The notes beneath the pieces are model-generated. The model did no database searches. It worked only from the letters and a program-made list of their open reading frames with translations, and was not told the DNA's origin. Shown here piece after piece: positions 1 to 54,030 of a stretch of DNA of 54,030 nt (within the stretch, counting starts at the first letter, position 1; every line of letters starts with the position of its first letter). Position numbers and translations under genes: made by a program. Source of the DNA: Escherichia phage BSBP01; the sequence record PQ231202.1; one strand, 5' to 3'.

Positions 1-127
1 TCGGGATGAGGAGTAACCCAAATAAAAGCCTGAACTTTCTTTCTGCACAACACAATCAGCGCAACTAAGCCGTATCGCTACGGTATGCCAGACGCTCTCT
101 TGAGCCTTTTGAACAGAGGCATAACTG
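1..127. repeat. Exact 127-bp direct repeat of 53904-54030 (terminal redundancy or circular-assembly overlap)
   Basis: First 127 nt are identical to the last 127 nt of the window. Confidence 0.9.
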
Positions 128-749
128 TTGGAGGTAAATTGGCGGATTCGGTGAACTCCACGTTCACAATTACACAGTCGGCCTCGGATGCTTCATCCCT
201 ACCCCATCGTGCAGGTTTAATTAACTCTACGAATCCATTGAATTTGGTGACCGATACGTTGGTCAGACGCTGTGGCCTTTACGCGGCCAACGTGCCATTA
301 ATGCTGGCAAGACAGAGCTAACGTTCTCAAGCACTTTGGCGAGGATGTTCTCGGACACTGTTTTAGGAAGTGACCACCTGAACGTCTCGTGTTCATTACG
401 TTGACTTTACGGAGTCATCGGAGCTTCGTTCTCAAGCACGCCGTTTTCTTCTTTGGCCGGAGTCAAGCCGCAAGCCTTTGTCTCGGTGGACTAACCTTCT
501 CACACTAACGATGTGTAGCGGGACGTTCCAATCCTAGGAAGCAGCAATTTTAATTGCTATGCCCAGAGCAATTTGCAGGTTTGTTTGAGTTGGAGTCCTG
601 CTTCCAAACGCATGGGCTTACACCATCATCACAACAAGTTGCTAGAGTCTCGTTATTTAAAGTCGCGCACTCCCTCGACTATGATATACGTGTATTTAAA
701 GTCCCGTACCGGACTGCCAAATGAAATGCGATGGCGAGCATTTGTTCAC

Positions 750-959
750 TCACTGTCGGGTAAGTTTGGAACACTTTTGTGCCCACGTTTCATTGTGGAC
801 TAAAATCTGTGTTTTGGTTTCGCGTGACAAAACTTTCACTTCTGCAACATCCAAATAGATTGGTTGTGCAATTAAGCAATAATCACTTACGAACCCACTT
901 TGAGAGCAACTCACTATCGACATTGCTATCAGAACTGCTAGACACTTCTTTCTGAACAT
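750..959 (-). CDS. Putative o-spanin (outer-membrane lipoprotein), overlapped with the i-spanin in another frame
   Basis: ATG at 959 inside ORF 750..1076; N-terminus MFRKKCLAVLIAMSIVSC has a lipobox (IVS-C); short Cys-containing mature part. Confidence 0.45.
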   Translation of the reverse strand: MFRKKCLAVLIAMSIVSCSQSGFVSDYCLIAQPIYLDVAEVKVLSRETKTQILVHNETWAQKCSKLTRQ

Positions 960-1119
960 GCGTTTTAATCTCGATAGATTCTTTAATGGAATCGAATTGC
1001 TTCTCTGTGGCTTCCTGACGCTCCTCGGCTTTGCCTGAGCTTTTGCCTTTGAGGAACACTGCAATAATAATACCAAATGCAGTCAGGACGCCAAGAACTA
1101 TTGATTTAAGCTGTTGCAT
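883..1119 (-). CDS. Putative i-spanin-like type II membrane protein
   Basis: ATG start with AAGGTGA Shine-Dalgarno upstream; single N-terminal TM segment then charged periplasmic domain; o-spanin start embedded in it. Confidence 0.4.
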   Translation of the reverse strand: MQQLKSIVLGVLTAFGIIIAVFLKGKSSGKAEERQEATEKQFDSIKESIEIKTHVQKEVSSSSDSNVDSELLSKWVRK

Positions 1120-1831
1120 AAATCACCTTAGATGGCGCACGCACCACTTGAGCAGTCGTTGTCGCCAGCACCAGGAACGATTGCTTCTTCGTCCTGCTTT
1201 TTCTTGAGTTCTTCAATTGCTTCTTCGGCAGCACCGAAGTCTAAATTATCAAGTGCATCAAAATCCATGAGGACTCCAGTGTTGCGGGTTATTAAAAATA
1301 GCCCAGAGCCGTTATGCAGATATTAACAATTGTCTGCGAACGGGCTGGGCTTGGTAAGGTGGGGGGGTTTTGATAACGCAGGTTTTCCCGAACTGCGAGG
1401 CTTGTAGCAAGACAGCCGCATTACTTTGCGAATGCCAGCAGGATTGATAGTCCGACCGTCTTTGCTTAGGCAACCTGATTTAATCTACCTTTGTAGATAC
1501 CATCGGTTAGAGCAGTTTATTTCCATGCTAAGGGCAACTCACTTTAAATGAATTAAGTTTGTACTCTGTCACACTGCATCGCCCAGGTGTGCAGCCTAAG
1601 GTTGTCGGTTCATCGCAGAATACAAATTAATTATTGCTCCGATTTATTAATCACATCTCGAAGCCACAATGCGCCAAATTTGGTTACGTGGGATTGGAAG
1701 ACCACGGAGAGGACTTAAATTTAATTAAGCCGCAACTCGCATTTCAGAATCATTTGCACTTGTGTTTAAATGAATAAAACAGTCGCAATAACTCCAGGCA
1801 GTTTAGGCCCGTCGTAAGACTCAGAAAACTA

Positions 1832-1890
1832 CTTCAATAACACCACTCGTAAGTAATGTTATTGAAGCCCACTCTTCCTTTCAGAGTGGG
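1832..1890 (-). terminator. Two tandem perfect hairpins (10-bp and 8-bp stems) followed by a U-rich tract on the minus strand
   Basis: cttcaataac..gttattgaag and cccactct..agagtggg inverted repeats, about 77 nt downstream of the stop of gene 1967..2305. Confidence 0.3.
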
Positions 1891-1966
1891 TTCAAGGCAG
1901 CACCGGAAAACTTCCAGTGCATGCCAGATCGATTTAGCCTAGTCTCTCAAGTTTGCCATCGGCAAC

Positions 1967-2305
1967 TTAGAATACCGGAGCTTCTTCAACAGCAGCTTCA
2001 GCAGCTTCTGCAACACTTGCGTCAGCAACTTTAGCTTCTTTCGGAGTATCGAACTTAGTACGCTCAACTTCCGGCTCACCAGATTCAACCCACGGCAGGT
2101 AGAATGCCAGGAACTGCTCGATGGTGTTCTTCTGCATGGAGCGAGAACGGTCGATAGCGCCAACGGTGTTCAGGTACGCTTCGGCAGCTTTCTCAATTTT
2201 AGCACCGTTTTCCAGTTTGAAGTCATGTGCATTACACTCTGCTTCGGTCAGGAACAGGGAACCATCGTTAGCTTCGTACTGAGTTACGGTTACAATCTTA
2301 GCCAT
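1967..2305 (-). CDS. Hypothetical protein with acidic Ala/Glu-rich C-terminus ending in Phe
   Basis: 112-aa ORF; C-terminus AEAAEAAVEEAPVF. Confidence 0.55.
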   Translation of the reverse strand: MAKIVTVTQYEANDGSLFLTEAECNAHDFKLENGAKIEKAAEAYLNTVGAIDRSRSMQKNTIEQFLAFYLPWVESGEPEVERTKFDTPKEAKVADASVAEAAEAAVEEAPVF

Positions 2306-2380
2306 TTGTATATACCTTATATTGAATAGTTTTGCACGCCACGGTGACGTGACTTAGATAAAATTAAAGAGCCTTTCTCT

Positions 2381-2406
2381 TTCCACATCCAACTAATGTT
2401 TCAGAA
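2381..2406 (-). promoter_or_regulatory. Copy 1 of conserved intergenic motif (plus-strand TTCAnnTCCAACTAATGT), candidate phage RNAP promoter
   Basis: Near-identical about 20-bp element recurs 7 times, always intergenic and in the same orientation upstream of minus-strand genes. Confidence 0.3.
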
Positions 2407-2428
2407 CTGCTCTGATTCGTCAAACGAC

Positions 2429-3103
2429 TCAATATCTATTGAATCGTTCTAGTGTTTTATTTACTAAATCCTTTGTCTCATCGACAGTGAGTTCAGTGAT
2501 GATTGATTCGTCATAACCCTCAATCTGGATTGCTACAAAACGCCCAACTCCAGTCACAGTGAGTCGGTTTGTTCTGTCACGAACAACTACACCAGCTTCT
2601 TGCGCGACTGCTCGCAACAATTTCCAGCGTAAAGTTCGATTTGGCACAGCAAAGCCCTTTGCCGAGAACAACTCTTTCATGAGTTCTCCAAGACAAACAG
2701 CTTCAATGTTTTGTCCTCTTCCAACTAATTCTTGCAACAGGCACAGTGTCAACATTTCTAAATTGTTGAAGTGTCCAGCGCGCTCCAAATTAAAGAACTC
2801 TGGAGGAACAGTTGAACGAGATTTAACAGCTTGCTTATATGCACGTTCTTCTTCCTGTGCAGCAAGCATTAGCATCTCTGGCTTGATGTATTTCATAGCA
2901 GAGAAGCCAGCGCGTGTGGCTTTAATTATGCGACAAGCCTCTTTCATCTTGTAGCGTTGCCACTCACCGCGCTTCGATTCTGGATTAAAATGGACCCACA
3001 TAATGATAACATCTTCCTTGGCAAGATAGACGGCATCATTATCATTGAGCCATTGCTTACACGTTGATAGTGCAATCTCTTTGTCATCATCATGATAAGA
3101 CAT
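2429..3103 (-). CDS. Hypothetical protein
   Basis: Long ORF; start placed at internal ATG (MSYHDDD) 2 nt past the stop of the upstream gene. Confidence 0.55.
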   Translation of the reverse strand: MSYHDDDKEIALSTCKQWLNDNDAVYLAKEDVIIMWVHFNPESKRGEWQRYKMKEACRIIKATRAGFSAMKYIKPEMLMLAAQEEERAYKQAVKSRSTVPPEFFNLERAGHFNNLEMLTLCLLQELVGRGQNIEAVCLGELMKELFSAKGFAVPNRTLRWKLLRAVAQEAGVVVRDRTNRLTVTGVGRFVAIQIEGYDESIITELTVDETKDLVNKTLERFNRY

Positions 3104-3104
3104 T

Positions 3105-3431
3105 TTAGTGGCCTTGTAGGATACGTTTGTTCGCAGTTTCTGCGTCGATTCCCAAATCAACTAATGTCACCAAGCACTGCGAAATCCGCTCTTGCGCAGC
3201 TTTCTCCAGAATTTGGTATTTTTCGTTGTCAACGCCTAACACATTCTTGGCATGAATGAGTGTAGCCATTAGACCATGACCCAAAGCAACAGCTTGCATT
3301 GCCTGGAGTTCAAAGTTAATTGTGATGCCAGCGAGTTCGTGCTCTTTCTGGATAATCTCAATCAACTCTTCTTTAGATTTGTCTTGTAAGTTCAAAATGG
3401 AACTCCGTAAACTGGTTGGTTTGTTGTCCAT
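3105..3431 (-). CDS. Hypothetical protein
   Basis: 108-aa ORF in the co-directional gene array. Confidence 0.5.
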   Translation of the reverse strand: MDNKPTSLRSSILNLQDKSKEELIEIIQKEHELAGITINFELQAMQAVALGHGLMATLIHAKNVLGVDNEKYQILEKAAQERISQCLVTLVDLGIDAETANKRILQGH

Positions 3432-3712
3432 TCGCGGGTTGCGATTTGCATGGACTTGTTTGGGCCGCAGTAGAAATATTTCTTAACTTCTGCAAGGGTG
3501 TATTTAGCACTACATTCGAGTATATCTTTGAAAGTGTGCTTCCAGAACCCGTCCTTCTCAGAAATTCTTACGGTGAAGTTGTTGGTCCCGTTGTAATACC
3601 AACGCCCACCAACGAGAACGAAGTGGATTGTTTCTTCCTCCTCTTCCCCACTTGGCGAAGACATTAGCACATTTCTTAACGTCAAAACTTTAGCAGAATG
3701 CTTACGAACCAT
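3392..3712 (-). CDS. Hypothetical protein
   Basis: ORF 3392..3736 with start moved to the internal Met to limit overlap. Confidence 0.45.
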   Translation of the reverse strand: MVRKHSAKVLTLRNVLMSSPSGEEEEETIHFVLVGGRWYYNGTNNFTVRISEKDGFWKHTFKDILECSAKYTLAEVKKYFYCGPNKSMQIATREWTTNQPVYGVPF

Positions 3713-3911
3713 TTTGCAACTCCTTAATTTTGGCAATTAAGTCGCGCATGATTTTAGGGCCAATAGCCAAGTCACCAGTCATATCATAAAGGTCACTGCC
3801 TATTGCTTTTGCATTATTCTCCCAACCCTCAATAAGTTCTAACAATTCTTCAATTGTGTAGCCCTTAAACTGAAAGTTTTCGTTATTAATTACGCCGTAT
3901 TTTTGAACCAT
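3702..3911 (-). CDS. Hypothetical protein
   Basis: 69-aa ORF. Confidence 0.45.
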   Translation of the reverse strand: MVQKYGVINNENFQFKGYTIEELLELIEGWENNAKAIGSDLYDMTGDLAIGPKIMRDLIAKIKELQNGS

Positions 3912-4460
3912 AGGAACTCTCCAATTTTCGATTCAGTGTTTGTGACTTCTCTTCTCATCTTTTGGCCCATGAAACAGGCCACAGAGTTGCGAAAATAGCC
4001 CTGTTTTAGGGCCATAGTCCAACCGTTTGTGTCAATTCTGGATAACTGCATTGGCGAAGGGTTACTCCCGTTAGGGTGCGGCCTACGCATCATATCTGCA
4101 TAGCAGCCTGGCAAGCTGCGGAGGCCACAGAGGCTTTGCAACCCTTCCCAATACATTCACCCAATCCACCTGCTTTGGCATAGCTGGTGGCGCGGTTTTG
4201 TGCGGATTATGCCACTCTAAGCCCTGTTTGTCCGACTTCCTCAGAGCACCAGCAGCTTGTGGCACAAACCTATTTTCGAATGACTAACATAAGCATGAGG
4301 CACAACCCTCTAATTATTCAGCCCTAACAGCTTGCTTATTTAGTTCCAATTCATCCCAATACATCGCCTATAACAAGTGAATAGCTTTTCTGCGAAGAAG
4401 TATTCCGGCCCTTTGGCCTATGTTAAAAAGATAAATGTATATGATGGAAACATTCCATCT

Positions 4461-4550
4461 TGAAGTTCCCTCGCGCAATCGGAAGGACTCGAACCTTTCA
4501 CTCCACCCTTGTGCACAGGGCTTCTACCCAGACGATATGGAAGGAACTTC
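4461..4550 (-). ncRNA. tRNA-like structured element (non-canonical; possibly degenerate tRNA)
   Basis: Minus strand carries a T-arm-like AAAGG-TTCGAGT-CCTTC, an anticodon-like hairpin GCCCT-GTGCACA-AGGGT and a closing stem GAAGTTC/GAACTTC, but spacing is not canonical. Confidence 0.2.
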
Positions 4551-4564
4551 AATGATGTTGTCTC

Positions 4565-4589
4565 TTCAATTCCAACTAATGTTTCAGAA
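4565..4589 (-). promoter_or_regulatory. Copy 2 of conserved promoter-like motif
   Basis: cttcaattccaactaatgtttcagaa. Confidence 0.3.
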
Positions 4590-4651
4590 TTATTCCAATA
4601 TTCCAAACAAAAAGAATAATAAGAATAAAATTAAATAAATGAAGAAAGTGC

Positions 4652-4681
4652 TTGACACCCATTTGGCGATAAGTGTATAAT
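4652..4681 (+). promoter_or_regulatory. Near-consensus sigma70-type promoter on the plus strand (TTGACA-N18-TGnTATAAT)
   Basis: TTGACA at 4652-4657 and TATAAT at 4676-4681 with TG at 4674-4675 and an AT-rich upstream tract; points opposite to all genes. Confidence 0.35.
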
Positions 4682-4706
4682 GCCTTTCTTCCCTAAGAGG
4701 TCAGAA

Positions 4707-4730
4707 TCAAATTCTACTAATGTTTCAGAA
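4707..4730 (-). promoter_or_regulatory. Copy 3 of conserved promoter-like motif (variant)
   Basis: tcaaattctactaatgtttcagaa. Confidence 0.25.
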
Positions 4731-4791
4731 TTAAGCCGAAGGCCAATGCGAGTACAAAACCCGCTTGGCACTTCGACGGAACAGCCTGGAA

Positions 4792-5028
4792 CTACACTGC
4801 CTTCCAATCTGAATCAAACAGTTCCTTCGGTCTTGTATAAATTATCGAATTAATTCCCAAGAAAGTATGATTTCCATACTTCTTAACTTCCTGGTAAGCA
4901 AACCCATCTACCCAATTGCCGCAGTGGGTTTTAATCTTTGTAGCAAACAGAATTCGATAGTAGTGACCACGAGGCTGGTGGAAGAGAATATCTTCTGGCT
5001 TGATTGAGTTGATATTTAAATCAGACAT
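4792..5028 (-). CDS. Hypothetical protein
   Basis: 78-aa ORF overlapping the next gene by a few nt. Confidence 0.45.
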   Translation of the reverse strand: MSDLNINSIKPEDILFHQPRGHYYRILFATKIKTHCGNWVDGFAYQEVKKYGNHTFLGINSIIYTRPKELFDSDWKAV

Positions 5029-5563
5029 TTAGGAATAATACTCCTTCAGAGAAGATATAGTCGCTGCCGAAGTCTTTCACAATTGCTTCCCAATCAATAT
5101 ATGGTGCAAGGCGGTCTGGAATATCCAGTGCTTCACTTTGCTTGAAGTAGTCTGCAATTGAATCGCAACGAGTAATGAACATGTCGTTCAAATCATTCAC
5201 AGTGAAAATATCAATATCACCACTGCGGAATGCTGCAAGAATTACATCCAAATCGGTGTCAACAAGCAGCTCATTGAACTTATCATACTTGCGAATGCTG
5301 AACAGGCCATTGGCAAAGCAAACTTCTGTTACATCTGCTTCACTTGATTCAAGTATGTCATAAGTCCCATCTTCTGGGTATTCGATGCCGTATTCTTCAT
5401 GCAAATAATCCCGCATGTCGAAATCATAGTGACGCCAAGACAGGCCATCAATCCACGCATCTACAAATTCAGAATTAGTTTCGCCTGTGTAGAAACGAAC
5501 CAATAAGGTTTCATCTCTACGCCAGGACTTAAGATTTTCTATTGCTTGGATAATGGTGCTCAT
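5021..5563 (-). CDS. Acidic protein, possible ArdA-like antirestriction (DNA mimic) protein
   Basis: 180 aa, highly Asp/Glu-rich; C-terminal segment resembles the ArdA C-terminus by eye. Confidence 0.4.
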
Positions 5564-5838
5564 ATGCTCTCCATTGTGTCAGTTAATGCACTATGTATTT
5601 TACGAAGTTTTACTAATCTTTCCTCGCTATTTTTAATAAGCGTCCGCATAATAGCTTCTTTCTCATTGAAGCTAATTTTCATGGAAGTTTCTCCAACCTC
5701 CATATAAGCATTTAATCGAACTTCATCGCTTAGATTCAGCGCAGACATTTGATGCAATTCTTTCTTTGCCTTATCTATACGGGCATAGTGATGCTGAATC
5801 TCTGCTGGTATGTCTTGATAATTCATCGGATTCTCCAT
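5560..5838 (-). CDS. Hypothetical protein
   Basis: 92-aa ORF. Confidence 0.45.
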
Positions 5839-5846
5839 TGATGAAG

Positions 5847-6260
5847 TTATGCTGGAAGTTCGAAGTGCGGCATATCAATCAGCTTCTTCTTACCTGGTGC
5901 AAGTGGTGGATACGGCTGATTTTCATCAATACGGCTCCAGTTCCCACCCCAACGAATGGTAATTCCAAGCTCTTTTGCAGCTTTGAACATGTGATGAGCT
6001 AAAACTTTGAATCGTTCGAGGTCATTCCAGTCAATTGGATATGGTGCAATGTCCAAAGCGTTACCAGACATGTGTCGGCTTACTGAAACTTTGGTTGCAC
6101 CTTGTTTTAACAGTTCTTGTTGACGTTCATAAGAGCGTAAACCTTCCAAAACAGTCACATCAAAAGGCATGGTTTCACATGCCCGTTTGAAAACTGCAAC
6201 TAATGAAGGATTTACTCCCTTAAGTCGGTCTAAAGAACGTTGACCGAGCTTAACATTCAT
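5847..6260 (-). CDS. L-alanyl-D-glutamate peptidase (M15 family) endolysin-type enzyme
   Basis: [11 protein letters not shown] and DMPHFE zinc-ligand motifs typical of M15 peptidases such as the T5 endolysin. Confidence 0.75.
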
Positions 6261-6535
6261 TATTTGCCCTTTAACGCATCGTTTAAAGTGTTGTTTAACA
6301 GTGTGTTGAGGTTATCAAGTTCATCAAATGATGCCTGAGCCTTGGTAACTTCATCAACAAGTAATGCTCGAAGTACTGCGTGCTCAACAAGCACCCATCC
6401 GTCAATACAGTCGATGAAAACTTTAACTTTATCAACTGGAGCATTTAAATCAAAGGCCGACAAGTCAGATTTGGCATTATCTAGCTTACCTTTTGCCTTG
6501 CTTAGTTCAACTGGAACTTGGTCAATCGAAATCAT
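6260..6535 (-). CDS. Hypothetical protein
   Basis: 91-aa ORF, start adjacent to the stop of the upstream gene. Confidence 0.45.
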   Translation of the reverse strand: MISIDQVPVELSKAKGKLDNAKSDLSAFDLNAPVDKVKVFIDCIDGWVLVEHAVLRALLVDEVTKAQASFDELDNLNTLLNNTLNDALKGK

Positions 6536-6765
6536 TGAAAGCTATTCCCACTAGGGTGAATGGTTAATTTGAAGGATACTAACTCTTTATTGATTGAGGT
6601 TGTTCCAATAACTGTTGCCTCAAACAACATAGATTTAGAAGTTTCCTTCCCCACACGTTCCAAGTATTTTACAACTCGGTCGTGAATTACTGCCCACTGG
6701 CGATATTCGCAATCAGATTCCAGCAGGTATTGAACCCCATCAATGGTAAATTCGGTTGAAGTCAT
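6532..6765 (-). CDS. Hypothetical protein
   Basis: 77-aa ORF with 4-nt overlap coupling. Confidence 0.45.
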   Translation of the reverse strand: MTSTEFTIDGVQYLLESDCEYRQWAVIHDRVVKYLERVGKETSKSMLFEATVIGTTSINKELVSFKLTIHPSGNSFQ

Positions 6766-7121
6766 TTCTTCTCCGCACAGCTGGTGGATAAGATAGGGTA
6801 GTTTGCTTTGAGGAAGTCTCCGTCACGGAAAATCTGAAGTACAAGTTTGTCTTCATGATTTATAAACAGTGCAGCAAACCTGCTATCTTTAATGTTGTAA
6901 AACAAAACTGTTGCAGGATTGGGTTCATCACTTGGAACCTCTATCCAAACACCAGCTTCAGGAATTATTGACGCAATCAGAGGTTGGCTATCTCCAATAT
7001 TATCAATTACAAGAGCATATGCTCCACATTTGAAGTTCTTTGTTGACGCTTTAGACTCAAAGCTGAAGAACGCCAAAACAATTAATGCTAAGGTATAAAT
7101 AATGATGTATTTAAGTCTCAT
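6762..7121 (-). CDS. Putative secreted protein
   Basis: N-terminal signal-like hydrophobic segment MRLKYIIIYTLALIVLAFFSFESKA. Confidence 0.45.
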   Translation of the reverse strand: MRLKYIIIYTLALIVLAFFSFESKASTKNFKCGAYALVIDNIGDSQPLIASIIPEAGVWIEVPSDEPNPATVLFYNIKDSRFAALFINHEDKLVLQIFRDGDFLKANYPILSTSCAEKK

Positions 7122-7173
7122 AATTCCTCCAATAATTAATCGAGGCCACTCGAAGTGGAATGACCTCTGTTAA

Positions 7174-7878
7174 TTACAGCTTCTTGATAAGCTCTGCGGA
7201 TTTGCTTGCAGCAACTTTCATTTCATCGCGTGCGGCTTTAGAGATTGATGCCTTGTCCACGCGAATATTACAGTTACCAACTGCAATCTTGCCATCTTCT
7301 GTTGGCGGAAGCTGAGTTAACTCCAGCATTTGCTCTAGCTTTTGCAGAAGAATGCGTTGTGCTTCGATTGCATTTTGAATATTTAATGTTTCCATTACTG
7401 CTCTCACCTTTCTTGAGAATGTTCCAGTTAGTGCCAGGCGTACTTGCAAACCTTTGACGCCAGCATAGTCCACATTCACTTTATTGGCTGGCGAATGTGG
7501 ATGTTTGTACACGTTTGTTACAGTTGCCCAATTGCCATTTACCCAAATAACATCGCCAACTTCCACATCTTTTCCGAGAACATCTTCTTCATCGGATATT
7601 TCCTGCTTCTTGAACTCCTCCACAGGAAGGAATACTGGATTTATTTGGTTAGGGAACTCAATTGTTGGGGTTTCCAAGGCTGGTGGTCTGTCAAGCAACT
7701 TGACTATACGACCAAGTTCAAAATTAAAGTACCCACCAGAATATTGCAGTTGAACTACATCACTAAATCGAAGTATATTTACAATTAAATATTCTCTGTT
7801 GTTATAGACTAATACATCACCAGTTTTAACCAGATTGGCTGGTATTTCGACAACCTTAGTTCCCATGATATTCCTCAC
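7174..7878 (-). CDS. Hypothetical protein
   Basis: 234-aa ORF. Confidence 0.55.
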   Translation of the reverse strand: MRNIMGTKVVEIPANLVKTGDVLVYNNREYLIVNILRFSDVVQLQYSGGYFNFELGRIVKLLDRPPALETPTIEFPNQINPVFLPVEEFKKQEISDEEDVLGKDVEVGDVIWVNGNWATVTNVYKHPHSPANKVNVDYAGVKGLQVRLALTGTFSRKVRAVMETLNIQNAIEAQRILLQKLEQMLELTQLPPTEDGKIAVGNCNIRVDKASISKAARDEMKVAASKSAELIKKL

Positions 7879-7987
7879 GCATTACTGCACAGTGTTTGCA
7901 AACCCAAATGGTTACATAATCGTTTTCGTGTGAAATTTCCCAATTATGTAGCCCTATAAAACATAAGATTTTCATAGGGCATCTCTA

Positions 7988-8365
7988 TTAGAACGGAATG
8001 TCGTCGTCGAAGTCTTTCGGCTCGTTCGGGTTGTAGTTGCTATTCTTCGTCTGTTGCTGAGCAGGTGCTTGCTGTTGTGCAGAAGGTTGCTGGCGTGGCT
8101 GTTGCTGTTGAGCGGCAGCTTGAGGTTGAGCTTTGGCTTTAGCTTTCTCTTCACGCTTACGCATCATTTCATCAACTTGTTCCTGAGTCATGATGGTGAG
8201 TTCCAATGAGGTAAATTCGGTGTTGCCAGCTTTCTTATTCCAGCCAGACACCCAATACCAGATACCTTCTACGTTAATGCGACCACGAACATCTGGATGA
8301 TTTTCAGCTTTCTTGAAGCTGTTGTTGCCCAGAATACCAGTGTTTAAATCGTTGAATTGTGCCAT
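7988..8365 (-). CDS. Small SSB-like protein ending in the host SSB tail motif DFDDDIPF
   Basis: N-terminal about 60-aa domain, Gln/Ala/Pro-rich linker, C-terminus DFDDDIPF matching the E. coli SSB tip as recalled. Confidence 0.55.
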   Translation of the reverse strand: MAQFNDLNTGILGNNSFKKAENHPDVRGRINVEGIWYWVSGWNKKAGNTEFTSLELTIMTQEQVDEMMRKREEKAKAKAQPQAAAQQQQPRQQPSAQQQAPAQQQTKNSNYNPNEPKDFDDDIPF

Positions 8366-8437
8366 GATTAATTTCTCTTTAAGTTAATTACAGTTTAAGT
8401 TTCAGTGACATTGCTAACCACGGAATAGCTTTGTCTC

Positions 8438-8458
8438 TCTTCAAATCCAACTAATGTT
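8438..8458 (-). promoter_or_regulatory. Copy 4 of conserved promoter-like motif
   Basis: cttcaaatccaactaatgtt, about 75 nt upstream of the SSB-like gene. Confidence 0.3.
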
Positions 8459-8499
8459 AGATTAATCATGGACACCTACAAGAGATGCCCATTGTTAAT

Positions 8500-8733
8500 T
8501 TAACGAGTCAGTTTGTCAAAGTACCACATATCTTTGGTAATCCACTCACCGCTTGGTGATTTAATGTAGCAACTACCATTGATTGTGTATTTGAACTCTG
8601 CTTGCTGCAATTCTGCAAAGGTTTTGCATTCATATTTGTAAACAAAGTATGTAGGCAGTCCAATGACAACCAGAACGGACAGCAACATTAGTACGAAAGG
8701 CACTACAATATCTTTCATAACCCAATTCATCAT
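8500..8733 (-). CDS. Small membrane protein
   Basis: N-terminal TM segment VVPFVLMLLSVLVVIGL. Confidence 0.4.
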   Translation of the reverse strand: MMNWVMKDIVVPFVLMLLSVLVVIGLPTYFVYKYECKTFAELQQAEFKYTINGSCYIKSPSGEWITKDMWYFDKLTR

Positions 8734-8832
8734 ATCCCCGCTTGTAGAAGGAGTAGGTTTGCAAAACCCAGAATAACTGTAAGTATAACGACACTGATAG
8801 TGAGTGTCAGTATTATATATTTGATACTGCCC

Positions 8833-9120
8833 TCACATTACCTTTGATACAGGAATTGGGTCGATTGTGGTTTCAGGTTTATACCAACTTACTTCGCCAG
8901 AATCTTTAACAAGCTCCCACAAATTGGAGAATGTACGATAAGATAAATTGCGGTTATCATCATTAACGACAAAACCCAAAGGAGATTGAATATACGCACC
9001 GAGTGTACCGTTGTTGCGAGGAACCCCGTCACCACGACCTGCGACGATTTTGTATTCTTTACCGTTGGTAAAGTTGTAATTTGTTTTACCAACATAACGC
9101 AAAATTGAATTCTTGTTCAT
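8833..9120 (-). CDS. Hypothetical protein
   Basis: 95-aa ORF. Confidence 0.45.
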   Translation of the reverse strand: MNKNSILRYVGKTNYNFTNGKEYKIVAGRGDGVPRNNGTLGAYIQSPLGFVVNDDNRNLSYRTFSNLWELVKDSGEVSWYKPETTIDPIPVSKVM

Positions 9121-9437
9121 TTCTTAACTTTCTCCCATTTAGATAGGCCACCTTCGAGGTTGAAGATGCGGTTACAACCAGACTCATCTTTAATGACAAA
9201 TTGAGTTCCGGTCAATTGAATTGGCTCAAGTGCACCAAACAGCACTTTAGGTTTTGATAGGCTGGTGGCAAGAACAACATAAACTTTGCTTGGGCAAATA
9301 TCAAAAGCAAAGTCACGAGTGTAAACCAAATCACCAACTTTCAAATATGCTGGCAACATGCGACCTGTGGCTGGGTCACGCTGTAAACGAGTACGCTGTT
9401 TCATAAATGCTCCAAGTTGATTAATAATATTCAGCAA
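9117..9437 (-). CDS. Hypothetical protein
   Basis: 106-aa ORF. Confidence 0.45.
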   Translation of the reverse strand: MLNIINQLGAFMKQRTRLQRDPATGRMLPAYLKVGDLVYTRDFAFDICPSKVYVVLATSLSKPKVLFGALEPIQLTGTQFVIKDESGCNRIFNLEGGLSKWEKVKK

Positions 9438-9466
9438 CCACTCTCGCTACAAAGTGGTTGAGGAAA

Positions 9467-9697
9467 TTATTTGACTTCTTCCCAAGACCAGATTCCACCC
9501 TCCAAAGGAACACTTTCTCCTTCTTCAAAGTACGAATAACCATTGGCGTCTTTACGGTCGCTGTCTTTTGAAATACTTATGCGAGGCTCGATTCCATAAC
9601 CTCGCTTCACATGCATAACCCTTCCCTCAATCACATCACCAACCTTTGGTGAGTTTGCTCCATAAGAGGTTGATTTTACACATTTAAACTTTGTCAT
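9467..9697 (-). CDS. Hypothetical protein, paralogue of 9694..9921
   Basis: Shares N-terminal KFKCV-ST and a W-W motif with the adjacent ORF. Confidence 0.45.
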   Translation of the reverse strand: MTKFKCVKSTSYGANSPKVGDVIEGRVMHVKRGYGIEPRISISKDSDRKDANGYSYFEEGESVPLEGGIWSWEEVK

Positions 9698-9921
9698 TGT
9701 AATGCGCCTTGTTCACAAATGTCTGCAAATTCTGCACGATGGTCACGCTGCCATGTCCAGAATGCACCATTCATAGGAACGACAGCACCTTTACGGAATG
9801 CTGGAGAAATGCTTTCAGCAGATTTGGTTACTTTAAATTCCAAAGGCGAAATAGCTTCACCTTCAATGATTAAGCCAACTGGAACGTAGTCTTTGGTTGA
9901 AGCAACACATTTAAATTTCAT
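9694..9921 (-). CDS. Hypothetical protein, paralogue of 9467..9697
   Basis: Tandem duplicate, see above. Confidence 0.45.
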   Translation of the reverse strand: MKFKCVASTKDYVPVGLIIEGEAISPLEFKVTKSAESISPAFRKGAVVPMNGAFWTWQRDHRAEFADICEQGALQ

Positions 9922-9923
9922 GA

Positions 9924-10127
9924 TTAACCTTTTGGTGGAATATTTCCACTATTGTCTATTAACTTTCCACGATAAATATTAAACCCACAAGCAACACAGA
10001 ATGCATTATCCAAAACTACAGGACCATACATTCCAACTGCTTCATGTGCAACATGGTCTACATCAATGCTATTGCAGCGAGGACATATTACTACATCCTC
10101 TTCGTCAAAGTTCATGATATAAAACAC
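9924..10127 (-). CDS. Small zinc-ribbon protein
   Basis: CPRC...CVAC cysteine pairs. Confidence 0.45.
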   Translation of the reverse strand: MFYIMNFDEEDVVICPRCNSIDVDHVAHEAVGMYGPVVLDNAFCVACGFNIYRGKLIDNSGNIPPKG

Positions 10128-10410
10128 CTAATTCTGATTCAAGTTTAAATTCACGAAAGAAATCCAATGTTACAAATCGGATTTTACCTTCATCATCAAC
10201 TACGTTACAAGACATTTCGGAATGGACCATACGGCCCATCTTCAAGGCGACTTCTGAAAGGTTTGCTTCACCAGTTCCAGATATAACACGGTAAATCTTA
10301 TACGGCTCGAAACCTGCCAAAGAGTTATTACGGCGTGGTACGAGCATCATGCCAGTTTTAGTAGCCATAATAACTCCGATATTAAAAGTACATGAATGCT
10401 CCAACAACAA
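10105..10410 (-). CDS. Hypothetical protein
   Basis: 101-aa ORF. Confidence 0.45.
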   Translation of the reverse strand: MLLEHSCTFNIGVIMATKTGMMLVPRRNNSLAGFEPYKIYRVISGTGEANLSEVALKMGRMVHSEMSCNVVDDEGKIRFVTLDFFREFKLESELGVLYHEL

Positions 10411-10465
10411 GGAACACGAGTGGGAACATCAGAATACAGAATACAAGTTTCTTTACAATATCCAT

Positions 10466-10684
10466 TTATTTCACCAGGAAGTAGAGAACAATCAGGAATC
10501 CAACACATGCAATAATGGTTGGCATATACTTATCACGAGCACGAGGAACATATTGTTGCTGTTTAGTCTTGCCTTCCAAATGATTCATTAATTCAGTATG
10601 ATTCATTTGTTGCAGAAATGTGTTGAATTGCTGGTCGTTCATTATTTGTTCCTTAGCTTTACATTCTTCCCAACAAGTACACAA
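10466..10684 (-). CDS. Small tail-anchored membrane protein
   Basis: C-terminal TM segment IIACVGFLIVLYFLV. Confidence 0.35.
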   Translation of the reverse strand: MCTCWEECKAKEQIMNDQQFNTFLQQMNHTELMNHLEGKTKQQQYVPRARDKYMPTIIACVGFLIVLYFLVK

Positions 10685-10981
10685 TCTTTAAGCCATCGTG
10701 TTTTTAGATTTGCTGGGAACCAGGATTTAAATTCTTCGGAGTAAACCCTTGTGAAATGGAATTCGGGTGTGGTTAGTATGAGCATCCCACCACCAGTTCT
10801 TAGTAGCAGATTCTCGTAACTCACTTAATACTCCAATTCCCAAATACCAGGTTAACTATTTTAGCCACTTTACGTGCTGGCATACGAGGATTTGCAGCTC
10901 TCGCTAATTTCTTAGCCTTACGCTTTGAAGCACCGTACATAGCCATGTAGGTAACCGTTTTGGTCATATATTTGAGCTTCT

Positions 10982-11164
10982 TCATTTTCCACTCCGAGCA
11001 GCATCAAGCTGTTCTTCAAGAAGATTGATGTGTTGGCCTAAGAACAAGGCCATTTCACGAGAAATTACAACAGATTCGATTTTCGGATTTTCTGCCACTT
11101 GCTTAACACCTTGCAGGAAACTCCAAAGACTCACTTCTTCATTTTCGAACATGGTTAACCTCAA
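10982..11164 (-). CDS. Hypothetical protein
   Basis: 60-aa ORF. Confidence 0.35.
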   Translation of the reverse strand: MRLTMFENEEVSLWSFLQGVKQVAENPKIESVVISREMALFLGQHINLLEEQLDAARSGK

Positions 11165-11394
11165 TAGAAGTTTGCTGCCAGATTTTCCAACACTTTGACA
11201 GTCAAAACATCATCGTTAAGTTGTTGGAAAGTGATATCAATCCCAACTTCATCTTTAATACGAACAACAAGCTCACTTAAAATAGTGTCAGCCCAACCAC
11301 AATAGTTGACAATAATTCTCTCTTGAAGGAATTCTACTTTCTCTTCGTAAGAGGCCAACTCGATTAAGTCAGCCTTTAATTTAAACTGTGTCAT
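11161..11394 (-). CDS. Hypothetical protein
   Basis: 77-aa ORF. Confidence 0.4.
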   Translation of the reverse strand: MTQFKLKADLIELASYEEKVEFLQERIIVNYCGWADTILSELVVRIKDEVGIDITFQQLNDDVLTVKVLENLAANFY

Positions 11395-11579
11395 CTTGCC
11401 TCCAGAATTTGATTTAATCCACTGAACACGATTTCTTCATGTTCGTCAGTTGTACATGCATTGATGTAATCAAAGTCATAACCAACAAACTTCTCCGCCC
11501 ACTCCTGTAAACGAAGTAAAGAATTGAAGTACAACCTTTGCTCTACACCATTTAATTTGAAGAAGACGATGAAGTCCAT
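11391..11579 (-). CDS. Hypothetical protein
   Basis: ORF 11391..11663 trimmed to the internal Met to avoid overlap. Confidence 0.35.
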   Translation of the reverse strand: MDFIVFFKLNGVEQRLYFNSLLRLQEWAEKFVGYDFDYINACTTDEHEEIVFSGLNQILEAR

Positions 11580-11581
11580 GA

Positions 11582-11824
11582 TTAGCCTCTTACTTTCAGG
11601 AAGTCTGGATGTGCGGCAGTTGCCACAACTTTGTGATGTTTGTCGTTCTGGATTGCTTGCCAAACATATTCAGGATATGCGGCATTCTTCCACACCAGTT
11701 TGTTTTCGTAAATTGATGTGCCACACATTAGGTCTGCCAACATTATTGCTCTGGTCCTAGTATTAACCAAAGCATGAGAAACAACGCCATCACGATTAAT
11801 GTATTGATAGAGTGCATAATTCAT
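11582..11824 (-). CDS. Hypothetical protein
   Basis: 80-aa ORF. Confidence 0.4.
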   Translation of the reverse strand: MNYALYQYINRDGVVSHALVNTRTRAIMLADLMCGTSIYENKLVWKNAAYPEYVWQAIQNDKHHKVVATAAHPDFLKVRG

Positions 11825-11826
11825 AA

Positions 11827-12033
11827 CTAAACTCCGTATCTCTTGTATTTGTCGCCTTTGGAGACTTCCAAATATTCCTCAAATGTGAAAGTCCTCTCCT
11901 TGCTGTTTAATCTTGCCAACGACAAGTCTGCAACAAATTCGGCATTAAAACCTTTGTTAGAGGTCTTTCTCATGTGTGCCCCACCTCGTGTAAAGAATGT
12001 TGCACCTTCTGGTAAATCTTCGAAATTAGTCAT
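11827..12033 (-). CDS. Hypothetical protein
   Basis: 68-aa ORF, first gene after the repeat-rich non-coding region. Confidence 0.4.
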   Translation of the reverse strand: MTNFEDLPEGATFFTRGGAHMRKTSNKGFNAEFVADLSLARLNSKERTFTFEEYLEVSKGDKYKRYGV

Positions 12034-12323
12034 TTTATTCTCCTAAGTTAAAAGAAAACTCCCTACAGAACGATTGTGGAGGTCTTGTCTTACCTCAGTC
12101 CACCTTAAAGTTGTAGGGAGTTATATAGTATTCCTGTGTGTGCCGCCATCAGGGACTTCCTAGTCTGGTGGGCGCGTCGCAATCCAGCAATATACCACAC
12201 GTTTTTCACAGGCTATATATGTGACACACAAAGTGTCTAAAAACTACAATGATTAGCTTGGAGACATAATCTCTCTAAAATCTGTCACACAATTTCAGCA
12301 GAATTTACAGAGATTTGGTCTTA

Positions 12324-12340
12324 TTCACATGCAACTAATG
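12324..12340 (-). promoter_or_regulatory. Copy 5 of conserved promoter-like motif (variant)
   Basis: ttcacatgcaactaatg. Confidence 0.25.
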
Positions 12341-13238
12341 ATAAATGGACATGCTTAATTGCAACTAACTCATCTGCCAAATAGACGAATTTTGTCACAA
12401 TTAAACATGCGTCATTAATTACAGGTTTACTCCCATCTTGGAATGTATTTGGCACATTAAGATTGGAGCAAGTAGGTACGGAAAACCGACCATGTACAGC
12501 ATAATAAAACAAATTAAATAAAGGGTTTTATCCCAATATTGTCACAATATTACATGCGATGATAAAGCCTTCGCTTGGCTGGAAGCCAGTATTCATGCGG
12601 GTTGCAAGAATATTGGGTCAATACTGATACAGCTATTACATGCGAAATTGGCACAAATACTGTTACAAAATTAACATGCCAGATTGGTAGACGATTGTAT
12701 CTTCGAGGTGATTAGTCCTCTAACAATTCTGCCACATTCCAACATGCCAATTTGTAGCAATATTTACATGCCATACTGCGACGCAATTGTCACAATATTT
12801 GTTGCTCAAAATCGGGGCGGCTTCTGCGTGTAAACGAGAGGCTTTGCTCCGACTCTTCTCTTCTTTCGAATTCTGATTGAAAGAAAGAAGCATGTCCAAA
12901 AGTTCCAGTCTTGTAAAAGTTATCTCCCGGCTTGTGGGTGGGCCTTGATAATAGGAGTAACAGGTTGTCCGCTATTTTGTGCACTGAGCTAGGATTGAAT
13001 CCAGATTGCACTTTACTAGGTGGCGAACCAAGATTGAAACTAATAGACATGCTATAGGTGAAGTACAAGTTTCGAAGTATATAATCCTACTCTTTGCCAT
13101 GGTTGCTGGAACTATGGGTAGCTAATCCAGGGAGTTCGACAATTGCCACATTGCCACAACACTTTGACTCAAGCTGTCATGCTGAATGTTTCTAGAATGA
13201 TTCAACATTACATGCGGAATATTTATCCGTATTCTTTT

Positions 13239-13258
13239 ACTTCACATCCAACTAATGT
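13239..13258 (-). promoter_or_regulatory. Copy 6 of conserved promoter-like motif
   Basis: cttcacatccaactaatgtc, just downstream of the RNAP gene. Confidence 0.3.
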
Positions 13259-13361
13259 CGAATATTGAAACAATATTACATGCAGCAATATTGCTTGAAT
13301 ATTGGGATTTAGTTGTTGATGCACAAGAATAGGGCCAGTGTTTCCACCAGCCCCGTTTCTC

Positions 13362-15302
13362 TTATTGACAGAAGTAGTAAGCGTGTTCGCTCATCAGAAG
13401 CTCTTCGGTTACGATGTTCTCATGATACATCTGAATGCCACCGAGTTGCTTAGACAGATTCTCGAATTGATTGTTGGTTACGAAGATTTCAACATATGCT
13501 GCACGAATAACTTCCATCATACGTGGAGCATCTGCCAAACAGCAACGGAAACAATCGTGGATTGAAGTGAAACCACGAAGACCAGCTTCTTTAGCTTTAA
13601 CAGCAACAGTACGAGCAACCAATGCGTCGATACCTTGAATATAGTTGACTACGAAAGTACGCTTGAATTCCTCTTTAGTAGGATTGGATTCACGAATGGT
13701 CCAAGGTTTCTCTTCCTGAATCTGGCCAAAGATAACACGAGTTTGAGAGTCAACACGAATGCTGAATGCATCACAGATTTCACGAGATGGGAAGCAAGGC
13801 TTCATTACAACCTGACCATCAGTGTGCTTATAGGTGATGTATTCCTTGTTAAGCTCAACACAACGTTGATATGCAGCATCAGCAGCTTTCTCAATGAACA
13901 TGTTAATCTTAGCACCCAATGCGTTATGGATTGCTTCCACACACAGTTCAGCAAATGCCTCAGCCTTCTCAACTGGAATCTGAAGAGATGCAGTCATGTA
14001 AGAGATAAAGTCAGAAGAACCAGTTAAAGCAGCTTTACCACCACCATACTGAATAGCCATGTATGGAGTTTTGATAAACTTACGACCAGCTTTCGGATTC
14101 AAGAACTCTTCCATGATTTCAACAGAAGGTTTCATTGAAGACTTATCCAGCAGCTTCAACAGTTCACGAAGACTCAACTGGTATGGGTCAGATGCTTTAG
14201 TCTCAGAATCAACCAGACCTGTTGCACGAGCCATTTCCATGTTACCAGCAATGAATGCCAGATACTGAGTACCAGAACATTTAGCATCTAAGCCAAAGCC
14301 TACACGAGAATCGCATTCACCTGTAGTCTCAAACTTGAACCAATCCAGAGCCAGACGAACATAAGTGAATGGCTTAGAAGGACGTTCAGCTTTAGGCATG
14401 TTCATCATGCGAGCAAGTGAACCAGCTGGATTCTGAGCAACATAAGTTAAACGTTTAGCAGAGCACCAGTCTCCACCAGAAATGTCTTCCAGCTCAGCCA
14501 TGAACATGTTGTATGCAATGGTAGTAGAACCATCTTCGTTAAACTTCTTAACGATGTTCTCAACATTGTGAGAATACAAGCAACGAGCAAAGTCAGAGGA
14601 TTGTGGGTTAGGACCAGCACATGCTACATGATACAGGCGACCACGGTTATCAGCAAAGTAGTCAGAATAGAGTGTATCCTGAGTCATCATTGCTACAGCA
14701 TTGTTCCAAACATGGAGTTCAGTCTGGATTGCTTCTGGCATCTGCAAGCCACCATAAGTACGTTGTTCAAGCATGGACTGGATGATGCGAACCATCTCAG
14801 TCTCCACATGGTACTCAGTATCTTGCAGGAATTCGATTGCAGCTTTCAGAGTTTTGGATGGCTTAACTTTGCCACCTTTAACGAAAGGCTTGCGACGAGA
14901 TTCAGATGTAACACGCTCAGTGAATGGCACTGCTGTGTCTTTGGTTGTAACCAGTTCAACCCATGTGTCAGTTTGTTGGAATGACTTGTCTTCGTTCATG
15001 GTGATGAAGCCGAAGTGCTTAGCCAGACCAATGAGGTTGATAGCTGGGTCAACATAGTGCATTGCTTTCAAATCGTTGTTGTAGCGATTGGCATCAGCAA
15101 TAGAAGCAGAAGCCAGCTCAACCATCGCAATGGCAGGAACAACATCATCACGTGTGAAAGACGTCATCATCTTGAATATGGCTAAGGCAGCAATAGCACA
15201 AGTCTGAGGCTGCATATAGTTCTGCTTCTCTTTGGCACGGTATACCAGAGCAGTGATAGCAGGAACAACAGATTTGATAGTTTGAGTGGTGATAGTAGTC
15301 AT
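13362..15302 (-). CDS. Single-subunit T7-like DNA-dependent RNA polymerase, N-terminally minimal (646 aa)
   Basis: Motif A LDAKCSGTQY, motif B RKFIKTPYMAIQYGGG, motif C TSIHDCF and a VNYIQGID segment align to T7 RNAP catalytic motifs. Confidence 0.8.
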   Translation of the reverse strand: MTTITTQTIKSVVPAITALVYRAKEKQNYMQPQTCAIAALAIFKMMTSFTRDDVVPAIAMVELASASIADANRYNNDLKAMHYVDPAINLIGLAKHFGFITMNEDKSFQQTDTWVELVTTKDTAVPFTERVTSESRRKPFVKGGKVKPSKTLKAAIEFLQDTEYHVETEMVRIIQSMLEQRTYGGLQMPEAIQTELHVWNNAVAMMTQDTLYSDYFADNRGRLYHVACAGPNPQSSDFARCLYSHNVENIVKKFNEDGSTTIAYNMFMAELEDISGGDWCSAKRLTYVAQNPAGSLARMMNMPKAERPSKPFTYVRLALDWFKFETTGECDSRVGFGLDAKCSGTQYLAFIAGNMEMARATGLVDSETKASDPYQLSLRELLKLLDKSSMKPSVEIMEEFLNPKAGRKFIKTPYMAIQYGGGKAALTGSSDFISYMTASLQIPVEKAEAFAELCVEAIHNALGAKINMFIEKAADAAYQRCVELNKEYITYKHTDGQVVMKPCFPSREICDAFSIRVDSQTRVIFGQIQEEKPWTIRESNPTKEEFKRTFVVNYIQGIDALVARTVAVKAKEAGLRGFTSIHDCFRCCLADAPRMMEVIRAAYVEIFVTNNQFENLSKQLGGIQMYHENIVTEELLMSEHAYYFCQ

Positions 15303-15368
15303 TTGTAAGTCTCCAAGATTGTGTATGATTTAACTGAAACGGATTATAATAGCGTAGCCATTACACAA

Positions 15369-15384
15369 TTCACTTCCAACTAAT
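15369..15384 (-). promoter_or_regulatory. Copy 7 of conserved promoter-like motif, about 70 nt upstream of the RNAP gene
   Basis: ttcacttccaactaat. Confidence 0.3.
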
Positions 15385-15550
15385 ATCACAAACCTGTGCC
15401 ATTGTTACAACAGCACGGAGACTTTGACCTTGACCCATAAGCGAAGCGCCTAACTTGGTGTTGTTTGAAAGCCGATAGGCTGTAGGAAAAAGTTGGAGTA
15501 GGGACCGTATTTAAGTCCGATAGGACGTTGGGCTTCCCCTCCCCGCTGGC

Positions 15551-15815
15551 CCAAAAATAAAATTATAATATTGCCACAATTCTAGTCTCGTTAATATCGT
15601 AACAATTCGAGTATCGTAGCTTTGTTACGAATTCTAGTCTCATTAATTCTGTAGCAATATTGAAAATAAAAAAAAAATTATAAAAAAAATTATTTAATAG
15701 TCGGTTTTCCATTCGAACAAATTTCGGCGAGATACAGTTGACCGACCATGTACCATTTGGTTTTAACTTTACGCATTCCTAATATTACTCTTAATATTGT
15801 AGCAATATTGGGAAT
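15551..15815. repeat. AT-rich non-coding region with direct and inverted repeats and poly-A runs
   Basis: aattctagtctc at 15578 and 15630; inverted repeat cgtaacaa/ttgttacg at 15598-15629; TGTAGCAATATT copies also seen in the 12.3-13.3 kb region. Confidence 0.45.
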
Positions 15816-15925
15816 AAATAAATATTTAATTTACTTGTCTTATTCTAGCTCAAAGAGAAACGACGCTAACGCATCGAATCTCTTCTCGCATATAACTGAC
15901 AAACGTCAGCCTTCACCGTATCCAA

Positions 15926-17026
15926 TCATAGTTCAAATCCGCCTAGAGCATTGGTGTCAACTTCGGAGTCAATCTGCCCAACAAGGTACGAACTAATCTC
16001 CGTTTCTTGTGGAGCTACTTGTACAGCATCCGAATTCAACCATGCGTTAATCCAAGGAATCGGGTTAGTAGCACCTTTGAATGGAGCATCCAATCCAACT
16101 GCTTGCATACGAATATTCGTGATATATTCCACATATCCGCACAGAATTTGCTTGTTTAAGCCAATCATTGAGCCATCTTTGAACAAATAATCAGCCCAAT
16201 CTTTCTCTTGTTGGGCCACATTTTCGAACATTATTTGGCATTCTTGACGGCATTCTTTAGCAATTTCAGCCATTTCTGGGTCATCAACACCACTTGCAAG
16301 AAGGTTCAGCATGTGCTGAGTTCCGGTCAAATGGAGTGCTTCATCACGAGCAATTAAGCGAATAATCTTGGCATTTCCTTCCATTAACTTGCGTTCAGCG
16401 AAGGCAAATGAGCAAGCAAAGCTAACATAGAAGCGGATTGCTTCCAGTGCATTAATGGACATGAGGCATAAATACAGCTTCTTCTTAAGCTCACGAAGAG
16501 AAACTTTATCTTCATGCAGATGCCACATGGAAGTCAGATGTTGAAGCTCGTCATAATATTGGGAGATACCAATTGCACGCATTTTAATGTGCTCATTCTC
16601 CACAATTTCATCGAAAATTACGCTTGGGTCTGTAACAATGTTACGGATAATATGCGTGTAAGAACGAGAGTGAATTGTCTCTGAGAATGACCAAGTTTCA
16701 ATCCAAGTTTCCAGCTCAGGAATGCTCACAATTGGAAGCAAAACTGTAGTTGGTCCACGTCCCTGAATGGAATCAAGCAGGATTTGGTATCGTAAATTGC
16801 TAGTGAAGATGTGCTTCTCGCATTCAGGCAGACCAGCATAGTCAATTCTGTCCTGGCTAACATCAACCTCCTCAGGTCGCCAAAAGAAAGATAACTGCTT
16901 CTCGATTAACTTCTCGAAGATGCTGTACTTCTGTTGGTCATATCGAGCAACATTAACGTTCTGGCCAAAGAACATTGGCTCTAGTAGTTGGTTATTCTTG
17001 GTTTGTGAAAAGGTAGTGTAAGCCAT
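15926..17026 (-). CDS. nrdB: Class Ia ribonucleotide reductase small subunit
   Basis: Very close to enterobacterial NrdB along its length ([37 protein letters not shown]..); no nrdA found in the window. Confidence 0.9.
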
Positions 17027-17580
17027 TACAGATTTCCTAGATACTCATAGAATTTATGGCCACCATAACGTCCCAAACCTTTAACATTCTTGAAGTTGCA
17101 CTTCTCCGATGCTGTACAAAAGTGGGTTGCTTTGGTGACAGAGGGTTGATTAAATAGTACAAAAGATATTGCAACATTAATAGTGTCCAGAACTTGTTGT
17201 TGTTCTGTGGCATAATTAATCTTTGCTACATGCTTCCATTGAGCATTCTTCTTCTTTGCTTCTCGTGTCCATGCAAATTGGTTGCGTTGATAGACAACAT
17301 CACAAACGGTGTTAGCGAATGGCTTCCCGAACTCAGTTCTATTACGGACGACATTAGCTACCAGAATCTTTCCATGTTTGTCTTCTCCGCGAGCTTCATA
17401 CCAGATAACTTTAGTGTAGCATTCTAGCTCTTTGCGTTGTGAAGAAGATAGTTTCAGACTTCCATTTAAATAAGAGTGACTTGCAAAATCTGTAATAGCA
17501 GAATTCACTGCCCCAACCGAAGCTGGGGCGTTGATGTGAACTAAAGCTGTCAGAAGTGCAAGGACTTTGAATGATAACAT
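17026..17580 (-). CDS. Secreted SleB/CwlJ-type cell-wall hydrolase, probable endolysin
   Basis: N-terminal signal-like segment; [17 protein letters not shown] motif of the Hydrolase_2 family; immediately downstream of the holin. Confidence 0.7.
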
Positions 17581-17597
17581 TCGAGTTCCTTACCATT

Positions 17598-17939
17598 TCA
17601 TCGTGCCTTCTTGAACCACGTCAAAGGATTAAGTTGTTTGATTGCGCCAGAGAAACTTTCCCTGACAGTTGTGATAATGAGGTTGGCACCAATGACACCA
17701 ATCACAATAGCTAACACCAACTGCATAGTGACGTTAGTTGTGAAAGTTTCAAATGTACCTGCGACCTGAAATGCAAACAGCCCGATTAAGCTACATAGCG
17801 TCGCATCCAGCAACGCTTTGCTTAAGCCCTCACTCTCATATGCACCACGGATTAAAGCCGTCAGGCCAGCCAACAGTCCATGCCAAACGCCGTATTGGTG
17901 CATTGCTTCCCAAATCATCTGGAAAGTTTGTCTATCCAT
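17598..17939 (-). CDS. Putative holin
   Basis: 113 aa, three predicted TM segments, basic C-terminus, directly upstream of the hydrolase. Confidence 0.55.
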   Translation of the reverse strand: MDRQTFQMIWEAMHQYGVWHGLLAGLTALIRGAYESEGLSKALLDATLCSLIGLFAFQVAGTFETFTTNVTMQLVLAIVIGVIGANLIITTVRESFSGAIKQLNPLTWFKKAR

Positions 17940-18469
17940 TAGAATTCATTCCAGTCGATTGTTTCGGTTAGGTCGAGTTGAGACAGTTTGATACGCTTCT
18001 TCTTAAGTTTAACAAGCAGCTCGTTGTCAGACTTCTTGGCCATACCAAGCTCAACCATGTCGATGAGAATGCCAATTTCTTCCGTCAATGGTGCAAGTTT
18101 CTTCTTACGCATAAACTCGTTATATTTCACACGGTTTTCTTTATGCTCGACAAACTTCTCGCCATCAAACTTCCAAAAGTGTCTGTTTTCTTCAACACCC
18201 TCTGGCAGCGACTCCAGCTCAACTATGTTCCCACCCAGCGGTGTAGCCACAGTATCACCAGGGCCAAAGTCAATGTGTCGAATAGTCCCATCATTTTCGT
18301 ACACAACTTTGGCTGTACCGTCCTTTAAAGAATCACGAATTTTATACCAACATGTTCCATTCTCGTCACAACCGAAGAGAATCTTGTGCTCGTCCTTGAG
18401 CACTTGTTGGCTTTCAGTCAGGTTCGTATTCTCAACAAACCCTTCATACTTACACAGAATAGCTGTCAT
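17939..18469 (-). CDS. Putative tail fibre assembly (chaperone) protein
   Basis: 176 aa, directly downstream of the last fibre gene. Confidence 0.5.
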   Translation of the reverse strand: MTAILCKYEGFVENTNLTESQQVLKDEHKILFGCDENGTCWYKIRDSLKDGTAKVVYENDGTIRHIDFGPGDTVATPLGGNIVELESLPEGVEENRHFWKFDGEKFVEHKENRVKYNEFMRKKKLAPLTEEIGILIDMVELGMAKKSDNELLVKLKKKRIKLSQLDLTETIDWNEF

Positions 18470-19802
18470 ACCATGTTCCGTTCACATATTTCTGGAGTTT
18501 ACGACGACCAACGAGGTCTATAAGTTCGTCGGCAGTTTGGTTGATTACAGCGGTGATTACCCAACCAGATTCATCTCGATACCCGTAGCCACGCCATGCG
18601 GCAGTCTCTTGGTAGGAGGCCAGGCGAATGTCACCTATGAAAGAATCCATTACCCACTTCTCTCGTGCAAATCGGAATGCGTCACCACCGCCAGTGTAGT
18701 CAATGTTGCCATCATTCTGGAATGACCAGTTGTGTATATCACCATTGTCACCACGTCGGGAGATTATAGGAATTGAGAAATCATTATTTTTGCTGTATGC
18801 ACCAAACGAAATATGAGTTCCATACCCTTGACCAGTTGTTACAGTTTGGAGTGTCAAGATTGGGACCCAGGCATCTGGACCAACTTCACAGTCGTACACT
18901 CCATAAGGGACGTGCCCATCTGCCTCTTGACCCCAACCACGGCCCCAAGTTATGCCGCGATACTGCCCCTTCAGGAACAGCTTGAAGTCTTGACCAGTTC
19001 CACGTAAAGCTAACTGATTGTATCCTTCTGCGATAATGCGTGCAGTGTAGTCTGAACTAGAGTTTGCATAGTGGAAGTCGATGTATGGATAGTTGTTAAA
19101 CAACTCTACTGAACCAACTTCTGTGGTACGGTCACGCTGGTTTACTCGTGCAAGCTCTCTCCAAGCGGCCCAATTCTTCGAGGAATCAAGTGTACGACTG
19201 CGAACCCAAACGTTTCCGTATATTGATGTGTAACGCTGTTGAACACCATATGCAGTTGGCAAAACTTCCAGTGTACCAGCATTTGCTGCCGGATAACCAC
19301 CAGCAGAGCCAGCAACAGCATCAGACTCTTGATAGTAAACACCAACATCTGACGCACTTTTAAGCAAATCAATGTTGAAGTTTGAGGCATTTTTGCAAGC
19401 CATTACAGCGTGTGCTGTGTACGTCCTGCTGCCAGACGGACCTTGTGAGTAATACATAATTGGCGGTCGTGCTGCCTGACCATGTGTTACTAAGATAGAG
19501 GCATTGCTGTTATCAGAAATCCCAAGAACAGTTATGATTACATATGCCCCACTGGACTTCTCAAGGTCCCACTTCTGTAACTCTGGTGGAACGTTTACAG
19601 CAGAGTGCATCTCAACATATAGAACTTCACCATTGGTGAATGTGTATGTATTGAAATTGAAGTTTGTTACAAATGCTGTGGCTGGAATCTGGGCATTCTT
19701 TTGTCCAACAGTGATTACTTCACCACGAGCAGTGCCTGCATTTAAGAATGCAGCAGACTTTAAGGCGGCAATTAAGCCGCCAAATGACCAACCTTTAGCC
19801 AT
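18450..19802 (-). CDS. Tail fibre or receptor-binding protein
   Basis: 450 aa, Gly/Ser/Thr/Asn-rich, last of three fibre-like genes. Confidence 0.55.
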   Translation of the reverse strand: MAKGWSFGGLIAALKSAAFLNAGTARGEVITVGQKNAQIPATAFVTNFNFNTYTFTNGEVLYVEMHSAVNVPPELQKWDLEKSSGAYVIITVLGISDNSNASILVTHGQAARPPIMYYSQGPSGSRTYTAHAVMACKNASNFNIDLLKSASDVGVYYQESDAVAGSAGGYPAANAGTLEVLPTAYGVQQRYTSIYGNVWVRSRTLDSSKNWAAWRELARVNQRDRTTEVGSVELFNNYPYIDFHYANSSSDYTARIIAEGYNQLALRGTGQDFKLFLKGQYRGITWGRGWGQEADGHVPYGVYDCEVGPDAWVPILTLQTVTTGQGYGTHISFGAYSKNNDFSIPIISRRGDNGDIHNWSFQNDGNIDYTGGGDAFRFAREKWVMDSFIGDIRLASYQETAAWRGYGYRDESGWVITAVINQTADELIDLVGRRKLQKYVNGTWYDSYSV

Positions 19803-19811
19803 TACATTACC

Positions 19812-21203
19812 TTATAAAGTAGAGATTTGGTTTGGTGTCATTTTGAAATCCCAAACTCGGAAGTTGCGAACAGCATAGTTTCTTGATGTTGGATGGAAAT
19901 GAATCTGAGGATACCTGCCAACACATGCAGCCGCACCATTCTGCGAGGCATCAGCAGCCACACGAACACCGTCAACATATATTTCAAGTCCAGTGGTCGT
20001 ACTTAGGGTTGCAGCAATACGATACCAGCGATTCACTCGGTTAGGGAGATTATAGTAAATCCAGTCACTAGCACCAGAGGCATTTCGGTTAAGGTTGAGC
20101 TGCCCCTTGTTCTGCAAATAGAAGTCTATGTACTCACTATTCAACCCATTTAAGGAGAAGAATACGCCAACAGAGTCGTCACTGCTCGGCGCACGAGGCG
20201 AGTTGGAAAGAACATCTACACAGATTGTGCAGTCTGTAAATCCGTATCCCGCACCTTCGTAAAGAGTTTCTCTAACATCCTGCCCAGCAGTTCTGTACAG
20301 AGCACCACCATAATCGTTGTTAAAATACAGACTGTCGGAGGCATTGATTGCACCCTTGCCAGAGTTGATATTAAAATCACCAATCAAGTGCTGACAGAAA
20401 TTTGGCGCAGGCACTGCATACTTTGGTTCTTCTCGCGCCTTAACTTCTGCAAATGTCGCATCAGTAATAATTCGGGAGTTGGTGTTTGTTGATGCCTTGC
20501 CAACAACCGGAACACCACTGGCATCCAGCCCAATACGTTCGTCACCTGACTGCATATAAAGGCCAGCAGGACCAAACGACAACTTAGAAGTTCCGCTTAC
20601 ATCAAACAGCATACCTTGCTGGAATGTAACAGGTCCGGTGTAAGTACCACCAGTGACAGGAACAGCACCTGCCTGGGCAGCAGTTACTTTGTGTGGATTG
20701 TTTCGGTCATTGGCATGACTCGCAACAAAGGCATTGTACTGAGAAATCAGCGAATCGATTTGTGCTTTGTTGTATGCACCAATCATGTTGGCTGTCAGTC
20801 GATGTGGGTTGGAAGTGGTATCTGCGATGTGTGCAGAAATCTTACTAACAATATTATCGTAGTCGTAACGAGATACTTGAATAGCACTTGCAGCCCACTG
20901 CCCCAAGTTCTCACTAGGACGTAAAGTACGGCTGGGAGAACCGACAGTTGCAACATAAACAGTTCGAGTTGCATCATCCCACACGAGGGAACCAAGTCCA
21001 TACTGAACATCGGTTCCCCATTCGAAGACACCACGCTCAGCCAGTGCTAGGAGAGTAGTGTCAACCTTATACTGCAAATAGTTAAGAACCTGGAAGGTTG
21101 GGATTTCTGCAATCCACCCTTGAAGATACTTGGCATCCCCAGGGTCACGCCGTAGGTTGGCATTGTTTGAAGTCCAGACTCTATTAAGTTTTGGTCTTAA
21201 CAT
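19812..21203 (-). CDS. Tail fibre protein
   Basis: Shares NPHK-T..Q-G..P-GGT-TGP-TF motif with 21203..22402. Confidence 0.6.
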   Translation of the reverse strand: MLRPKLNRVWTSNNANLRRDPGDAKYLQGWIAEIPTFQVLNYLQYKVDTTLLALAERGVFEWGTDVQYGLGSLVWDDATRTVYVATVGSPSRTLRPSENLGQWAASAIQVSRYDYDNIVSKISAHIADTTSNPHRLTANMIGAYNKAQIDSLISQYNAFVASHANDRNNPHKVTAAQAGAVPVTGGTYTGPVTFQQGMLFDVSGTSKLSFGPAGLYMQSGDERIGLDASGVPVVGKASTNTNSRIITDATFAEVKAREEPKYAVPAPNFCQHLIGDFNINSGKGAINASDSLYFNNDYGGALYRTAGQDVRETLYEGAGYGFTDCTICVDVLSNSPRAPSSDDSVGVFFSLNGLNSEYIDFYLQNKGQLNLNRNASGASDWIYYNLPNRVNRWYRIAATLSTTTGLEIYVDGVRVAADASQNGAAACVGRYPQIHFHPTSRNYAVRNFRVWDFKMTPNQISTL

Positions 21204-22402
21204 TATCGTCTCGCAAGCATAGAGATTTGGTTAGCAGAAAGTCTTGGATATACCTCAAAGAATCTTAGAGCCATTACATTCTTATCTGCAAAGAGTTTGT
21301 TATCAATGTAGTCTTTCAGGTCAAGTCCGTTTGGAAAGCTGAAAGAGTCTTCATTAGAAGTTCGCATAACTACATCAACTTCATCGGTAGTAACTGCAAC
21401 AACCACAGTGGTCGGGATATTGTAGGTTGGTCCAAAGAACTTCATCCCATTGTTGGAGATGTTAAATCCGCCATACCAAAATTCTGGGGAAGCGGTTGTC
21501 TCAACAGTCCATAAACCAACAGACTCCGCATCATTAATGTCTTCATGAAAGTCAGCACGAAGCATTGGCACAGGGAGTGCAAACTGGTTTCCATACTTAA
21601 TGTTGAACTTGTTGTAGTTTGCTTCCGTAATGATTTCAAAAGCACCAGCGGAGTTTATGAACCACGCATGACCACTACTGTCCACACCAATTGCAGTAGT
21701 CCCATTAACCAATTCGAATATGCCAGTCGAATCATTTCGGTGTACATATTGTGAAACACCACTACCAGCATGCGCTTCTTTGGTGAAAGTTATCGGTCCT
21801 GTGAAAGTCCCACCAGATGTTGGAAGTGTTCCAAGCTGTTCTGGAGTTACCCTGTGGACAGATGCACCGGTTCTGGAGATGTGATATGGGATTGTTGTAA
21901 CTCGTTCGTCGCTGGCGAATCTGTCGTACACATATTCTTGAAGGTATGTCCCATCAACAATTGTGTCTACAGTATCTTTATGGGGGTTCTGTTCTGCCAT
22001 ATGAGCATTGAACACATTCTTGAGATATTGAACCTTTTCATTAAACTTAATAAGGTTTGTCTCAAGAACCTCTTGCCAACCACTTCCGGAGGTTGGAGGA
22101 CTTATATTGCCAGGAATCTCTTCCCGCTTCTGATAAATCTTACCATCAACTATTGCAAAAGCGCCAAGCGAATATGTTACGGTATCGCACCATTGCAATA
22201 TCCCACCAACCAACATATCTCGAATCTTAACGTCAGTGATTTGAGTTAAGAAGTTCTGCCATTGTTCGGGAGGCTTTTCAGCTTCCCAGCCGACATTTTC
22301 GTATCGGTCTGGGATATAGGATGGTGCAGTCGTATCCAAGTCGGGGTCAAGTGCTTCGCCATCCTGCGCCCAATATTCTGGGTAATTCAAACGATTTGTC
22401 AT
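21203..22402 (-). CDS. Tail fibre protein (proximal)
   Basis: Fibre motif as above; follows the baseplate genes. Confidence 0.55.
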   Translation of the reverse strand: MTNRLNYPEYWAQDGEALDPDLDTTAPSYIPDRYENVGWEAEKPPEQWQNFLTQITDVKIRDMLVGGILQWCDTVTYSLGAFAIVDGKIYQKREEIPGNISPPTSGSGWQEVLETNLIKFNEKVQYLKNVFNAHMAEQNPHKDTVDTIVDGTYLQEYVYDRFASDERVTTIPYHISRTGASVHRVTPEQLGTLPTSGGTFTGPITFTKEAHAGSGVSQYVHRNDSTGIFELVNGTTAIGVDSSGHAWFINSAGAFEIITEANYNKFNIKYGNQFALPVPMLRADFHEDINDAESVGLWTVETTASPEFWYGGFNISNNGMKFFGPTYNIPTTVVVAVTTDEVDVVMRTSNEDSFSFPNGLDLKDYIDNKLFADKNVMALRFFEVYPRLSANQISMLARR

Positions 22403-23043
22403 CGGTTCTCCGGTGGATAAACTTTAGAAACATATTGGAGTTCAATAGCACCACCATTGTCCGAAAGAGTTATGGAGATGCCAACAGGCTTAAAGTCTGG
22501 AAGCATGTAAGCCAACAACACTTTCTCTGCAACTGACAGTGTGTTATGCACTTGGTAATGTAGAGTCTGGAATCCTTCAATGATTTCAAGATTCAGACTG
22601 CGACCAAGAACAAGGTCCACATAAACAATCAGTTCTTCGATTGTGCAGCTTCCTACAACCTTGCGGATACGTGCACGTATTGCATCTTTAAGTTGAGTAT
22701 CGGTACGAACAAAGTCACCAGAGTCCCGGTCACCATCTGACTTCAAAATGCCACCAACGCCAGGATTATTATCATCTCCGGCAGGGAATGCGCTTGGGTC
22801 AGAATAGAAACCGAAGTACCCAAGTGGTGCAGCACCATAGATAGTACGGCTGGCACCAACGAGGTATGCAATATCATCAACCATAACGCCAAATGAATCG
22901 GCAAGGTATCGGTATTTAACAGACTCTTCTTGAGCATTCTGGACGAGCTTTAACTCGTCCAAGAAAATCTGAATGTACGCCCGTAAGTTTGGAGAATCGC
23001 TATACTGCATTAGCAGCATATCTAAACCAGATTTACCAGCCAT
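22399..23043 (-). CDS. Baseplate or tail protein (gpI/gp48-like position)
   Basis: Position after the J-like baseplate gene. Confidence 0.45.
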   Translation of the reverse strand: MAGKSGLDMLLMQYSDSPNLRAYIQIFLDELKLVQNAQEESVKYRYLADSFGVMVDDIAYLVGASRTIYGAAPLGYFGFYSDPSAFPAGDDNNPGVGGILKSDGDRDSGDFVRTDTQLKDAIRARIRKVVGSCTIEELIVYVDLVLGRSLNLEIIEGFQTLHYQVHNTLSVAEKVLLAYMLPDFKPVGISITLSDNGGAIELQYVSKVYPPENR

Positions 23044-23051
23044 TATTAACC

Positions 23052-24206
23052 TTATGGTGTTTCAGTGAAAACTACAGACGCAGATGTGGCTACAGCCTTC
23101 TTGTCAATGTCCAGTTCGATTGTAGCAATTCCAGTTGGACTTACAGAAGTACCAATGAATAATGAATCAACCTGAACACCGTTAGTAGCGTCCATGATAG
23201 GCTTGAAACATTCTGACCAGATAACAGAATCACCTGGATTCAGGGAGTTGATATACTCCATCATAGCCGTTTGCAACTGGCGTGCCGCATCGTTGGAACT
23301 AATATTAGAACCAGGGCGACGCTTGAATGTACCAGTTACATAAATGGTTGCATCTTCTGGACGACTGAACTTAATTTCGTGCGAATAGCCTTTACTATCG
23401 TAGATAGATACGGATGTAGTACCATGGGTAGGAACACCGCCCGTTTTGGAGGAATAAATTCGACGAGCAATTTCGTCTTCTGTTCCACCCTCTACGACAA
23501 CAAATACTGTACCCGAAGGCTGAGTCCCAATAGGAGCGCCGGTATCATTATCACGAATACGAATGTAAGAAAGATTAAGGTCAGCGAGTGCAGCGTAAAT
23601 AGCTTCAACAAATGCTGAACCGCTGTGCGCAGTAGTTCTGTCACGGCGGATACGAAGTGCTGGGTCAGACTCATAATCCACACCTGTTTGCCCAATCTCT
23701 GGGTTGTTAACTGATTCCCAACCTGCGACTGTGGTAACAATTTTATTAACAGTGTTAGCAGCAATGTAATATTCTCCAGACTCAGTTGCTACTGCCGTAA
23801 CAGTTCCTGGAATAATACAATCATACTGTGTTTTGAAATTCATTGTCCCGTCACTGACAATAGAGCCAGCAGGGACAAGAGTGCCAGCCTGACCAACACA
23901 ACGAACACCAACACGAGATGGCCAATTGACCAATCGCTTTGTGAAGGTCAGTTCGCAGATGTTGTCCAGACCAACCTTCTGCATTGCACCAGGACGATAG
24001 GCATTGAATACCATTTCAGCCTGTTGCCAACACTTAGAAATTTCTTCTGAAATAATTCCAATAACCTGTCCATCTGGGCCTTCTGGACTAATGTCGAAGT
24101 TGGCACCGAACACGCTACGGAATCTGCTATTAATGTGCGACACGATTTCTTGAACAGGCTTCTGTACGAACCCGTTTTCAGTCACGCCGTACTGGATTGT
24201 TGCCAT
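23052..24206 (-). CDS. Baseplate J-like protein
   Basis: 384 aa; overall resemblance and position typical of Baseplate_J. Confidence 0.6.
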   Translation of the reverse strand: MATIQYGVTENGFVQKPVQEIVSHINSRFRSVFGANFDISPEGPDGQVIGIISEEISKCWQQAEMVFNAYRPGAMQKVGLDNICELTFTKRLVNWPSRVGVRCVGQAGTLVPAGSIVSDGTMNFKTQYDCIIPGTVTAVATESGEYYIAANTVNKIVTTVAGWESVNNPEIGQTGVDYESDPALRIRRDRTTAHSGSAFVEAIYAALADLNLSYIRIRDNDTGAPIGTQPSGTVFVVVEGGTEDEIARRIYSSKTGGVPTHGTTSVSIYDSKGYSHEIKFSRPEDATIYVTGTFKRRPGSNISSNDAARQLQTAMMEYINSLNPGDSVIWSECFKPIMDATNGVQVDSLFIGTSVSPTGIATIELDIDKKAVATSASVVFTETP

Positions 24207-24553
24207 GTTAAGTAATCCTCAAGACTTCCATAATCTGAGATAGCAATGAATGAAACTCTTACTTCACGCTCACGAAAGTCAGCATCAATATTTATAGAGA
24301 TAAGTTGTTGAACACCTGGGGTGCTCCGAATGACGTTGGCGATGGCTGCTTCAATGTCAGCAGTTCTGACAGTCTTAGTGAAGATTCCCTCGAACCAAGG
24401 GAGGCCAGTGGTCGTGTCATGTTTCCATTCTCCGAACACTGTTAATAATCTGCACTTAACTATTTGAGCAACCTCTTCTACACCACCGACCCTGGTTGCA
24501 CCACGACCAATAATAATATCGTGGTTAGAATCTAACAGTAAGTTTCCAGCCAT
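24182..24553 (-). CDS. Baseplate protein (gp25/gpW-like position)
   Basis: 123 aa between spike and J-like genes. Confidence 0.45.
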   Translation of the reverse strand: MAGNLLLDSNHDIIIGRGATRVGGVEEVAQIVKCRLLTVFGEWKHDTTTGLPWFEGIFTKTVRTADIEAAIANVIRSTPGVQQLISINIDADFREREVRVSFIAISDYGSLEDYLTWQQSSTA

Positions 24554-25344
24554 TATTTCATCGGCCCTACATCGCCGCCTTCTGGGTTAGTGTGGGTGTG
24601 TTCGTTAACCGTGACTCCGTTAATGGTGAACGTACCCTGTTGAACCATATCGCCTGTAATCGACATTGTTCCACCACTGCCACCTGACACTGACATTCCT
24701 CCGAGAACGGTGAGTGATTTTGTAACTGTGGTGTCGCCATCCAAAAGGATTTGCGGCGAGATAACAGACGCTTTTTCTGTCGCTTCAATTACTATCTCCG
24801 AATCTTTCGTGATTGTAATCTTTGCAGCACCAGTAATAAGTTCTACCTTTCCGTCACCATGAAGAGTCAGACGTTGGTCACGACTTGCATTTCGGAGTTC
24901 AGTAACTCCTGCATTAAATCCTGGTATTGCACCTGGAATTGGTTGTATCCCAATAATACACACAGCAGAGTTGTGAGAGAACAACTGACTGAATGCTGGG
25001 GCAGGCCTTCCACCAATCATTCCAGCAGAGTCTTTATTCTCTGCCAACCAATGTTCAATCCCTCGTTGAGCAAAATGAACATAACAAGGAGTACCATCTG
25101 GGACCGGATGTGTTAGACTCCAGCCGCCACCTTGGATGAACTGCACAGGAACATTTCTGAGCCGCTTCTTCTTTTCTAAGGTGTAGGCATTGGTGTAGCC
25201 TGTAAATAGGTTTTCGATTGCAAGCTGCACCTCACAGGTTTGAGTTACAGCATCGAAGTTATAAATATGGCCTGGGTATCCTGTATTAACAGTTGCAGAC
25301 CTTACATCGTTGTTATGACTCGCCACGTTCAAGTACACTCGCAT
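24553..25344 (-). CDS. Baseplate central spike (gpV-like) with C-terminal HTH apex motif
   Basis: C-terminus SITGD..GTFTINGVTVNEHTHTNPEGG, resembling HxH iron-binding spike tips. Confidence 0.55.
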   Translation of the reverse strand: MRVYLNVASHNNDVRSATVNTGYPGHIYNFDAVTQTCEVQLAIENLFTGYTNAYTLEKKKRLRNVPVQFIQGGGWSLTHPVPDGTPCYVHFAQRGIEHWLAENKDSAGMIGGRPAPAFSQLFSHNSAVCIIGIQPIPGAIPGFNAGVTELRNASRDQRLTLHGDGKVELITGAAKITITKDSEIVIEATEKASVISPQILLDGDTTVTKSLTVLGGMSVSGGSGGTMSITGDMVQQGTFTINGVTVNEHTHTNPEGGDVGPMK

Positions 25345-25675
25345 CTACAATGAAGAGGAACATTTGTCGCCAAGTGTATACCTCTTCTCCTGGACTTACA
25401 GTATTCGCAACGTACATGTTTGGCAGTGGTGTGCTGTATTGCTTAAGAATATCAACACCGCCGCGAATGGGGATTCCATAAATCTTTTCAGATGAACCCC
25501 AAGCAAGGTCAAACATGTAACAGTTTAAATACTCGTTTAAATACAATGCAGACATTTTAACTGTGACACCACGAAACTCGAAAGATACATCCTTTGAGGT
25601 ATCGTATGGTACAGTCTTCACATACCCTGGTGGGAGTAGTGATAATATCTCTTGCATAGCTTGTTGTTCTGTCAT
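25313..25675 (-). CDS. Tail or baseplate protein
   Basis: 120-aa ORF inside the tail module. Confidence 0.4.
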   Translation of the reverse strand: MTEQQAMQEILSLLPPGYVKTVPYDTSKDVSFEFRGVTVKMSALYLNEYLNCYMFDLAWGSSEKIYGIPIRGGVDILKQYSTPLPNMYVANTVSPGEEVYTWRQMFLFIVDASVLERGES

Positions 25676-26574
25676 TTGAACAGCTTCCCTTTAACCGAGG
25701 ACAGAGGAGATTCCAGTTTGGCAAGTTTATCTTTTAACGTACCAAGCTGGCTCACTGCCGTAGCGCCAACTGCACCCAGACCTGGGAGAGCTATGCCAGC
25801 ACCGCCGAGAGCACCTATTCCAACACTTTGGGCAATCTTTGCAAACTCTGAATAGTCTGTCATTGATTGCATTGCTTTTCGAGCTTCAATTGCGAGCGTA
25901 TCTTCTCCGATGACTTGCAACTCTTCCAGTGTAATTTCAACAGCCAGAATTGCAGAAGTCATTTTGTCAGTCTTAGTTCGAATGCCAGTTACTACACAAT
26001 TCAAATAAGGACCGATGATAGTGGAGATGTACAGCTTAGTTCCACTTGCCCGAAAGCCATTAAACAATTCGTAGGTAGACTGGATTCGGTTGCTTGTTTC
26101 GAATGCAGAAGCAACAGCACCAGCAGCAGAGCCTAAGATTGGTATGATTGGGTTATTAAAGATTGCACCAGTTGCAACAGACAACCCTTGTACTGATGCA
26201 GTCCACATGGCAGAGTTCTGCATGTTGGAAGCAACGGCAGTTAACTTGAGGACTCGGTTATGCTTGATGATGTGGTCACTGACTAAGAAGCTAGAGCTTA
26301 CAGGAAACTTAGTAACTGTAGACTGAGCATCATGTTCTTCACTAACCATTGCATCAAACTTGAAAGAGTTGAAACTTTCTGGTGCATCGGAAGTAACCAA
26401 CGATTCGAGAGTCTTGGCAATTCCACCAAAGGCTTTGCCAAACAGTCCTTCATCTTCCTTCTGTGCAACTGGCCCATTTGACCACATAATTACAGACGGG
26501 TTATGCCCATAACTAAAAGATTTTGCGAGCGTGGAGATTCCATCGCCCAACAAACTTGTATCTATTAATGCCAT
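25672..26574 (-). CDS. Tail or baseplate protein
   Basis: 300-aa ORF inside the tail module. Confidence 0.45.
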   Translation of the reverse strand: MALIDTSLLGDGISTLAKSFSYGHNPSVIMWSNGPVAQKEDEGLFGKAFGGIAKTLESLVTSDAPESFNSFKFDAMVSEEHDAQSTVTKFPVSSSFLVSDHIIKHNRVLKLTAVASNMQNSAMWTASVQGLSVATGAIFNNPIIPILGSAAGAVASAFETSNRIQSTYELFNGFRASGTKLYISTIIGPYLNCVVTGIRTKTDKMTSAILAVEITLEELQVIGEDTLAIEARKAMQSMTDYSEFAKIAQSVGIGALGGAGIALPGLGAVGATAVSQLGTLKDKLAKLESPLSSVKGKLFK

Positions 26575-27680
26575 TAGAAAGACTCCATCGCCATTCCACT
26601 GTTTAAATACATTTGCTGCCAGGCAGCTTCTTTGCTGCCCATCACAGTGTTGCCACCTATGATGGCAGTGATGGATGTTTGGAATGTTACTTCATGGGTA
26701 GAACCATGATGAACAACTTCTGTGATGAAGTATTTATCTTCCATAGCCCATCTAAATATGCTCTGGTCTGTATTAAGAACAATACCTTTACCAGTTACAG
26801 ATGTAACACCATTTGCCAACAATTCCTCGCCCAACAGCGGTGACACATCCAGAATCATTCCTGGTTGATAGCTTGCATTGAGGAAGGTATTTAATGAGAA
26901 TGTCTTAATTCCAGAGATTGGGTTTCCAATAACTTGGTTAGCATCAAGCTTAATCGGTTCCCTATCTCTAGACATTCTATCTACAGCATCTTTGTTGCCA
27001 TAGGTATCTGGGAAGATTTGAATCTCACCAGTGGTTATAGAGAACAGAAGATTGTACTCACCGAGCAACGTTCTGAACTCTTCGAGGAATGTATCGTGAA
27101 ACACTCGGCCCAATTTGAGTACAGACTTAAATGTAGACTCTTCTACACCAAATGATGAAATGGTTGAGAACCCATAGTCAGCACACATAGAACGGATGGC
27201 ATCTTCAAGTGTGGTACCATTTGGTATATCCCTCATTTGAGTAAATGTAGTTGATGCACCATATGCTTTGGAGATGCAGAACAATTGTGTGACATGTTCT
27301 GGAGGACGTCTAAATCCCACTGCGTTTGTTACTATGCCAGAGAAGATTGTTGGGAGTTTAGGGCCAATTTCAATCCTAACTTCTGAATCAACCTGCTCTG
27401 CACCTTGATACTTGCTATGACCAGCGTTAACTCCACGCTCGTCTTCAAGGTAACCTGCACGAATTTCAATATACATATCACCATAGGATTTATCTTGGAG
27501 GAATTTAACCTCGTCAATCCCTAGGTTGTATAGAGTAATGTCGGCAGTGTCGACAGGCCAACCAACAGTTGACCGGATGGTGAAATCAATTCTGTGAGAT
27601 TTAAACACAGACTTAGTTTCAGGGTCATCCTTGCGAGAGACAACTATCTCTATACCACGCATCCACGGCATGTTATACAC
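26574..27680 (-). CDS. Tail or baseplate hub protein
   Basis: 368 aa immediately downstream of the tape measure gene. Confidence 0.45.
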   Translation of the reverse strand: MYNMPWMRGIEIVVSRKDDPETKSVFKSHRIDFTIRSTVGWPVDTADITLYNLGIDEVKFLQDKSYGDMYIEIRAGYLEDERGVNAGHSKYQGAEQVDSEVRIEIGPKLPTIFSGIVTNAVGFRRPPEHVTQLFCISKAYGASTTFTQMRDIPNGTTLEDAIRSMCADYGFSTISSFGVEESTFKSVLKLGRVFHDTFLEEFRTLLGEYNLLFSITTGEIQIFPDTYGNKDAVDRMSRDREPIKLDANQVIGNPISGIKTFSLNTFLNASYQPGMILDVSPLLGEELLANGVTSVTGKGIVLNTDQSIFRWAMEDKYFITEVVHHGSTHEVTFQTSITAIIGGNTVMGSKEAAWQQMYLNSGMAMESF

Positions 27681-27746
27681 CTATTGAAATTAATACACAT
27701 TCAAATAATGTTAAAGAGGTAACCGGGACGAATCCCGGCACCATTC

Positions 27747-30700
27747 TTACCTGCGTTCCATTGCACCATTGCCCATGTTGATTGTTTGGGTAACAGTTTG
27801 TCCATTTGGAGTCGATACGGTTGCAGAGGCTTGCTTGTTGTTTACGGTTGCCTTCACTTCCACGTTAACCACGGTTGGTTGAGTTTGTCCATAAGACAAT
27901 CCATTACGTGTAAAGCCAGCAGCACCCTCAACAATTGCATCACCCTGATTAGCCCACTCACGATATTTCTTGACACGATTCTGAGCCTGTAAAGGAACAG
28001 CATTGAGCCAATCAGTTCCGTGTTTGTTGATAGCATCATCAACAGTTCCGGCACCATCAGTGTACGCAGCCATAGCCTTCTCTACGTCACCATTATATCG
28101 CTTGAGCATTGCATCATAGTAGTCACGACCAACGCGAGCACGTTCTTCCAGTGAGTTATCTTTGGCAGGACGAACACCAAAGCCAGGGTCACGGGCAGTT
28201 GAATCAAGAACCTGCATACGACCTTTAGCACCAGTTGGCGATGTAACCACCGAACCATCTGCGTTCAAATCGCGGTTCCCTGACTCTTCTCCTGCGATAA
28301 AGTCATAAACATTACGTGCTGCATCGGCTGTACCGTTGGAGGCCACACGCATCGTTCTAGCGGCATCGCCACCTGCCTCAATAAAGGTGCTGCCATATGA
28401 GATTGCAGCTTGCGGAACAGCGTAACCAGGCAGTACACCAGCACGCTCCGTCTGCGCGATTCCTAGCTGTGCAACGCCTTCGGCATAGTTTGAGTCGGCT
28501 CCGCGCTTAACGTTCGCCTCAGCCTCGCCCATGCTGTATTCTGTGCGGTCGTAGGCACGAGCCATACCATCCAGACCAGCCATTTGCATAGCGCCAGCGA
28601 TACGCGCCTGACTCCAGCCACGTTCCTTACCACGCTCACGGGCAATGCGTGTTAACGCAACAGGGTCGCCCTGTGCCTGCCTAATGTCACCAATGGTTAG
28701 TAACCCACGGGTTCCAACAACAATGTTGGCAGCGGCGCTGGGGTCGCCATTTAGCAGGGTGTTGTAGGCACTATGTGTGGTTTGATTAAGTCGGTTGGCT
28801 TGCTGAGAGTTAAGCCCTAACATCTCCAAGCCCTGAGTCATGGAAGAATATGCGTTAGGATTATTTACACCAGCGTCTAACGAATTGCCATAGAAGTCGT
28901 TCAGACCTTCCAGAGCTTCGTTACCAATTTGGGTAGCACCAATAGCCATACCAGCGACACGACCCCACGGAGTCATCATCATGGCATTCATAGCACCATT
29001 GGACAAAGAGCCAATACTGCCACCAGCTACGCCAGCAGCCAATGCCCCACCCATGCGACCGAAGTCATCACCAAAACTTCCACCAGCTTGCCACCCACGA
29101 CGTCCACCACCGCCACCAGAACCACCACCGCTAATGCCATAGCTACTGGCATCAAATGTATCCCAGAAGCCACCGCCACCACGACCATCATTTCCACCAA
29201 AGTCGGCATCTTGTCCACGCAGTTTGTTTTCTTCCTGTGCAGCAAGAATACCTTTCTTGACAGATACTGCCATCGAGTCATTGCCAGTCGTGCTGTCAGA
29301 GCCTACGGCAGAAGTCGTGGCCTCACCAATTCCAGCATCAGTGCGATTGCCTATGAATGGGTCATCAGGTGTTCCGGCTACGGCAGAATACCCACGAGTC
29401 GACCTTTGCTTAACATCTTTCCAGATGCCATCGCCAGTCATTGCAGCACGAGCACCCTTGATTAATTCATCATTAGGTAAGTCTGGATTATCTTCAACAA
29501 ACTTTCGACCAGCATTGAGGCGCCCAATAGTAGAATCAATCTTATCTTTGTTGCGCTCGTACCATCCCTCGTCTTTCTCAATCCACTCAGATACCGTCTT
29601 GTCTCCGATTGTCTGAGAGAACAGTGCACGACTACGGCCAGATACAAGCAAGCCAAATTGAATTTGGTCGAAATAGTCCTTATGCTCGCCAGCAGAGAGA
29701 TTAGAAAACTTTTTAGCCCTTTCAGGATTCTTGTGTTCCCAAATCGCGTCATCACCGATAAGGCCATCTGGAGAATACATGAACGACGGATAATTGTCAT
29801 TTGTTATTGCGCCAGCTTGCTCGATATCGAATCCAAACTCTTTGGCGACACGGTTACGAGCAATTTCTTCCGTCCGATGACCTGCTTCGAACATTCTTTT
29901 AGTAAATTCACTTGGCCCCTTTCCGCGTTGTAGGCCAATTTTATCAACCATTGCAGCCCAAGGTCGGGTGTATTCATTGTTGCCAAGAAACGAACCAACA
30001 GTGGAGCCAGTAATGTCGTATTGTTTGCGGAAGTCCAACCATTCCTGAGTTCCCTGTTCCATGTTGTGATAATGGATTGGGCCTTCTTTCGGAGCTGGTT
30101 GTGGAGCAGAGTCCAAGTTAGATATAGCAATACTCTCACGACGAGCGCGAGCAGAGTTCCAACTCGTTGGTGAATCGAGTTGCGCAATAAACTCTGTTGA
30201 AGGACTTAGTTCGGCAGGTTCAGTATTTCTTAAGCGTTCAGCAGGGTCAAATGTCTTACTTACTTCTGCCTCATTATATTGGTGAGCATTCTCAAGAACA
30301 CCACGGATGGATGCACCAGAGTAGCGAGGGTCGTCGCCAATATCTTTCTTAAGATTCTCATACCCAGAACGAACATCTGTAATGTCTGCATAGCGGGAAG
30401 CAGAATCAAGAATCAAATCTCTGTCAGAAGATTGAGTGCGGTACGCGTTCATTCCTCTTTCAGCATCACCAGAATATACCTTTGCCGCAGACTTAACTAC
30501 GCTAGAAACATCTTGGTACAAAGTCCTACTTACATCAGACCAGCCTGGCGAGCCAGACAAGGACGCAGATAATGAGTATTCGGCATTAATACCGCTGCCA
30601 AATGAACCAAGTGGTAAACCAGATGCGTTAAGTGGCTGTCGAGGGTGTTGGATGCCACCAACAATTGATTCAGAGCCAAGTTTAGGCAATGAATCCATGT

Positions 30701-31418
30701 ATGAAAGTTTTGGCCCCGACTTATTTCCTACATTCATTGCAGATACAGCAGCAACTTCTCGGAAGTTTTGCGGCAATTCTGATTCTAAACGTTTGGCTAC
30801 ACGATAAACATCTCGTGCATAGCGGTCTGGGTTGTCGTATTGTTCACGGTCAACATACATGTGGGCAAGATAGCCGAACGACTTGGCAATATCTCCACGG
30901 TTTGTGGAATACTCGCCCATAATGTCGCCTGCATAATGTCCAGGAAGCTCCGGCATTATATCTTGATGGCCTGTCAGCGTATCACGCATGTACGCATTAA
31001 GCATTCCCCAATGACCTTCCGGTTTGTTCGGGTTTGCTTTGGGCATGTGCATCCACACATCATCGGCGGATACACCTAATTTCTCCATGTAGGCATGTAC
31101 AGCTTCTACATGGTGACTTGGACCGTTCATTGCAGCATGAAATGTTTCAGTCAGTCCAGCACCAGAAATCATTTGTGCGATATGAGCTGAGTCTGAAATC
31201 ATGTCGGAAGTACCATAAGAGATGCCATCATCTTCTGTATAGGTTTCTTCCATAAGCTGTGAATTTGTTTCCATCCAACCAGAGGCAGCACTTGATTCAA
31301 GTTGCTGTGCCATATCTCGTTTGCGCATACCTGGATTGAATGACAGACCATATTGAGCACCCAAGCCAATCAATTCGGCTTCAGACATTCTCATTAAATC
31401 TTTTAAGTTATTAGCCAT
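27747..31418 (-). CDS. Tail tape measure protein with lytic transglycosylase (SLT) domain
   Basis: 1223 aa; Gly-rich repeats; TGAKGRMQV ... AAYTDGAGTV SLT-like motifs. Confidence 0.75.
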   Translation of the reverse strand: MANNLKDLMRMSEAELIGLGAQYGLSFNPGMRKRDMAQQLESSAASGWMETNSQLMEETYTEDDGISYGTSDMISDSAHIAQMISGAGLTETFHAAMNGPSHHVEAVHAYMEKLGVSADDVWMHMPKANPNKPEGHWGMLNAYMRDTLTGHQDIMPELPGHYAGDIMGEYSTNRGDIAKSFGYLAHMYVDREQYDNPDRYARDVYRVAKRLESELPQNFREVAAVSAMNVGNKSGPKLSYMDSLPKLGSESIVGGIQHPRQPLNASGLPLGSFGSGINAEYSLSASLSGSPGWSDVSRTLYQDVSSVVKSAAKVYSGDAERGMNAYRTQSSDRDLILDSASRYADITDVRSGYENLKKDIGDDPRYSGASIRGVLENAHQYNEAEVSKTFDPAERLRNTEPAELSPSTEFIAQLDSPTSWNSARARRESIAISNLDSAPQPAPKEGPIHYHNMEQGTQEWLDFRKQYDITGSTVGSFLGNNEYTRPWAAMVDKIGLQRGKGPSEFTKRMFEAGHRTEEIARNRVAKEFGFDIEQAGAITNDNYPSFMYSPDGLIGDDAIWEHKNPERAKKFSNLSAGEHKDYFDQIQFGLLVSGRSRALFSQTIGDKTVSEWIEKDEGWYERNKDKIDSTIGRLNAGRKFVEDNPDLPNDELIKGARAAMTGDGIWKDVKQRSTRGYSAVAGTPDDPFIGNRTDAGIGEATTSAVGSDSTTGNDSMAVSVKKGILAAQEENKLRGQDADFGGNDGRGGGGFWDTFDASSYGISGGGSGGGGGRRGWQAGGSFGDDFGRMGGALAAGVAGGSIGSLSNGAMNAMMMTPWGRVAGMAIGATQIGNEALEGLNDFYGNSLDAGVNNPNAYSSMTQGLEMLGLNSQQANRLNQTTHSAYNTLLNGDPSAAANIVVGTRGLLTIGDIRQAQGDPVALTRIARERGKERGWSQARIAGAMQMAGLDGMARAYDRTEYSMGEAEANVKRGADSNYAEGVAQLGIAQTERAGVLPGYAVPQAAISYGSTFIEAGGDAARTMRVASNGTADAARNVYDFIAGEESGNRDLNADGSVVTSPTGAKGRMQVLDSTARDPGFGVRPAKDNSLEERARVGRDYYDAMLKRYNGDVEKAMAAYTDGAGTVDDAINKHGTDWLNAVPLQAQNRVKKYREWANQGDAIVEGAAGFTRNGLSYGQTQPTVVNVEVKATVNNKQASATVSTPNGQTVTQTINMGNGAMERR

Positions 31419-31586
31419 TGTCTTCTTCTTTAGGTTTTAATTCATTACGCAAATCAAGTATTGCGTGGAAGGTCAACAAATCCATAATAGAGTAGGTCCC
31501 ATCTTGTAACTCTTTAAGAGAACAGAGTGAACTGTCCTCTATTACAGGACGGTGCAAGAAGTATTTTATTTCCGGGAACTTTGCAG

Positions 31587-32045
31587 TTAAATCGTTTCCG
31601 GACTCGAATTCTTCTGCTCGGCCATCTTGGATGCTTCCACCGCCTCCAATCGTCTGCGTTCGTTGAGTTCGAGCCCTTGCTTGAAAAAATCAAGGAAGTT
31701 CGATTCCAGAACAAATGCAAACACATGGTGCATGAGCATCAAGTTGCCGTTGTATTTCATCTGCATAGTGCGTGGAGTAACTTCGACACCATCAATGGTT
31801 GCCATACACACCACACGTTTAATTAATTCTGTTACTTCATTACTCGTCCCACCTTGCTGCATTAAATAAATAATGTCTGCAAAGTTATATTTATTCTCAA
31901 CGAATGGGAAGATTGAAGTTCCGAGTTTCTGAACAAGCTCGACTTGAAGGTCAAGAGCTTGGCTGGCACTCAATTGACGAGTACCAACCAAGACTACATC
32001 ACCAGAGTCGGCTTGTAACTCGCGTTGACGAAGTTCACAAGCCAT
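31587..32045 (-). CDS. Putative tail assembly chaperone
   Basis: 152 aa between tube and tape measure genes. Confidence 0.4.
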   Translation of the reverse strand: MACELRQRELQADSGDVVLVGTRQLSASQALDLQVELVQKLGTSIFPFVENKYNFADIIYLMQQGGTSNEVTELIKRVVCMATIDGVEVTPRTMQMKYNGNLMLMHHVFAFVLESNFLDFFKQGLELNERRRLEAVEASKMAEQKNSSPETI

Positions 32046-32060
32046 GCTCTTACCTTAATG

Positions 32061-32516
32061 TTATACGCCGATTTCTGGATACTGGCCAGTTACGATGGTG
32101 AGGCGCTCTACAAAGATTGCCCACATGTTGGATGTAAAGGTTACACCACGAACAATGGCAGGCTGTTGCAGGATTGCACCGTTAACACCATTAACCAGAA
32201 CGTCACCCATCTTATCCACCAACTGAATCTGCAAAGGTTCCCACAGGGATTTGTTACCAGACAGGCCAGTTGCACGAGTAAGCTGTGCACGTTGATACAG
32301 AATTTCATTCCAGTCTGCCGTTTGCAGCAGAGGGAAAGTAATAACCCCAGACTGGTCAGCAGTGGTTGCTACAGCAAGTTTGCCGTAAGCATCCATTACA
32401 GGAACGTGTTGTGGCACGTTGTAGCGTGCCGTAATAACAGATTGCCCAGCCTGAAAGCCGTCTACACGAGCACCATCAATCAGGAGGTCTGTATTATAAA
32501 ACGAATATTGCTTCAC
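32061..32516 (-). CDS. Tail tube protein
   Basis: 151 aa directly after the sheath gene. Confidence 0.55.
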   Translation of the reverse strand: MKQYSFYNTDLLIDGARVDGFQAGQSVITARYNVPQHVPVMDAYGKLAVATTADQSGVITFPLLQTADWNEILYQRAQLTRATGLSGNKSLWEPLQIQLVDKMGDVLVNGVNGAILQQPAIVRGVTFTSNMWAIFVERLTIVTGQYPEIGV

Positions 32517-32525
32517 TGTTCACCC

Positions 32526-33974
32526 TTACTGAATGAAGTTGCCAGTAATTACAGCACCCTGGATTGCACCGGAACCGATAGCAATAAAGGAAGTACCTTC
32601 CCAAATACGTTCACCCTTCTGCGACTGCAAGAGTTCCAACGGAGTCGAGATAACTTTGTAGCCTTCTGGGTAGAAGGTGCCTTCGTTATCGTAGCCCGGA
32701 GCGATAAGGCCGTTGGTCTTAGCGAGTTCAAGCGCCAGAGTTACTTGTTGGTTAACCATCGCTACACCAGTGTCCGTCCAAGGAATCTTGGTAGTGGAGG
32801 TGTAGAACAAGTTGAACACGTTCAGGCGAACTTTCTGAGTCAGCCATTCAACGCCCTGTACTGAATCGAACCAAGTCCCATCAGCCATACGACCGTTGAA
32901 GAACATGGTGTTGCCAGCAACAGAAATGAATGCGTTACCACCACAAGCGAGCAGTGCGCTTACCTGACCGGAAGACAAGTCAGCAGTGGAGATGCCTGGA
33001 CCTTTCTTGTATGCAAGAATAAGGACGGAGTTTGCAACGTTGAAGTTAACAGTGGATGCACGACCCAGGATAGAAACTTCTGGATATTCGTCGCCGTTCA
33101 CAGATGCGTCATAAACACACAAGGTGTTACGCAGGTTCTGATTCTTCGCACGACGGAAGCTGTTATTAGTGCCAGCAATCAGAATGTTTGCATCGTTGTC
33201 AGCCCAGCCAAATACTTTGCCAGAGGCTTCACACCATTTAGCAACAGACATTTGGTTGTCAACCGGAGTAGACTTGCCACGATACTGACGGTCCAGACCA
33301 ACGTAGAAGAAGTTGAACGGAGCATCGGCAATAGTTGCCAGGTCGGTGGAGATAGACAGTTCGTTCTTGCCATTAACAGTAACAGCATTGTCGGAAGACT
33401 GTAGCTTCAGGACTTCACCAACTTTACCACCGATGTTGCTAATGGTTGCGTTAACACCAGTTGCAGAAGAAGTCAGCTTAAACTTGCCAGCCTCTTGAGT
33501 TGCAGTAACGCCAGCACCTACAGCAGCTAATGCGCCAGTTACTAGTGTAGCAACTTCGCCAAAGTCAGCAGCAGCAGAGAAGTCAATTGGGTCAGTAACA
33601 TACTGAACACCGCTAACACTAAGTTGCAGGGTGGCAGCAGTTTCCAGCTTAATGGTTGCCAGAACAGCAGCAGTTGCAGCAGTTACAGTGGCAGGAGTTG
33701 CCGGAGTCAGAGTATCGTACTTGATAGCACCAACCAGGAAAGTCTTCGGAGTCGGCTTCTGGGAATACCATGCTGTAGCAGCTTTGGCAATCTCGCCACC
33801 TGGGAAGTCTGCGAGAACTTCTTTAAGGCTGGAATACGAACGGACCGGATACACGTCAACGGTCGGAACAAACTCTTTGCTCATGAACAGGAGCGGACCA
33901 AACCCATCAGTAGCAATGGCGTTCGGAGAGATTGCAATATCAACCTGAACTAAGTCAGAAATTGGAATTGACAT
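32526..33974 (-). CDS. Tail sheath protein
   Basis: 482 aa, Ala/Thr/Gly-rich, followed by tube gene. Confidence 0.6.
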   Translation of the reverse strand: MSIPISDLVQVDIAISPNAIATDGFGPLLFMSKEFVPTVDVYPVRSYSSLKEVLADFPGGEIAKAATAWYSQKPTPKTFLVGAIKYDTLTPATPATVTAATAAVLATIKLETAATLQLSVSGVQYVTDPIDFSAAADFGEVATLVTGALAAVGAGVTATQEAGKFKLTSSATGVNATISNIGGKVGEVLKLQSSDNAVTVNGKNELSISTDLATIADAPFNFFYVGLDRQYRGKSTPVDNQMSVAKWCEASGKVFGWADNDANILIAGTNNSFRRAKNQNLRNTLCVYDASVNGDEYPEVSILGRASTVNFNVANSVLILAYKKGPGISTADLSSGQVSALLACGGNAFISVAGNTMFFNGRMADGTWFDSVQGVEWLTQKVRLNVFNLFYTSTTKIPWTDTGVAMVNQQVTLALELAKTNGLIAPGYDNEGTFYPEGYKVISTPLELLQSQKGERIWEGTSFIAIGSGAIQGAVITGNFIQ

Positions 33975-33976
33975 TA

Positions 33977-34495
33977 TTAAACCTTTTTGGTTGTGATAAG
34001 TGTATTACCATCATAGAAGTTGCCACCAACATATGCGCCAGACATGACCCCAATGGGACTCAAATCTTCACGTATAATATTGAATTGCATTTTAACCGCT
34101 TGGCGAACTTCCCAATTGGTTTCCATTTGTATGGTGGCAAGATTTAAAGGTTCTTTACCAAGAGCAGCAAACTTCTCCTGCTTCAATTTGGCTTGAACAT
34201 CGGGACGGTAAAACGAATTATCAAACTTGATAAATTCATCACCCTCACGAGAAAACATTATTGCAAACGTCAGGATGCGCACGCCACGGGTACGAAACAT
34301 CTCTTCACCGTTAACGGTTACTATTCTGTTTTCGTCAAAGCCCGGATTAGTGCTTGATAGACATTTGATTGCGGCATACTCACCATGAGGTCTGGGAGCA
34401 TTAATTTGCATGTTGTAGGTAAACTTTGGAATACCTACACACACATCTACAATCTCCTTCATGGATTGTAGTTCTTCGAGTCGAATATCCATCAC
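33977..34495 (-). CDS. Head-tail joining or tail completion protein
   Basis: 172-aa ORF between capsid and sheath genes. Confidence 0.4.
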   Translation of the reverse strand: MMDIRLEELQSMKEIVDVCVGIPKFTYNMQINAPRPHGEYAAIKCLSSTNPGFDENRIVTVNGEEMFRTRGVRILTFAIMFSREGDEFIKFDNSFYRPDVQAKLKQEKFAALGKEPLNLATIQMETNWEVRQAVKMQFNIIREDLSPIGVMSGAYVGGNFYDGNTLITTKKV

Positions 34496-34908
34496 TTCTC
34501 CAGTACGCGTGCAGCAATTACAGAGAAGAATCCGGCATCTTCATAATCGTTTATTGCTATAACTTTATACTGAATGCCATAAACAGTGATGATTGATTTC
34601 ATCGGCATCTCAGTACGACTATGAATCTTCATGAATGCTGGTTGACGCTCACCAACATCCGTTGCTTTAAGCTGTTGGCCAGCTACGCCAGAATCCCTGT
34701 CCCCATATGCAATAGGAGTACAGCGGAATTTCTTTGGAGGTTCCCAAGAATCTTCCACCCAATTATTAAGATTGTCGTAGTGACCCTCTACATATACTGC
34801 AAGAGTAGGACGACCCGTGGTCGTGTACCTGTTGAAAGCTAGGCGTTGATTAATCAAAACTGTGACCCAGGGCTTACCCTCGGCCCAGCAAATGCCATGC
34901 GCCGCCAT
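34492..34908 (-). CDS. Head-tail joining protein
   Basis: 138-aa ORF, 4-nt overlap. Confidence 0.4.
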   Translation of the reverse strand: MAAHGICWAEGKPWVTVLINQRLAFNRYTTTGRPTLAVYVEGHYDNLNNWVEDSWEPPKKFRCTPIAYGDRDSGVAGQQLKATDVGERQPAFMKIHSRTEMPMKSIITVYGIQYKVIAINDYEDAGFFSVIAARVLEK

Positions 34909-35243
34909 TGTAAATAACGTTGACCGTACACGGTTGACATGAAATCAGCTTCGATATATGGGATAGTCGAAATGATTCGGTCGCTGAACTCTACCTGCAC
35001 ATCGTCTACATCAGTACGACTTACAGGCATAGCTGGCATTGCGGCATCACCGGGCATTAAGTCATCAATTGTTGAAGACCAGTGCGCGACAAGTGATGCC
35101 ATAGCTGGGTCATAAAACCCACACCAACGCGATTCGATTGTTCCCATCACAAGTTTTGCATCTTCAACTAATATGTCAAAACGTGCTTGGGTCATGTCAG
35201 CCATAGCCGGATAACGTTTCACCAAATCGGTTAGTGTTATCAT
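34854..35243 (-). CDS. Head-tail joining protein
   Basis: 129-aa ORF. Confidence 0.4.
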   Translation of the reverse strand: MITLTDLVKRYPAMADMTQARFDILVEDAKLVMGTIESRWCGFYDPAMASLVAHWSSTIDDLMPGDAAMPAMPVSRTDVDDVQVEFSDRIISTIPYIEADFMSTVYGQRYLQWRRMAFAGPRVSPGSQF

Positions 35244-35684
35244 TTACGCCAACTTATCGTAGAGTGCCAGTTTAACGTCTTCCTGCATACCTTTGATATC
35301 AATACCATTCTTAGTCAGAATAGCATCAATGTCAGGCATACCAACTTTCACACGTTCAACAATGGTAAGAGAACCAGCTTTGATTGCTTCTTTAACCAGG
35401 TTGACTTTGCGAGTTTTGCCAGTGCTGTAATACTCTTTAATGACAAGAGCTTCTTTACCAGTCTTAACAGAAGCACCGATATTCTCGTCATCAAGCGGAA
35501 CCACTTCTTCGCGCAGTTCTTCAACTTCCGTCAGAGATGCCGTAAGAGATTTGTAGATTTCGTCATCGATTTCTACAGTTGCGCCACCAGGAATGTGAAC
35601 AAAGTCCAGCTCAGATTTGCCAGACTTTCCCTTCTTATAGAAGAAGAATTGAAGGTTGCGTGATTCGTTGTTCTTAATCTGCAT
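35244..35684 (-). CDS. Hypothetical structural protein
   Basis: 146-aa ORF after the capsid gene. Confidence 0.45.
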   Translation of the reverse strand: MQIKNNESRNLQFFFYKKGKSGKSELDFVHIPGGATVEIDDEIYKSLTASLTEVEELREEVVPLDDENIGASVKTGKEALVIKEYYSTGKTRKVNLVKEAIKAGSLTIVERVKVGMPDIDAILTKNGIDIKGMQEDVKLALYDKLA

Positions 35685-35730
35685 TACTATTTCTCTTAAG
35701 TTATGGGCGAGAATAGTCCCGCCCTATTTA

Positions 35731-36738
35731 TCAGATGCCGGAGTTGATGGAGATTGCTGCCGGATACATCGCTTGGAAGCCAGCGAAACGACCACGGCCA
35801 GGAACTTCATAAACCAGACCATGAAGCTGTACCGGTTGCCAGGTCAGTGGCAGAGGCTCACGCAGACGGAAAGTACGGTTGCCCATTGCATTGCGGCAAA
35901 CAACAACGAAGCAATCGGAGCCAGAATCGCCGTGACCTTTGATTGCGTTCAGACCCTTGATTTTATCGCGGGAGTTGATGAACTGGTTGTTGTCAATGAA
36001 GAACTGACCAATCGTCTTATCAGACTGTTCAGAACGTGCAGTGTTGAAGATGTACTGCTCATGCTCAACAGGCATCCAGATTTCGTCCGGGCGCATGATT
36101 TTCAGAGTAGAAGCATACATTGCAGACACAGCAGTGGTCAGGTCAGCAATAACTTCGGTCGGAGTCTTCTCGGCCCACTTGGTAGAACCACCAGCACCAG
36201 CAGCAACAGTTGCTTTGGTAATGTCTGGGTTTTCGAAGAAGCCAACAAAGCCGTTAGCTTTATCGCCATACCATGCAGCAGAGTTAACATACTGCTCGTA
36301 ACCACGGATAGCAGCATTTGCTTTACGGGTTTCCAGCGGGAGGCCAGTAACAGCAGCAGACGCTACTTCGTCAATATCGTAGTCGAATGCAGTACCAACT
36401 GATTTAACAGGGATGCTGTATTCTTTACCAGAAATGCTGGACTTCGGCAGGTCGGTTGCACGGGCGTTAATTACCTGAGCTTTACCAACATGGTTGTAAG
36501 AACGGTAGGTCAGAGTGTTTACGCCAGCACCACCAGTAGTGTCCACACCGAAAGCAGCACGAGCTTCCAGTTCTGGATACAGAGTGTCATAAGTTTGAGC
36601 TTCAATGAACTCAAGCTGGCGTTGAAAGAATACTGCATCGTCGTCATTCAGGACAACAGTGCCAGAATCCTGAATACGGGTGATAGCGTCGTTCAGTTCA
36701 AATTCAGAACCGTCCGCCAGTTTAATCATCTTTGGCAT
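35731..36738 (-). CDS. Major capsid protein
   Basis: About 335 aa in the head module; start placed at ATG 36738 because the ORF-track start at 36771 is TTG. Confidence 0.65.
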   Translation of the reverse strand: MPKMIKLADGSEFELNDAITRIQDSGTVVLNDDDAVFFQRQLEFIEAQTYDTLYPELEARAAFGVDTTGGAGVNTLTYRSYNHVGKAQVINARATDLPKSSISGKEYSIPVKSVGTAFDYDIDEVASAAVTGLPLETRKANAAIRGYEQYVNSAAWYGDKANGFVGFFENPDITKATVAAGAGGSTKWAEKTPTEVIADLTTAVSAMYASTLKIMRPDEIWMPVEHEQYIFNTARSEQSDKTIGQFFIDNNQFINSRDKIKGLNAIKGHGDSGSDCFVVVCRNAMGNRTFRLREPLPLTWQPVQLHGLVYEVPGRGRFAGFQAMYPAAISINSGI

Positions 36739-36793
36739 GTAAATTAATCCGTTTTGTTTGATGAGGCGCAACCATTAATTGCGCCATTGCAAC

Positions 36794-37066
36794 TTAAGCC
36801 TTCGGCGTAATGGTAATTTCTTTGGTCGCAGTTACGCTAGAGGTTGTTTTGTTTGTTGCCTTGATTGTCGCAGAAGTGGCTGTAGTCGTTGCATTGAGTA
36901 CAGTCACAGTGCCGTTTGCCGCCACAGAAACACCAGCTACAGCAGGAGTAACGGCGAAGTTGTAATCTGTTGCTGTGGAGTTCTCAAACTTAAATAGCTT
37001 GTCCACAGTTACAGTGGCATCAGAGGCAGATGCGTCCGCAGTTACAGTCCCTGCTACAGCAGACAC
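36794..37066 (-). CDS. Small Ig-like (Ala/Thr/Val-rich beta) protein
   Basis: 90 aa, repetitive A/T/V/S composition. Confidence 0.45.
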   Translation of the reverse strand: MSAVAGTVTADASASDATVTVDKLFKFENSTATDYNFAVTPAVAGVSVAANGTVTVLNATTTATSATIKATNKTTSSVTATKEITITPKA

Positions 37067-37086
37067 CGTAGGAGCTGGAGGTGGCG

Positions 37087-37560
37087 TTACGGCTTTGGGA
37101 CTACGTTAATCATGACCGGGACAACATCGCCAGCGGAAGCCGGATAACGCAGGGCAGTCAGGTTGGTTGCTTTAGTATACCCAGCACCAACACCGCCAAA
37201 TTCACCTTTAGTGGATACGCCAATGTTCTTGTCGGTGATTGCAGTTTTCAGTTTGACCATGATTGGGCCAGACAGCATAACACCCAGAGGCCAGCCAACT
37301 TTGATTGCAACAGTACCGTCACCAGGACGGGTAGCGGATTCGATGTTAATCTGGCGCATAGTAATGCCCAGAACAGTGCCATCAGAACCAATACCAGGTT
37401 TAACCTGATTAGAAGCTGTACCTTGAACAACAGCCAGACCAAAGTTTGCCATTTCTTCTTCGGCAACGTAGGTCAGGCGCTGGGAGTTGGTGGTAGCCAG
37501 GCCATATTGTTCACCTGCATATGCTTCACCAGTATTAATAGACCAATCTTGCTTTGGCAT
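37087..37560 (-). CDS. Head protein (possible decoration or scaffold-associated)
   Basis: 157 aa between scaffold-like and capsid genes. Confidence 0.45.
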   Translation of the reverse strand: MPKQDWSINTGEAYAGEQYGLATTNSQRLTYVAEEEMANFGLAVVQGTASNQVKPGIGSDGTVLGITMRQINIESATRPGDGTVAIKVGWPLGVMLSGPIMVKLKTAITDKNIGVSTKGEFGGVGAGYTKATNLTALRYPASAGDVVPVMINVVPKP

Positions 37561-37569
37561 TGTCTTACC

Positions 37570-38634
37570 TTATAAAGAGTTGAAGCGTTCTAAACGACGT
37601 TTGTTAGCTTCTTCGGAAATAGAAACTTTAGGTTTACGAGCTTCTGAATCTTTCTTAGCAGAGAATTGCATAGACTGATTCAGGGCATCTCCCAAAGTAA
37701 TGGAATCGCAATCTTCAAGAGCTGCATCGAAACGGGCGGAGATATAGTCTTCGCTCTTATCGCTGAAATCCTTGTCATGCAATTTATTAACTACAGCCAA
37801 CTTAATTTCTGCATCGGTCTTGCCGGAGAAATCGAGGTTGGAGAACTCGTCGCCAAGACGGGCCACATCAACAAGCAATGCTGTACGAGCAACTACACGT
37901 TTGTCTACCTCAGCCTGAATAGCTTCATCGGATAGTCGTGCAGTTTCTGCATCAGCAAGTTTCTGTTCAAGGGCACTAATCTTGTCAAGCGCTGCATCAC
38001 GCTCTGCTTCAACAACATCAAAGGTTGCCTTATCAACAATGGCAATCTCTTCACCAGAGTCACCAATGCGGGTAGTCTGAGCACGACCACGAACAACAAT
38101 TGCAGCATGGTTAGGGATAATGCGAACTTTATCGAAGTCGGCTTCACCATCTTCTGATACAGCCAGTTCAGCATTATGGCCCAAGGAGATTTGGTCAACA
38201 CCAGAATCAACTAATCGAATAGCTTGCTCGTCATTCAAAACGATTGATGCAGCCAAGAAAGAACCGTCTGCAACTGGACGCCCTTCGATGAACCCTTTCT
38301 GGAGTTCTTTGTTGTTCTTGATGTTAACATCATTTTTCGGATGGCCGATAGTAACCGGAATTGAGCGACAACCTTCAATGGTTGCTTCATCAAATAATAC
38401 TTCCGGCTTGGTACGAACACGGCAAATAGATTCTGGGTCCAGATGTTTTGCGATTTCACCAAGCTCTTTTGCTTTGTACAGCATGATGCCAGTACGAGCG
38501 ATGGTGCATTCTGCAATCATTTCGCCAGAGTCACGTAAACGACGGGTCGTTAAAGTAGCCTTGTCGTTCAACAAAACTACTTCATTCACGGTATCTTCGT
38601 CGTTAAGCTGAACCAGGTTTTGGTTTTGCTTCAC
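37570..38634 (-). CDS. Head morphogenesis protein (possible prohead protease and scaffold fusion)
   Basis: Coiled-coil Ala/Glu-rich C-terminal half; GTG at 38634 with AAGGG upstream, overlapping the portal 3' end; start uncertain (alternative ATG at 38520). Confidence 0.45.
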   Translation of the reverse strand: MKQNQNLVQLNDEDTVNEVVLLNDKATLTTRRLRDSGEMIAECTIARTGIMLYKAKELGEIAKHLDPESICRVRTKPEVLFDEATIEGCRSIPVTIGHPKNDVNIKNNKELQKGFIEGRPVADGSFLAASIVLNDEQAIRLVDSGVDQISLGHNAELAVSEDGEADFDKVRIIPNHAAIVVRGRAQTTRIGDSGEEIAIVDKATFDVVEAERDAALDKISALEQKLADAETARLSDEAIQAEVDKRVVARTALLVDVARLGDEFSNLDFSGKTDAEIKLAVVNKLHDKDFSDKSEDYISARFDAALEDCDSITLGDALNQSMQFSAKKDSEARKPKVSISEEANKRRLERFNSL

Positions 38635-39919
38635 TTGCGTTACCCTTTTGGATGTTAGGAGGATTAGGATTTGGCTTGCCAAGGTCACAAGTTCCGAACA
38701 CGCCCGAATGGAACATGACTTCGTTTGCAACTTCGGCAGTGATAGTACCGTTGTTAACCAGCAGGTCAACAGCAAATGCCAAATCTTTAGCTCGCTTCGC
38801 TTTCTCAACGTTGGATTCAGGGAAGATATCTAACCATTCGTAGTTATATTCTTCGATGCCAAAGTGCGCCTGGACAATCTTGTCTACCACATCTAAACGA
38901 GGGTCGAACACAGAAGTCTGCAAGCCTGTCAACAAGTCGATATAGTTTACGAGGTCAGATTCGCCCGTAGCATTCATACCGTCTGGAGATGCAGAAAGGA
39001 AACGTGTAGCCGGAATACCAACTGCGGCAGCAACTATCTTCAAGTATTCCCAAATCAAATCTTTCACACCAGACAGTGCAATTGACTTGGTGTCATACTT
39101 CTCAGTATTGTCGAGAATTAAGACATTATAAATACTCTTTGCCAGCTTCATAAGTTTGAAGCGCTTCATCACAGCAGCTTCACCTTCCGGTGATGTAAGC
39201 AGAGATTGTAAGCCTTCGACAGTTACCACATCAATGGTGGCTTCTTGGGCGAGGCTGGCAGCAGCAGCAGCAGTTGTGTAGAATTGGTCAATCGTTTTCA
39301 GCAGTGGAATAAGTACCGAATCGGAATACCACATGTTACGTTGGAATTCGAACAGCGGCAGTTCAGTACCCTCGAACCGAAGGAAACGAGTGTAGTGGAT
39401 ATAGCCGGGATACCCAGCCAAAGTGTAATACTCTGGCAAACCATAGTGAGGACTCAAAGGGTCCAGAACCATAGTCCCTGCGGCAAATAAGCGTGAGCGG
39501 TCAATAACTCTCATGGATTTAATACATCCAGTCTTCAAGTTATCCAGTCGCAATGGTGTATCAAGTTTTCCCGTACCTTTCAGGTCGAGCAGAACAAATG
39601 AAGTACCATACAATCTGGCCCATTGATATGCCTCACGGAACAGCTTACGAATACGAAGTTTCTTATCCGCTTTGCGTCCTTCTTCACTATCAATATGTCG
39701 CCACTTACGCGTCATGTCTTGAGGAATGACGGTACACACTTTCTGTGCAACCCAATCCTCACGGAAGCGGTTCATAAGTTCGCGATAGTTCGCGTTCTTG
39801 TTTGAGAAAGTCCACTGGTTGAAAGTAGACTTATCTGCTTGACCGCCCAACCCCGTTACAAGGTTTTCTAACCCATCTGCAACTTTAACAGAAAGATTGT
39901 TTTTCTTCTTGGAAGTCAT
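38603..39919 (-). CDS. Portal protein
   Basis: 438 aa immediately downstream of the terminase large subunit. Confidence 0.65.
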   Translation of the reverse strand: MTSKKKNNLSVKVADGLENLVTGLGGQADKSTFNQWTFSNKNANYRELMNRFREDWVAQKVCTVIPQDMTRKWRHIDSEEGRKADKKLRIRKLFREAYQWARLYGTSFVLLDLKGTGKLDTPLRLDNLKTGCIKSMRVIDRSRLFAAGTMVLDPLSPHYGLPEYYTLAGYPGYIHYTRFLRFEGTELPLFEFQRNMWYSDSVLIPLLKTIDQFYTTAAAAASLAQEATIDVVTVEGLQSLLTSPEGEAAVMKRFKLMKLAKSIYNVLILDNTEKYDTKSIALSGVKDLIWEYLKIVAAAVGIPATRFLSASPDGMNATGESDLVNYIDLLTGLQTSVFDPRLDVVDKIVQAHFGIEEYNYEWLDIFPESNVEKAKRAKDLAFAVDLLVNNGTITAEVANEVMFHSGVFGTCDLGKPNPNPPNIQKGNASEAKPKPGSA

Positions 39920-40143
39920 TATTTCTTCCTTAGAATAGTTCCATTACCCTTAACAATTTGAATGTTGTCGGAGGTGTGGAGTCGCAGATTCGACTCGTGC
40001 TTTAACTTAACACAGTCGCTCTCTGTGGTAGAAACTGCCTCAATCACACATAAAATGTTTCCTTCCAAATCTTGAATCTGGAAGGAGTTGTTCTTGCGTG
40101 AGCGGGCATCTAAACGAGTGATAACCGCCATATTTACATCCAT
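39919..40143 (-). CDS. Hypothetical protein
   Basis: 74-aa ORF between terminase and portal. Confidence 0.35.
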   Translation of the reverse strand: MDVNMAVITRLDARSRKNNSFQIQDLEGNILCVIEAVSTTESDCVKLKHESNLRLHTSDNIQIVKGNGTILRKK

Positions 40144-42179
40144 GCGGAGTAGTTGGCACTTGGGCCTGAGAATTCGATTGCAACCATATCTGAAACGTTA
40201 TCGACACAATCGTCGTGTCCAGTACCACTACCCAAAGAAGTGAATCCAAGTATTTCACGTCTAACATGGTCGATGTGTTCATGACCAGCAGGGAAGAATA
40301 TTCTCTTTTGCGAGAAATATGGGATTGCGTTAAGGAATCGAGTTACCTTGTCATTACCATTAATCCCATCACGAGGCAATGGCAAAACTCGGACACTCCC
40401 ATCTCTGATAAATTGTTGGTTCAAGAATTGTCCGGCAGACTTGTCTTCCATGTACAGTGCACGAGGAATACAACCTACGCATTTCAAGTCCAACTTGTTG
40501 CATTTGTTCCAGAAGTCGATGATAGCAGTCTTGAGTTCTGGAGTTTCAAACTTACCGAGCATAATATCTAAACAATAAACGTCACGCTCTTTAGTCACGC
40601 CCCAATGCTTAAGGACCGAATAATCAGAATAAGATTTGGCAGTTGATGCCGTATCCGCTGTAATAAAACTTCTGACTATGCGACTTCTGTCGAAAACGTC
40701 TGGCTCATACTCTTGCCACCAATCTTCTTTGATAAGGCCGTGGCCTTGTGCAGATGGGTCGCCAGCATACTGTGAATTGTATGTGTATGGGTTAGACTCT
40801 TTCATTGCCTCCAGAGATTCTAAGCTCTTACGTGAAGGCCATAATGCAGACTTCTCTTCCTTCCTGTTCAAATTATACAGAATGGGAATAGCATGAGTGT
40901 AGTTCTGCTTCTTGATTAACTTATCATACCATTCAGCACTTCCAACACCTTTCTCAATAATCGCTGGGATATTGAGATAATGGTATTTATCAGAAGAGCC
41001 ACCACGGAGTATATAACCAACTAAATCCTGGTCGTGAACCCGCTGCATGATGATAACCATTGGTGTACGGGCACACTTAATTTGGTTTCCGTACGAATCA
41101 GTTATGCAACCATCGTTGGCAAGGCGTGACATAAAGGTGTTATCAAATCGGTCGTTGATTTCTGCTCGAACTGTGTCAGAGTAGGCATCCTTAGGTTTGA
41201 TAACGTCATCCACCACGAAACAGCCAGAGTATTTTGCAACAAGAAGTCCAGCACCTTTACCAGTTAGCTTACCACCAGTAGGTACTGCGTGCATAACTCC
41301 AGCTTTGGTTGTACCCCAGCGTTCAAGAGAACGTTTGTTAGGGTCGATTCTCACCTTCGGGAATATTCGTTGGAACAGTGGGTCCATCATTACAGCACGG
41401 ATGTAACCACTCGATTCAAGAACAACGTCTTCTGCATACGAGGTGATAATGTTATGGCTTGATTCATTGTGGCAAAATGAATACAAGGGTAATGCGATAC
41501 TCATAAGCTGAGTCTTAGAGTGTCGTGGAGGAATGGTCACTATTAAGCGGTCAATCTCACCATCAACAACCTTCTGACCAACACTGAATATTACATCGTG
41601 AAAGTCTTGTGCTTGAAATGGAAATCCCATCTGAATATGGAACTGCCATTTACCAAAGGCTTCGAAACTTTTCATCAAGATTTTGCGAACACGTTCTGCA
41701 ACCTTGGCAGGGATTACAGTTGGGTCCACGTTATGTGGGTCATGCAGAATCTTGTCTACAAGTTCATCGGTGTTATCATGCTCCGAGTTTGGCTCCTCTA
41801 GTGTGGAACCTGCAACACGGTCAGTAACACCTGCTTGAATACCTTTCTTCAACTCATCTGCATAGGCAGTTGAGTCTTTCTTGTCGCCAGAGCGAAGACG
41901 CTCAAGTTGTGCTCTGAAAACGGAACGCAATACAGCATCGTTTTCAAGACCCTGGCCTTCTAACTCTGCTTGAATTTGTTCTTCATAGCTGTCAACTATT
42001 GCAGTATTTTCTGAAATATATCGACGGAGCAATGGCAAAGATAGAATACAGAATCTTTCTCTTGAGACTTTTAATACGTCACCGTAGTGCTTGGCAAGAT
42101 ACGAGGCTACTGTATCATTAAACTCCGGTCCGAGGTCATCAGTCTTTGACATTGATTCGTTCTCTTTGTTTTTAATCAC
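40134..42179 (-). CDS. Terminase large subunit
   Basis: ATPase P-loop-like TIPPRHSKTQ and C-terminal nuclease motif GHDDCVDN. Confidence 0.85.
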   Translation of the reverse strand: MIKNKENESMSKTDDLGPEFNDTVASYLAKHYGDVLKVSRERFCILSLPLLRRYISENTAIVDSYEEQIQAELEGQGLENDAVLRSVFRAQLERLRSGDKKDSTAYADELKKGIQAGVTDRVAGSTLEEPNSEHDNTDELVDKILHDPHNVDPTVIPAKVAERVRKILMKSFEAFGKWQFHIQMGFPFQAQDFHDVIFSVGQKVVDGEIDRLIVTIPPRHSKTQLMSIALPLYSFCHNESSHNIITSYAEDVVLESSGYIRAVMMDPLFQRIFPKVRIDPNKRSLERWGTTKAGVMHAVPTGGKLTGKGAGLLVAKYSGCFVVDDVIKPKDAYSDTVRAEINDRFDNTFMSRLANDGCITDSYGNQIKCARTPMVIIMQRVHDQDLVGYILRGGSSDKYHYLNIPAIIEKGVGSAEWYDKLIKKQNYTHAIPILYNLNRKEEKSALWPSRKSLESLEAMKESNPYTYNSQYAGDPSAQGHGLIKEDWWQEYEPDVFDRSRIVRSFITADTASTAKSYSDYSVLKHWGVTKERDVYCLDIMLGKFETPELKTAIIDFWNKCNKLDLKCVGCIPRALYMEDKSAGQFLNQQFIRDGSVRVLPLPRDGINGNDKVTRFLNAIPYFSQKRIFFPAGHEHIDHVRREILGFTSLGSGTGHDDCVDNVSDMVAIEFSGPSANYSAWM

Positions 42180-42357
42180 AATCCACTAATGGCTGAGTTT
42201 GCACGGGATTGATGCGAATGATGCTGCCTAAACCAGAATCGGCCTTTAAATACAGGCGGTTTAGTGGCATGTATGAATCACAGATAGGACATTGCTGCGT
42301 TATGAAATCATCTTCTGCAATTTCATAATGGCAGTTTGGACATTGTATTGTGCGCAT
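42172..42357 (-). CDS. Small zinc-ribbon protein
   Basis: CPNC...CPIC. Confidence 0.4.
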   Translation of the reverse strand: MRTIQCPNCHYEIAEDDFITQQCPICDSYMPLNRLYLKADSGLGSIIRINPVQTQPLVDCD

Positions 42358-42412
42358 AAGCGACTCCGAATAAGATAGGAGGCCAGATAGCCTCCCTAAT
42401 TATGCGTGTCGC

Positions 42413-42742
42413 TTAATATTTAATATCGCTCCAGGCCATATCTTTATAGAAATCTTCAAGATATGCTTGGGTAGAACCAACAACCACCACAATCTTAAAT
42501 GGCAGTATCAGCGGCTTAACAGCCGACATTAAATCTTCGCGCCCACGCTTGATACGTTCGACGTTCTTGATTGTGTTTTCACCATGTGGAAGCATGAAAA
42601 CGATAACATCCGCACCTGTTTCATTGCGAACTGCAAGTGCACGGGTGAGATAAGTCCCGCCACCAGTAGAGGTGACATTAGACTTGAGGTATGCAAATTT
42701 AACTTTGCGGTTATTTACTACAACAGGTGAGGACAGTTTCAT
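42413..42742 (-). CDS. Hypothetical protein
   Basis: 109-aa ORF. Confidence 0.45.
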   Translation of the reverse strand: MKLSSPVVVNNRKVKFAYLKSNVTSTGGGTYLTRALAVRNETGADVIVFMLPHGENTIKNVERIKRGREDLMSAVKPLILPFKIVVVVGSTQAYLEDFYKDMAWSDIKY

Positions 42743-42759
42743 TTCAGATAGGTTCCAGA

Positions 42760-43359
42760 TTATTTGTAACGTTCGGCCCCATGAGTGTGGGAACCAGTGA
42801 TTTCAACAGTTCCTGGCAAAGACACTTTCACACCACCATCACCAGTAATAGAGATGCTGTGTGAGTGTAAACCGTCAGGAATATGTGGCCTTTCATGCGG
42901 TCCAAGTTCAACACGACCAGTCGAGCCAAAGCCACCTTCACCACGACCAGTTGCATTCAAGCGGTCAACTTCAACGAAATGGTGTTGAGTAGCTTTACTA
43001 ACTTGCACCTGACAAATACGTTCACCTGGTTGAACCACAAAGGCTGTGTCCGAGTCGTTGTGCAACTTAACCATAAGATTGCCACGATAATCGGAGTCCA
43101 GAATTCCTGTGCAATTTGCCAAGCGGATGCCAGACTTAAAGCCATGACCAGAACGGCTATGTACTTTGAGTTCGTATCCAACTGGAATCTCGAATTGGAG
43201 GCCAGTATCGAAAACAGCAGAGCAGCCGGGATTGATAACAACAGTGCTATCGGAGATAGTGCAAACGTCAGCAGCAGCAGCGCCAGCAGTAGCGTACACA
43301 GGTAATTTCGCATTGGGATGCACTCGTTTAACTGCAACAACTTGGGTCATACAAGACAT
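42760..43359 (-). CDS. dut: dUTP pyrophosphatase with about 45-aa C-terminal extension
   Basis: All five dUTPase motifs (AGAAAADV, RSG, GILDSDYRG, RICQ, RGEGGFGSTG), then extension ending SITGDGGVKVSLPGTVEITGSHTHG. Confidence 0.85.
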   Translation of the reverse strand: MSCMTQVVAVKRVHPNAKLPVYATAGAAAADVCTISDSTVVINPGCSAVFDTGLQFEIPVGYELKVHSRSGHGFKSGIRLANCTGILDSDYRGNLMVKLHNDSDTAFVVQPGERICQVQVSKATQHHFVEVDRLNATGRGEGGFGSTGRVELGPHERPHIPDGLHSHSISITGDGGVKVSLPGTVEITGSHTHGAERYK

Positions 43360-43361
43360 GA

Positions 43362-44000
43362 TTATTTCTCTACTTGATAAGTTACGCGTTCAATCCAGTT
43401 GAACACTTTGAATACAGAATCACCCACTTTACCATCAACTAAATGTTCGTCCACTGTTACGCGGGTAGGTGTGTCTGGGAGGTTGATGTATCTGCGAGAA
43501 TCGCCCGTGAAATCAAAACCATCACGATGCAAACGCACAATGAGGACAAAATCATAAGCAGACTCAATGGCAACGACTTCATCACCAAAACCGCCATCGG
43601 GATAAATGACATTAATAATGCCACCCATACGCCCCGCGAGTTCTTCAACACGAGCAGCTTCAACCTTACCGAAGTAGTCTTGTCCGTAGCGAGGTTTATA
43701 CACATCTTCGCTAACGTGAATAAGAGCCTGACGAGGTGTTCTGCCACCAAGACCTGCAAGGGAGATAGAGTCTTTGAGGTCACGGTCCGAAGCGTAGTGA
43801 ATAAACTTGTCCACATCAACTTGAAAGTGTTTGGCAGTATGCTCATACAGTGCATCCTTAAACTGGTGTTTAATGAACTTGCGCTTACCGAGAAAGTATG
43901 GTTCCTCGGCAGCAACAATCTTATTTGCGATGGTGTCTTTACCGCAGCCAGGAGGTCCATTGAGAATAACAGCTAGTCGCTTAATCAAAACTTTCCTCAC
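43362..44000 (-). CDS. P-loop nucleotide or nucleoside kinase
   Basis: Walker A ILNGPPGCGKDT; start uncertain because the longest ORF overlaps the ligase 3' end. Confidence 0.55.
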   Translation of the reverse strand: MRKVLIKRLAVILNGPPGCGKDTIANKIVAAEEPYFLGKRKFIKHQFKDALYEHTAKHFQVDVDKFIHYASDRDLKDSISLAGLGGRTPRQALIHVSEDVYKPRYGQDYFGKVEAARVEELAGRMGGIINVIYPDGGFGDEVVAIESAYDFVLIVRLHRDGFDFTGDSRRYINLPDTPTRVTVDEHLVDGKVGDSVFKVFNWIERVTYQVEK

Positions 44001-44736
44001 TTTTGTCTGCACGTAAACGAACGAGTGACGGGAACCGGAACTTACCAGCTTCTGTCTTCTCACGATATCGAACTTGCATAATCGAACCAATTAGCTCGTG
44101 GCGATGTTCCCACAACCACTTACGAATCAATGTGTTAGATTCTGGAATACCGTGGTCTGCCAGACAATCTTTCACCATTGAACCAGCACTGCCGTAGTTC
44201 GAAGAGATAGAACCACACATACCTTTAAGAGCACCAGTACCTTCTTTCATACCAGTAATCTTCACATCGGCGTATTTATATGGTACAATCTTCCACCACT
44301 TACCTTTTGCATCACGGACAATGATACCTTCATGACCAAGCGCCAGATATTTATCCATCAATGCCTTAAGGTTTTCATTGCTTGGGTCTTTGCACCAGCC
44401 GATGTACAAGCGTGGGTCAACAGCACCATCACTCAACTCATACACATTGTCCTGGGTTAGTGGGATGCTTGGCGGGTCAATACGTCCGAGGATGCTAGAA
44501 GTCTCATTCCAACTATTACGGAATATCTCAGCATCTCTGAACTGTAAGTGGTCCAAATGAGGTAGGGGTTTGGAATTACGACTCCAGACACTACCTGATT
44601 TATTACGGATAGCTCGAATTCCGTCAATCTTGATGAAGAGTTCACAGCGCCCTTTGATACGGCAGTCTGGGTCTTCCCAATCATGTGCGTGAGCCTTTGT
44701 GTATCTTGTACCATCATCGAGGAGCTTAATAGACAT
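43981..44736 (-). CDS. Compact ATP-dependent DNA ligase
   Basis: Motif I KIDGIR near residue 34, EGIIVR, WWKIVPYK, and motif VI-like FRFPSLVRLRADK. Confidence 0.6.
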   Translation of the reverse strand: MSIKLLDDGTRYTKAHAHDWEDPDCRIKGRCELFIKIDGIRAIRNKSGSVWSRNSKPLPHLDHLQFRDAEIFRNSWNETSSILGRIDPPSIPLTQDNVYELSDGAVDPRLYIGWCKDPSNENLKALMDKYLALGHEGIIVRDAKGKWWKIVPYKYADVKITGMKEGTGALKGMCGSISSNYGSAGSMVKDCLADHGIPESNTLIRKWLWEHRHELIGSIMQVRYREKTEAGKFRFPSLVRLRADKSEESFD

Positions 44737-45250
44737 TAAGATTCTTTCTCAGGTATTCTCGAACAGCATTCTTGCGTCCGATTTTGGTTTTAGGAACTGG
44801 CTCTATTTTAGCAAGATTGCACTTGGCAATTTGCTCTTCGTCAGACAATTTGGCAAATGCAATACACTTCTTCTCAATGACTGCATCACGTCGTGATACA
44901 CCATATCGTTCCATGTATGTAATAATGCCGTGACAATCTTTACACAGCAATTCCAAATCTTCTGGCTGAACCAGTAAAAGGTTGTCCACAAAGCGGTGCA
45001 GGTCTTCCAATTTAAGGAGGCCACCAACTTGGACTTTGTGGTTTACTTCAATATCTTTGAGCTTATACAACTTCTTGCAATGGTAGCATTGAATGTGGAA
45101 GATTGGTTTCTTTGAGTCACCAACCTTCAATGCAATGCGTCGAGATTGTATTAGCGCGAGTTTGCTTGGGTGTTTAGACCAAACACTTCGAATAGCAGAT
45201 TGGAGCCAAGATACAAACTTGGCTTCCGTTCCACAATAACCGTAAGCCAT
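44726..45250 (-). mobile_element. HNH homing endonuclease (free-standing)
   Basis: CYHC ... NH ... CKDCH pattern; between exonuclease and ligase genes. Confidence 0.65.
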
Positions 45251-45261
45251 TCCAACTCCAA

Positions 45262-46323
45262 TTATTTCTGGAGGTACTCTTCTTGAGTGAGGATACGATT
45301 CTCTTTAAGGTCAAAGTATTCGTTAATGTTCTTGTAATGCCACAAGCGAACACAATTACCTTTTTCAATTTGATGGTGCATGTAAACAAGACGGCCCACT
45401 TTGAGCAGCTCTTGTTCCCAACCATCTCCGAAGCGCACAATATATGCACCAATAACTTTCTTCAAACCTTCTGCATAGGAGGTTGTACCATCCAGCATCT
45501 CGAATGAAGCAACTGCACCAATGCCATCACGACGGAAATAAGTTTCTCCGGCTTTGGCACCAGTTTTGTAAATTCTTTCTTCAAGAACTCCGCAACCCAT
45601 AACGTTATCCGTTGAGTCGCCAATAAGCAATTGATGCAGGAAGAATTTGGGGCCATTGCCTTTAACTTCTTTCTTCTTCGACTTGCCATTATCCTTGATG
45701 ATTAATTTGAGTTCACCATAATCTTTAGGGATTACGATTTTCTCACCAATACCCTGGGTTTCACGTTCCCATTGGTAATGTTTGATTACTGGACCAACAC
45801 CACCGTTCTGCCCGATTTGGCGCAAGTCTTTGTCCAACGATGCAATCCAGACTTCATCATATGTGCAAGGACCAATGCGCTTGAGGCTCTTAATCTCATT
45901 ACGTTTGCCCATTGTTGCTTCGTATTCATGACGGGCGAATACAGCCAGAAGGTCATCTGCTTCCAGACCTTTCATCCACATCCCATTCCATGCAACCATA
46001 ATATGTGCTTTCGCATTCTTGAGGTTTTCTGGACGCCATACGTTATCACGGTTGCCCTTATAGTCAGGAGCAAATACGTGCCTCATGGTTTCAGATGGGG
46101 ATACAAAACTCATAATCTCCGTAGCGCCAGAGCGCTTGGCGAGGAACTCCATTTTGGAGTCTATGGACATTTGAATCTTAGCAAAGTTAATATCTTCGGG
46201 GTCTTTGCCATACTCTTCCGCAGCGCAGTGGCTGAATGCAACCATGTCTGCATCTACAAGAAGCAGAACTCGTTTCTTACTCACTTTGGTAAGCTCCAAA
46301 TTAAAGGCTCCCGAAGGAGCCAT
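45262..46323 (-). CDS. 5'-3' exonuclease (T7 gp6-like FEN)
   Basis: LLLVDADMVAF and LLIGDSTDNVMGCG motifs. Confidence 0.7.
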   Translation of the reverse strand: MAPSGAFNLELTKVSKKRVLLLVDADMVAFSHCAAEEYGKDPEDINFAKIQMSIDSKMEFLAKRSGATEIMSFVSPSETMRHVFAPDYKGNRDNVWRPENLKNAKAHIMVAWNGMWMKGLEADDLLAVFARHEYEATMGKRNEIKSLKRIGPCTYDEVWIASLDKDLRQIGQNGGVGPVIKHYQWERETQGIGEKIVIPKDYGELKLIIKDNGKSKKKEVKGNGPKFFLHQLLIGDSTDNVMGCGVLEERIYKTGAKAGETYFRRDGIGAVASFEMLDGTTSYAEGLKKVIGAYIVRFGDGWEQELLKVGRLVYMHHQIEKGNCVRLWHYKNINEYFDLKENRILTQEEYLQK

Positions 46324-46331
46324 ATTTATAA

Positions 46332-47198
46332 TTAGAACGGCATACCTGTACCGCCAGCAGCACCACCTTCCGCTTCACGCTGTGCTTTTGCAGCAGCCTG
46401 TGCTTCCAGTTCAGCTTTCATAGCTGCATCAACTTCTTCATCAGAAGCCTGATTCGGTACAGCGCCTTCATCGGCAGGTTTGCCGCCTAACAGTGCAGAC
46501 AGCTTGGTCTTGTAGAAATCAACACCGGAAGTAATACGGTTCTTGATTGCATACGGAGATTCGCCACCAGGCAGCTTGTTGAATACTTCCAGGTCCGGCT
46601 CAGACATGTCGAAGAAGACAGTCGGGTTAACCAGTGCTTTAGCTTCTTTCTTCTCTTTGGATTTCATCGGAGAGAAGGTAGCAACTTTGTTCGCAACCTG
46701 ACCCGCATTCTTACCTGACTGCTTGGTATATTGAACAATGCCAACAATCAGAGGTTCGCCCAACCAATCCGGCAGGTTCTTGGCAGGATGGCCCTGAATG
46801 CCTTGTTCCAGATTAGGTTTAACTTCCAGTGCATCAATCGCCTTAGCGAATTTGTAGATGTGGGAGTTCTCACCCATGAAGCCGTCAGCATTATAGGTAA
46901 ACTCAAAGTCAAACCAACGCGGCTTGTCTTCAAGATTCTTCGCCATCATGATGCCGTCATCTTCGTCTGGGTCTTGGACCATGACCATTTTACCTTCACT
47001 GTCAACTTCTTTCATGTACTCGTCGAGCAGTTCGAAAGTCACCAGAAGTTTCAGAGACGGGGTAGGATATTTAGCAGAACCAGGCTGTAAGCCCAGGTCG
47101 ATAATACGGCAAACACGAGCAGGATAACCACCCGCTTCCAGTAATGGTGCAGCAGAAGGAGTCTTGTTCGAGGCCAGTGTAGGAGCAGCAAATGCCAT
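46332..47198 (-). CDS. Putative ssDNA-binding or annealing protein (T7 gp2.5-like position), C-terminus ending PF
   Basis: 288 aa, acidic C-terminal region ending GTGMPF, located between polymerase and exonuclease. Confidence 0.35.
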   Translation of the reverse strand: MAFAAPTLASNKTPSAAPLLEAGGYPARVCRIIDLGLQPGSAKYPTPSLKLLVTFELLDEYMKEVDSEGKMVMVQDPDEDDGIMMAKNLEDKPRWFDFEFTYNADGFMGENSHIYKFAKAIDALEVKPNLEQGIQGHPAKNLPDWLGEPLIVGIVQYTKQSGKNAGQVANKVATFSPMKSKEKKEAKALVNPTVFFDMSEPDLEVFNKLPGGESPYAIKNRITSGVDFYKTKLSALLGGKPADEGAVPNQASDEEVDAAMKAELEAQAAAKAQREAEGGAAGGTGMPF

Positions 47199-47214
47199 TT
47201 TGAGTACCTTTAAA

Positions 47215-47460
47215 TTACAGTTGAGTGATAACTAGGGAGAAGTCCAGGTCGTTCATACAAGAGATTAACTCTTGCTCATTGACGACAGGACCAGATAAAG
47301 TTTTAATGAATGCCTGATACATTGAATTGGCAGCATAATCACTTCCAAATAATGTTCCAGCATTCTCGGTAATTACAGACAGCACAGCTTCCCGTGCGTC
47401 TTCACCTTTCTTGACAAAATGGAAATGGTCCACTTTGTCGAATATAGATACAACAACCAT
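47215..47460 (-). CDS. Hypothetical protein
   Basis: 81-aa ORF. Confidence 0.45.
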   Translation of the reverse strand: MVVVSIFDKVDHFHFVKKGEDAREAVLSVITENAGTLFGSDYAANSMYQAFIKTLSGPVVNEQELISCMNDLDFSLVITQL

Positions 47461-47954
47461 TAGTGAATCTCTGCGTAGTTATCGCCAAATTGTACATCAC
47501 ATGCACAATCACGATTGAGTTTAAGTTCTTTGTTGGTCCGGTCCATTGCTTCATTAAGCAAGTCCGTCCACAAATCACGGAAACCTTTCTTAACTTGGAG
47601 AATCAATTCATCATGGAATTGTCCAGACAGAAGCGGGTCACAGCCCCAACGTTCATTGCAAATTGCAATAATGTTGTTACACCAAATATCAAACACATAT
47701 GCACCAGTACCCTGACACAATGTGGAGAAGCGGTCTTTCTCGGTGCGCAATGAATACCAGAATTTGTTTACTGGATTCTGTTGCCACATCTGACCATCAA
47801 CTGTGATAACTTTGGTGTTTGCAGCAATCTCTTTAATAGACCAGTTCAAGTCCCAATATGCTTTATGCAGTCGTGCAGCAGTAGTCTGGTCACAGCCAGC
47901 AGAACGAGCTACAGTTGGCACACCAGCACCATATTGACCATTTACATTGTTCAC
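47460..47954 (-). CDS. DNA polymerase, C-terminal fragment (rest of motif B and motif C)
   Basis: Begins GQYGAG completing motif B; contains QFHDELIL motif C; ORF opens with GTG immediately after an in-frame stop. Confidence 0.75.
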   Translation of the reverse strand: MNNVNGQYGAGVPTVARSAGCDQTTAARLHKAYWDLNWSIKEIAANTKVITVDGQMWQQNPVNKFWYSLRTEKDRFSTLCQGTGAYVFDIWCNNIIAICNERWGCDPLLSGQFHDELILQVKKGFRDLWTDLLNEAMDRTNKELKLNRDCACDVQFGDNYAEIH

Positions 47955-48083
47955 ATGAAGTCGTTAATTTCATGCCGGAACGAATCCAGCTGCATGTCAC
48001 CATGCAGAGCAGACTATATCATCACCGACCTATGTCGGGTCCCCCGTTTCCACCCACTTGGGTGTACGCCTTACGGCTAGTCG

Positions 48084-48521
48084 TTACACGTTCATGAAAG
48101 CATCTTGACAATCGTGATGAAGCTGGTGGCAACGCTTACAAAGCAACTCAAAGTTGCTCCTAACATTATTGCTTCTATCATGGTCACGATGATGAATCAC
48201 ACGTTCCGTATAGTGTACGTTCAGCAGATTCTTACCACACCTTTCACAACACTTAAGTTCTTCAAGCATTTCCTTTCTGGCACGTACATATTCACCTTTG
48301 CCGGAAGAGTAGGTTTTGCTTTCTGGACCTTTTGCGTGTTCAAAGTTTCCAGTGCCAGCACCACAGTTTATACCTTTCTTAATACACTGATTAACATAAG
48401 AACGGTCTCTGCACTCTTGCGCTGCAATATCAGAACAAGGTTTGCACTTGGAACTTCTTGGTCCTGTGGGAATGAACATCTCTCCACAAGAACATTTCTT
48501 AGGTTGGTAATTTCTTTTCAT
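48084..48521 (-). mobile_element. HNH homing endonuclease inserted inside the DNA polymerase gene
   Basis: Cys-rich zinc motifs and HHRDHD..N..CKRCHQLHH; lies between the two polymerase fragments. Confidence 0.8.
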
Positions 48522-48590
48522 GCTTCGCTCGGTATTGTCTCTGCGGCAGAGAGTTCCACCGAATTAAAGGGATTTTACATGCGCATCAAT

Positions 48591-50048
48591 TTACGCATAG
48601 TTTGTAGTCTTAAACATTGGACGTTGTTTACACTTCTTAATCCCGTCCTTGTGGTCCTGAGATTCCTGTTCGGTAATAAATCCACCAATTACGCCGATTG
48701 CAAGGTGAGCATCATAGTCTGGTGCCAACTGCTTCTTAACGTATTCAGGGTCATACATCCATTGGAAGTGGTGTTTACAGCGGTCTTCCAGTGAACACAA
48801 GTCAGAGCCTAACTGTTCGTAGTCTTCGCGCCACGCTTCCAACATTGAACGCAGTTCTTCACCGCCAAATACACGAATAGAAGGGAGGTTAACAAGTTCG
48901 CGGTGTTTAAGACGTAAAGTATTGGTAAGGCCACCACATCGTGCAGTAAGGTATCCGTCTTCATCGACGTCGCGAAGGAAACCGTTAACAACAGAGAGAC
49001 GGTGTTTATATACGCCCATCCCAATAAGATGTTGAATACCAGAGTCGGGGTTTCTTTCCGCCAGCTTATGCAAGCTCGGACATATTTCAGGATTGCCATC
49101 TTCATCCTTCACAGTGATTTGTGGAATCTGGCGAGTTTCACCTGTTTCCTTATTACGGTCGAACTTAAAGGTTTCTGGTTCCCAACCTAGGCTGAACAAC
49201 CAATCTTTGATTTGAACATGTGAACCAGCATTAGGCTTCTTGTAACCTTTAAGAACCTTGATAGCCAGGTCTGGGTCTTTCCAGTCCAAACCGTTCGCAT
49301 CACAAATAGCCTTCCACTTAATTCCAGTGGCAGACAGTTGCCCGTTCATCTTGTGGCATTTAGCTGGACGGGTCTTGATAACATACTCCGGAACACGAGG
49401 CATTGATGCCTCCAATGCGTCCGTCTTCTCTTTAATCATTGGTTCCAGCTTGGCCTTAAATGCCAATGCCTTCTCAATGTTCAGCTTCCAGCGAGTGCGT
49501 TGTTGAATAACTTGTTGACGAGCTTTTGTCATCAGATATTCAACGAAGCGTTTAACTTCGCCAGGAGATTTATAAATCTTCAAGAGTTGAATGTATTGCT
49601 GTTCCCACAGCTTCAACTGAATCTTGCAGTCTTCCATCACACGATGGTTGTACTCTTCTTGAGTTTGATTTTCCCAATCTTCAATGACTGGTTTTGGCAC
49701 ACCAAACTCTTCGCCGTAACCTTCTAAGCCGTGCTTAACACGACGAGGTTGCAGATACCAACTAATAAACAAAGTATCAATAAACACACACTTGGAGGTA
49801 TCGTATCCAAGGAATATGAGCGCTTCATTATCAAAGCACATACTATTGTGCATGACCAGCGTAGGTCCGGTATCCAAGAATGCTTGTACAGATTTTCTGT
49901 CAGTCCACTCTATTACATTCTCTTCCCTGGTTTGTATATCTATAAAACCAATATTGTGCAGACGAGGTGCGGACTGTTGCTTCATTTGCTCAAGCAAGCC
50001 TGTAGTCTCTATATCTGCGGCATACATATTATTCCAAGGGTATAACAT
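48591..50048 (-). CDS. DNA polymerase (family A), N-terminal fragment with 3'-5' exonuclease domain
   Basis: Exo motif AADIETTG; ends ...RPMFKTTNYA inside motif B. Confidence 0.8.
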   Translation of the reverse strand: MLYPWNNMYAADIETTGLLEQMKQQSAPRLHNIGFIDIQTREENVIEWTDRKSVQAFLDTGPTLVMHNSMCFDNEALIFLGYDTSKCVFIDTLFISWYLQPRRVKHGLEGYGEEFGVPKPVIEDWENQTQEEYNHRVMEDCKIQLKLWEQQYIQLLKIYKSPGEVKRFVEYLMTKARQQVIQQRTRWKLNIEKALAFKAKLEPMIKEKTDALEASMPRVPEYVIKTRPAKCHKMNGQLSATGIKWKAICDANGLDWKDPDLAIKVLKGYKKPNAGSHVQIKDWLFSLGWEPETFKFDRNKETGETRQIPQITVKDEDGNPEICPSLHKLAERNPDSGIQHLIGMGVYKHRLSVVNGFLRDVDEDGYLTARCGGLTNTLRLKHRELVNLPSIRVFGGEELRSMLEAWREDYEQLGSDLCSLEDRCKHHFQWMYDPEYVKKQLAPDYDAHLAIGVIGGFITEQESQDHKDGIKKCKQRPMFKTTNYA

Positions 50049-50055
50049 AATTACC

Positions 50056-50463
50056 TCAGTATTTTGGAGTATTCTTCATGTGCCAATTTTCGTGACACTG
50101 CTTACAAAGCCATCTTACCATCAAGGGTTTCGAATAGTCGTCGTGGTGTGCCTCCAGCTTCTTATCTTGAGTACACATCATACATCTGTTTGGTTTAACT
50201 ATCCTTCCAAACTTAAGTGCAGCATTTACCAAACTTCTTGCACGCTCCCTCTCAGGCCGCACTTCTCGGTATCTTTTGCACCTGGCATTGTTGAGTTCCC
50301 GCTCTCGTTCAATATTACGAACAGGCTTCTCTGGTAATGGTGCAGATTTGTACTCTGCACGGTACTTTAAGCTTTTGCACAACTTGCACCAAGATGAACT
50401 CTTGTGAAAGCCTGCTTCATCTTTAGGTACTTTGCACTTAGGACAAATTTTCATCATTTCCAA
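50056..50463 (-). mobile_element. HNH-type endonuclease (free-standing)
   Basis: CPKC, CKLC and C-terminal HHDDYSKPLMVRWLCKQCHENWH. Confidence 0.55.
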
Positions 50464-50518
50464 TTATTGTAAAGTGAGGGCTACGCTGGTGGGCGAACCA
50501 TGCAGCGCAGCAGCTCTG

Positions 50519-52282
50519 TTATTGATGTGGACCGTTCTTCTTAGTAAGCTGAACAATCTCTTTGGTTTCGAACAGCGAGTCATCCCAAGAACGTTGAATA
50601 ATTCGACCAGATTCGGTGTCATAATACGTCTTGAAGCCTTCTGTTTTACCACTCTTACGAGCTTTGATGGAACGAATAATAGAACAGTTTGGGTCAACTG
50701 CCTGGCTATTACGCTCAAAGCCGAACATACCATGAGAATATTTAGCAGCAGCACGTGAGCCAGTAAAGTCTGACTTCTTGATACGTCCACCATCTTCATG
50801 AGGTCGCTGACCTTTTGCAACAGGGTTAAGGTGCGACAGAATATTTACATGGAACTGATATTGGTCTGCCAGCTTAGTAATATCTGCATACAGCTTACCC
50901 AAGAAGTCGTTCTTCTCTGAGGCAGAAATCCCTTCCGATAAGTAGGTTAAGTTATCAAGGACAAACATATCAATGTCTGGTCCAATCTGACGAAGAATCG
51001 TCTTTAACCCATCCCAGGTTTCATAAGGGTCTTCTCCAGCTTGCTTGCGGTCCCAAATCTCCATGTTACGAAGCATCTTCGCAGCAGTTTGACGGAACTT
51101 AGCTTCATCATATCGAGGGTCTTCACGAGTAAACGCAGGTTCCCAATATGGCAAGTTGTCATTAAGGCCAGCCATTCGGCGCAATGTTTCTGTAGGAGTT
51201 TCCTCCATGTATGCAGTAAACACTCCCCAATCGTGCTTGGTAATGTTGTGATGCACAATCTGACGGGACAGCGTAGTTTTACCACCACCTTCTGCACCAC
51301 CGATTGTAATAACTTCGGCTCGACGTTGACCAAACATTAAGTCGGTTAACTTTGGCCAAGGATAGTCCACACCCTGTTCAACCTCGTCATCAAGCTCTTC
51401 CATAAGAAGTTCTTTGTTGACAAGTGCTGTAGGCAGAGGACGAGCCGCACGGAACACAACAGCAGATTGAGTAGCTTTGAGCAAGCCACGCTTCAAACAA
51501 TCGTTGGCATCGTTAGCTGGAAGTGTTGCAATCATTGCACCAGGCAACAATCGACACGCTTCTTTTGCAGCTTTACGTCCAGGTTCGTCATCATCAAATA
51601 CGATAACAACCTGTTCCCAACGTTGCTTAATTTCTTCTGCAACTGGTGACAAACATTTGTGTACGGAATCACTCCCGTCACTCAAACTAATTACAGCAAA
51701 ATCCAAATCTTCATATGCACCACCACGGTTCATAGTCTTGAGGATTTGACGCAATGCGATACAGTCTTCTTCACCTTCAGTGATGAACAATGTCTTACCG
51801 CCAATTGCTTTTGCAGCCAACCAGTTGTAGGGTTCGTTGCCTTGTGTATCGCCAACAGACCACATAACTTTCTTGTTCAGAAGTTTAATCTTCCAACGAA
51901 CAAGTTTGCCATTTTTGGTGTAGCCATGTGCCAGAGCATTTGGAGTCTTCCCATCATACTCTGAATACAGAAGTCGAACACCAGCAGCTTTCCAGAATTC
52001 TGGTTCGATGCTGCGATGGGTTAAATCAAACGGAGGACAAGCAGTGATTTCATCAACTTCTTCCTGAATTTCTTCTGGAGTCTTGACTTTAATCTCTGGA
52101 ATGTTCTCCGGATTATTGCCATAAGGATTTGGTACTAGAACGCCACACGCAAAGCAGTAACCAGAGAAGTTCTTATTACCAGCTTCATCGACATTCAACC
52201 AAACCTGTAAAGACTTGCCAGATGTGGATTTACAGTCTGGTACATCGTGCTTAATCTTAGCCACACATTGCTTGACGTTCAT
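50519..52282 (-). CDS. Bifunctional DNA primase-helicase (T7 gp4-like)
   Basis: N-terminal zinc finger, TOPRIM FITEGEEDCIAL and VFDDDEPG, helicase P-loop GGAEGGGKTT. Confidence 0.85.
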   Translation of the reverse strand: MNVKQCVAKIKHDVPDCKSTSGKSLQVWLNVDEAGNKNFSGYCFACGVLVPNPYGNNPENIPEIKVKTPEEIQEEVDEITACPPFDLTHRSIEPEFWKAAGVRLLYSEYDGKTPNALAHGYTKNGKLVRWKIKLLNKKVMWSVGDTQGNEPYNWLAAKAIGGKTLFITEGEEDCIALRQILKTMNRGGAYEDLDFAVISLSDGSDSVHKCLSPVAEEIKQRWEQVVIVFDDDEPGRKAAKEACRLLPGAMIATLPANDANDCLKRGLLKATQSAVVFRAARPLPTALVNKELLMEELDDEVEQGVDYPWPKLTDLMFGQRRAEVITIGGAEGGGKTTLSRQIVHHNITKHDWGVFTAYMEETPTETLRRMAGLNDNLPYWEPAFTREDPRYDEAKFRQTAAKMLRNMEIWDRKQAGEDPYETWDGLKTILRQIGPDIDMFVLDNLTYLSEGISASEKNDFLGKLYADITKLADQYQFHVNILSHLNPVAKGQRPHEDGGRIKKSDFTGSRAAAKYSHGMFGFERNSQAVDPNCSIIRSIKARKSGKTEGFKTYYDTESGRIIQRSWDDSLFETKEIVQLTKKNGPHQ

Positions 52283-52286
52283 TTAT

Positions 52287-52967
52287 TTATTCCTGGTTGG
52301 TCAGAGCCTTCCAACAAATTGGGAATAGTTCTGACATGATTTTATTCACTTCTTCCGCAAACAAGCGAACTTCATATTGCGCATGTTCGGAGGAACGTTG
52401 ATTATACATAGATGCCCAGCCATAAAGTGAGCCAGTCCAAATCCATTCAGTCATCATGGATTGTGGAAGAACCATGCGAGCTTGCTCTGGGGCAATCCCC
52501 AAACCAATTAACGTTTCATACTCTGCGATGCAAGCCTTGTTATAGCTTTCCATGCGATAATGAATATCGTCAGCAAAATCTTGTGGCAACGGTTGTGCAG
52601 TCTGAGTCATCAACTTTTCAGGACGACCAAATACAACACCTGGAACAAAGCATTCAATAGAGATTGCTTCGCCATCTTTGTAACGACGGCTAACCTCATT
52701 CCAACTAAAGCCAGTTTGATGTTTGCCAAGCTGACGTGCAATGAAGATTGGAGCTTTGCAACGCAATGTTACCTGTGCATGACGGAACGGCGTAATGTGT
52801 TTATGCTTTGCAAGAAACTCAATCAGCTTCTCGTCACGTAAAGATATTTCATGTGACTCTGCACCATAAGAAACTCGTGCAGCATTAACAGTTGTGAGGT
52901 CGCTGCCCATTGAATCTACTAATGTTGCGGTTATTTGTGGCTTAACCATTATTTGCGTATTCTCCAT
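52287..52967 (-). CDS. thyX: Flavin-dependent thymidylate synthase ThyX-like
   Basis: Aligns by eye along its length to ThyX; RHR position reads KHQ. Confidence 0.7.
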   Translation of the reverse strand: MENTQIMVKPQITATLVDSMGSDLTTVNAARVSYGAESHEISLRDEKLIEFLAKHKHITPFRHAQVTLRCKAPIFIARQLGKHQTGFSWNEVSRRYKDGEAISIECFVPGVVFGRPEKLMTQTAQPLPQDFADDIHYRMESYNKACIAEYETLIGLGIAPEQARMVLPQSMMTEWIWTGSLYGWASMYNQRSSEHAQYEVRLFAEEVNKIMSELFPICWKALTNQE

Positions 52968-53394
52968 GATATATTTTTCTTGCTACCTTGATAGCAGCCT
53001 CGGCATCTTCGAGATTGTCAAAGCTGCCAACGTATATTCGTTTACCATCTCCAACACGAATCCTCGCCACAAACTTTCCGCGAGCATCTTTATGCACACC
53101 TTTTACCCCAGATGTGTTGTTAGAGTTAATTCTTCTGTTGTGACAGTTCTGCAACTGTGTTGCTTCTCGCAGGTTGGATGGAACATCGTTAAAAGTGTTT
53201 CCATCAATATGGTCAACCTTATCTACAATCTTGCCAGTATTCATGTAGTACACAAGTACGTGCCTGCAAACACTGTAGTGCTTGCCGCCAAGGTATAGTG
53301 CTGTTTTGGCGTACCTTCCACTGCAAGTCCAATTTATTTGGTCAAACCTTTTTGCAGCCGTGTCTAACACAAATTTCTTGGACAGCCTATTCAA
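52942..53394 (-). mobile_element. HNH endonuclease with AP2-type DNA-binding domain
   Basis: HIDGN..N HNH core and GVKGVHKDARGKFVARIRVGDGKRIYVGSF AP2-like segment. Confidence 0.65.
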
Positions 53395-53453
53395 TGTTTG
53401 CTCTCCGGTTCATATGGTGGGAGATAAATTAGCTCCGCACCATGATAATGGTA

Positions 53454-53684
53454 TTATTTTAATGACGCCTGAATTTCTTTCATAGACGCATTTAGTACAG
53501 AACGCTTTTCATATTCGCGTTGATTGTACGTGTTTGTCAGTGCTTCCGCAGCTTCTATTGACAAGATTGCAAAACCGCCAAAGGCATTGCGAACTTCTTC
53601 AATATCCATGTGCAGGACTTCACTTGTGATTTGGCTGGCTATTACGGCCTTATAAATCTCTTCGGCAATTTCAGCAGTTTTCAT
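53454..53684 (-). CDS. Hypothetical protein
   Basis: 76-aa ORF, first gene after the junction non-coding region. Confidence 0.4.
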   Translation of the reverse strand: MKTAEIAEEIYKAVIASQITSEVLHMDIEEVRNAFGGFAILSIEAAEALTNTYNQREYEKRSVLNASMKEIQASLK

Positions 53685-53880
53685 GTTTCTCTCCAGTTAA
53701 AATTTAAGTAAGTGCCCTGAGTATTACAAAACACTTATTAAATTTGATTCGAACCGCCCAAGTGAATCAGCCTTGTTTATGGGGACCATCGGGGAAAAGT
53801 ATAAACCCGCTTAATGCTCGCATCATGTTTGAACATTAAGAACCCTCGACTTGCATATTTCATGTGTATAGGAACATAGT

Positions 53881-53897
53881 CTGGATTTTGAATCCAG
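53881..53897. other. Perfect hairpin (7-bp stem CTGGATT/AATCCAG) adjacent to the terminal repeat
   Basis: ctggattttgaatccag. Confidence 0.3.
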
Positions 53898-53903
53898 CTA
53901 ACT

Positions 53904-54030
53904 TCGGGATGAGGAGTAACCCAAATAAAAGCCTGAACTTTCTTTCTGCACAACACAATCAGCGCAACTAAGCCGTATCGCTACGGTATGCCAGACGCTC
54001 TCTTGAGCCTTTTGAACAGAGGCATAACTG
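53904..54030. repeat. Second copy of the 127-bp terminal repeat
   Basis: Identical to 1-127. Confidence 0.9.

Follow-up and report, generated by a model that had tools for sequence, protein, structure and literature searches.

The window (the whole stretch of DNA analysed, 54,030 nucleotides, sequence record PQ231202.1) is a complete phiEcoM-GJ1-like phage genome of the Carltongylesvirus type (Chaseviridae). Four open reading frames that an earlier note had described as HNH genes were found in its replication module at 44726-45250, 48084-48521, 50056-50463 and 52942-53394, all on the minus strand and all with an HNH-type (beta-beta-alpha-metal) core, in which the catalytic histidine ends the first strand and metal or zinc ligands are present. 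Of the four, only 52942-53394 matched a Pfam HNH profile (PF01844 or PF13392) above the curated cut-off; 48084-48521 matched below it, and the other two gave no hit. No further HNH genes were detected elsewhere in the window by phmmer and motif scans. The genes and features of the region are the following:

43981-44736, minus strand: ATP-dependent DNA ligase (weak NCBIfam ligase matches; annotated as DNA ligase in SA91KD, PO103-1 and GJ1)
44726-45250, minus strand: core nuclease of HNH fold, conserved, 174 aa, flanked by the genes for the 5'-3' exonuclease and the ligase
45262-46323, minus strand: FEN-type 5'-3' exonuclease (Pfam 5_3_exonuc_N and PHROG 107; annotation of relatives)
47460-47938, minus strand: DNA polymerase exon 2, 159 codons (Pfam DNA_pol_A 219-381; PHROG 17 positions 1073-1233)
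47939-48592, minus strand: group I intron, IA2-like, lacking P2, 654 nt, within polymerase motif B
48084-48521, minus strand: predicted HNH endonuclease encoded within the intron's P6a loop, 145 aa (PHROG 25862, HNH motif)
48593-50048, minus strand: DNA polymerase exon 1, 485 codons plus T (PHROG 17 positions 667-1071)
49760-50280, minus strand: mosaic block that takes in the nuclease half of the next gene and the first ~290 nt of pol
50056-50457, minus strand: predicted free-standing homing endonuclease gene, ~133 aa, at the primase-helicase/polymerase intergenic spot
50519-52282, minus strand: primase-helicase, T7 gp4-like (Pfam Toprim and DnaB_C/AAA_25; PHROG 239, 7e-146)
52287-52949, minus strand: ThyX, flavin-dependent thymidylate synthase (Pfam Thy1, 144 bits)
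52942-53394, minus strand: predicted homing endonuclease gene, free-standing, of HNH_3 + AP2 type, 150 aa, starting at TTG (Pfam HNH_3 and AP2, PHROG 99)

The four reading frames are of three different kinds, namely an intron-encoded HNH gene, two free-standing homing endonuclease genes (HEGs) and one core nuclease, and the replication module is best read as carrying three homing elements, each independent of the others, beside a resident nuclease (probability about 0.85). Anatomy, homology, splice boundaries, RNA covariation, distribution in relatives and purifying selection form the basis of this reading, and they lead us to predict splicing, the activity and targets of the nucleases, and what the core nuclease does. 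The earlier note had counted four selfish elements; three behave as homing elements, and the gene at 44726-45250 is not selfish. It had also labelled 45262-46323 as ligase, a label that belongs to 43981-44736: the 45262-46323 product matched Pfam 5_3_exonuc_N (E 2.6e-7, 31 bits, under the 34.3 cut-off) and PHROG 107 (1e-58), and relatives annotate it as 5'-3' exonuclease. The thyX start is probably ATG 52949 and not 52967, since the SA91KD annotation has the same 8-nt overlap with the upstream gene. A scan of the 44-54 kb region for sigma-70 promoters and terminators performed no better than on shuffled sequence. Polymerase introns with HNH nucleases and free-standing homing nucleases are a well-known pattern in phages, of which this locus is a real but ordinary new example that leaves current understanding unchanged.

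The nuclease encoded at 44726-45250 is a core gene product and no mobile element. The protein is 100% identical to phiEcoM-GJ1 gp41, and the exonuclease-nuclease-ligase order is kept in all fetched relatives (SA91KD, PO103-1, GJ1 and 4HA13). Homologues occur once per record in 633 phage records from Chaseviridae, Pakpunavirus, ICP1-like and other phages; among 70 of them, nearly all contigs longer than 40 kb measure about 52-55 kb. Nonsynonymous divergence from SA91KD is 0.2%, and comparison with 4HA13 gave dN 0.16 and dS 1.36 (0.13 and 1.62 for pol). That all four HNH genes are homing endonucleases, this one having gone to fixation in the family, is unlikely: an HNH core with a DNA-binding tail is indeed found in many HEGs and several records carry the annotation 'HNH endonuclease', but the gene is invariably single-copy, is present in every relative examined instead of sporadically, holds the same position across two Chaseviridae genera and stays beside the FEN-like exonuclease even in Pseudomonas phage PaoP5 (Pakpunavirus), diverges about as much as pol, shows no flanking mosaicism and shares 11 nt with the ligase gene. 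It should not be counted as mobile in annotations. The packaging HNH of PaoP5 (orf050, PMC13083879) was also considered as a counterpart; the 44726-45250 protein has no similarity to it, the true homologue being PaoP5_115, which adjoins the exonuclease gene.

The core of this protein (C55xxC58, N70-H71, N90 and C103xxC106-H107) has a T4 endonuclease VII-like beta-beta-alpha-metal arrangement and a helical, SAP-like domain follows at the C-terminus. The nearest structural match is T4 endonuclease VII (gp49), with 71 aligned residues at 17% identity, from which the protein differs by the SAP-like domain and an extra N-terminal helical segment. The likeness is structural only, as the sequence does not belong to the Endonuclease_7 profile: no Pfam hit, neither Endonuclease_7 nor HNH, was obtained at E <= 0.01, nothing significant was found among PDB chains with the single sequence or a 24-homologue profile, and neither Pfam nor NCBIfam holds a model covering the family. 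Together with gp49, the 'endonuclease VII' core gene of T7-like and phiKMV-like replication modules is the closest known system. The protein is probably a structure-specific DNA nuclease that works alongside the exonuclease in debranching/resolution or in breaking down host DNA; the resolvase-like role is suggested by its fold and its place in the gene order. Debranching/resolution is carried out by gp3 in T7 and by gp49 in T4, and we put forward, as a tentative proposal that is somewhat more likely to fail than to hold, that this uncharacterised HNH(EndoVII-like)+SAP family is a conserved single-copy partner of the FEN exonuclease with such a role across unrelated virulent phage groups.

The gene upstream of pol probably starts at ATG 50457 or 50454 and not at TTG 50463. 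Its product combines an N-terminal double-CxxC zinc finger with a C-terminal HNH-type core of motif C94xxC97..H106H107D108D109Y..V116RWLC120..H124..H128, and belongs to a nuclease family (PHROG 2340) that is without a Pfam or NCBIfam model. The earlier note would have withdrawn this candidate if domain searches did not support it, and in sequence-profile libraries they literally do not: there was no Pfam HNH match, searches of PDB chains with the single sequence and with a profile gave nothing significant, and a member-wise Pfam scan of 44 homologues returned zinc-ribbon noise only. If the product were instead no nuclease, but a regulatory or DNA-binding protein with a zinc finger or what is left of an inactivated HEG, this would account for the failure of Pfam and NCBIfam HNH models and PDB sequences to match the gene or 43 of the 44 aligned family members, and for the weak appearance of zinc-ribbon families alone. 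The predicted HNH fold and the invariant motif outweigh these results, which leaves the non-nuclease explanation at about one chance in ten. A homing nuclease at this spot is also in keeping with its surroundings, where sliding identity showed that the mosaic block (49760-50280) shares 37-83% identity with each relative, against more than 90% in both flanks. A recombination breakpoint lies inside the gene, between its zinc-finger and nuclease halves, and the block may represent a co-converted or cleavage-immune tract. The same intergenic spot holds different HNH genes in GJ1.

The gene upstream of thyX matched Pfam HNH_3 with 35.5 bits (cut-off 24.8) and PHROG 99 at 1e-42, and the AP2 domain reported previously was recovered with 26 bits (E 1.2e-5), short of its cut-off of 33.3. 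A hairpin and thyX flank the insertion, and the gene's final 8 nt overlap the thyX start (ATG 52949). A 462-nt stretch (52935-53396) is missing from PO103-1, and the alignment shows a gap for PO103-1, GJ1 and 2KOFFS; a homologue with 82.7% amino-acid identity occupies the same site in SA91KD and Pel53. The dN/dS of this gene is 0.07, within the 0.07-0.23 of the free-standing HEGs. Both free-standing genes show precise presence/absence among genomes more than 90% identical, the distribution expected at homing sites, and most likely spread by intron-less homing, as judged from sequence comparison. Each would cut the neighbouring essential gene in genomes devoid of it and would then be co-converted together with adjoining sequence.

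These arrangements resemble those described by Barth et al. 2023, who reported the HNH+AP2 class and HEGs clustered at polymerase and other essential genes (PMC10448857). The 52942-53394 product has the HNH_3 N-terminal and AP2 C-terminal organisation of the IPA-HNH type known from ICP1-like and other phages, and its gene is likewise free-standing beside an essential nucleotide-metabolism or replication gene (PMC10448857). Its identity to other HNH-AP2 genes in the family, such as GJ1 gp34, which lies on the other side of thyX, is just ~39%. At the 50056-50463 locus, too, the spot upstream of an essential gene is taken by HEGs that vary from relative to relative, and a divergent tract with sharp borders extends into pol (PMC10448857).

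The uninterrupted pol of relatives is 1935 nt long, and the comparison with insertion-free genomes proposed in the earlier note, besides revealing the empty sites of the free-standing HEGs, set the intron breakpoints exactly (BLAST against SA91KD, PO103-1 and GJ1). Exon 1 is ~90-91% identical to the 5' part of pol (up to nt 1454) in these three phages, exon 2 has 93-98% identity with intact pol over nt 1457-1935, and the PHROG 17 positions of exon 2 directly continue those of exon 1. The joined exons encode an in-frame polymerase of 644 aa, equal in length to that of intron-less relatives. The insertion point is between the Ala and Cys codons of ..NYA/CQYGAG.., midway through the O-helix motif RxxxKxxxYxxxYG (motif B, ..KTTNYA/CQYGAG..), and the apparent TAA stop of exon 1 consists of the last exon base and the first two intron bases. 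The HNH reading frame thus lies inside the gene, as the earlier note held, and what splits the polymerase is a 654-nt intron rather than a bare gene. Gene callers will report pol as two fragments plus a stray HNH; a joined CDS with intron is the proper annotation. The elements recognised in the intron are listed below:

48579-48590, minus strand: internal guide sequence AUUGAU-GCGCAU, read directly from the sequence
47939-48083, minus strand: 3' half of the ribozyme core (P7, P7.1, GUA, P7.2, P3', P8, J8/7, P9, P9.1, P9.2 and terminal G), comprising the next four entries
48082-48078 and 48016-48012, minus strand: P7 (GACUA/UAGUC)
48077-48068, 48067-48065 and 48064-48051, minus strand: P7.1, GUA linker and P7.2
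48048-48040 and 48038-48025, minus strand: P3' and P8, then J8/7
48006-47991, 47989-47975 and 47974-47954, minus strand: P9, P9.1 and P9.2

Splicing would occur after T48593 at the 5' site and after G47939 at the 3' site. P1 (6 bp) is formed by GCGCAU and the end of exon 1, AUGCGU (48598-48593), and P10 (6 bp) by AUUGAU and the start of exon 2, GUCAAU (47938-47933), so that the intron has the ends of a group I element: U at -1 paired with G in P1, a terminal G (G47939) and a P10 with the 3' exon. The two annotated intron-plus alleles (window and 4HA13) carry the synonymous GCG/CAA at -2/+5, and four intron-less alleles carry GCT/CAG; G at -2 is required for the Watson-Crick pair in P1. The Rfam model Intron_gpI (RF00028) matched over its full length with 32.5 bits (E 2.9e-6), below the gathering threshold (GA) of 50 owing to the penalty of the 438-nt ORF insert; the gathering scan of the whole window gave no match, and the intron surfaced only when the sub-region was scanned with an E-value threshold. 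In a metagenome contig (L029), a copy lacking the ORF occupies the identical pol site and scored 65.2 bits, above GA; its RNA cores are 97% and 90% identical to those of the window. An exact 27-nt core of the 3' half is common to 17 IMG/VR contigs, and five loci pass GA.

RNAalifold with 10 family members found P7, P7.1, P7.2, P8, P9, P9.1 and P9.2, with compensatory changes in 17 of 36 pairs, and the minimum free energy (MFE) fold of the ORF-deleted intron gave P3, P4, P5 and P6a (with the ORF included, the MFE fold was uninformative, z = -1.7). The core shows P3-P9 with covariation and a GUA joining P7.1 and P7.2, the IA2 signature of PMC3428280. The transcribed RNA would fold with P1/P10 on the internal guide AUUGAUGCGCAU and a P3-P9 core with P7.1/P7.2; the intron would then splice itself out, leaving the ligated junction of CUAUGCGU with GUCAAUAUGG, and the normal 644-aa polymerase would be made.

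Two other explanations of the interrupted gene were weighed. The polymerase might be a genuine gene in pieces, the HNH gene having entered with no functional intron around it and the two fragments being translated separately and assembling, as in Aeromonas phage Aeh1, whose NrdA is split by mobE. The in-frame TAA ending exon 1, an in-frame GTG (47954) 16 nt upstream of exon 2 and the sub-threshold Rfam score fit such a gene, but it is very improbable: no Shine-Dalgarno precedes the GTG, the break falls within the O-helix motif, the non-coding flanks (71 + 145 nt) are 91-97% conserved with 4HA13 (ORF 84%, exons 75-85%) and fold as a group I core with covariation, and the ORF-less copy passes GA. 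An intein, which would be an in-frame, stop-free insertion with Cys/Ser/Thr at its junctions, was rejected, given the TAA at the exon-1 boundary and the 71 + 145 nt of non-coding structured RNA around the HNH ORF. The polymerase protein is most likely restored by RNA splicing of the predicted group I intron.

The intron ORF reached Pfam HNH and HNH_3 below cut-off only (18.4 and 17.4 bits), and matched PHROG 25862 'HNH endonuclease' (6e-25) and a YajD-like HNH (5e-6). Its Cys-rich N-terminal region is followed by C-terminal CCERCG..HHRDHD..NN..N..CKRCHQLHH, with the motif CxxC..HH.D..N..CxxCH intact. The stop codon sits in J6/7, and the P6a stem CAUGAAA/UUUCAUG (48522-48516/48099-48093) closes the ORF and is retained in the ORF-less copy. 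The ORF has a dN/dS of 0.10 and is 85.5% (amino acids) and 84% (nucleotides) identical to that of 4HA13, with a synonymous divergence of 0.87 versus 1.62 for pol; an exact-sequence look-up in public assemblies found no record.

The 4HA13 intron, in a phage of a different genus with pol exons 75-85% identical, agrees with it in insertion codon and architecture, and the corresponding loop likewise carries an HNH ORF of 145 aa; the 4HA13 pol is already annotated as a joined CDS. The 4HA13 intron is 86.6% identical overall to the window intron (RNA cores 91-97%), with compensatory changes in P7.2 and P9.2 (three pairs) and a different P9.1 loop. No other record with this intron was found among 50,697 phage records. 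The locus is a second variant of the polymerase motif-B intron and, in the phage records searched, the first from a genome of the Carltongylesvirus type. Presence at this fixed site is sporadic, as in homing. Between 4HA13 and a second phage, L028, RNA cores are 100% and ORFs 99.5% identical, far above the 77-81% of the pol exons, so the intron recently moved between phage lineages, which bears out the invasion of the polymerase by a selfish element proposed earlier; L029 has Carltongylesvirus-like exons, yet a 4HA13-type intron core. No long co-conversion tract was found in the flanking exons, where only two synonymous changes are shared. The P6a-loop HNH enzyme most likely nicks or cuts intron-less pol alleles of co-infecting relatives near the insertion site, and repair off the intron-plus genome would copy the intron into the cut allele. 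The window and its public relatives form a natural series (intron-less, ORF-less intron and intron with ORF), with identical introns in divergent hosts, that could model the intron/HEG invasion cycle and HEG-bounded mosaicism in coliphages.

IA2 introns in family A polymerase genes are known from Pf-WMP3 (I-PfoP3I), the T7-like PhiI and W31, SPO1/SP82 (I-HmuI/II) and Bastille (I-BasI) (PMC3428280). The window intron shares with those of Pf-WMP3, PhiI and W31 the lack of P2 and the P7.1-GUA-P7.2 arrangement, and with the known IA2 pol introns the interruption of a conserved polymerase region, a stop codon where exon 1 meets the intron, and an ORF that begins in P6a and whose C-terminal half carries the HNH motif (PMC3428280). 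The HNH enzymes of these known introns are nicking endonucleases, an activity that is putative for the window enzyme. The motif B site of the window differs from the published insertion sites, of which there are at least three (PMC3428280).

Four HNH genes are present in the replication module of Escherichia phage BSBP01, as the earlier note had observed, and no additional HNH gene was found anywhere else in the window. This observation is real but needs corrections: the reading of all four as selfish elements holds for three of them and not for the gene at 44726-45250, and it had missed an intron in the family A DNA polymerase gene (pol). The last 10 kb (44000-54030) matched Escherichia phages of the phiEcoM-GJ1 group (SA91KD, PO103-1, SKA49, ST32 and GJ1; Chaseviridae, Cleopatravirinae, Carltongylesvirus) with 82-87% coverage and 92-95% identity. 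Every gene in 43981-53394 is located on the minus strand, and these features are the following, from first to last in transcription order:

53394-52942, minus strand, HNH-AP2 gene
52949-52287, minus strand, thyX
52282-50519, minus strand, primase-helicase
50457-50056, minus strand, zinc-finger/HNH gene
50048-48593, minus strand, pol exon 1
48592-47939, minus strand, intron with HNH ORF
47938-47460, minus strand, pol exon 2
47460-47215, minus strand, small ORF (81 aa)
47198-46332, minus strand, 288-aa protein, PHROG 862
46323-45262, minus strand, 5'-3' exonuclease (FEN-type)
45250-44726, minus strand, conserved HNH gene
44736-43981, minus strand, ligase

The gene at 45262-46323, previously called a ligase, encodes the FEN-type exonuclease, the ligase being encoded at 44736-43981. 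The 288-aa protein (46332-47198) matched the NCBIfam model 'phage replication initiation protein, NGO0469 family' at 59.6 bits, below the cut-off of 75. An identical 127-nt direct repeat is found at both ends of the window (1-127 and 53904-54030); it is most likely the overlap from a circular assembly, so the record corresponds to a complete circularly assembled genome of 53,903 bp. The window does not resolve the terminal repeats of about 3 kb that have been reported in this family.

The element inserted into pol is a 654-nt group I intron carrying the HNH gene 48084-48521, whose position inside pol had been correctly noted. The polymerase gene is uninterrupted in SA91KD, PO103-1 and GJ1 (1914-1935 nt; 1935 nt and 644 aa in SA91KD and GJ1), and in BLAST comparisons with the intact gene the window aligns to nt 1454 and resumes at nt 1457, the two matches being 656 nt apart in the window. 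The intact GCG-TGT-CAA is restored by one junction only, in which T48593 is the last base ahead of the 5' splice site and G47939 the last base ahead of the 3' site. This sets the insert at 654 nt, and the joined exons encode 644 aa with no interruption. Both group I boundary rules are satisfied, with U preceding the 5' site and G preceding the 3' site. The first 14 bases of the intron (AAAUUGAUGCGCAU) can pair with both exons, forming P1 (GCGCAU of the intron with AUGCGU at the end of exon 1, including a U.G wobble at the splice site) and P10 (AUUGAU of the intron with GUCAAU at the start of exon 2). The spliced exon junction is predicted to read ...ACUAUGCGU-GUCAAUAUGG....

In family A polymerases the O-helix, or motif B, has the consensus RxxxKxxx(F/Y)xxxYG, and by this consensus we take the insertion point (..KQRPMFKTTNYA|CQYGAG..) to lie within it. 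A polymerase working as two separate polypeptides is very unlikely, because the break falls inside this motif and no ribosome-binding site was found ahead of exon 2.

The Rfam model Intron_gpI matched 47990-48602 over the full length of the model with 32.5 bits (E 2.9e-6), under the gathering score of 50 bits because 438 nt of coding sequence are placed in a loop. The doubt left by this score is removed by related introns and by covariation. The pol gene of vB_EcoM_4HA13, a phage of a different genus, has the same intron at the same codon (86.6% identical) and is itself listed in RefSeq as a two-piece join, and the metagenome contig OERD01000251.1 contains at 1128-1367 a 240-nt copy without ORF, at the same codon and between Carltongylesvirus-like exons, that reaches 65.2 bits in Rfam (E 8.5e-15). 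The 27-nt J8/7-P7-P9 core is exactly conserved in 17 IMG/VR contigs, and five searched loci were above the Rfam threshold. The RNAalifold consensus of ten of these intron 3' halves includes P7, P7.1, P7.2, P8, P9, P9.1 and P9.2, and 17 of its 36 pairs show compensatory changes. The window and 4HA13 introns alone differ by three such pairs, one of them in P7.2 and the others in P9.2, and also in the loops of P8 and P9.1. The lack of P2 and the P7.1-GUA-P7.2 arrangement, by which the pol introns of Pf-WMP3, PhiI and W31 were assigned to subgroup IA2 (PMC3428280), are likewise found in the window intron.

The intron ORF begins 71 nt into the intron and its TAA stop codon lies within the conserved J6/7 (GUGUAACGACUA), the ORF being closed by the P6a stem CAUGAAA/UUUCAUG. 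Only this stem is left in the ORF-less copy, where an 8-codon remnant reads MNKSFMNV. The encoded protein is Cys-rich in its N-terminal part and has an HNH motif, complete, in its C-terminal part; it matches YajD-like HNH proteins (5e-6) and PHROG 25862 (6e-25), and has a dN/dS of 0.10 against the 4HA13 ORF. It probably nicks DNA close to the site of intron insertion, judging from the analogous enzymes I-HmuI, I-BasI and I-PfoP3I (PMC3428280).

Several observations indicate that the intron is mobile. Of 50,697 phage records searched, 4HA13 is the only one with this intron. Between 4HA13 and the metagenome contig OGVK01001484.1, pol exons are 77-81% identical, whereas intron cores are 100% and intron ORFs 99.5% identical, a contrast that points to recent horizontal transfer. 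The ORF-less copy is a hybrid, with exons 85-93% identical to the window and an intron 3' core of the 4HA13 type (99.3%), not of the window type. At synonymous sites the window and 4HA13 have diverged by 0.87 in the intron ORF and by 1.62 in pol. Relative to four intron-less alleles, both of them show GCG for GCT at -2 and CAA for CAG at +5, two synonymous differences, and the ORF-less copy has the same bases. The change at -2 completes P1; these differences are compatible with a short co-conversion tract or with selection for splicing.

The free-standing gene 50056-50463, upstream of pol, lies in a clean extra stretch of 426 nt relative to PO103-1 (50048-50473). Its likely start is ATG 50457 or 50454, and it stops 7 nt before the pol ATG. 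By the earlier note, missing domain-search support would refute an HNH fold, and the protein was indeed unrecognized in Pfam, NCBIfam and PDB sequence searches, even through 44 homologues; this is outweighed by motif and predicted fold. The alignment shows no variation in two N-terminal CxxC pairs, C94xxC97, H106-H107, D109, Y110, V116-R-W-L-C120 and H124, and almost none in D108 and H128. The AlphaFold model (pLDDT 94) shows a terminal strand-strand-helix, the top Foldseek hits, none significant, were the HNH enzymes PacI, T5 SciA and Cap5, and PHROG 2340 is labelled 'endonuclease'. From these data, we consider it with moderate confidence an HNH-type nuclease of a subfamily absent from profile libraries.

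The site of this gene is empty in SA91KD and PO103-1, occupied by an unrelated HNH gene (gp36) in GJ1 and by a homologue (71% amino acid identity) in Shigella phage 2KOFFS. The Yersinia phages PYps16N and PYps23T have homologues with 67% identity, while distant paralogues are found at other places in Mangalitsa, Bp10 and many further phages. Genes that home are distributed in this way. Its zinc-finger half is 85-93% identical to the copies in 2KOFFS and OERD01000251.1, and a mosaic block (49760-50280) that spans its nuclease half together with about 290 nt at the start of pol is 37-83% identical to every relative. The edges are sharp, near 50280 and 49760, the former between the zinc-finger and nuclease halves. 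Cleavage by the enzyme near the pol 5' end, with a resident allele that is a co-converted and cleavage-resistant variant, would be expected to produce such a pattern. The pattern also agrees with the published finding that recombination boundaries are marked by nuclease genes (PMC10448857).

The gene 52942-53394 is contained in another clean extra stretch relative to PO103-1 (52935-53396, 462 nt). It encodes an HNH_3 domain above the Pfam cut-off and an AP2 DNA-binding domain, the same architecture as the 'IPA-HNH' of Barth et al. (PMC10448857). An upstream hairpin and an 8-nt overlap with thyX (ATGGTTAA) are exactly as in SA91KD. Counterparts in SA91KD and Pel53 are 82.7% identical; an alignment gap is found in PO103-1, GJ1 and 2KOFFS, and GJ1 has a 39%-identical paralogue on the opposite side of thyX. 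HNH-bearing introns in phage pol genes, HNH-AP2 genes and homing endonuclease gene clusters at essential replication genes were already documented (PMC3428280, PMC10448857), and homing endonucleases are coloured in the 4HA13 map of the ICTV Chaseviridae profile (PMC12842549).

The gene 44726-45250 does encode an HNH-fold enzyme, as had been proposed, and it is not selfish. Neither Pfam nor NCBIfam contains a model of its family. The protein is 100% identical to GJ1 gp41, and the family occurs in exactly one copy per record in 633 phage records. Seventy clustered homologues show 46-97% identity, the longer contigs (>40 kb) being nearly all of about 52-55 kb. In SA91KD, PO103-1, GJ1 and 4HA13 the gene is always located between those of the 5'-3' exonuclease and the ligase, overlapping the ligase gene by 11 nt in the window, and no mosaicism was seen in its flanks when compared to the relatives. 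Against 4HA13, the gene has diverged about as much as pol (dN 0.16 and 0.13, dS 1.36 and 1.62, respectively). A homologue in Pseudomonas phage PaoP5 (PaoP5_115, 35% identity, E 6e-31) directly follows a FEN-like exonuclease gene (region 3069-4681 of the PaoP5 stretch analysed), and in ICP1 (gp176-gp179) the homologue is the third gene after one for an exodeoxyribonuclease, which suggests that the exonuclease/HNH-SAP nuclease pairing is conserved across unrelated phage families. From fold and gene order, the most likely role, though only slightly favoured, would be that of a structure-specific nuclease which is resident in these phages and acts jointly with the exonuclease, comparable to T7 gp3/gp6 or T4 gp49. 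The packaging HNH protein of PaoP5 (orf050) was considered as an equivalent and rejected as unrelated.

Further local differences from relatives were observed. At the 5' end of the exonuclease gene, identity to four relatives drops to 72-84% over 46000-46299, against 95-100% otherwise in this part; the window has no homing endonuclease gene at this position, and 4HA13 carries an additional gene immediately upstream of its exonuclease gene. The 81-aa gene downstream of pol (47215-47460) exists as two alleles, with 96-100% identity to PO103-1 and 42-71% to SA91KD, GJ1 and 2KOFFS. A small mosaic patch within the ligase gene (44400-44699) is 67-80% identical to SA91KD and 96-100% to PO103-1 and GJ1. 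Finally, about 386 nt at 11585-11970, with small minus-strand ORFs of 80 and 68 aa, are missing from PO103-1 and SA91KD.

Follow-up and report, generated by a model that had tools for sequence, protein, structure and literature searches.

Escherichia phage BSBP01 (PQ231202.1), analysed here as a single window of 54,030 nucleotides, is a GJ1-like Chaseviridae phage whose family A DNA polymerase gene carries an insertion. The initial annotation described two polymerase ORFs, with an HNH endonuclease ORF between them and the interruption in motif B, and we found this description, including the motif B placement and the HNH call, to be correct. All of the features of the locus lie on the minus strand:

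48593..50048, minus strand: DNA polymerase exon 1, with codons 1–485 and the first base U of Cys486; 3' end AAC UAU GCG U (ORF list, BLASTN)
47939..48592, minus strand: group I intron of 654 nt, subgroup IA2 without P2, absent exactly from intronless homologues (Rfam RF00028)
47460..47938, minus strand: DNA polymerase exon 2, up to the stop codon, whose first bases, GU CAA UAU GGU, complete Cys486 and lead into QYGAG (BLASTN, Pfam DNA_pol_A on the C-terminal part)
48591..50048, minus strand: N-terminal ORF of 485 aa, ending KTTNYA and a stop (ORF list)
47460..47954, minus strand: GTG-started ORF of ~164 aa, reading MNNVNGQYGAG (ORF list)
48084..48521, minus strand: intron-encoded ORF of 145 aa for a putative HNH homing endonuclease, in the P6a loop (phrog_25862 match)

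BLASTN comparison with the intronless polymerase genes of PO103-1 and phiEcoM-GJ1 places the limits of the insertion to the base. The exon 1 alignments to both relatives stop at 48595/48593, and the insertion, previously drawn at 47955..48590, spans 48592..47939 (654 nt; the earlier ends were off by 16 nt and 2 nt). The intron opens with AAAUUGAUGCGCAUG and closes with AAUGUAAAUG (...AAAUG), and thus has a terminal G. The predicted exon junction is ...AAC UAU GCG U|GU CAA UAU GG... (AACTATGCGT|GTCAATATGG), which revises the proposed fusion of KTTNYA to GQYGAG: the true join is KTTNYA-C-QYGAG, in which the intron divides the Cys codon as U|GU. The stop codon UAA of the N-terminal fragment (48593..48591) consists of the last exon base and the first two intron bases. 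At the other end, the MNNVN of the GTG-started ORF is intron sequence, and the G codon that follows combines the last intron base with two exon bases.

Removal of the 654 nt yields an uninterrupted ORF of 644 aa that is collinear with those of intronless relatives, the comparison with uninterrupted homologues that had been proposed as a check. Aligned with the polymerase of PO103-1, the joined protein shows no internal gaps, and the two sequences are identical over the junction. The joined protein has one continuous match to Pfam DNA_pol_A (PF00476; 42.2 bits against a cut-off of 34.3; residues 382–642), and neither polymerase fragment alone reaches this curated cut-off. Because excision restores a frame that matches PO103-1 and a single Pfam match, chance can be excluded as an explanation for the interruption. 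Motif B is conserved and lines the nucleotide-binding site. In the joined protein it follows the pattern K-x3-[YF]-x3-Y-G, with KTTNYACQYG aligned to KTFIYGFLYG of T7 gp5; the intact motif reads KTTNYACQYGAG, and the tryptic peptide expected across the junction is TTNYACQYGAGVPTVAR. A sequence search of the PDB with the spliced polymerase returned no usable relative.

The two ORFs exist as described, and the gene could in principle be expressed in pieces, with a non-splicing HNH element, either free-standing or degenerate, and a polymerase assembled from two polypeptides (485 + ~164 aa). Non-splicing HNH insertions in phage genes are documented, one HNH insertion in Pectobacterium phage vB_PatM_CB7 gave no spliced product, and the split NrdA of Aeromonas phage Aeh1, discussed in the same paper, is a precedent for a two-polypeptide product (PMC7344957). 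However, the C-terminal fragment begins at a GTG for which no Shine–Dalgarno sequence occurs in the preceding 20 nt (CAUGAAAUUAACGACUUCAU), as the initial annotation had noted, and this codon (47954..47952) lies in the P9.2 stem, overlapping its last base. Cys486 would also be missing from the two-piece product, and six residues derived from the intron would lie within its O-helix. Together with the RNA structure and the splicing of a homologous intron described below, these features make a polymerase in two pieces very improbable. In-frame stop codons, together with the structure of the RNA, rule out an intein.

The covariance-model search that had been suggested for a group I core gave a full-length match to Rfam RF00028 (Intron_gpI) at 47990..48602 (model positions 1–253, 32.5 bits, E = 4.5e-6), below the gathering score of 50; at the gathering threshold there is no match in the whole 54,030-nt window. 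The shortfall probably reflects the 438-nt ORF and the P7.1/P7.2 insertions. A relative that has the same core but no ORF, intron 1 of Aeromonas phage vB_AsaP_MQM1, reaches 75.1 bits and exceeds the cut-off. All helices from P3 to P9.2 could be placed in the BSBP01 intron, and P2 is lacking:

48578..48599, minus strand: P1 hairpin, exon UAUGCGU (48599..48593) with guide GCGCAUG (48584..48578), 7 of 7 pairs; the last exon base forms a U·G pair at the 5' splice site
48585..48590, minus strand: P10 guide AUUGAU, 6 of 6 pairs with the start of exon 2, GUCAAU (47938..47933)
48566..48572, minus strand: P3 5' strand UCCCUUU, 6 of 7 pairs with its long-range partner CGGGGGA (48046..48040)
48529..48562, minus strand: P4–P5 domain, with P4 UCGGUG/UACCGA (48562..48557 with 48534..48529), from minimum-free-energy folds
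48552..48547 with 48543..48538, minus strand: P5 UCUCUG/CAGAGA, from minimum-free-energy folds
48012..48082, minus strand: 3' side of the catalytic core (P7, P7.1, P7.2, P8), from RNAalifold on 25 relatives and pair counts
48082..48078 and 48016..48012, minus strand: P7, 5' strand GACUA and 3' strand UAGUC
48077..48068, minus strand: P7.1 GCC-GUAA-GGC, followed by the GUA linker (48067..48065) and P7.2 (48064..48051)
48038..48025, minus strand: P8, followed by J8/7 UGAUGAUA (48024..48017)
47939..48007, minus strand: peripheral 3' helices P9 (48007..47990, GUGA tetraloop), P9.1 (47989..47975) and P9.2 (47974..47954)
after P9.2, minus strand: 15-nt 3' tail of the intron, with the terminal G at 47939

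Subgroup IA2 is recognized by extra P7.1 and P7.2 helices between P7 and the 3' strand of P3, joined by G-U-A (PMC3428280), and the BSBP01 intron has exactly this arrangement (GCCGUAAGGC-GUA-CACCCAAGUGGGUG, 48077..48051). The last P3 pair is a U–C mismatch. The 5' segment of the intron folds more stably than expected (z = −3.2; 0 of 200 shuffles as stable), and for the 3' half by itself the gain in stability over shuffled sequences is only modest (z = −1.84).

The architecture is supported by covariation. RNAalifold applied to 25 homologous 3' halves recovers P7, P7.1, P7.2, P8, P9, P9.1 and P9.2, and in 25 of its 35 pairs at least one sequence is changed on both sides with pairing kept. For the 5' side, the cores of relatives were collected using the P4'/P6 motif. 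In a hand-built P3–P8 model of 22 core sequences, 96.5% of cells are paired compared with 32–49% for slid partners, and double changes occur in 21 of 35 pairs, among them 5 of the 7 pairs in the long-range helix P3. Covariation is also seen at two pairs each of P4 and P5 and in both P7.1 and P7.2; P7 is invariant in the core set, but it was used for collecting the sequences and is hence uninformative. Between the BSBP01 intron and that of Escherichia phage vB_EcoM_4HA13, the non-coding 5' part is identical at 69 of 71 positions, and the differences in the 3' part, in an alignment read by eye, all fall in hairpin loops or in compensatory pairs (two in P9.2 and one in P7.2). The ribozyme core is thus complete, covarying and conserved far beyond the synonymous sites of the embedded ORF, which argues further against an insertion that does not splice.

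In the 145-aa protein whose ORF occupies the P6a loop, Cys residues cluster near the N terminus and an HNH motif (CCERCGK...HHRDHD...N...CKRCH) lies at the C terminus. The CxxC...HH...N...CxxCH signature is visible, and the catalytic HNH residues and both Cys pairs are present. The protein matches the PHROG family phrog_25862 ‘HNH endonuclease’ (E = 6e-25), and a PDB sequence search found no usable relative of solved structure for it. If it acts in homing, its target in GJ1 or PO103-1 would be the intronless sequence ACCACAAACTATGCTTGTCAGTATGGTGCTGG. The intron might alternatively splice while its endonuclease no longer drives homing, the ORF being in decay or domesticated and the intron inherited only vertically in BSBP01. 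Consistent with this, the Pfam HNH matches are weak and under their cut-offs (HNH_3, 18.4 versus 24.8; HNH, 17.4 versus 21.4), no obvious Shine–Dalgarno sequence precedes the HNH AUG, this AUG is paired inside P6a (CAUG 48522..48519 with CAUG 48096..48093), and the BSBP01 intron differs by 13% from the one other allele lineage known. However, the ORF is intact in all three known intron alleles, retains the residues listed above, and between BSBP01 and 4HA13 shows dS = 0.87 and dN/dS = 0.10 with 85.5% protein identity; substitution patterns indicate that it is under purifying selection. Given also the evidence for recent movement presented below, we consider loss of homing unlikely, although less so than a polymerase made in two pieces.

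Phage 4HA13 (MN136198.2; Chaseviridae, Sabourvirus), in which the polymerase CDS is annotated as a join with an internal HNH gene, has the identical insertion point (GCG U|GU CAA), the same architecture and the HNH ORF in the same place. The paper on 4HA13 does not mention the intron, and a literature search on Chaseviridae together with introns returned nothing relevant. The two introns are 86.6% identical, differing by loop changes and the three compensatory pairs, whereas the exons are less alike (exon 1, 74.5%; exon 2, 84.4%); beside the junction, the BSBP01 exons are GJ1-like and ~98% identical to those of intronless phages. Among 134 matching phage records, the intron is present in two, which represent one phage. 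A scan of metagenomes with a 22-mer from the 5' core found a third allele, L008 (contig OGVK01001484.1), and an unrelated intron, L009, which lies in a terminase-like gene. Searches of IMG/VR found only 4HA13 itself with the exon–intron junction, and 4HA13 plus two distant loci with the HNH protein. Three independent sequences (BSBP01, the isolate 4HA13 and the metagenome contig) therefore carry the insertion at the same nucleotide. This recurrence and the base-exact boundaries with functional RNA signatures leave a negligible probability that foreign DNA was joined into the polymerase gene by an assembly or sequencing artefact. All three intron-bearing alleles have two silent variants at the junction, GCG and CAA, which are found together in 0 of 13 intronless alleles. 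The 4HA13 and L008 introns are 99.7% identical and their exons 77–83% identical; because near-identical introns sit in diverged exons, sequence comparison indicates that this lineage moved recently by lateral transfer between diverged phages.

More distant relatives interrupt the same motif. Phage CB7 has an HNH intron between the polymerase pieces CB7_53 and CB7_51 that RT–PCR showed to splice in infected cells (PMC7344957), a further point against a split polymerase in BSBP01. The CB7 intron is shared with phiTE, and introns of the same type occur in Klebsiella Mydovirus phages and in E. coli phage Av-05, hosts that belong to another family (Vequintavirinae). The HNH proteins of this type are homologous to that of BSBP01 (37–44% identity; CB7_52, 44%), and so is the 3' ribozyme core (69–71% nucleotide identity over the HNH end and P7–P9). 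Both types interrupt motif B of a family A polymerase, but the CB7-type insertion, its position fixed by the intronless phage A7_1, lies one base upstream and between codons (TYG|IMYG), whereas that of BSBP01 lies within the next codon (U|GU). The Klebsiella intron, as read from its sequence, appears to have a P2 hairpin, which the BSBP01 intron does not.

Intron 1 of the MQM1 polymerase gene, annotated as a join and without an endonuclease ORF, has a core close to that of BSBP01 (75.6% identity over P7–P9.1) and is also in motif B and in phase 1. Its insertion point (AUC U|AU GCG) lies 6 nt upstream and falls in the codon for the first aromatic residue of the O-helix; P2 is present and an HNH gene absent, the reverse of BSBP01. 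The polymerase intron of PhAPEC5 has this 3' core too but is placed in the RLS..PN.Q.IP region, outside motif B. According to a 2012 survey (PMC3428280), the T7-like polymerase genes of PhiI and W31 (I-TslI) and of cyanophage Pf-WMP3 (I-PfoP3I) contain self-splicing group IA2 introns with HNH genes, which resemble the BSBP01 intron in having P7.1/P7.2 joined by GUA and the HNH ORF in P6a. Pf-WMP3 also shares the absence of P2, the C-terminal HNH motif and a UAA at the intron start (PMC3428280). In Pol I numbering, the survey gives insertion positions of 881 (PhiI, W31) and 674 (Pf-WMP3, SPO1, Bastille), compared with ~764 in BSBP01. None of the PhiI, W31 or Pf-WMP3 phages or introns is among the phage records matched by the BSBP01 HNH protein at E ≤ 1e-5.

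Taken together, the polymerase gene of BSBP01 very probably holds a mobile group I intron of subgroup IA2 that would splice out of the transcript and encode an HNH homing endonuclease. The group I reading is supported by the Rfam match, the U·G pair in P1, P10, the terminal G, the covarying core, the annotated join in 4HA13 and the spliced CB7 homologue. The initial annotation, which leaned towards splicing, had also offered a free-standing endonuclease that split the gene into two polypeptides; this is not supported, and every computational test that we ran favours the intron. We propose that the guide forms P1 with the end of exon 1, placing the U·G pair at the cleavage site, and P10 with the start of exon 2. 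The IA2-type P3–P8 core would bind guanosine and remove the intron, and ligation of the exons would give one 644-aa family A polymerase with an intact motif B; ribosomes translating unspliced RNA would terminate at the UAA across the 5' splice site. The 145-aa HNH protein probably acts as a homing endonuclease that, in mixed infections, would cut or nick polymerase alleles lacking the intron, close to where motif B is encoded, and recombinational repair would then copy the intron into them.

The polymerase is best annotated as one CDS, join(50048..48593, 47938..47460) on the minus strand, in place of the two fragments and the GTG start, with the HNH gene labelled as intron-encoded. Mobile group I introns that carry HNH genes are well-known selfish elements of phage replication genes, and the BSBP01 case is an ordinary one that leaves the understanding of group I introns or homing unchanged. 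It adds a second, 13%-diverged allele of the Chaseviridae polymerase intron, now in a GJ1-like background, and joins a broader group of HNH introns whose target is the part of the gene encoding motif B, a site absent from the three polymerase intron sites (674, 676 and 881) of the 2012 survey (PMC3428280). All phage copies of the HNH intron that we examined lie in the stretch of a family A polymerase gene that codes for motif B (O-helix). The groups concerned are Chaseviridae, Vequintavirinae, Acinetobacter phages annotated with T7-type polymerases, a Xanthomonas phage and Aeromonas phages, and the insertion points fall at 763|764, inside 764 and at 764|765. We tentatively raise the possibility that the HNH gene and the ribozyme form one old lineage that has travelled together and spread over unrelated phage groups, with the insertion point shifting by 1–3 bases. 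If this is true, the lineage would offer a natural series in which to study the joint retargeting of a homing endonuclease and a ribozyme guide sequence.

The polymerase gene of this phage, which belongs to the Chaseviridae (subfamily Cleopatravirinae), is interrupted by a real but ordinary mobile group I intron that carries an HNH homing endonuclease. An intron of this kind is already annotated in one relative, Escherichia phage vB_EcoM_4HA13 (4HA13), and supported experimentally in a homologue, Pectobacterium phage vB_PatM_CB7 (CB7). The intron reading proposed in the initial annotation is upheld by the complete architecture, covariation, the 4HA13 record and the spliced CB7 homologue. The features of the region are as follows:

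52282..50519, minus strand: primase/helicase
50463..50056, minus strand: free-standing 135-aa endonuclease-like ORF (phrog_2340, E=1.6e-32; CxxC...HH...CxxCH)
50048..47460, minus strand: polymerase region
50048..48591, minus strand: N-terminal polymerase ORF, 485 aa, ending in KTTNYA and a stop codon
48521..48084, minus strand: intron-encoded HNH-type ORF, 145 aa (phrog_25862 match)
47954..47460, minus strand: C-terminal polymerase ORF, 164 aa, GTG-started, with N terminus MNNVNGQYGAG
46323..45262, minus strand: 5'-3' exonuclease, further downstream of the polymerase
44726..45250, minus strand: HNH endonuclease ORF, 174 aa, immediately downstream of the exonuclease gene (phrog_1985, E=1.4e-59)

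The three ORFs initially annotated within the polymerase region were all found (485 aa ending in KTTNYA, 145-aa HNH type and GTG-started). BLASTN alignments to the polymerase genes of PO103-1 and phiEcoM-GJ1 (GJ1), which have no interruption, extend to 48595 in the window and resume at 47938, with two subject bases left between the blocks, which places the inserted DNA at 48592..47939 (654 nt); the insertion was thus correctly recognized, but not its extent (47955-48590, 640 bp). Excising it joins 48593 to 47938 and restores a 1935-nt ORF of 644 aa, whose alignment to the polymerase of PO103-1 has no internal gaps and shows identity over the junction (...RPMFKTTNYACQYGAGVPTVAR...). The intron splits the codon of Cys486 (U/GU, the slash marking the insertion), and the UAA stop of the N fragment consists of the exon U and the first two bases of the intron. 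The spliced protein has a single Pfam DNA_pol_A match, at 382-642 across the junction, of 42.2 bits, above the curated cut-off; the C fragment alone scores 31.0, under the cut-off, and the N fragment alone has no Pfam match. KTTNYACQYG aligns with KTFIYGFLYG of T7 gp5, that is, motif B in the O-helix, and the interruption therefore lies inside motif B, as first proposed; the suggested rejoining of KTTNYA to GQYGAG gave the right motif but the wrong junction. In published numbering, the equivalent of the split codon is T7 F528 and E. coli Pol I L764, with the two conserved aromatic residues on either side. An artefact is excluded because three independent sequences carry the insertion, and the stop codons rule out an intein.

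The covariance-model search proposed earlier returned a match to the Rfam group I intron model at 48602..47990 that is full length (positions 1-253, E=4.5e-6), although its 32.5 bits fall under the curated 50. In our view, score is lost through the 438-nt ORF and through P7.1 and P7.2, which are additional helices; with the same core but no ORF, intron 1 of the polymerase gene of Aeromonas phage vB_AsaP_MQM1 (MQM1) scores 75.1 bits. Elements of the intron RNA were assigned by hand, and their coordinates were then checked:

P1: UAUGCGU with GCGCAUG, 7/7 pairs, the final exon U opposite G
P3: UCCCUUU with CGGGGGA, 6/7 pairs
P4, P5, P6 and P6a: all placed
P7: GACUA with UAGUC
P7.1: loop GUAA, connected via GUA to P7.2
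P8: followed by J8/7 UGAUGAUA
P9: GUGA loop, followed by P9.1 and P9.2
47939: terminal G of the intron
P10: AUUGAU with exon 2 GUCAAU, 6/6 pairs

P2 was absent from this hand placement. Minimum-free-energy folding recovered all local helices, and stability relative to shuffles was clearly higher for the 5' segment (z = -3.2) and modestly higher for the 3' segment (z = -1.84). The P7.1-GUA-P7.2 arrangement is the criterion that placed the intron of cyanophage Pf-WMP3, which self-splices, in subgroup IA2 (PMC3428280); the window intron resembles it in this arrangement and also in having no P2.

Sequences similar to the 3' core occur in hundreds of phage records, some annotated as polymerase or thymidylate synthase introns, and more than 120 IMG/VR contigs contain a 17-mer that covers the end of P8 together with J8/7 and P7'. 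From 25 relatives of the same subtype, RNAalifold independently predicted P7, P7.1, P7.2, P8, P9, P9.1 and P9.2, with changes on both sides that keep the pairing in at least one sequence for 25 of 35 pairs. The 5' core was also found in 22 introns, using a motif that excludes P3. Across these, the hand-made P3-P8 model pairs 96.5% of cells, compared with 32-49% when the 3' partners were slid by 1-3 columns; double changes occur in 21 pairs, and the long-range P3 covaries at 5 of its 7 pairs. P7 is invariant by construction and thus uninformative.

The closest allele, in 4HA13 (Sabourvirus), is inserted at the same base and is 86.6% identical. In the GenBank record of 4HA13 (MN136198.2), the HNH gene lies within a polymerase CDS annotated as a join; the paper describing this phage makes no mention of an intron. 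Between the two alleles, the HNH ORF has dS = 0.87 and dN = 0.086, and the ratio of 0.10 places the endonuclease under purifying selection. Its AUG is paired within P6a, and no clear Shine-Dalgarno sequence lies upstream. It is possible that the endonuclease of the window allele is no longer active, but the dN/dS ratio and the intact motif oppose this. The non-coding 5' part is identical at 69/71 positions, and in our reading of the alignment all differences in the 3' part are located in hairpin loops or compensatory, with one such pair in P7.2 (C-G to U-A) and two in P9.2 (G-C to A-U and A-U to G-C). A working ribozyme would be expected to show this pattern. A gene split into two polymerase polypeptides, with the second translated from the GTG, is very improbable: this start has no ribosome-binding site, consistent with the initial annotation, and is located in the P9.2 stem, the product would miss Cys486 and contain intron-derived residues in the O-helix, and the conserved, covarying ribozyme would be unaccounted for.

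Several observations indicate mobility of this intron lineage. The polymerase region has matches in 134 phage records, and the insertion is covered in just two of them, both from 4HA13; GJ1-like coliphages such as Ecp_YSF, PO103-1, SKA49 and phiEcoM-GJ1 are 91-94% identical to the window over this region. A third allele is found on a metagenome contig:

2690-3344 of L002 (4HA13): intron
1848-2502 of L008 (contig OGVK01001484.1), minus strand: intron

These two introns are 99.7% identical and their exons only 77-83% identical, a clear sign that the intron has recently been transferred laterally between diverged members of the Chaseviridae. The window exons are approximately 98% identical to those of intronless GJ1-like phages as far as the junction, which leaves room for no more than a very short co-conversion tract. 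The junction sequence is GCG U/GU CAA in each of the three alleles with the intron. In 13 intronless alleles, the first codon is GCT, GCC or GCG and the later one is CAG in 12 and CAA in 1, with GCG and CAA together in 0/13. The G at -2 completes P1, and we infer that the GCG/CAA variants may also protect against the endonuclease.

The HNH protein matches only 32 records in the phage collection. In all seven relatives examined outside the Chaseviridae, the HNH gene has an ORF on each side, and the readable junctions are all in or adjoining motif B. The intron is at the 763/764 equivalent (TYG/IMYG, FA/NQYG; anchored by the intronless phage A7_1) in Klebsiella Mydovirus NDO71 (L143), E. coli Av-05 (L146), CB7 (L147) and Acinetobacter KEN_02 (L150), and at 764/765 (FQR/AYG) in Xanthomonas NR08 (L148). 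In Aeromonas HJ05 (L149, OQ594355.1, ~1310-2095), it apparently interrupts codon 764 after its first base (GGG U/UU UUG), a position and phase apparently identical to those in the window. The insertion point thus shifts by 1-3 nt between lineages (763/764, inside 764, 764/765). A sequence resembling motif B is also present at the junction in Xanthomonas DES1 (L151), which at 27% identity is the most distant of these relatives. The flanking ORFs of HJ05 and DES1, annotated only as hypothetical proteins, are read as the putative two halves of a family A polymerase, divided in or beside motif B. Further HNH genes are present in the same region of NDO71, Av-05, CB7, NR08 and KEN_02, and additional polymerase pieces in CB7 and KEN_02. 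The CB7 intron with the HNH homologue, CB7_52, separates CB7_51 from CB7_53, and RT-PCR on infected cells showed that it is spliced (PMC7344957). In MQM1, a related ORF-less intron is located 6 nt upstream, at codon 762. PMC3428280 gives three polymerase intron sites (674, 676 and 881), none of which is the motif B site. Outside the Chaseviridae, the 5' core has its closest relative (87% over 54 nt) within a terminase-like ORF, which it interrupts (...GQQIIFRGL), at ~3636-3706, minus strand, of a 5102-nt contig (L009/L010; ERZ808267 NODE-1640 = IMGVR_UViG_3300012344_000229). The 3' core also matches this contig, more weakly (76% over 71 nt).

Three HNH-type genes occur inside 6 kb of the replication module. 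The 135-aa ORF fills the space that separates the polymerase gene from the primase/helicase gene; the corresponding place in phiEcoM-GJ1 is taken by an unrelated HNH gene, and PO103-1 has just 86 nt between the two CDSs, with no endonuclease gene there. Given these differing contents, the site looks like a hotspot for various homing-endonuclease genes. The first ~200 nt of exon 1 (~49850..50048, minus strand) have 65-73% identity to PO103-1 and GJ1, in contrast to 82-100% for the rest of the gene, a sequence pattern that marks a mosaic boundary adjoining the upstream free-standing endonuclease gene. ARAGORN found no tRNA genes across the whole window (1..54030); according to a paper on the related phage SKA49, GJ1-like phages carry one tRNA-Arg gene, which contains an intron in GJ1 (PMC10282059).

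By analogy with group I introns in general and with the CB7 experiment, guanosine-initiated self-splicing would yield one 644-aa polymerase, and, as for other homing endonucleases, cleavage of intronless alleles by the HNH protein may drive homing of the intron.

Follow-up and report, generated by a model that had tools for sequence, protein, structure and literature searches.

A ThyX homologue of Escherichia phage BSBP01 with KHQ at the RHR signature: probably a working thymidylate synthase of a largely phage-borne subfamily

Flavin-dependent thymidylate synthase (ThyX), a textbook case of a second way to make an essential DNA precursor, is also a target for antibacterial drugs. The canonical enzyme is a homotetramer in which each active site is built by three subunits. 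Its signature motif RHRX7S, by which Myllykallio reportedly defined canonical ThyX in 2002, is used to delimit the family and the RHR part even to filter data sets. In the DNA of Escherichia phage BSBP01 (sequence record PQ231202.1; the 54,030 nucleotides analysed here are called the window), an initial annotation made from the sequence alone described a ThyX-like open reading frame (ORF) in which RHR reads KHQ. Altered substrate handling, for example in a modified-pyrimidine pathway, or an inactive enzyme was proposed. Is a protein with this motif still a thymidylate synthase, and which residues would do the work of the replaced arginines?

Family, fold and signature motif

The ORF (Table 1) is a full-length ThyX homologue. 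Profile alignment to the Thy1 family (PF02511) using HMMER gave an end-to-end match, with ORF residues 15–216 corresponding to positions 1–190 of the 191 in the Pfam profile (E 5.5e-42; 144.1 bits against a cut-off of 24.8). The NCBIfam equivalog TIGR02170 (thyX) scored 128.9 bits, above its curated cut-off of 87.9, and PHROG 85 matched with an E value of 3.2e-71. In addition, the solved ThyX structures 6j61 and 1kq4 were matched at about 3e-29 (HMMER). The AF2 monomer model is confident (pLDDT 93.8, pTM 0.89), and the best PDB matches that Foldseek listed for it are without exception chains of T. maritima ThyX (TM 0.75–0.83, E about 1e-18); structural alignment to ThyX structures gave 32–35% identity over about 210 aligned positions. 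The description of the protein as ThyX-like along its whole length is thus borne out. Compared with canonical ThyX/FDTS of T. maritima (TM0449), M. tuberculosis (Rv2754c), H. pylori and PBCV-1 (A674R), the query has the same fold (TM about 0.8), the same length and the same order of secondary-structure elements.

Table 1. Features of the BSBP01 window at and around thyX and the other nucleotide genes
Feature	Coordinates	Strand	Description and basis
ThyX-homologue ORF	52287..52967	minus	226 aa; program-made ORF list
K82-H83-Q84 codons (AAA CAT CAA)	52716..52724	minus	Position of T. maritima R78-H79-R80; HMMER alignment to 1kq4/6j61, MAFFT columns
SRRY codons (S93-R94-R95-Y96)	52680..52691	minus	S93/R95/Y96 correspond to canonical S88/R90/Y91
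PFRH codons (P60-F61-R62-H63)	52779..52790	minus	R62 at the position of canonical E58
T7-type DNA primase/helicase	50519..52282	minus	ORF list, ST32 annotation
dUTP diphosphatase (dut)	42760..43359	minus	NF001862, 150.6 bits against a cut-off of 103; Pfam dUTPase, E 1.8e-22
Deoxynucleoside monophosphate kinase homologue	43362..44090	minus	PHROG 139, E 1.6e-38; start codon uncertain
HNH-AP2 homing-endonuclease insertion	52935..53396	minus	462 bp; blastn against ST32
HNH-AP2 endonuclease ORF	52942..53394	minus	Pfam HNH_3, E 7.7e-9; AP2, E 1.2e-5

In the HMMER alignment, 'ARQWFRHRIA-SYNELSGRY' of T. maritima ThyX is paired with 'ARQLGKHQTGFSWNEVSRRY' of the query, and the alignments to 1kq4 and 6j61 agree that KHQ stands in place of RHR. 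One additional residue follows the motif, turning RHRX7S into KHQX8S, and the query thus departs from the canonical signature by having K82-H83-Q84, eight residues and S93. The conserved serine with a following RY was also read correctly, except that R94 stands in between, where canonical proteins have Gly, Ala or Gln at position 89. Further upstream, the query has PFRH where PFEH would be expected. No RHR was found anywhere in the query protein.

The motif KH(Q/A/S) is present in all 120 close homologues at 68–96% identity, KHQ itself occurring in ST32 and in three other phage families. Among relatives, synonymous variation is seen at every codon of the triplet (AAA/AAG for K, CAT/CAC for H and CAA/CAG for Q). 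A sequencing error and an RHR at a shifted position, both considered in the initial annotation, are ruled out by the absence of RHR together with the agreement of 120 of 120 relatives. Purifying selection on thyX is strong, because dN/dS against seven relatives is 0.08–0.17 (dS up to about 2.7; loci L066 and L068, with off-frame codon mapping, were left out of this set), and the same values rule out gene decay. ThyX proteins of sister phages in the Chaseviridae (Escherichia phages ST32, gp38, SKA49 and flopper, Yersinia PYps23T and Erwinia vB_EamM-Y2) share KHQ...SRRY and the position upstream of a primase/helicase, with up to 99% identity to the query (PYps23T 85%, Y2 71%). Their genes are already annotated 'thymidylate synthase' and carry the remark 'no experimental evidence'.

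The K-H-x/SRRY subfamily

By alignment, the KHQ protein is a member of a large ThyX subfamily, found mostly in phages, whose signature is 'K-H-x ... S-R-R-Y' in contrast to 'R-H-R ... S-x-R-Y'. Of the 150 nearest representatives of 50%-identity clusters, almost every one has the variant motif. An even sample of 60 rows was drawn from 1643 ThyX-bearing phage records; the motif was read in 23 of them (12 variant, 11 canonical) and the others were classed by similarity to these 23, from which the variant type is roughly estimated at about 35–40% of the sampled records. It has been found in Chaseviridae, Kuravirus, Moazamivirus, Paundecimvirus and other groups. Proteins annotated as ThyX from Kuravirus 172-1, Moazamivirus SeKF_80, Paundecimvirus TC6, Vibrio BA6, Barbavirus, Schitoviridae Kc283, Streptomyces Karimac and Circinus, Bacillus Blastoid and roseophage CRP-403 resemble the query in K-(H/Y)-x and SRRY at 35–57% identity, but they differ in having K, A or V, not Q, as the last residue of the triplet, and some contain long insertions inside the motif. 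The idea of a mainly cellular subfamily was rejected, as the 42 loci collected lie nearly all on MAG contigs, many of them phage-genome-sized and few large; this count came from a 14-sequence alignment with patterns requiring KHQ and WNExSRR, and therefore underestimates other variants.

Column mapping with MAFFT allowed 112 variant sequences to be compared with 13 canonical ones (T. maritima numbering). Within the variant group, R78 is replaced by K in 102 sequences, and H79 is kept in 98, with S or Y in 13. R80 has given way to Q, K, T or V and is retained in only five, the position being highly variable across the subfamily (Q/K/T/V/H/M). Arg at column 89, the second residue of SRRY, is found in 103/112 variant and 0/13 canonical sequences; E58, present in 13/13 canonical sequences, is A, R, G or S in the variants, and R165 is lost. 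On the other hand, H53, S30, Q75, E86, S88, R90, Y91, E144, R147 and R174 are essentially invariant in both groups: R147 and R174 occur in all 112 variant sequences, and R90 and Y91 in about 110. The R74 equivalent is present in 96 of the 112, the other dUMP-binding residues are at least 98% conserved and N85 is kept in most members. The invariance of active-site residues extends across hundreds of 50%-identity clusters. In a neighbour-joining tree, canonical ThyX forms a separate clade without any variant sequence. Intermediate forms occur as well, such as the sequence P0199, which combines E58, R165 and RHR with SRRY.

Arg was found at the Tm58-equivalent column in 26 sequences and at the Tm169-equivalent column in 69, never at both, and nine of the 17 variant sequences without Arg at either column have Lys at position 80, a covariation that is confounded by phylogeny and may reflect a few ancient events. 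Some subfamily members contain inteins exactly at two active-site positions, between GF and (S/C)WNE and between H and TPF. Inteins typically occupy conserved sites of proteins needed by the host element. No prior description, biochemical assay or solved structure of the K-H-x/SRRY variant was found in the searchable literature. Part of the variant-motif observation may have been anticipated by Liu and Yang in 2004 (J Bacteriol 186:6316), whose paper, going by its title, concerns an intein and distinctive motifs of ThyX; some subfamily members described here likewise have inteins inside the motif.

Predicted function and its alternatives

The canonical residues R74, Q75, E86, S88, R90, Y91, R147 and R174 correspond to R78, Q79, E91, S93, R95, Y96, R164 and R191 of the query, and H53, S30, N85 and E144 to H57, S33, N90 and E161. 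If K82 is counted as the basic residue facing flavin N1, the dUMP-binding (PMC6514825, PMC3498832), flavin-ring and folate-site (PMC11940539) residues of canonical ThyX are all present. E144 is presumably a folate-site residue, judging from PDB entries of E144R mutants with folate. Among the ligands of the FAD phosphates and ribityl chain, H83 alone is unchanged, R78 being replaced by K, R80 by Q, R165 by Y (Y182) and E58 by R. E58 and R165 (R190 in M. tuberculosis) are reportedly described as FAD/phosphate contacts in a T. maritima structure paper. The RHR motif hydrogen-bonds the FAD phosphates and ribityl, and its first Arg also touches the isoalloxazine ring and dUMP (PMC6514825). Hydrogen bonds to dUMP are made by R78, R80, S88 and R90, and the pocket for the dUMP phosphate can be occupied by the Gln-89 side chain in PBCV-1 ThyX (PMC3498832). 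On the flavin, N1/C2=O of FADH- is faced by R78, at a place where flavoproteins commonly use 'a basic residue' (PMC11940539).

Taken together, it is likely, at a probability of about 75%, that the gene product is a functional flavin-dependent thymidylate synthase of the K-H-x/SRRY subfamily in which arginines appear to have been relocated. The enzyme would convert dUMP to dTMP with methylene-tetrahydrofolate, a flavin and NAD(P)H, presumably by the canonical chemistry (CH2-H4folate to flavin N5 to dUMP C5, then reduction). K82 may take over the job of R78, placing a positive charge at N1/C2=O of the reduced flavin and a hydrogen bond to dUMP. For R80 (Q84) and R165 (Y182), canonical binders of the FAD pyrophosphate and/or the dUMP phosphate, the missing charge would come from elsewhere. 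One candidate substitute is R94, in the active-site loop, which would lie beside the dUMP phosphate, and the other is R62, in place of which most other subfamily members have, and would use, an Arg at the Tm169 equivalent. This relocation is deduced from alignment and published residue descriptions. With three or four of the canonical ligands of the FAD phosphates altered together (R80, R165, E58 and, as an Arg, R78), the enzyme could depart from canonical ThyX in how tightly it binds flavin, in which flavin it uses or in its kinetics.

The genomic context fits a role in DNA precursor supply. thyX is placed in a replication operon because the primase/helicase gene starts 4 nt after its stop; ST32 is annotated in the order gp38 thyX, gp39 primase/helicase and gp40 DNA polymerase. 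The dNMP kinase homologue, for which the Pfam P-loop NTPase match is weak and whose ST32 counterpart gp46 is annotated hypothetical, could convert dTMP to dTDP. Together, dUTPase (dUTP to dUMP), ThyX and this kinase would provide more dTTP for replication, and the phage supply of dTTP may be independent of host ThyA and dihydrofolate reductase. The E. coli host has ThyA, and the essentiality of phage thyX is therefore not arguable from gene content. Base-modification genes were absent from the window ORFs scanned with Pfam, NCBIfam and PHROGs, a scan that left out some small ORFs; a ThyA-type dUMP hydroxymethylase, a 5-hmdU DNA kinase, aGPT-Pplase or similar transferases and a dTTPase were found neither in these ORFs nor in the ST32 annotation.

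The altered signature could also be explained by synthesis of a modified pyrimidine, such as 5-hydroxymethyl-dUMP made when water traps the exocyclic methylene, or of another nucleotide feeding DNA modification. The phage encodes its own dNMP kinase, which phages with non-canonical nucleotides also need. Nevertheless, such a product is very improbable. The residues reading uracil and nucleotide (R174, R147, R90, Y91, S88, E86 and Q75) are unchanged, the changed ones being contacts to FAD and to dUMP phosphates, and hydroxymethyl-dU kinase, glycosyl or amino-acid transferase and dTTPase are lacking among the scanned ORFs. The subfamily spans many unrelated phage families for which, to our knowledge, thymine modification has not been reported. 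Known thymidine hypermodification starts from a ThyA-type dUMP hydroxymethylase and not from ThyX (PMC8989533). Digestion with NdeI and MbiI of DNA from PYps23T, whose ThyX also has KHQ, gave the patterns expected in silico (PMC8762354), a weak argument with which plain 5-hmdU would be compatible. The modified-pyrimidine pathway thus gained no positive support, and no exotic DNA modification need be invoked for BSBP01. Altered substrate handling survives only in a narrow sense, in that the phosphate-binding arginines apparently come from other positions. Even harder to credit is an inactive relic or pseudo-enzyme, or an error in the KHQ codons, which might be suspected from the change of two of the three textbook signature residues, the first Arg being important for flavin and dUMP. 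The conservation of KH(Q/A/S) with synonymous changes inside the codons, the low dN/dS, an intact, full-length ORF with a confident model and the active-site invariance over hundreds of clusters speak against it, and its error or decay version is effectively refuted. Inactivity is further contradicted by near-invariant catalytic, dUMP, flavin-ring and folate residues (n=112), by the inteins and by the replication operon.

A subtler possibility is that the protein is still a dUMP C5-methylase in which cofactor handling has changed, with FAD as a loosely held co-substrate, FMN or another flavin, or a different reductant or binding order. All four changed residues (R78K, R80Q, E58R and R165Y) have been described as FAD/phosphate contacts (PMC6514825; E58 and R165 in part reportedly in the T. 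maritima structure paper), position 80 varies as if its ligand role were gone, and the H79 equivalent is not strictly kept, as given by the S or Y above. Yet the flavin-ring contacts K/R78, S30, E86, S88, H53 and Y91 and the folate/NADPH-site residues H53 and E144 are conserved, a compensating Arg at 89, 58 or 169 speaks for continued binding of the same phosphates, and no sequence feature directly indicates flavin identity, making this possibility unlikely. Rather unlikely, too, is the broader proposal that K-H-x/SRRY proteins form a biochemically distinct, phage-specific class with another or loosely held flavin, reductant or binding order or, less likely still, with the exocyclic-methylene intermediate set free as a modified nucleotide; if it were true, roughly a third of phage ThyX annotations would hide another activity or regulation. 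A difference in flavin or product would have the larger impact, but the evidence points to ordinary function.

Under the preferred reading of a working synthase with relocated arginines, the subfamily would be a large natural branch of ThyX, common in phages, in which chemistry-related residues are kept, two of the three signature residues are replaced and arginines appear to have moved. It may serve as a natural 'mutagenesis' series for the roles of R78, R80, R165 and E58. Filters based on the RHR motif miss much of viral ThyX diversity, which calls for caution in annotation and evolutionary surveys.

The 5' end of thyX and the HNH-AP2 insertion

Unlike ST32 and SKA49, which lack the 462-bp insertion, the BSBP01 window has an HNH-AP2 endonuclease at the start of thyX. 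The insertion sits exactly on the ancestral start codon used by relatives such as ST32, and it supplies a new 5' end of thyX and hence a new N-terminus. Translation probably begins at the ATG at 52949 and not at 52967, which would give a coding sequence of 220 aa (52287..52949). The HNH gene upstream ends in a stop codon that overlaps this ATG, and the homologues P0004 and P0005 are also 220 aa long. Phages SA91KD and Pel53 appear to share the insertion, judging from their pattern of 88% versus 77% coverage and an 'HNH endonuclease' annotation.

Identity of the thyX gene and its motif

The window covers nearly all of the genome of a myophage in the Chaseviridae (Carltongylesvirus), and the 4-kb stretch searched (50000-54030) shares 97% DNA identity with Escherichia phages ST32, SKA49 and flopper. 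GenBank PP952070.1, 'Staphylococcus phage Pel53' (host Staphylococcus hyicus), has 88.8% DNA identity to this Escherichia/Yersinia phage group, and its Staphylococcus host label looks doubtful. The initial annotation recognized an ORF similar to ThyX along its length, in agreement with a full match to the Pfam Thy1 profile (PF02511, E 5.5e-42). PHROG 85 'thymidylate synthase' (E 3.2e-71) and the NCBIfam equivalog TIGR02170 'thyX' (128.9 bits vs a curated cut-off of 87.9) were also matched, and among solved structures the closest are ThyX from Thermus thermophilus and from Thermotoga maritima (E about 3e-29). A confident AlphaFold2 model built from a 95-sequence alignment (pLDDT 93.8, pTM 0.89) superposes on T. 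maritima ThyX chains with TM 0.75-0.83. By profile and fold, the query thus belongs to the ThyX/Thy1 homologous family. Many sister phages already have this gene annotated as thymidylate synthase, marked 'no experimental evidence'.

In the HMMER alignment, T. maritima ThyX 'ARQWFRHRIA-SYNELSGRY' lies opposite query ARQLGKHQTGFSWNEVSRRY, so that K82-H83-Q84 pairs with R78-H79-R80. The replacement of RHR by KHQ was therefore read correctly, as was the conserved Ser followed by R-Y (S93, R95, Y96). The motif has not merely shifted, since RHR occurs nowhere in the query protein. One residue is inserted directly after KHQ, and the historical ThyX motif RHRX7S, absent from the query, consequently reads KHQX8S. 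Furthermore, 'SRRY' carries Arg between Ser and Arg, a place taken by Gly, Ala or Gln in canonical enzymes, and 'PFRH' stands in place of 'PFEH'.

Table. Coordinates of thyX and associated features in the window
Feature	Position	Strand	Evidence or remark
thyX ORF as initially reported	52287..52967	minus	226 aa
K82-H83-Q84 (equivalents of R78-H79-R80)	52716..52724	minus	HMMER alignment; sequence read directly
dUTP diphosphatase	42760..43359	minus	NF001862, 150.6 vs 103 bits
dNMP-kinase (deoxynucleoside monophosphate kinase) homologue	43362..44090	minus	PHROG 139, E 1.6e-38; adjoins dUTPase gene
HNH gene	44726..45250
DNA polymerase ORFs	48591..50048 and 47460..47954	minus	about 655 bp apart
Stretch splitting polymerase gene	47937..48594	minus	HNH endonuclease ORF 48084..48521 inside
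Endonuclease-like ORF	50056..50463	minus	PHROG 2340 'endonuclease', E 1.6e-32; Cys-rich, HNH-like motif at end
462-bp insertion with HNH-AP2 homing-endonuclease gene	52935..53396	minus	Comparison with ST32

Extent of the variant subfamily

When 1.84 billion cluster representatives were scanned exhaustively with HMMER, 7627 matched, 430 with E <1e-30. RHR occurs in almost none of the best 150 of these 7627, which carry KHQ, KHK, KHT, KHV, RS-x or KS-x, nearly always with an invariant 'SRRY' downstream. A ThyX relative is present in 1643 GenBank phage records; 23 of these, distributed over the similarity ranking, were read for the motif and split cleanly. The variant type (K-H/Y-x with SRRY) was found in phages with at least 35% identity to the query (Moazamivirus SeKF_80, Kuravirus 172-1, Paundecimvirus TC6, Vibrio BA6, phiK7A1, Barbavirus, roseophage CRP-403, Streptomyces Karimac, Bacillus Blastoid and Schitoviridae Kc283), and also in Streptomyces Circinus (31%). 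The canonical type (RHR with S-G/A/Q-R-Y) was found in sampled phages with at most 34% identity (RcJoli, Bixzunavirus LinStu, S-ESS1, phiCB2047-B, P-SSM3, R4, Nishikigoi, Tanis, Melnitz, phiCP26F and BS46). Very roughly, such sampling would place the variant type in 35-40% of ThyX-bearing phage records. In a neighbour-joining tree, 13 canonical sequences form one clade without any of 112 variant sequences. Judged from these sequences, KHQ is the signature of a large ThyX subfamily.

When 185,579 prokaryotic species, each represented by one genome, were scanned by pattern and tblastn combined, only 42 loci came up, of which nearly all are on MAG contigs and many on contigs of phage-genome size, indicating that the KHQ form is essentially phage-borne; non-KHQ variants are undercounted here because KHQ was required. 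Among metagenomic homologues, P0199 combines canonical E58, R165 and RHR with the variant 'SRRY' and may represent an intermediate in the evolution of the two types. In five variant-type homologues (P0121, P0160, P0185, P0190, P0212), a segment of about 130-150 aa that resembles an HNH-type endonuclease domain is inserted in frame, in a variable loop after the 'KQGS' motif, and is devoid of intein-like junctions. The 465-aa protein P0241 (ENA metagenome) has 'LVGIETNPGP' on either side of its variant-type ThyX domain; this sequence resembles the 2A 'self-cleaving' peptides of eukaryotic viruses and suggests that this ThyX is part of a polyprotein expressed by a eukaryotic virus or host.

A 2004 paper on Trichodesmium ThyX, reportedly concerned by its title with 'distinctive ThyX motifs', may overlap with this observation. 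No K-H-x/SRRY member turned up in our literature search as the subject of a biochemical, genetic or structural study. The query ThyX is probably ordinary in function, and is mildly interesting for enzymology and annotation.

Proposed relocation of arginines and predicted function

The motif site reads KH(Q/A/S) in 120 of 120 nearest homologues (68-96% identity, many independent assemblies), and all three codons vary synonymously (AAA/AAG, CAT/CAC, CAA/CAG), which discounts a sequencing error. Gene decay is likewise rejected, as dN/dS is 0.08-0.17 for the query against the seven relatives with usable codon alignments, with dS up to saturation. The inactive enzyme suggested at first is thus at odds with both the kept motif and the low dN/dS, and it is extremely improbable that the query is either inactive or a sequence error.

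Inteins typically occupy conserved functional sites of proteins needed by the host element. Several variant-type representatives carry inteins precisely within the motif, with junctions ...KHQxGF/C...HN/(S/C)WNE... in P0124, P0201 and P0230 (slashes mark the insertion borders, before C and after HN) and only the C-terminal junction visible in P0247. A second site, ...HxH(M/W), then C...GN, then TPF..., lies just after the folate-stacking histidine in P0192 and P0224. Such active-site inteins are a further sign of function. The motif-site inteins of the metagenomic homologues P0124, P0201 and P0230 are HNH-type, and the second-site inteins of P0192 and P0224 are LAGLIDADG type in appearance.

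When the 112 variant and 13 canonical sequences were compared in T. maritima numbering, many residues were kept in both groups, with variant counts out of 112 of 112 for E144, R147 and R174, 110 for H53, Q75, E86, S88 and Y91, 109 for S30 and R90, and 96 for R74; N85 is present in 87/112, with Ser in the remainder. These residues bind the uracil, deoxyribose and phosphate of dUMP, hold the isoalloxazine ring or stack folate (PMC6514825, PMC3498832, PMC11940539). The differences thus cluster on phosphate-binding residues and not on residues setting which base is methylated: the three RHR residues, like the counterpart of R165 (Mtb R190), are published ligands of the FAD phosphates and ribityl, the first Arg of RHR also touches the flavin ring and dUMP (PMC6514825), and R80 is among the residues hydrogen-bonding dUMP (PMC3498832).

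Table. Residue states that differ between ThyX types (T. maritima numbering)
Position	Canonical (n=13)	Variant (n=112)
E58	E 13/13	A, R, G or S
R78	R 13/13	K 102/112, R 9/112
H79	H 13/13	H 98/112, else S or Y
R80	R 13/13	Q 57, K 17, T 10, V 7, R only 5
G/A/Q89	never R	R 103/112
R165	R 8/13, H 3/13	mostly A, Y or L

R78 holds a positive charge opposite the N1/C2=O of reduced flavin, a role commonly filled in flavoproteins by 'a basic residue' (PMC11940539), and its change to Lys is therefore conservative. The Arg gained in 'SRRY' (position 89) would be the obvious substitute for the lost R80, as its place is between S88 and R90, both dUMP phosphate binders, on the mobile loop of the active site. 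The PBCV-1 ThyX residue at position 89, a Gln, has been observed with its side chain in the dUMP phosphate pocket (PMC3498832). The states of R80 and R89 are strongly associated in 125 sequences (R89 without R80, 98; R80 without R89, 13; both, 5; neither, 9), an association that may reflect few evolutionary events, since the canonical and variant groups are separate clades. Within the subfamily, counted without control for phylogeny, Arg at the E58 position (26 sequences, including query R62) and at the N/H169 position (69), one helical turn from the lost R165, never occur together, and Lys occupies position 80 in 9 of 17 sequences with neither. Positive charge for the FAD pyrophosphate may thus be supplied from alternative positions; the geometric side of this argument is inferred. 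We put at about 0.75 the probability that the query is an active dTMP synthase with relocated phosphate-binding arginines; the same chemistry with altered flavin or cofactor handling, at a site where FAD ligands have changed, is unlikely.

The proposed modified-pyrimidine pathway found no support, as the base-determining residues are kept. Known thymidine hypermodification pathways begin with ThyA-type enzymes (PMC8989533), and neither the window ORFs scanned nor the ST32 annotation showed any of their typical genes (hydroxymethylase, base kinase, transferase). With NdeI and MbiI, the DNA of Yersinia phage PYps23T, whose ThyX (P0033) has KHQ and 85% identity to the query, gives the predicted cutting pattern, terminal repeats excepted (PMC8762354), which by analogy speaks weakly against a bulky thymine modification. 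A modified-nucleotide synthase is thus very improbable. The genome context fits a thymidylate-supply role: thyX stops 4 nt ahead of the primase/helicase gene, the DNA polymerase gene comes next after that, and dUTPase, ThyX and dNMP kinase together would lead from dUTP through dUMP and dTMP to dTDP. The ST32 counterpart of the kinase homologue is annotated as 'hypothetical protein' (gp46).

Insertions in the replication module

The HNH-AP2 insertion falls exactly on the ancestral thyX start codon, the one used by ST32, and displaces the native ribosome-binding site and start. An ATG at 52949, in overlap with the stop codon of the endonuclease gene, gives a CDS of 220 aa, like homologues P0004 and P0005; the start is thus probably 52949 and not 52967, and the overlap suggests translational coupling of thyX and the endonuclease. 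The DNA polymerase gene is split into two ORFs, corresponding to ST32 polymerase residues 1-485 and 479-644, by a stretch that is absent from ST32. This stretch gives a full-length match to the Rfam model of group I introns, RF00028 (E 2.5e-6, below gathering score), and probably represents a self-splicing intron that carries a homing endonuclease. The endonuclease-like ORF lies in an insertion of about 425 bp between the primase/helicase and DNA polymerase genes, which ST32 lacks. Counting the HNH gene at 44726..45250, the replication module of this phage holds at least four such endonuclease elements.
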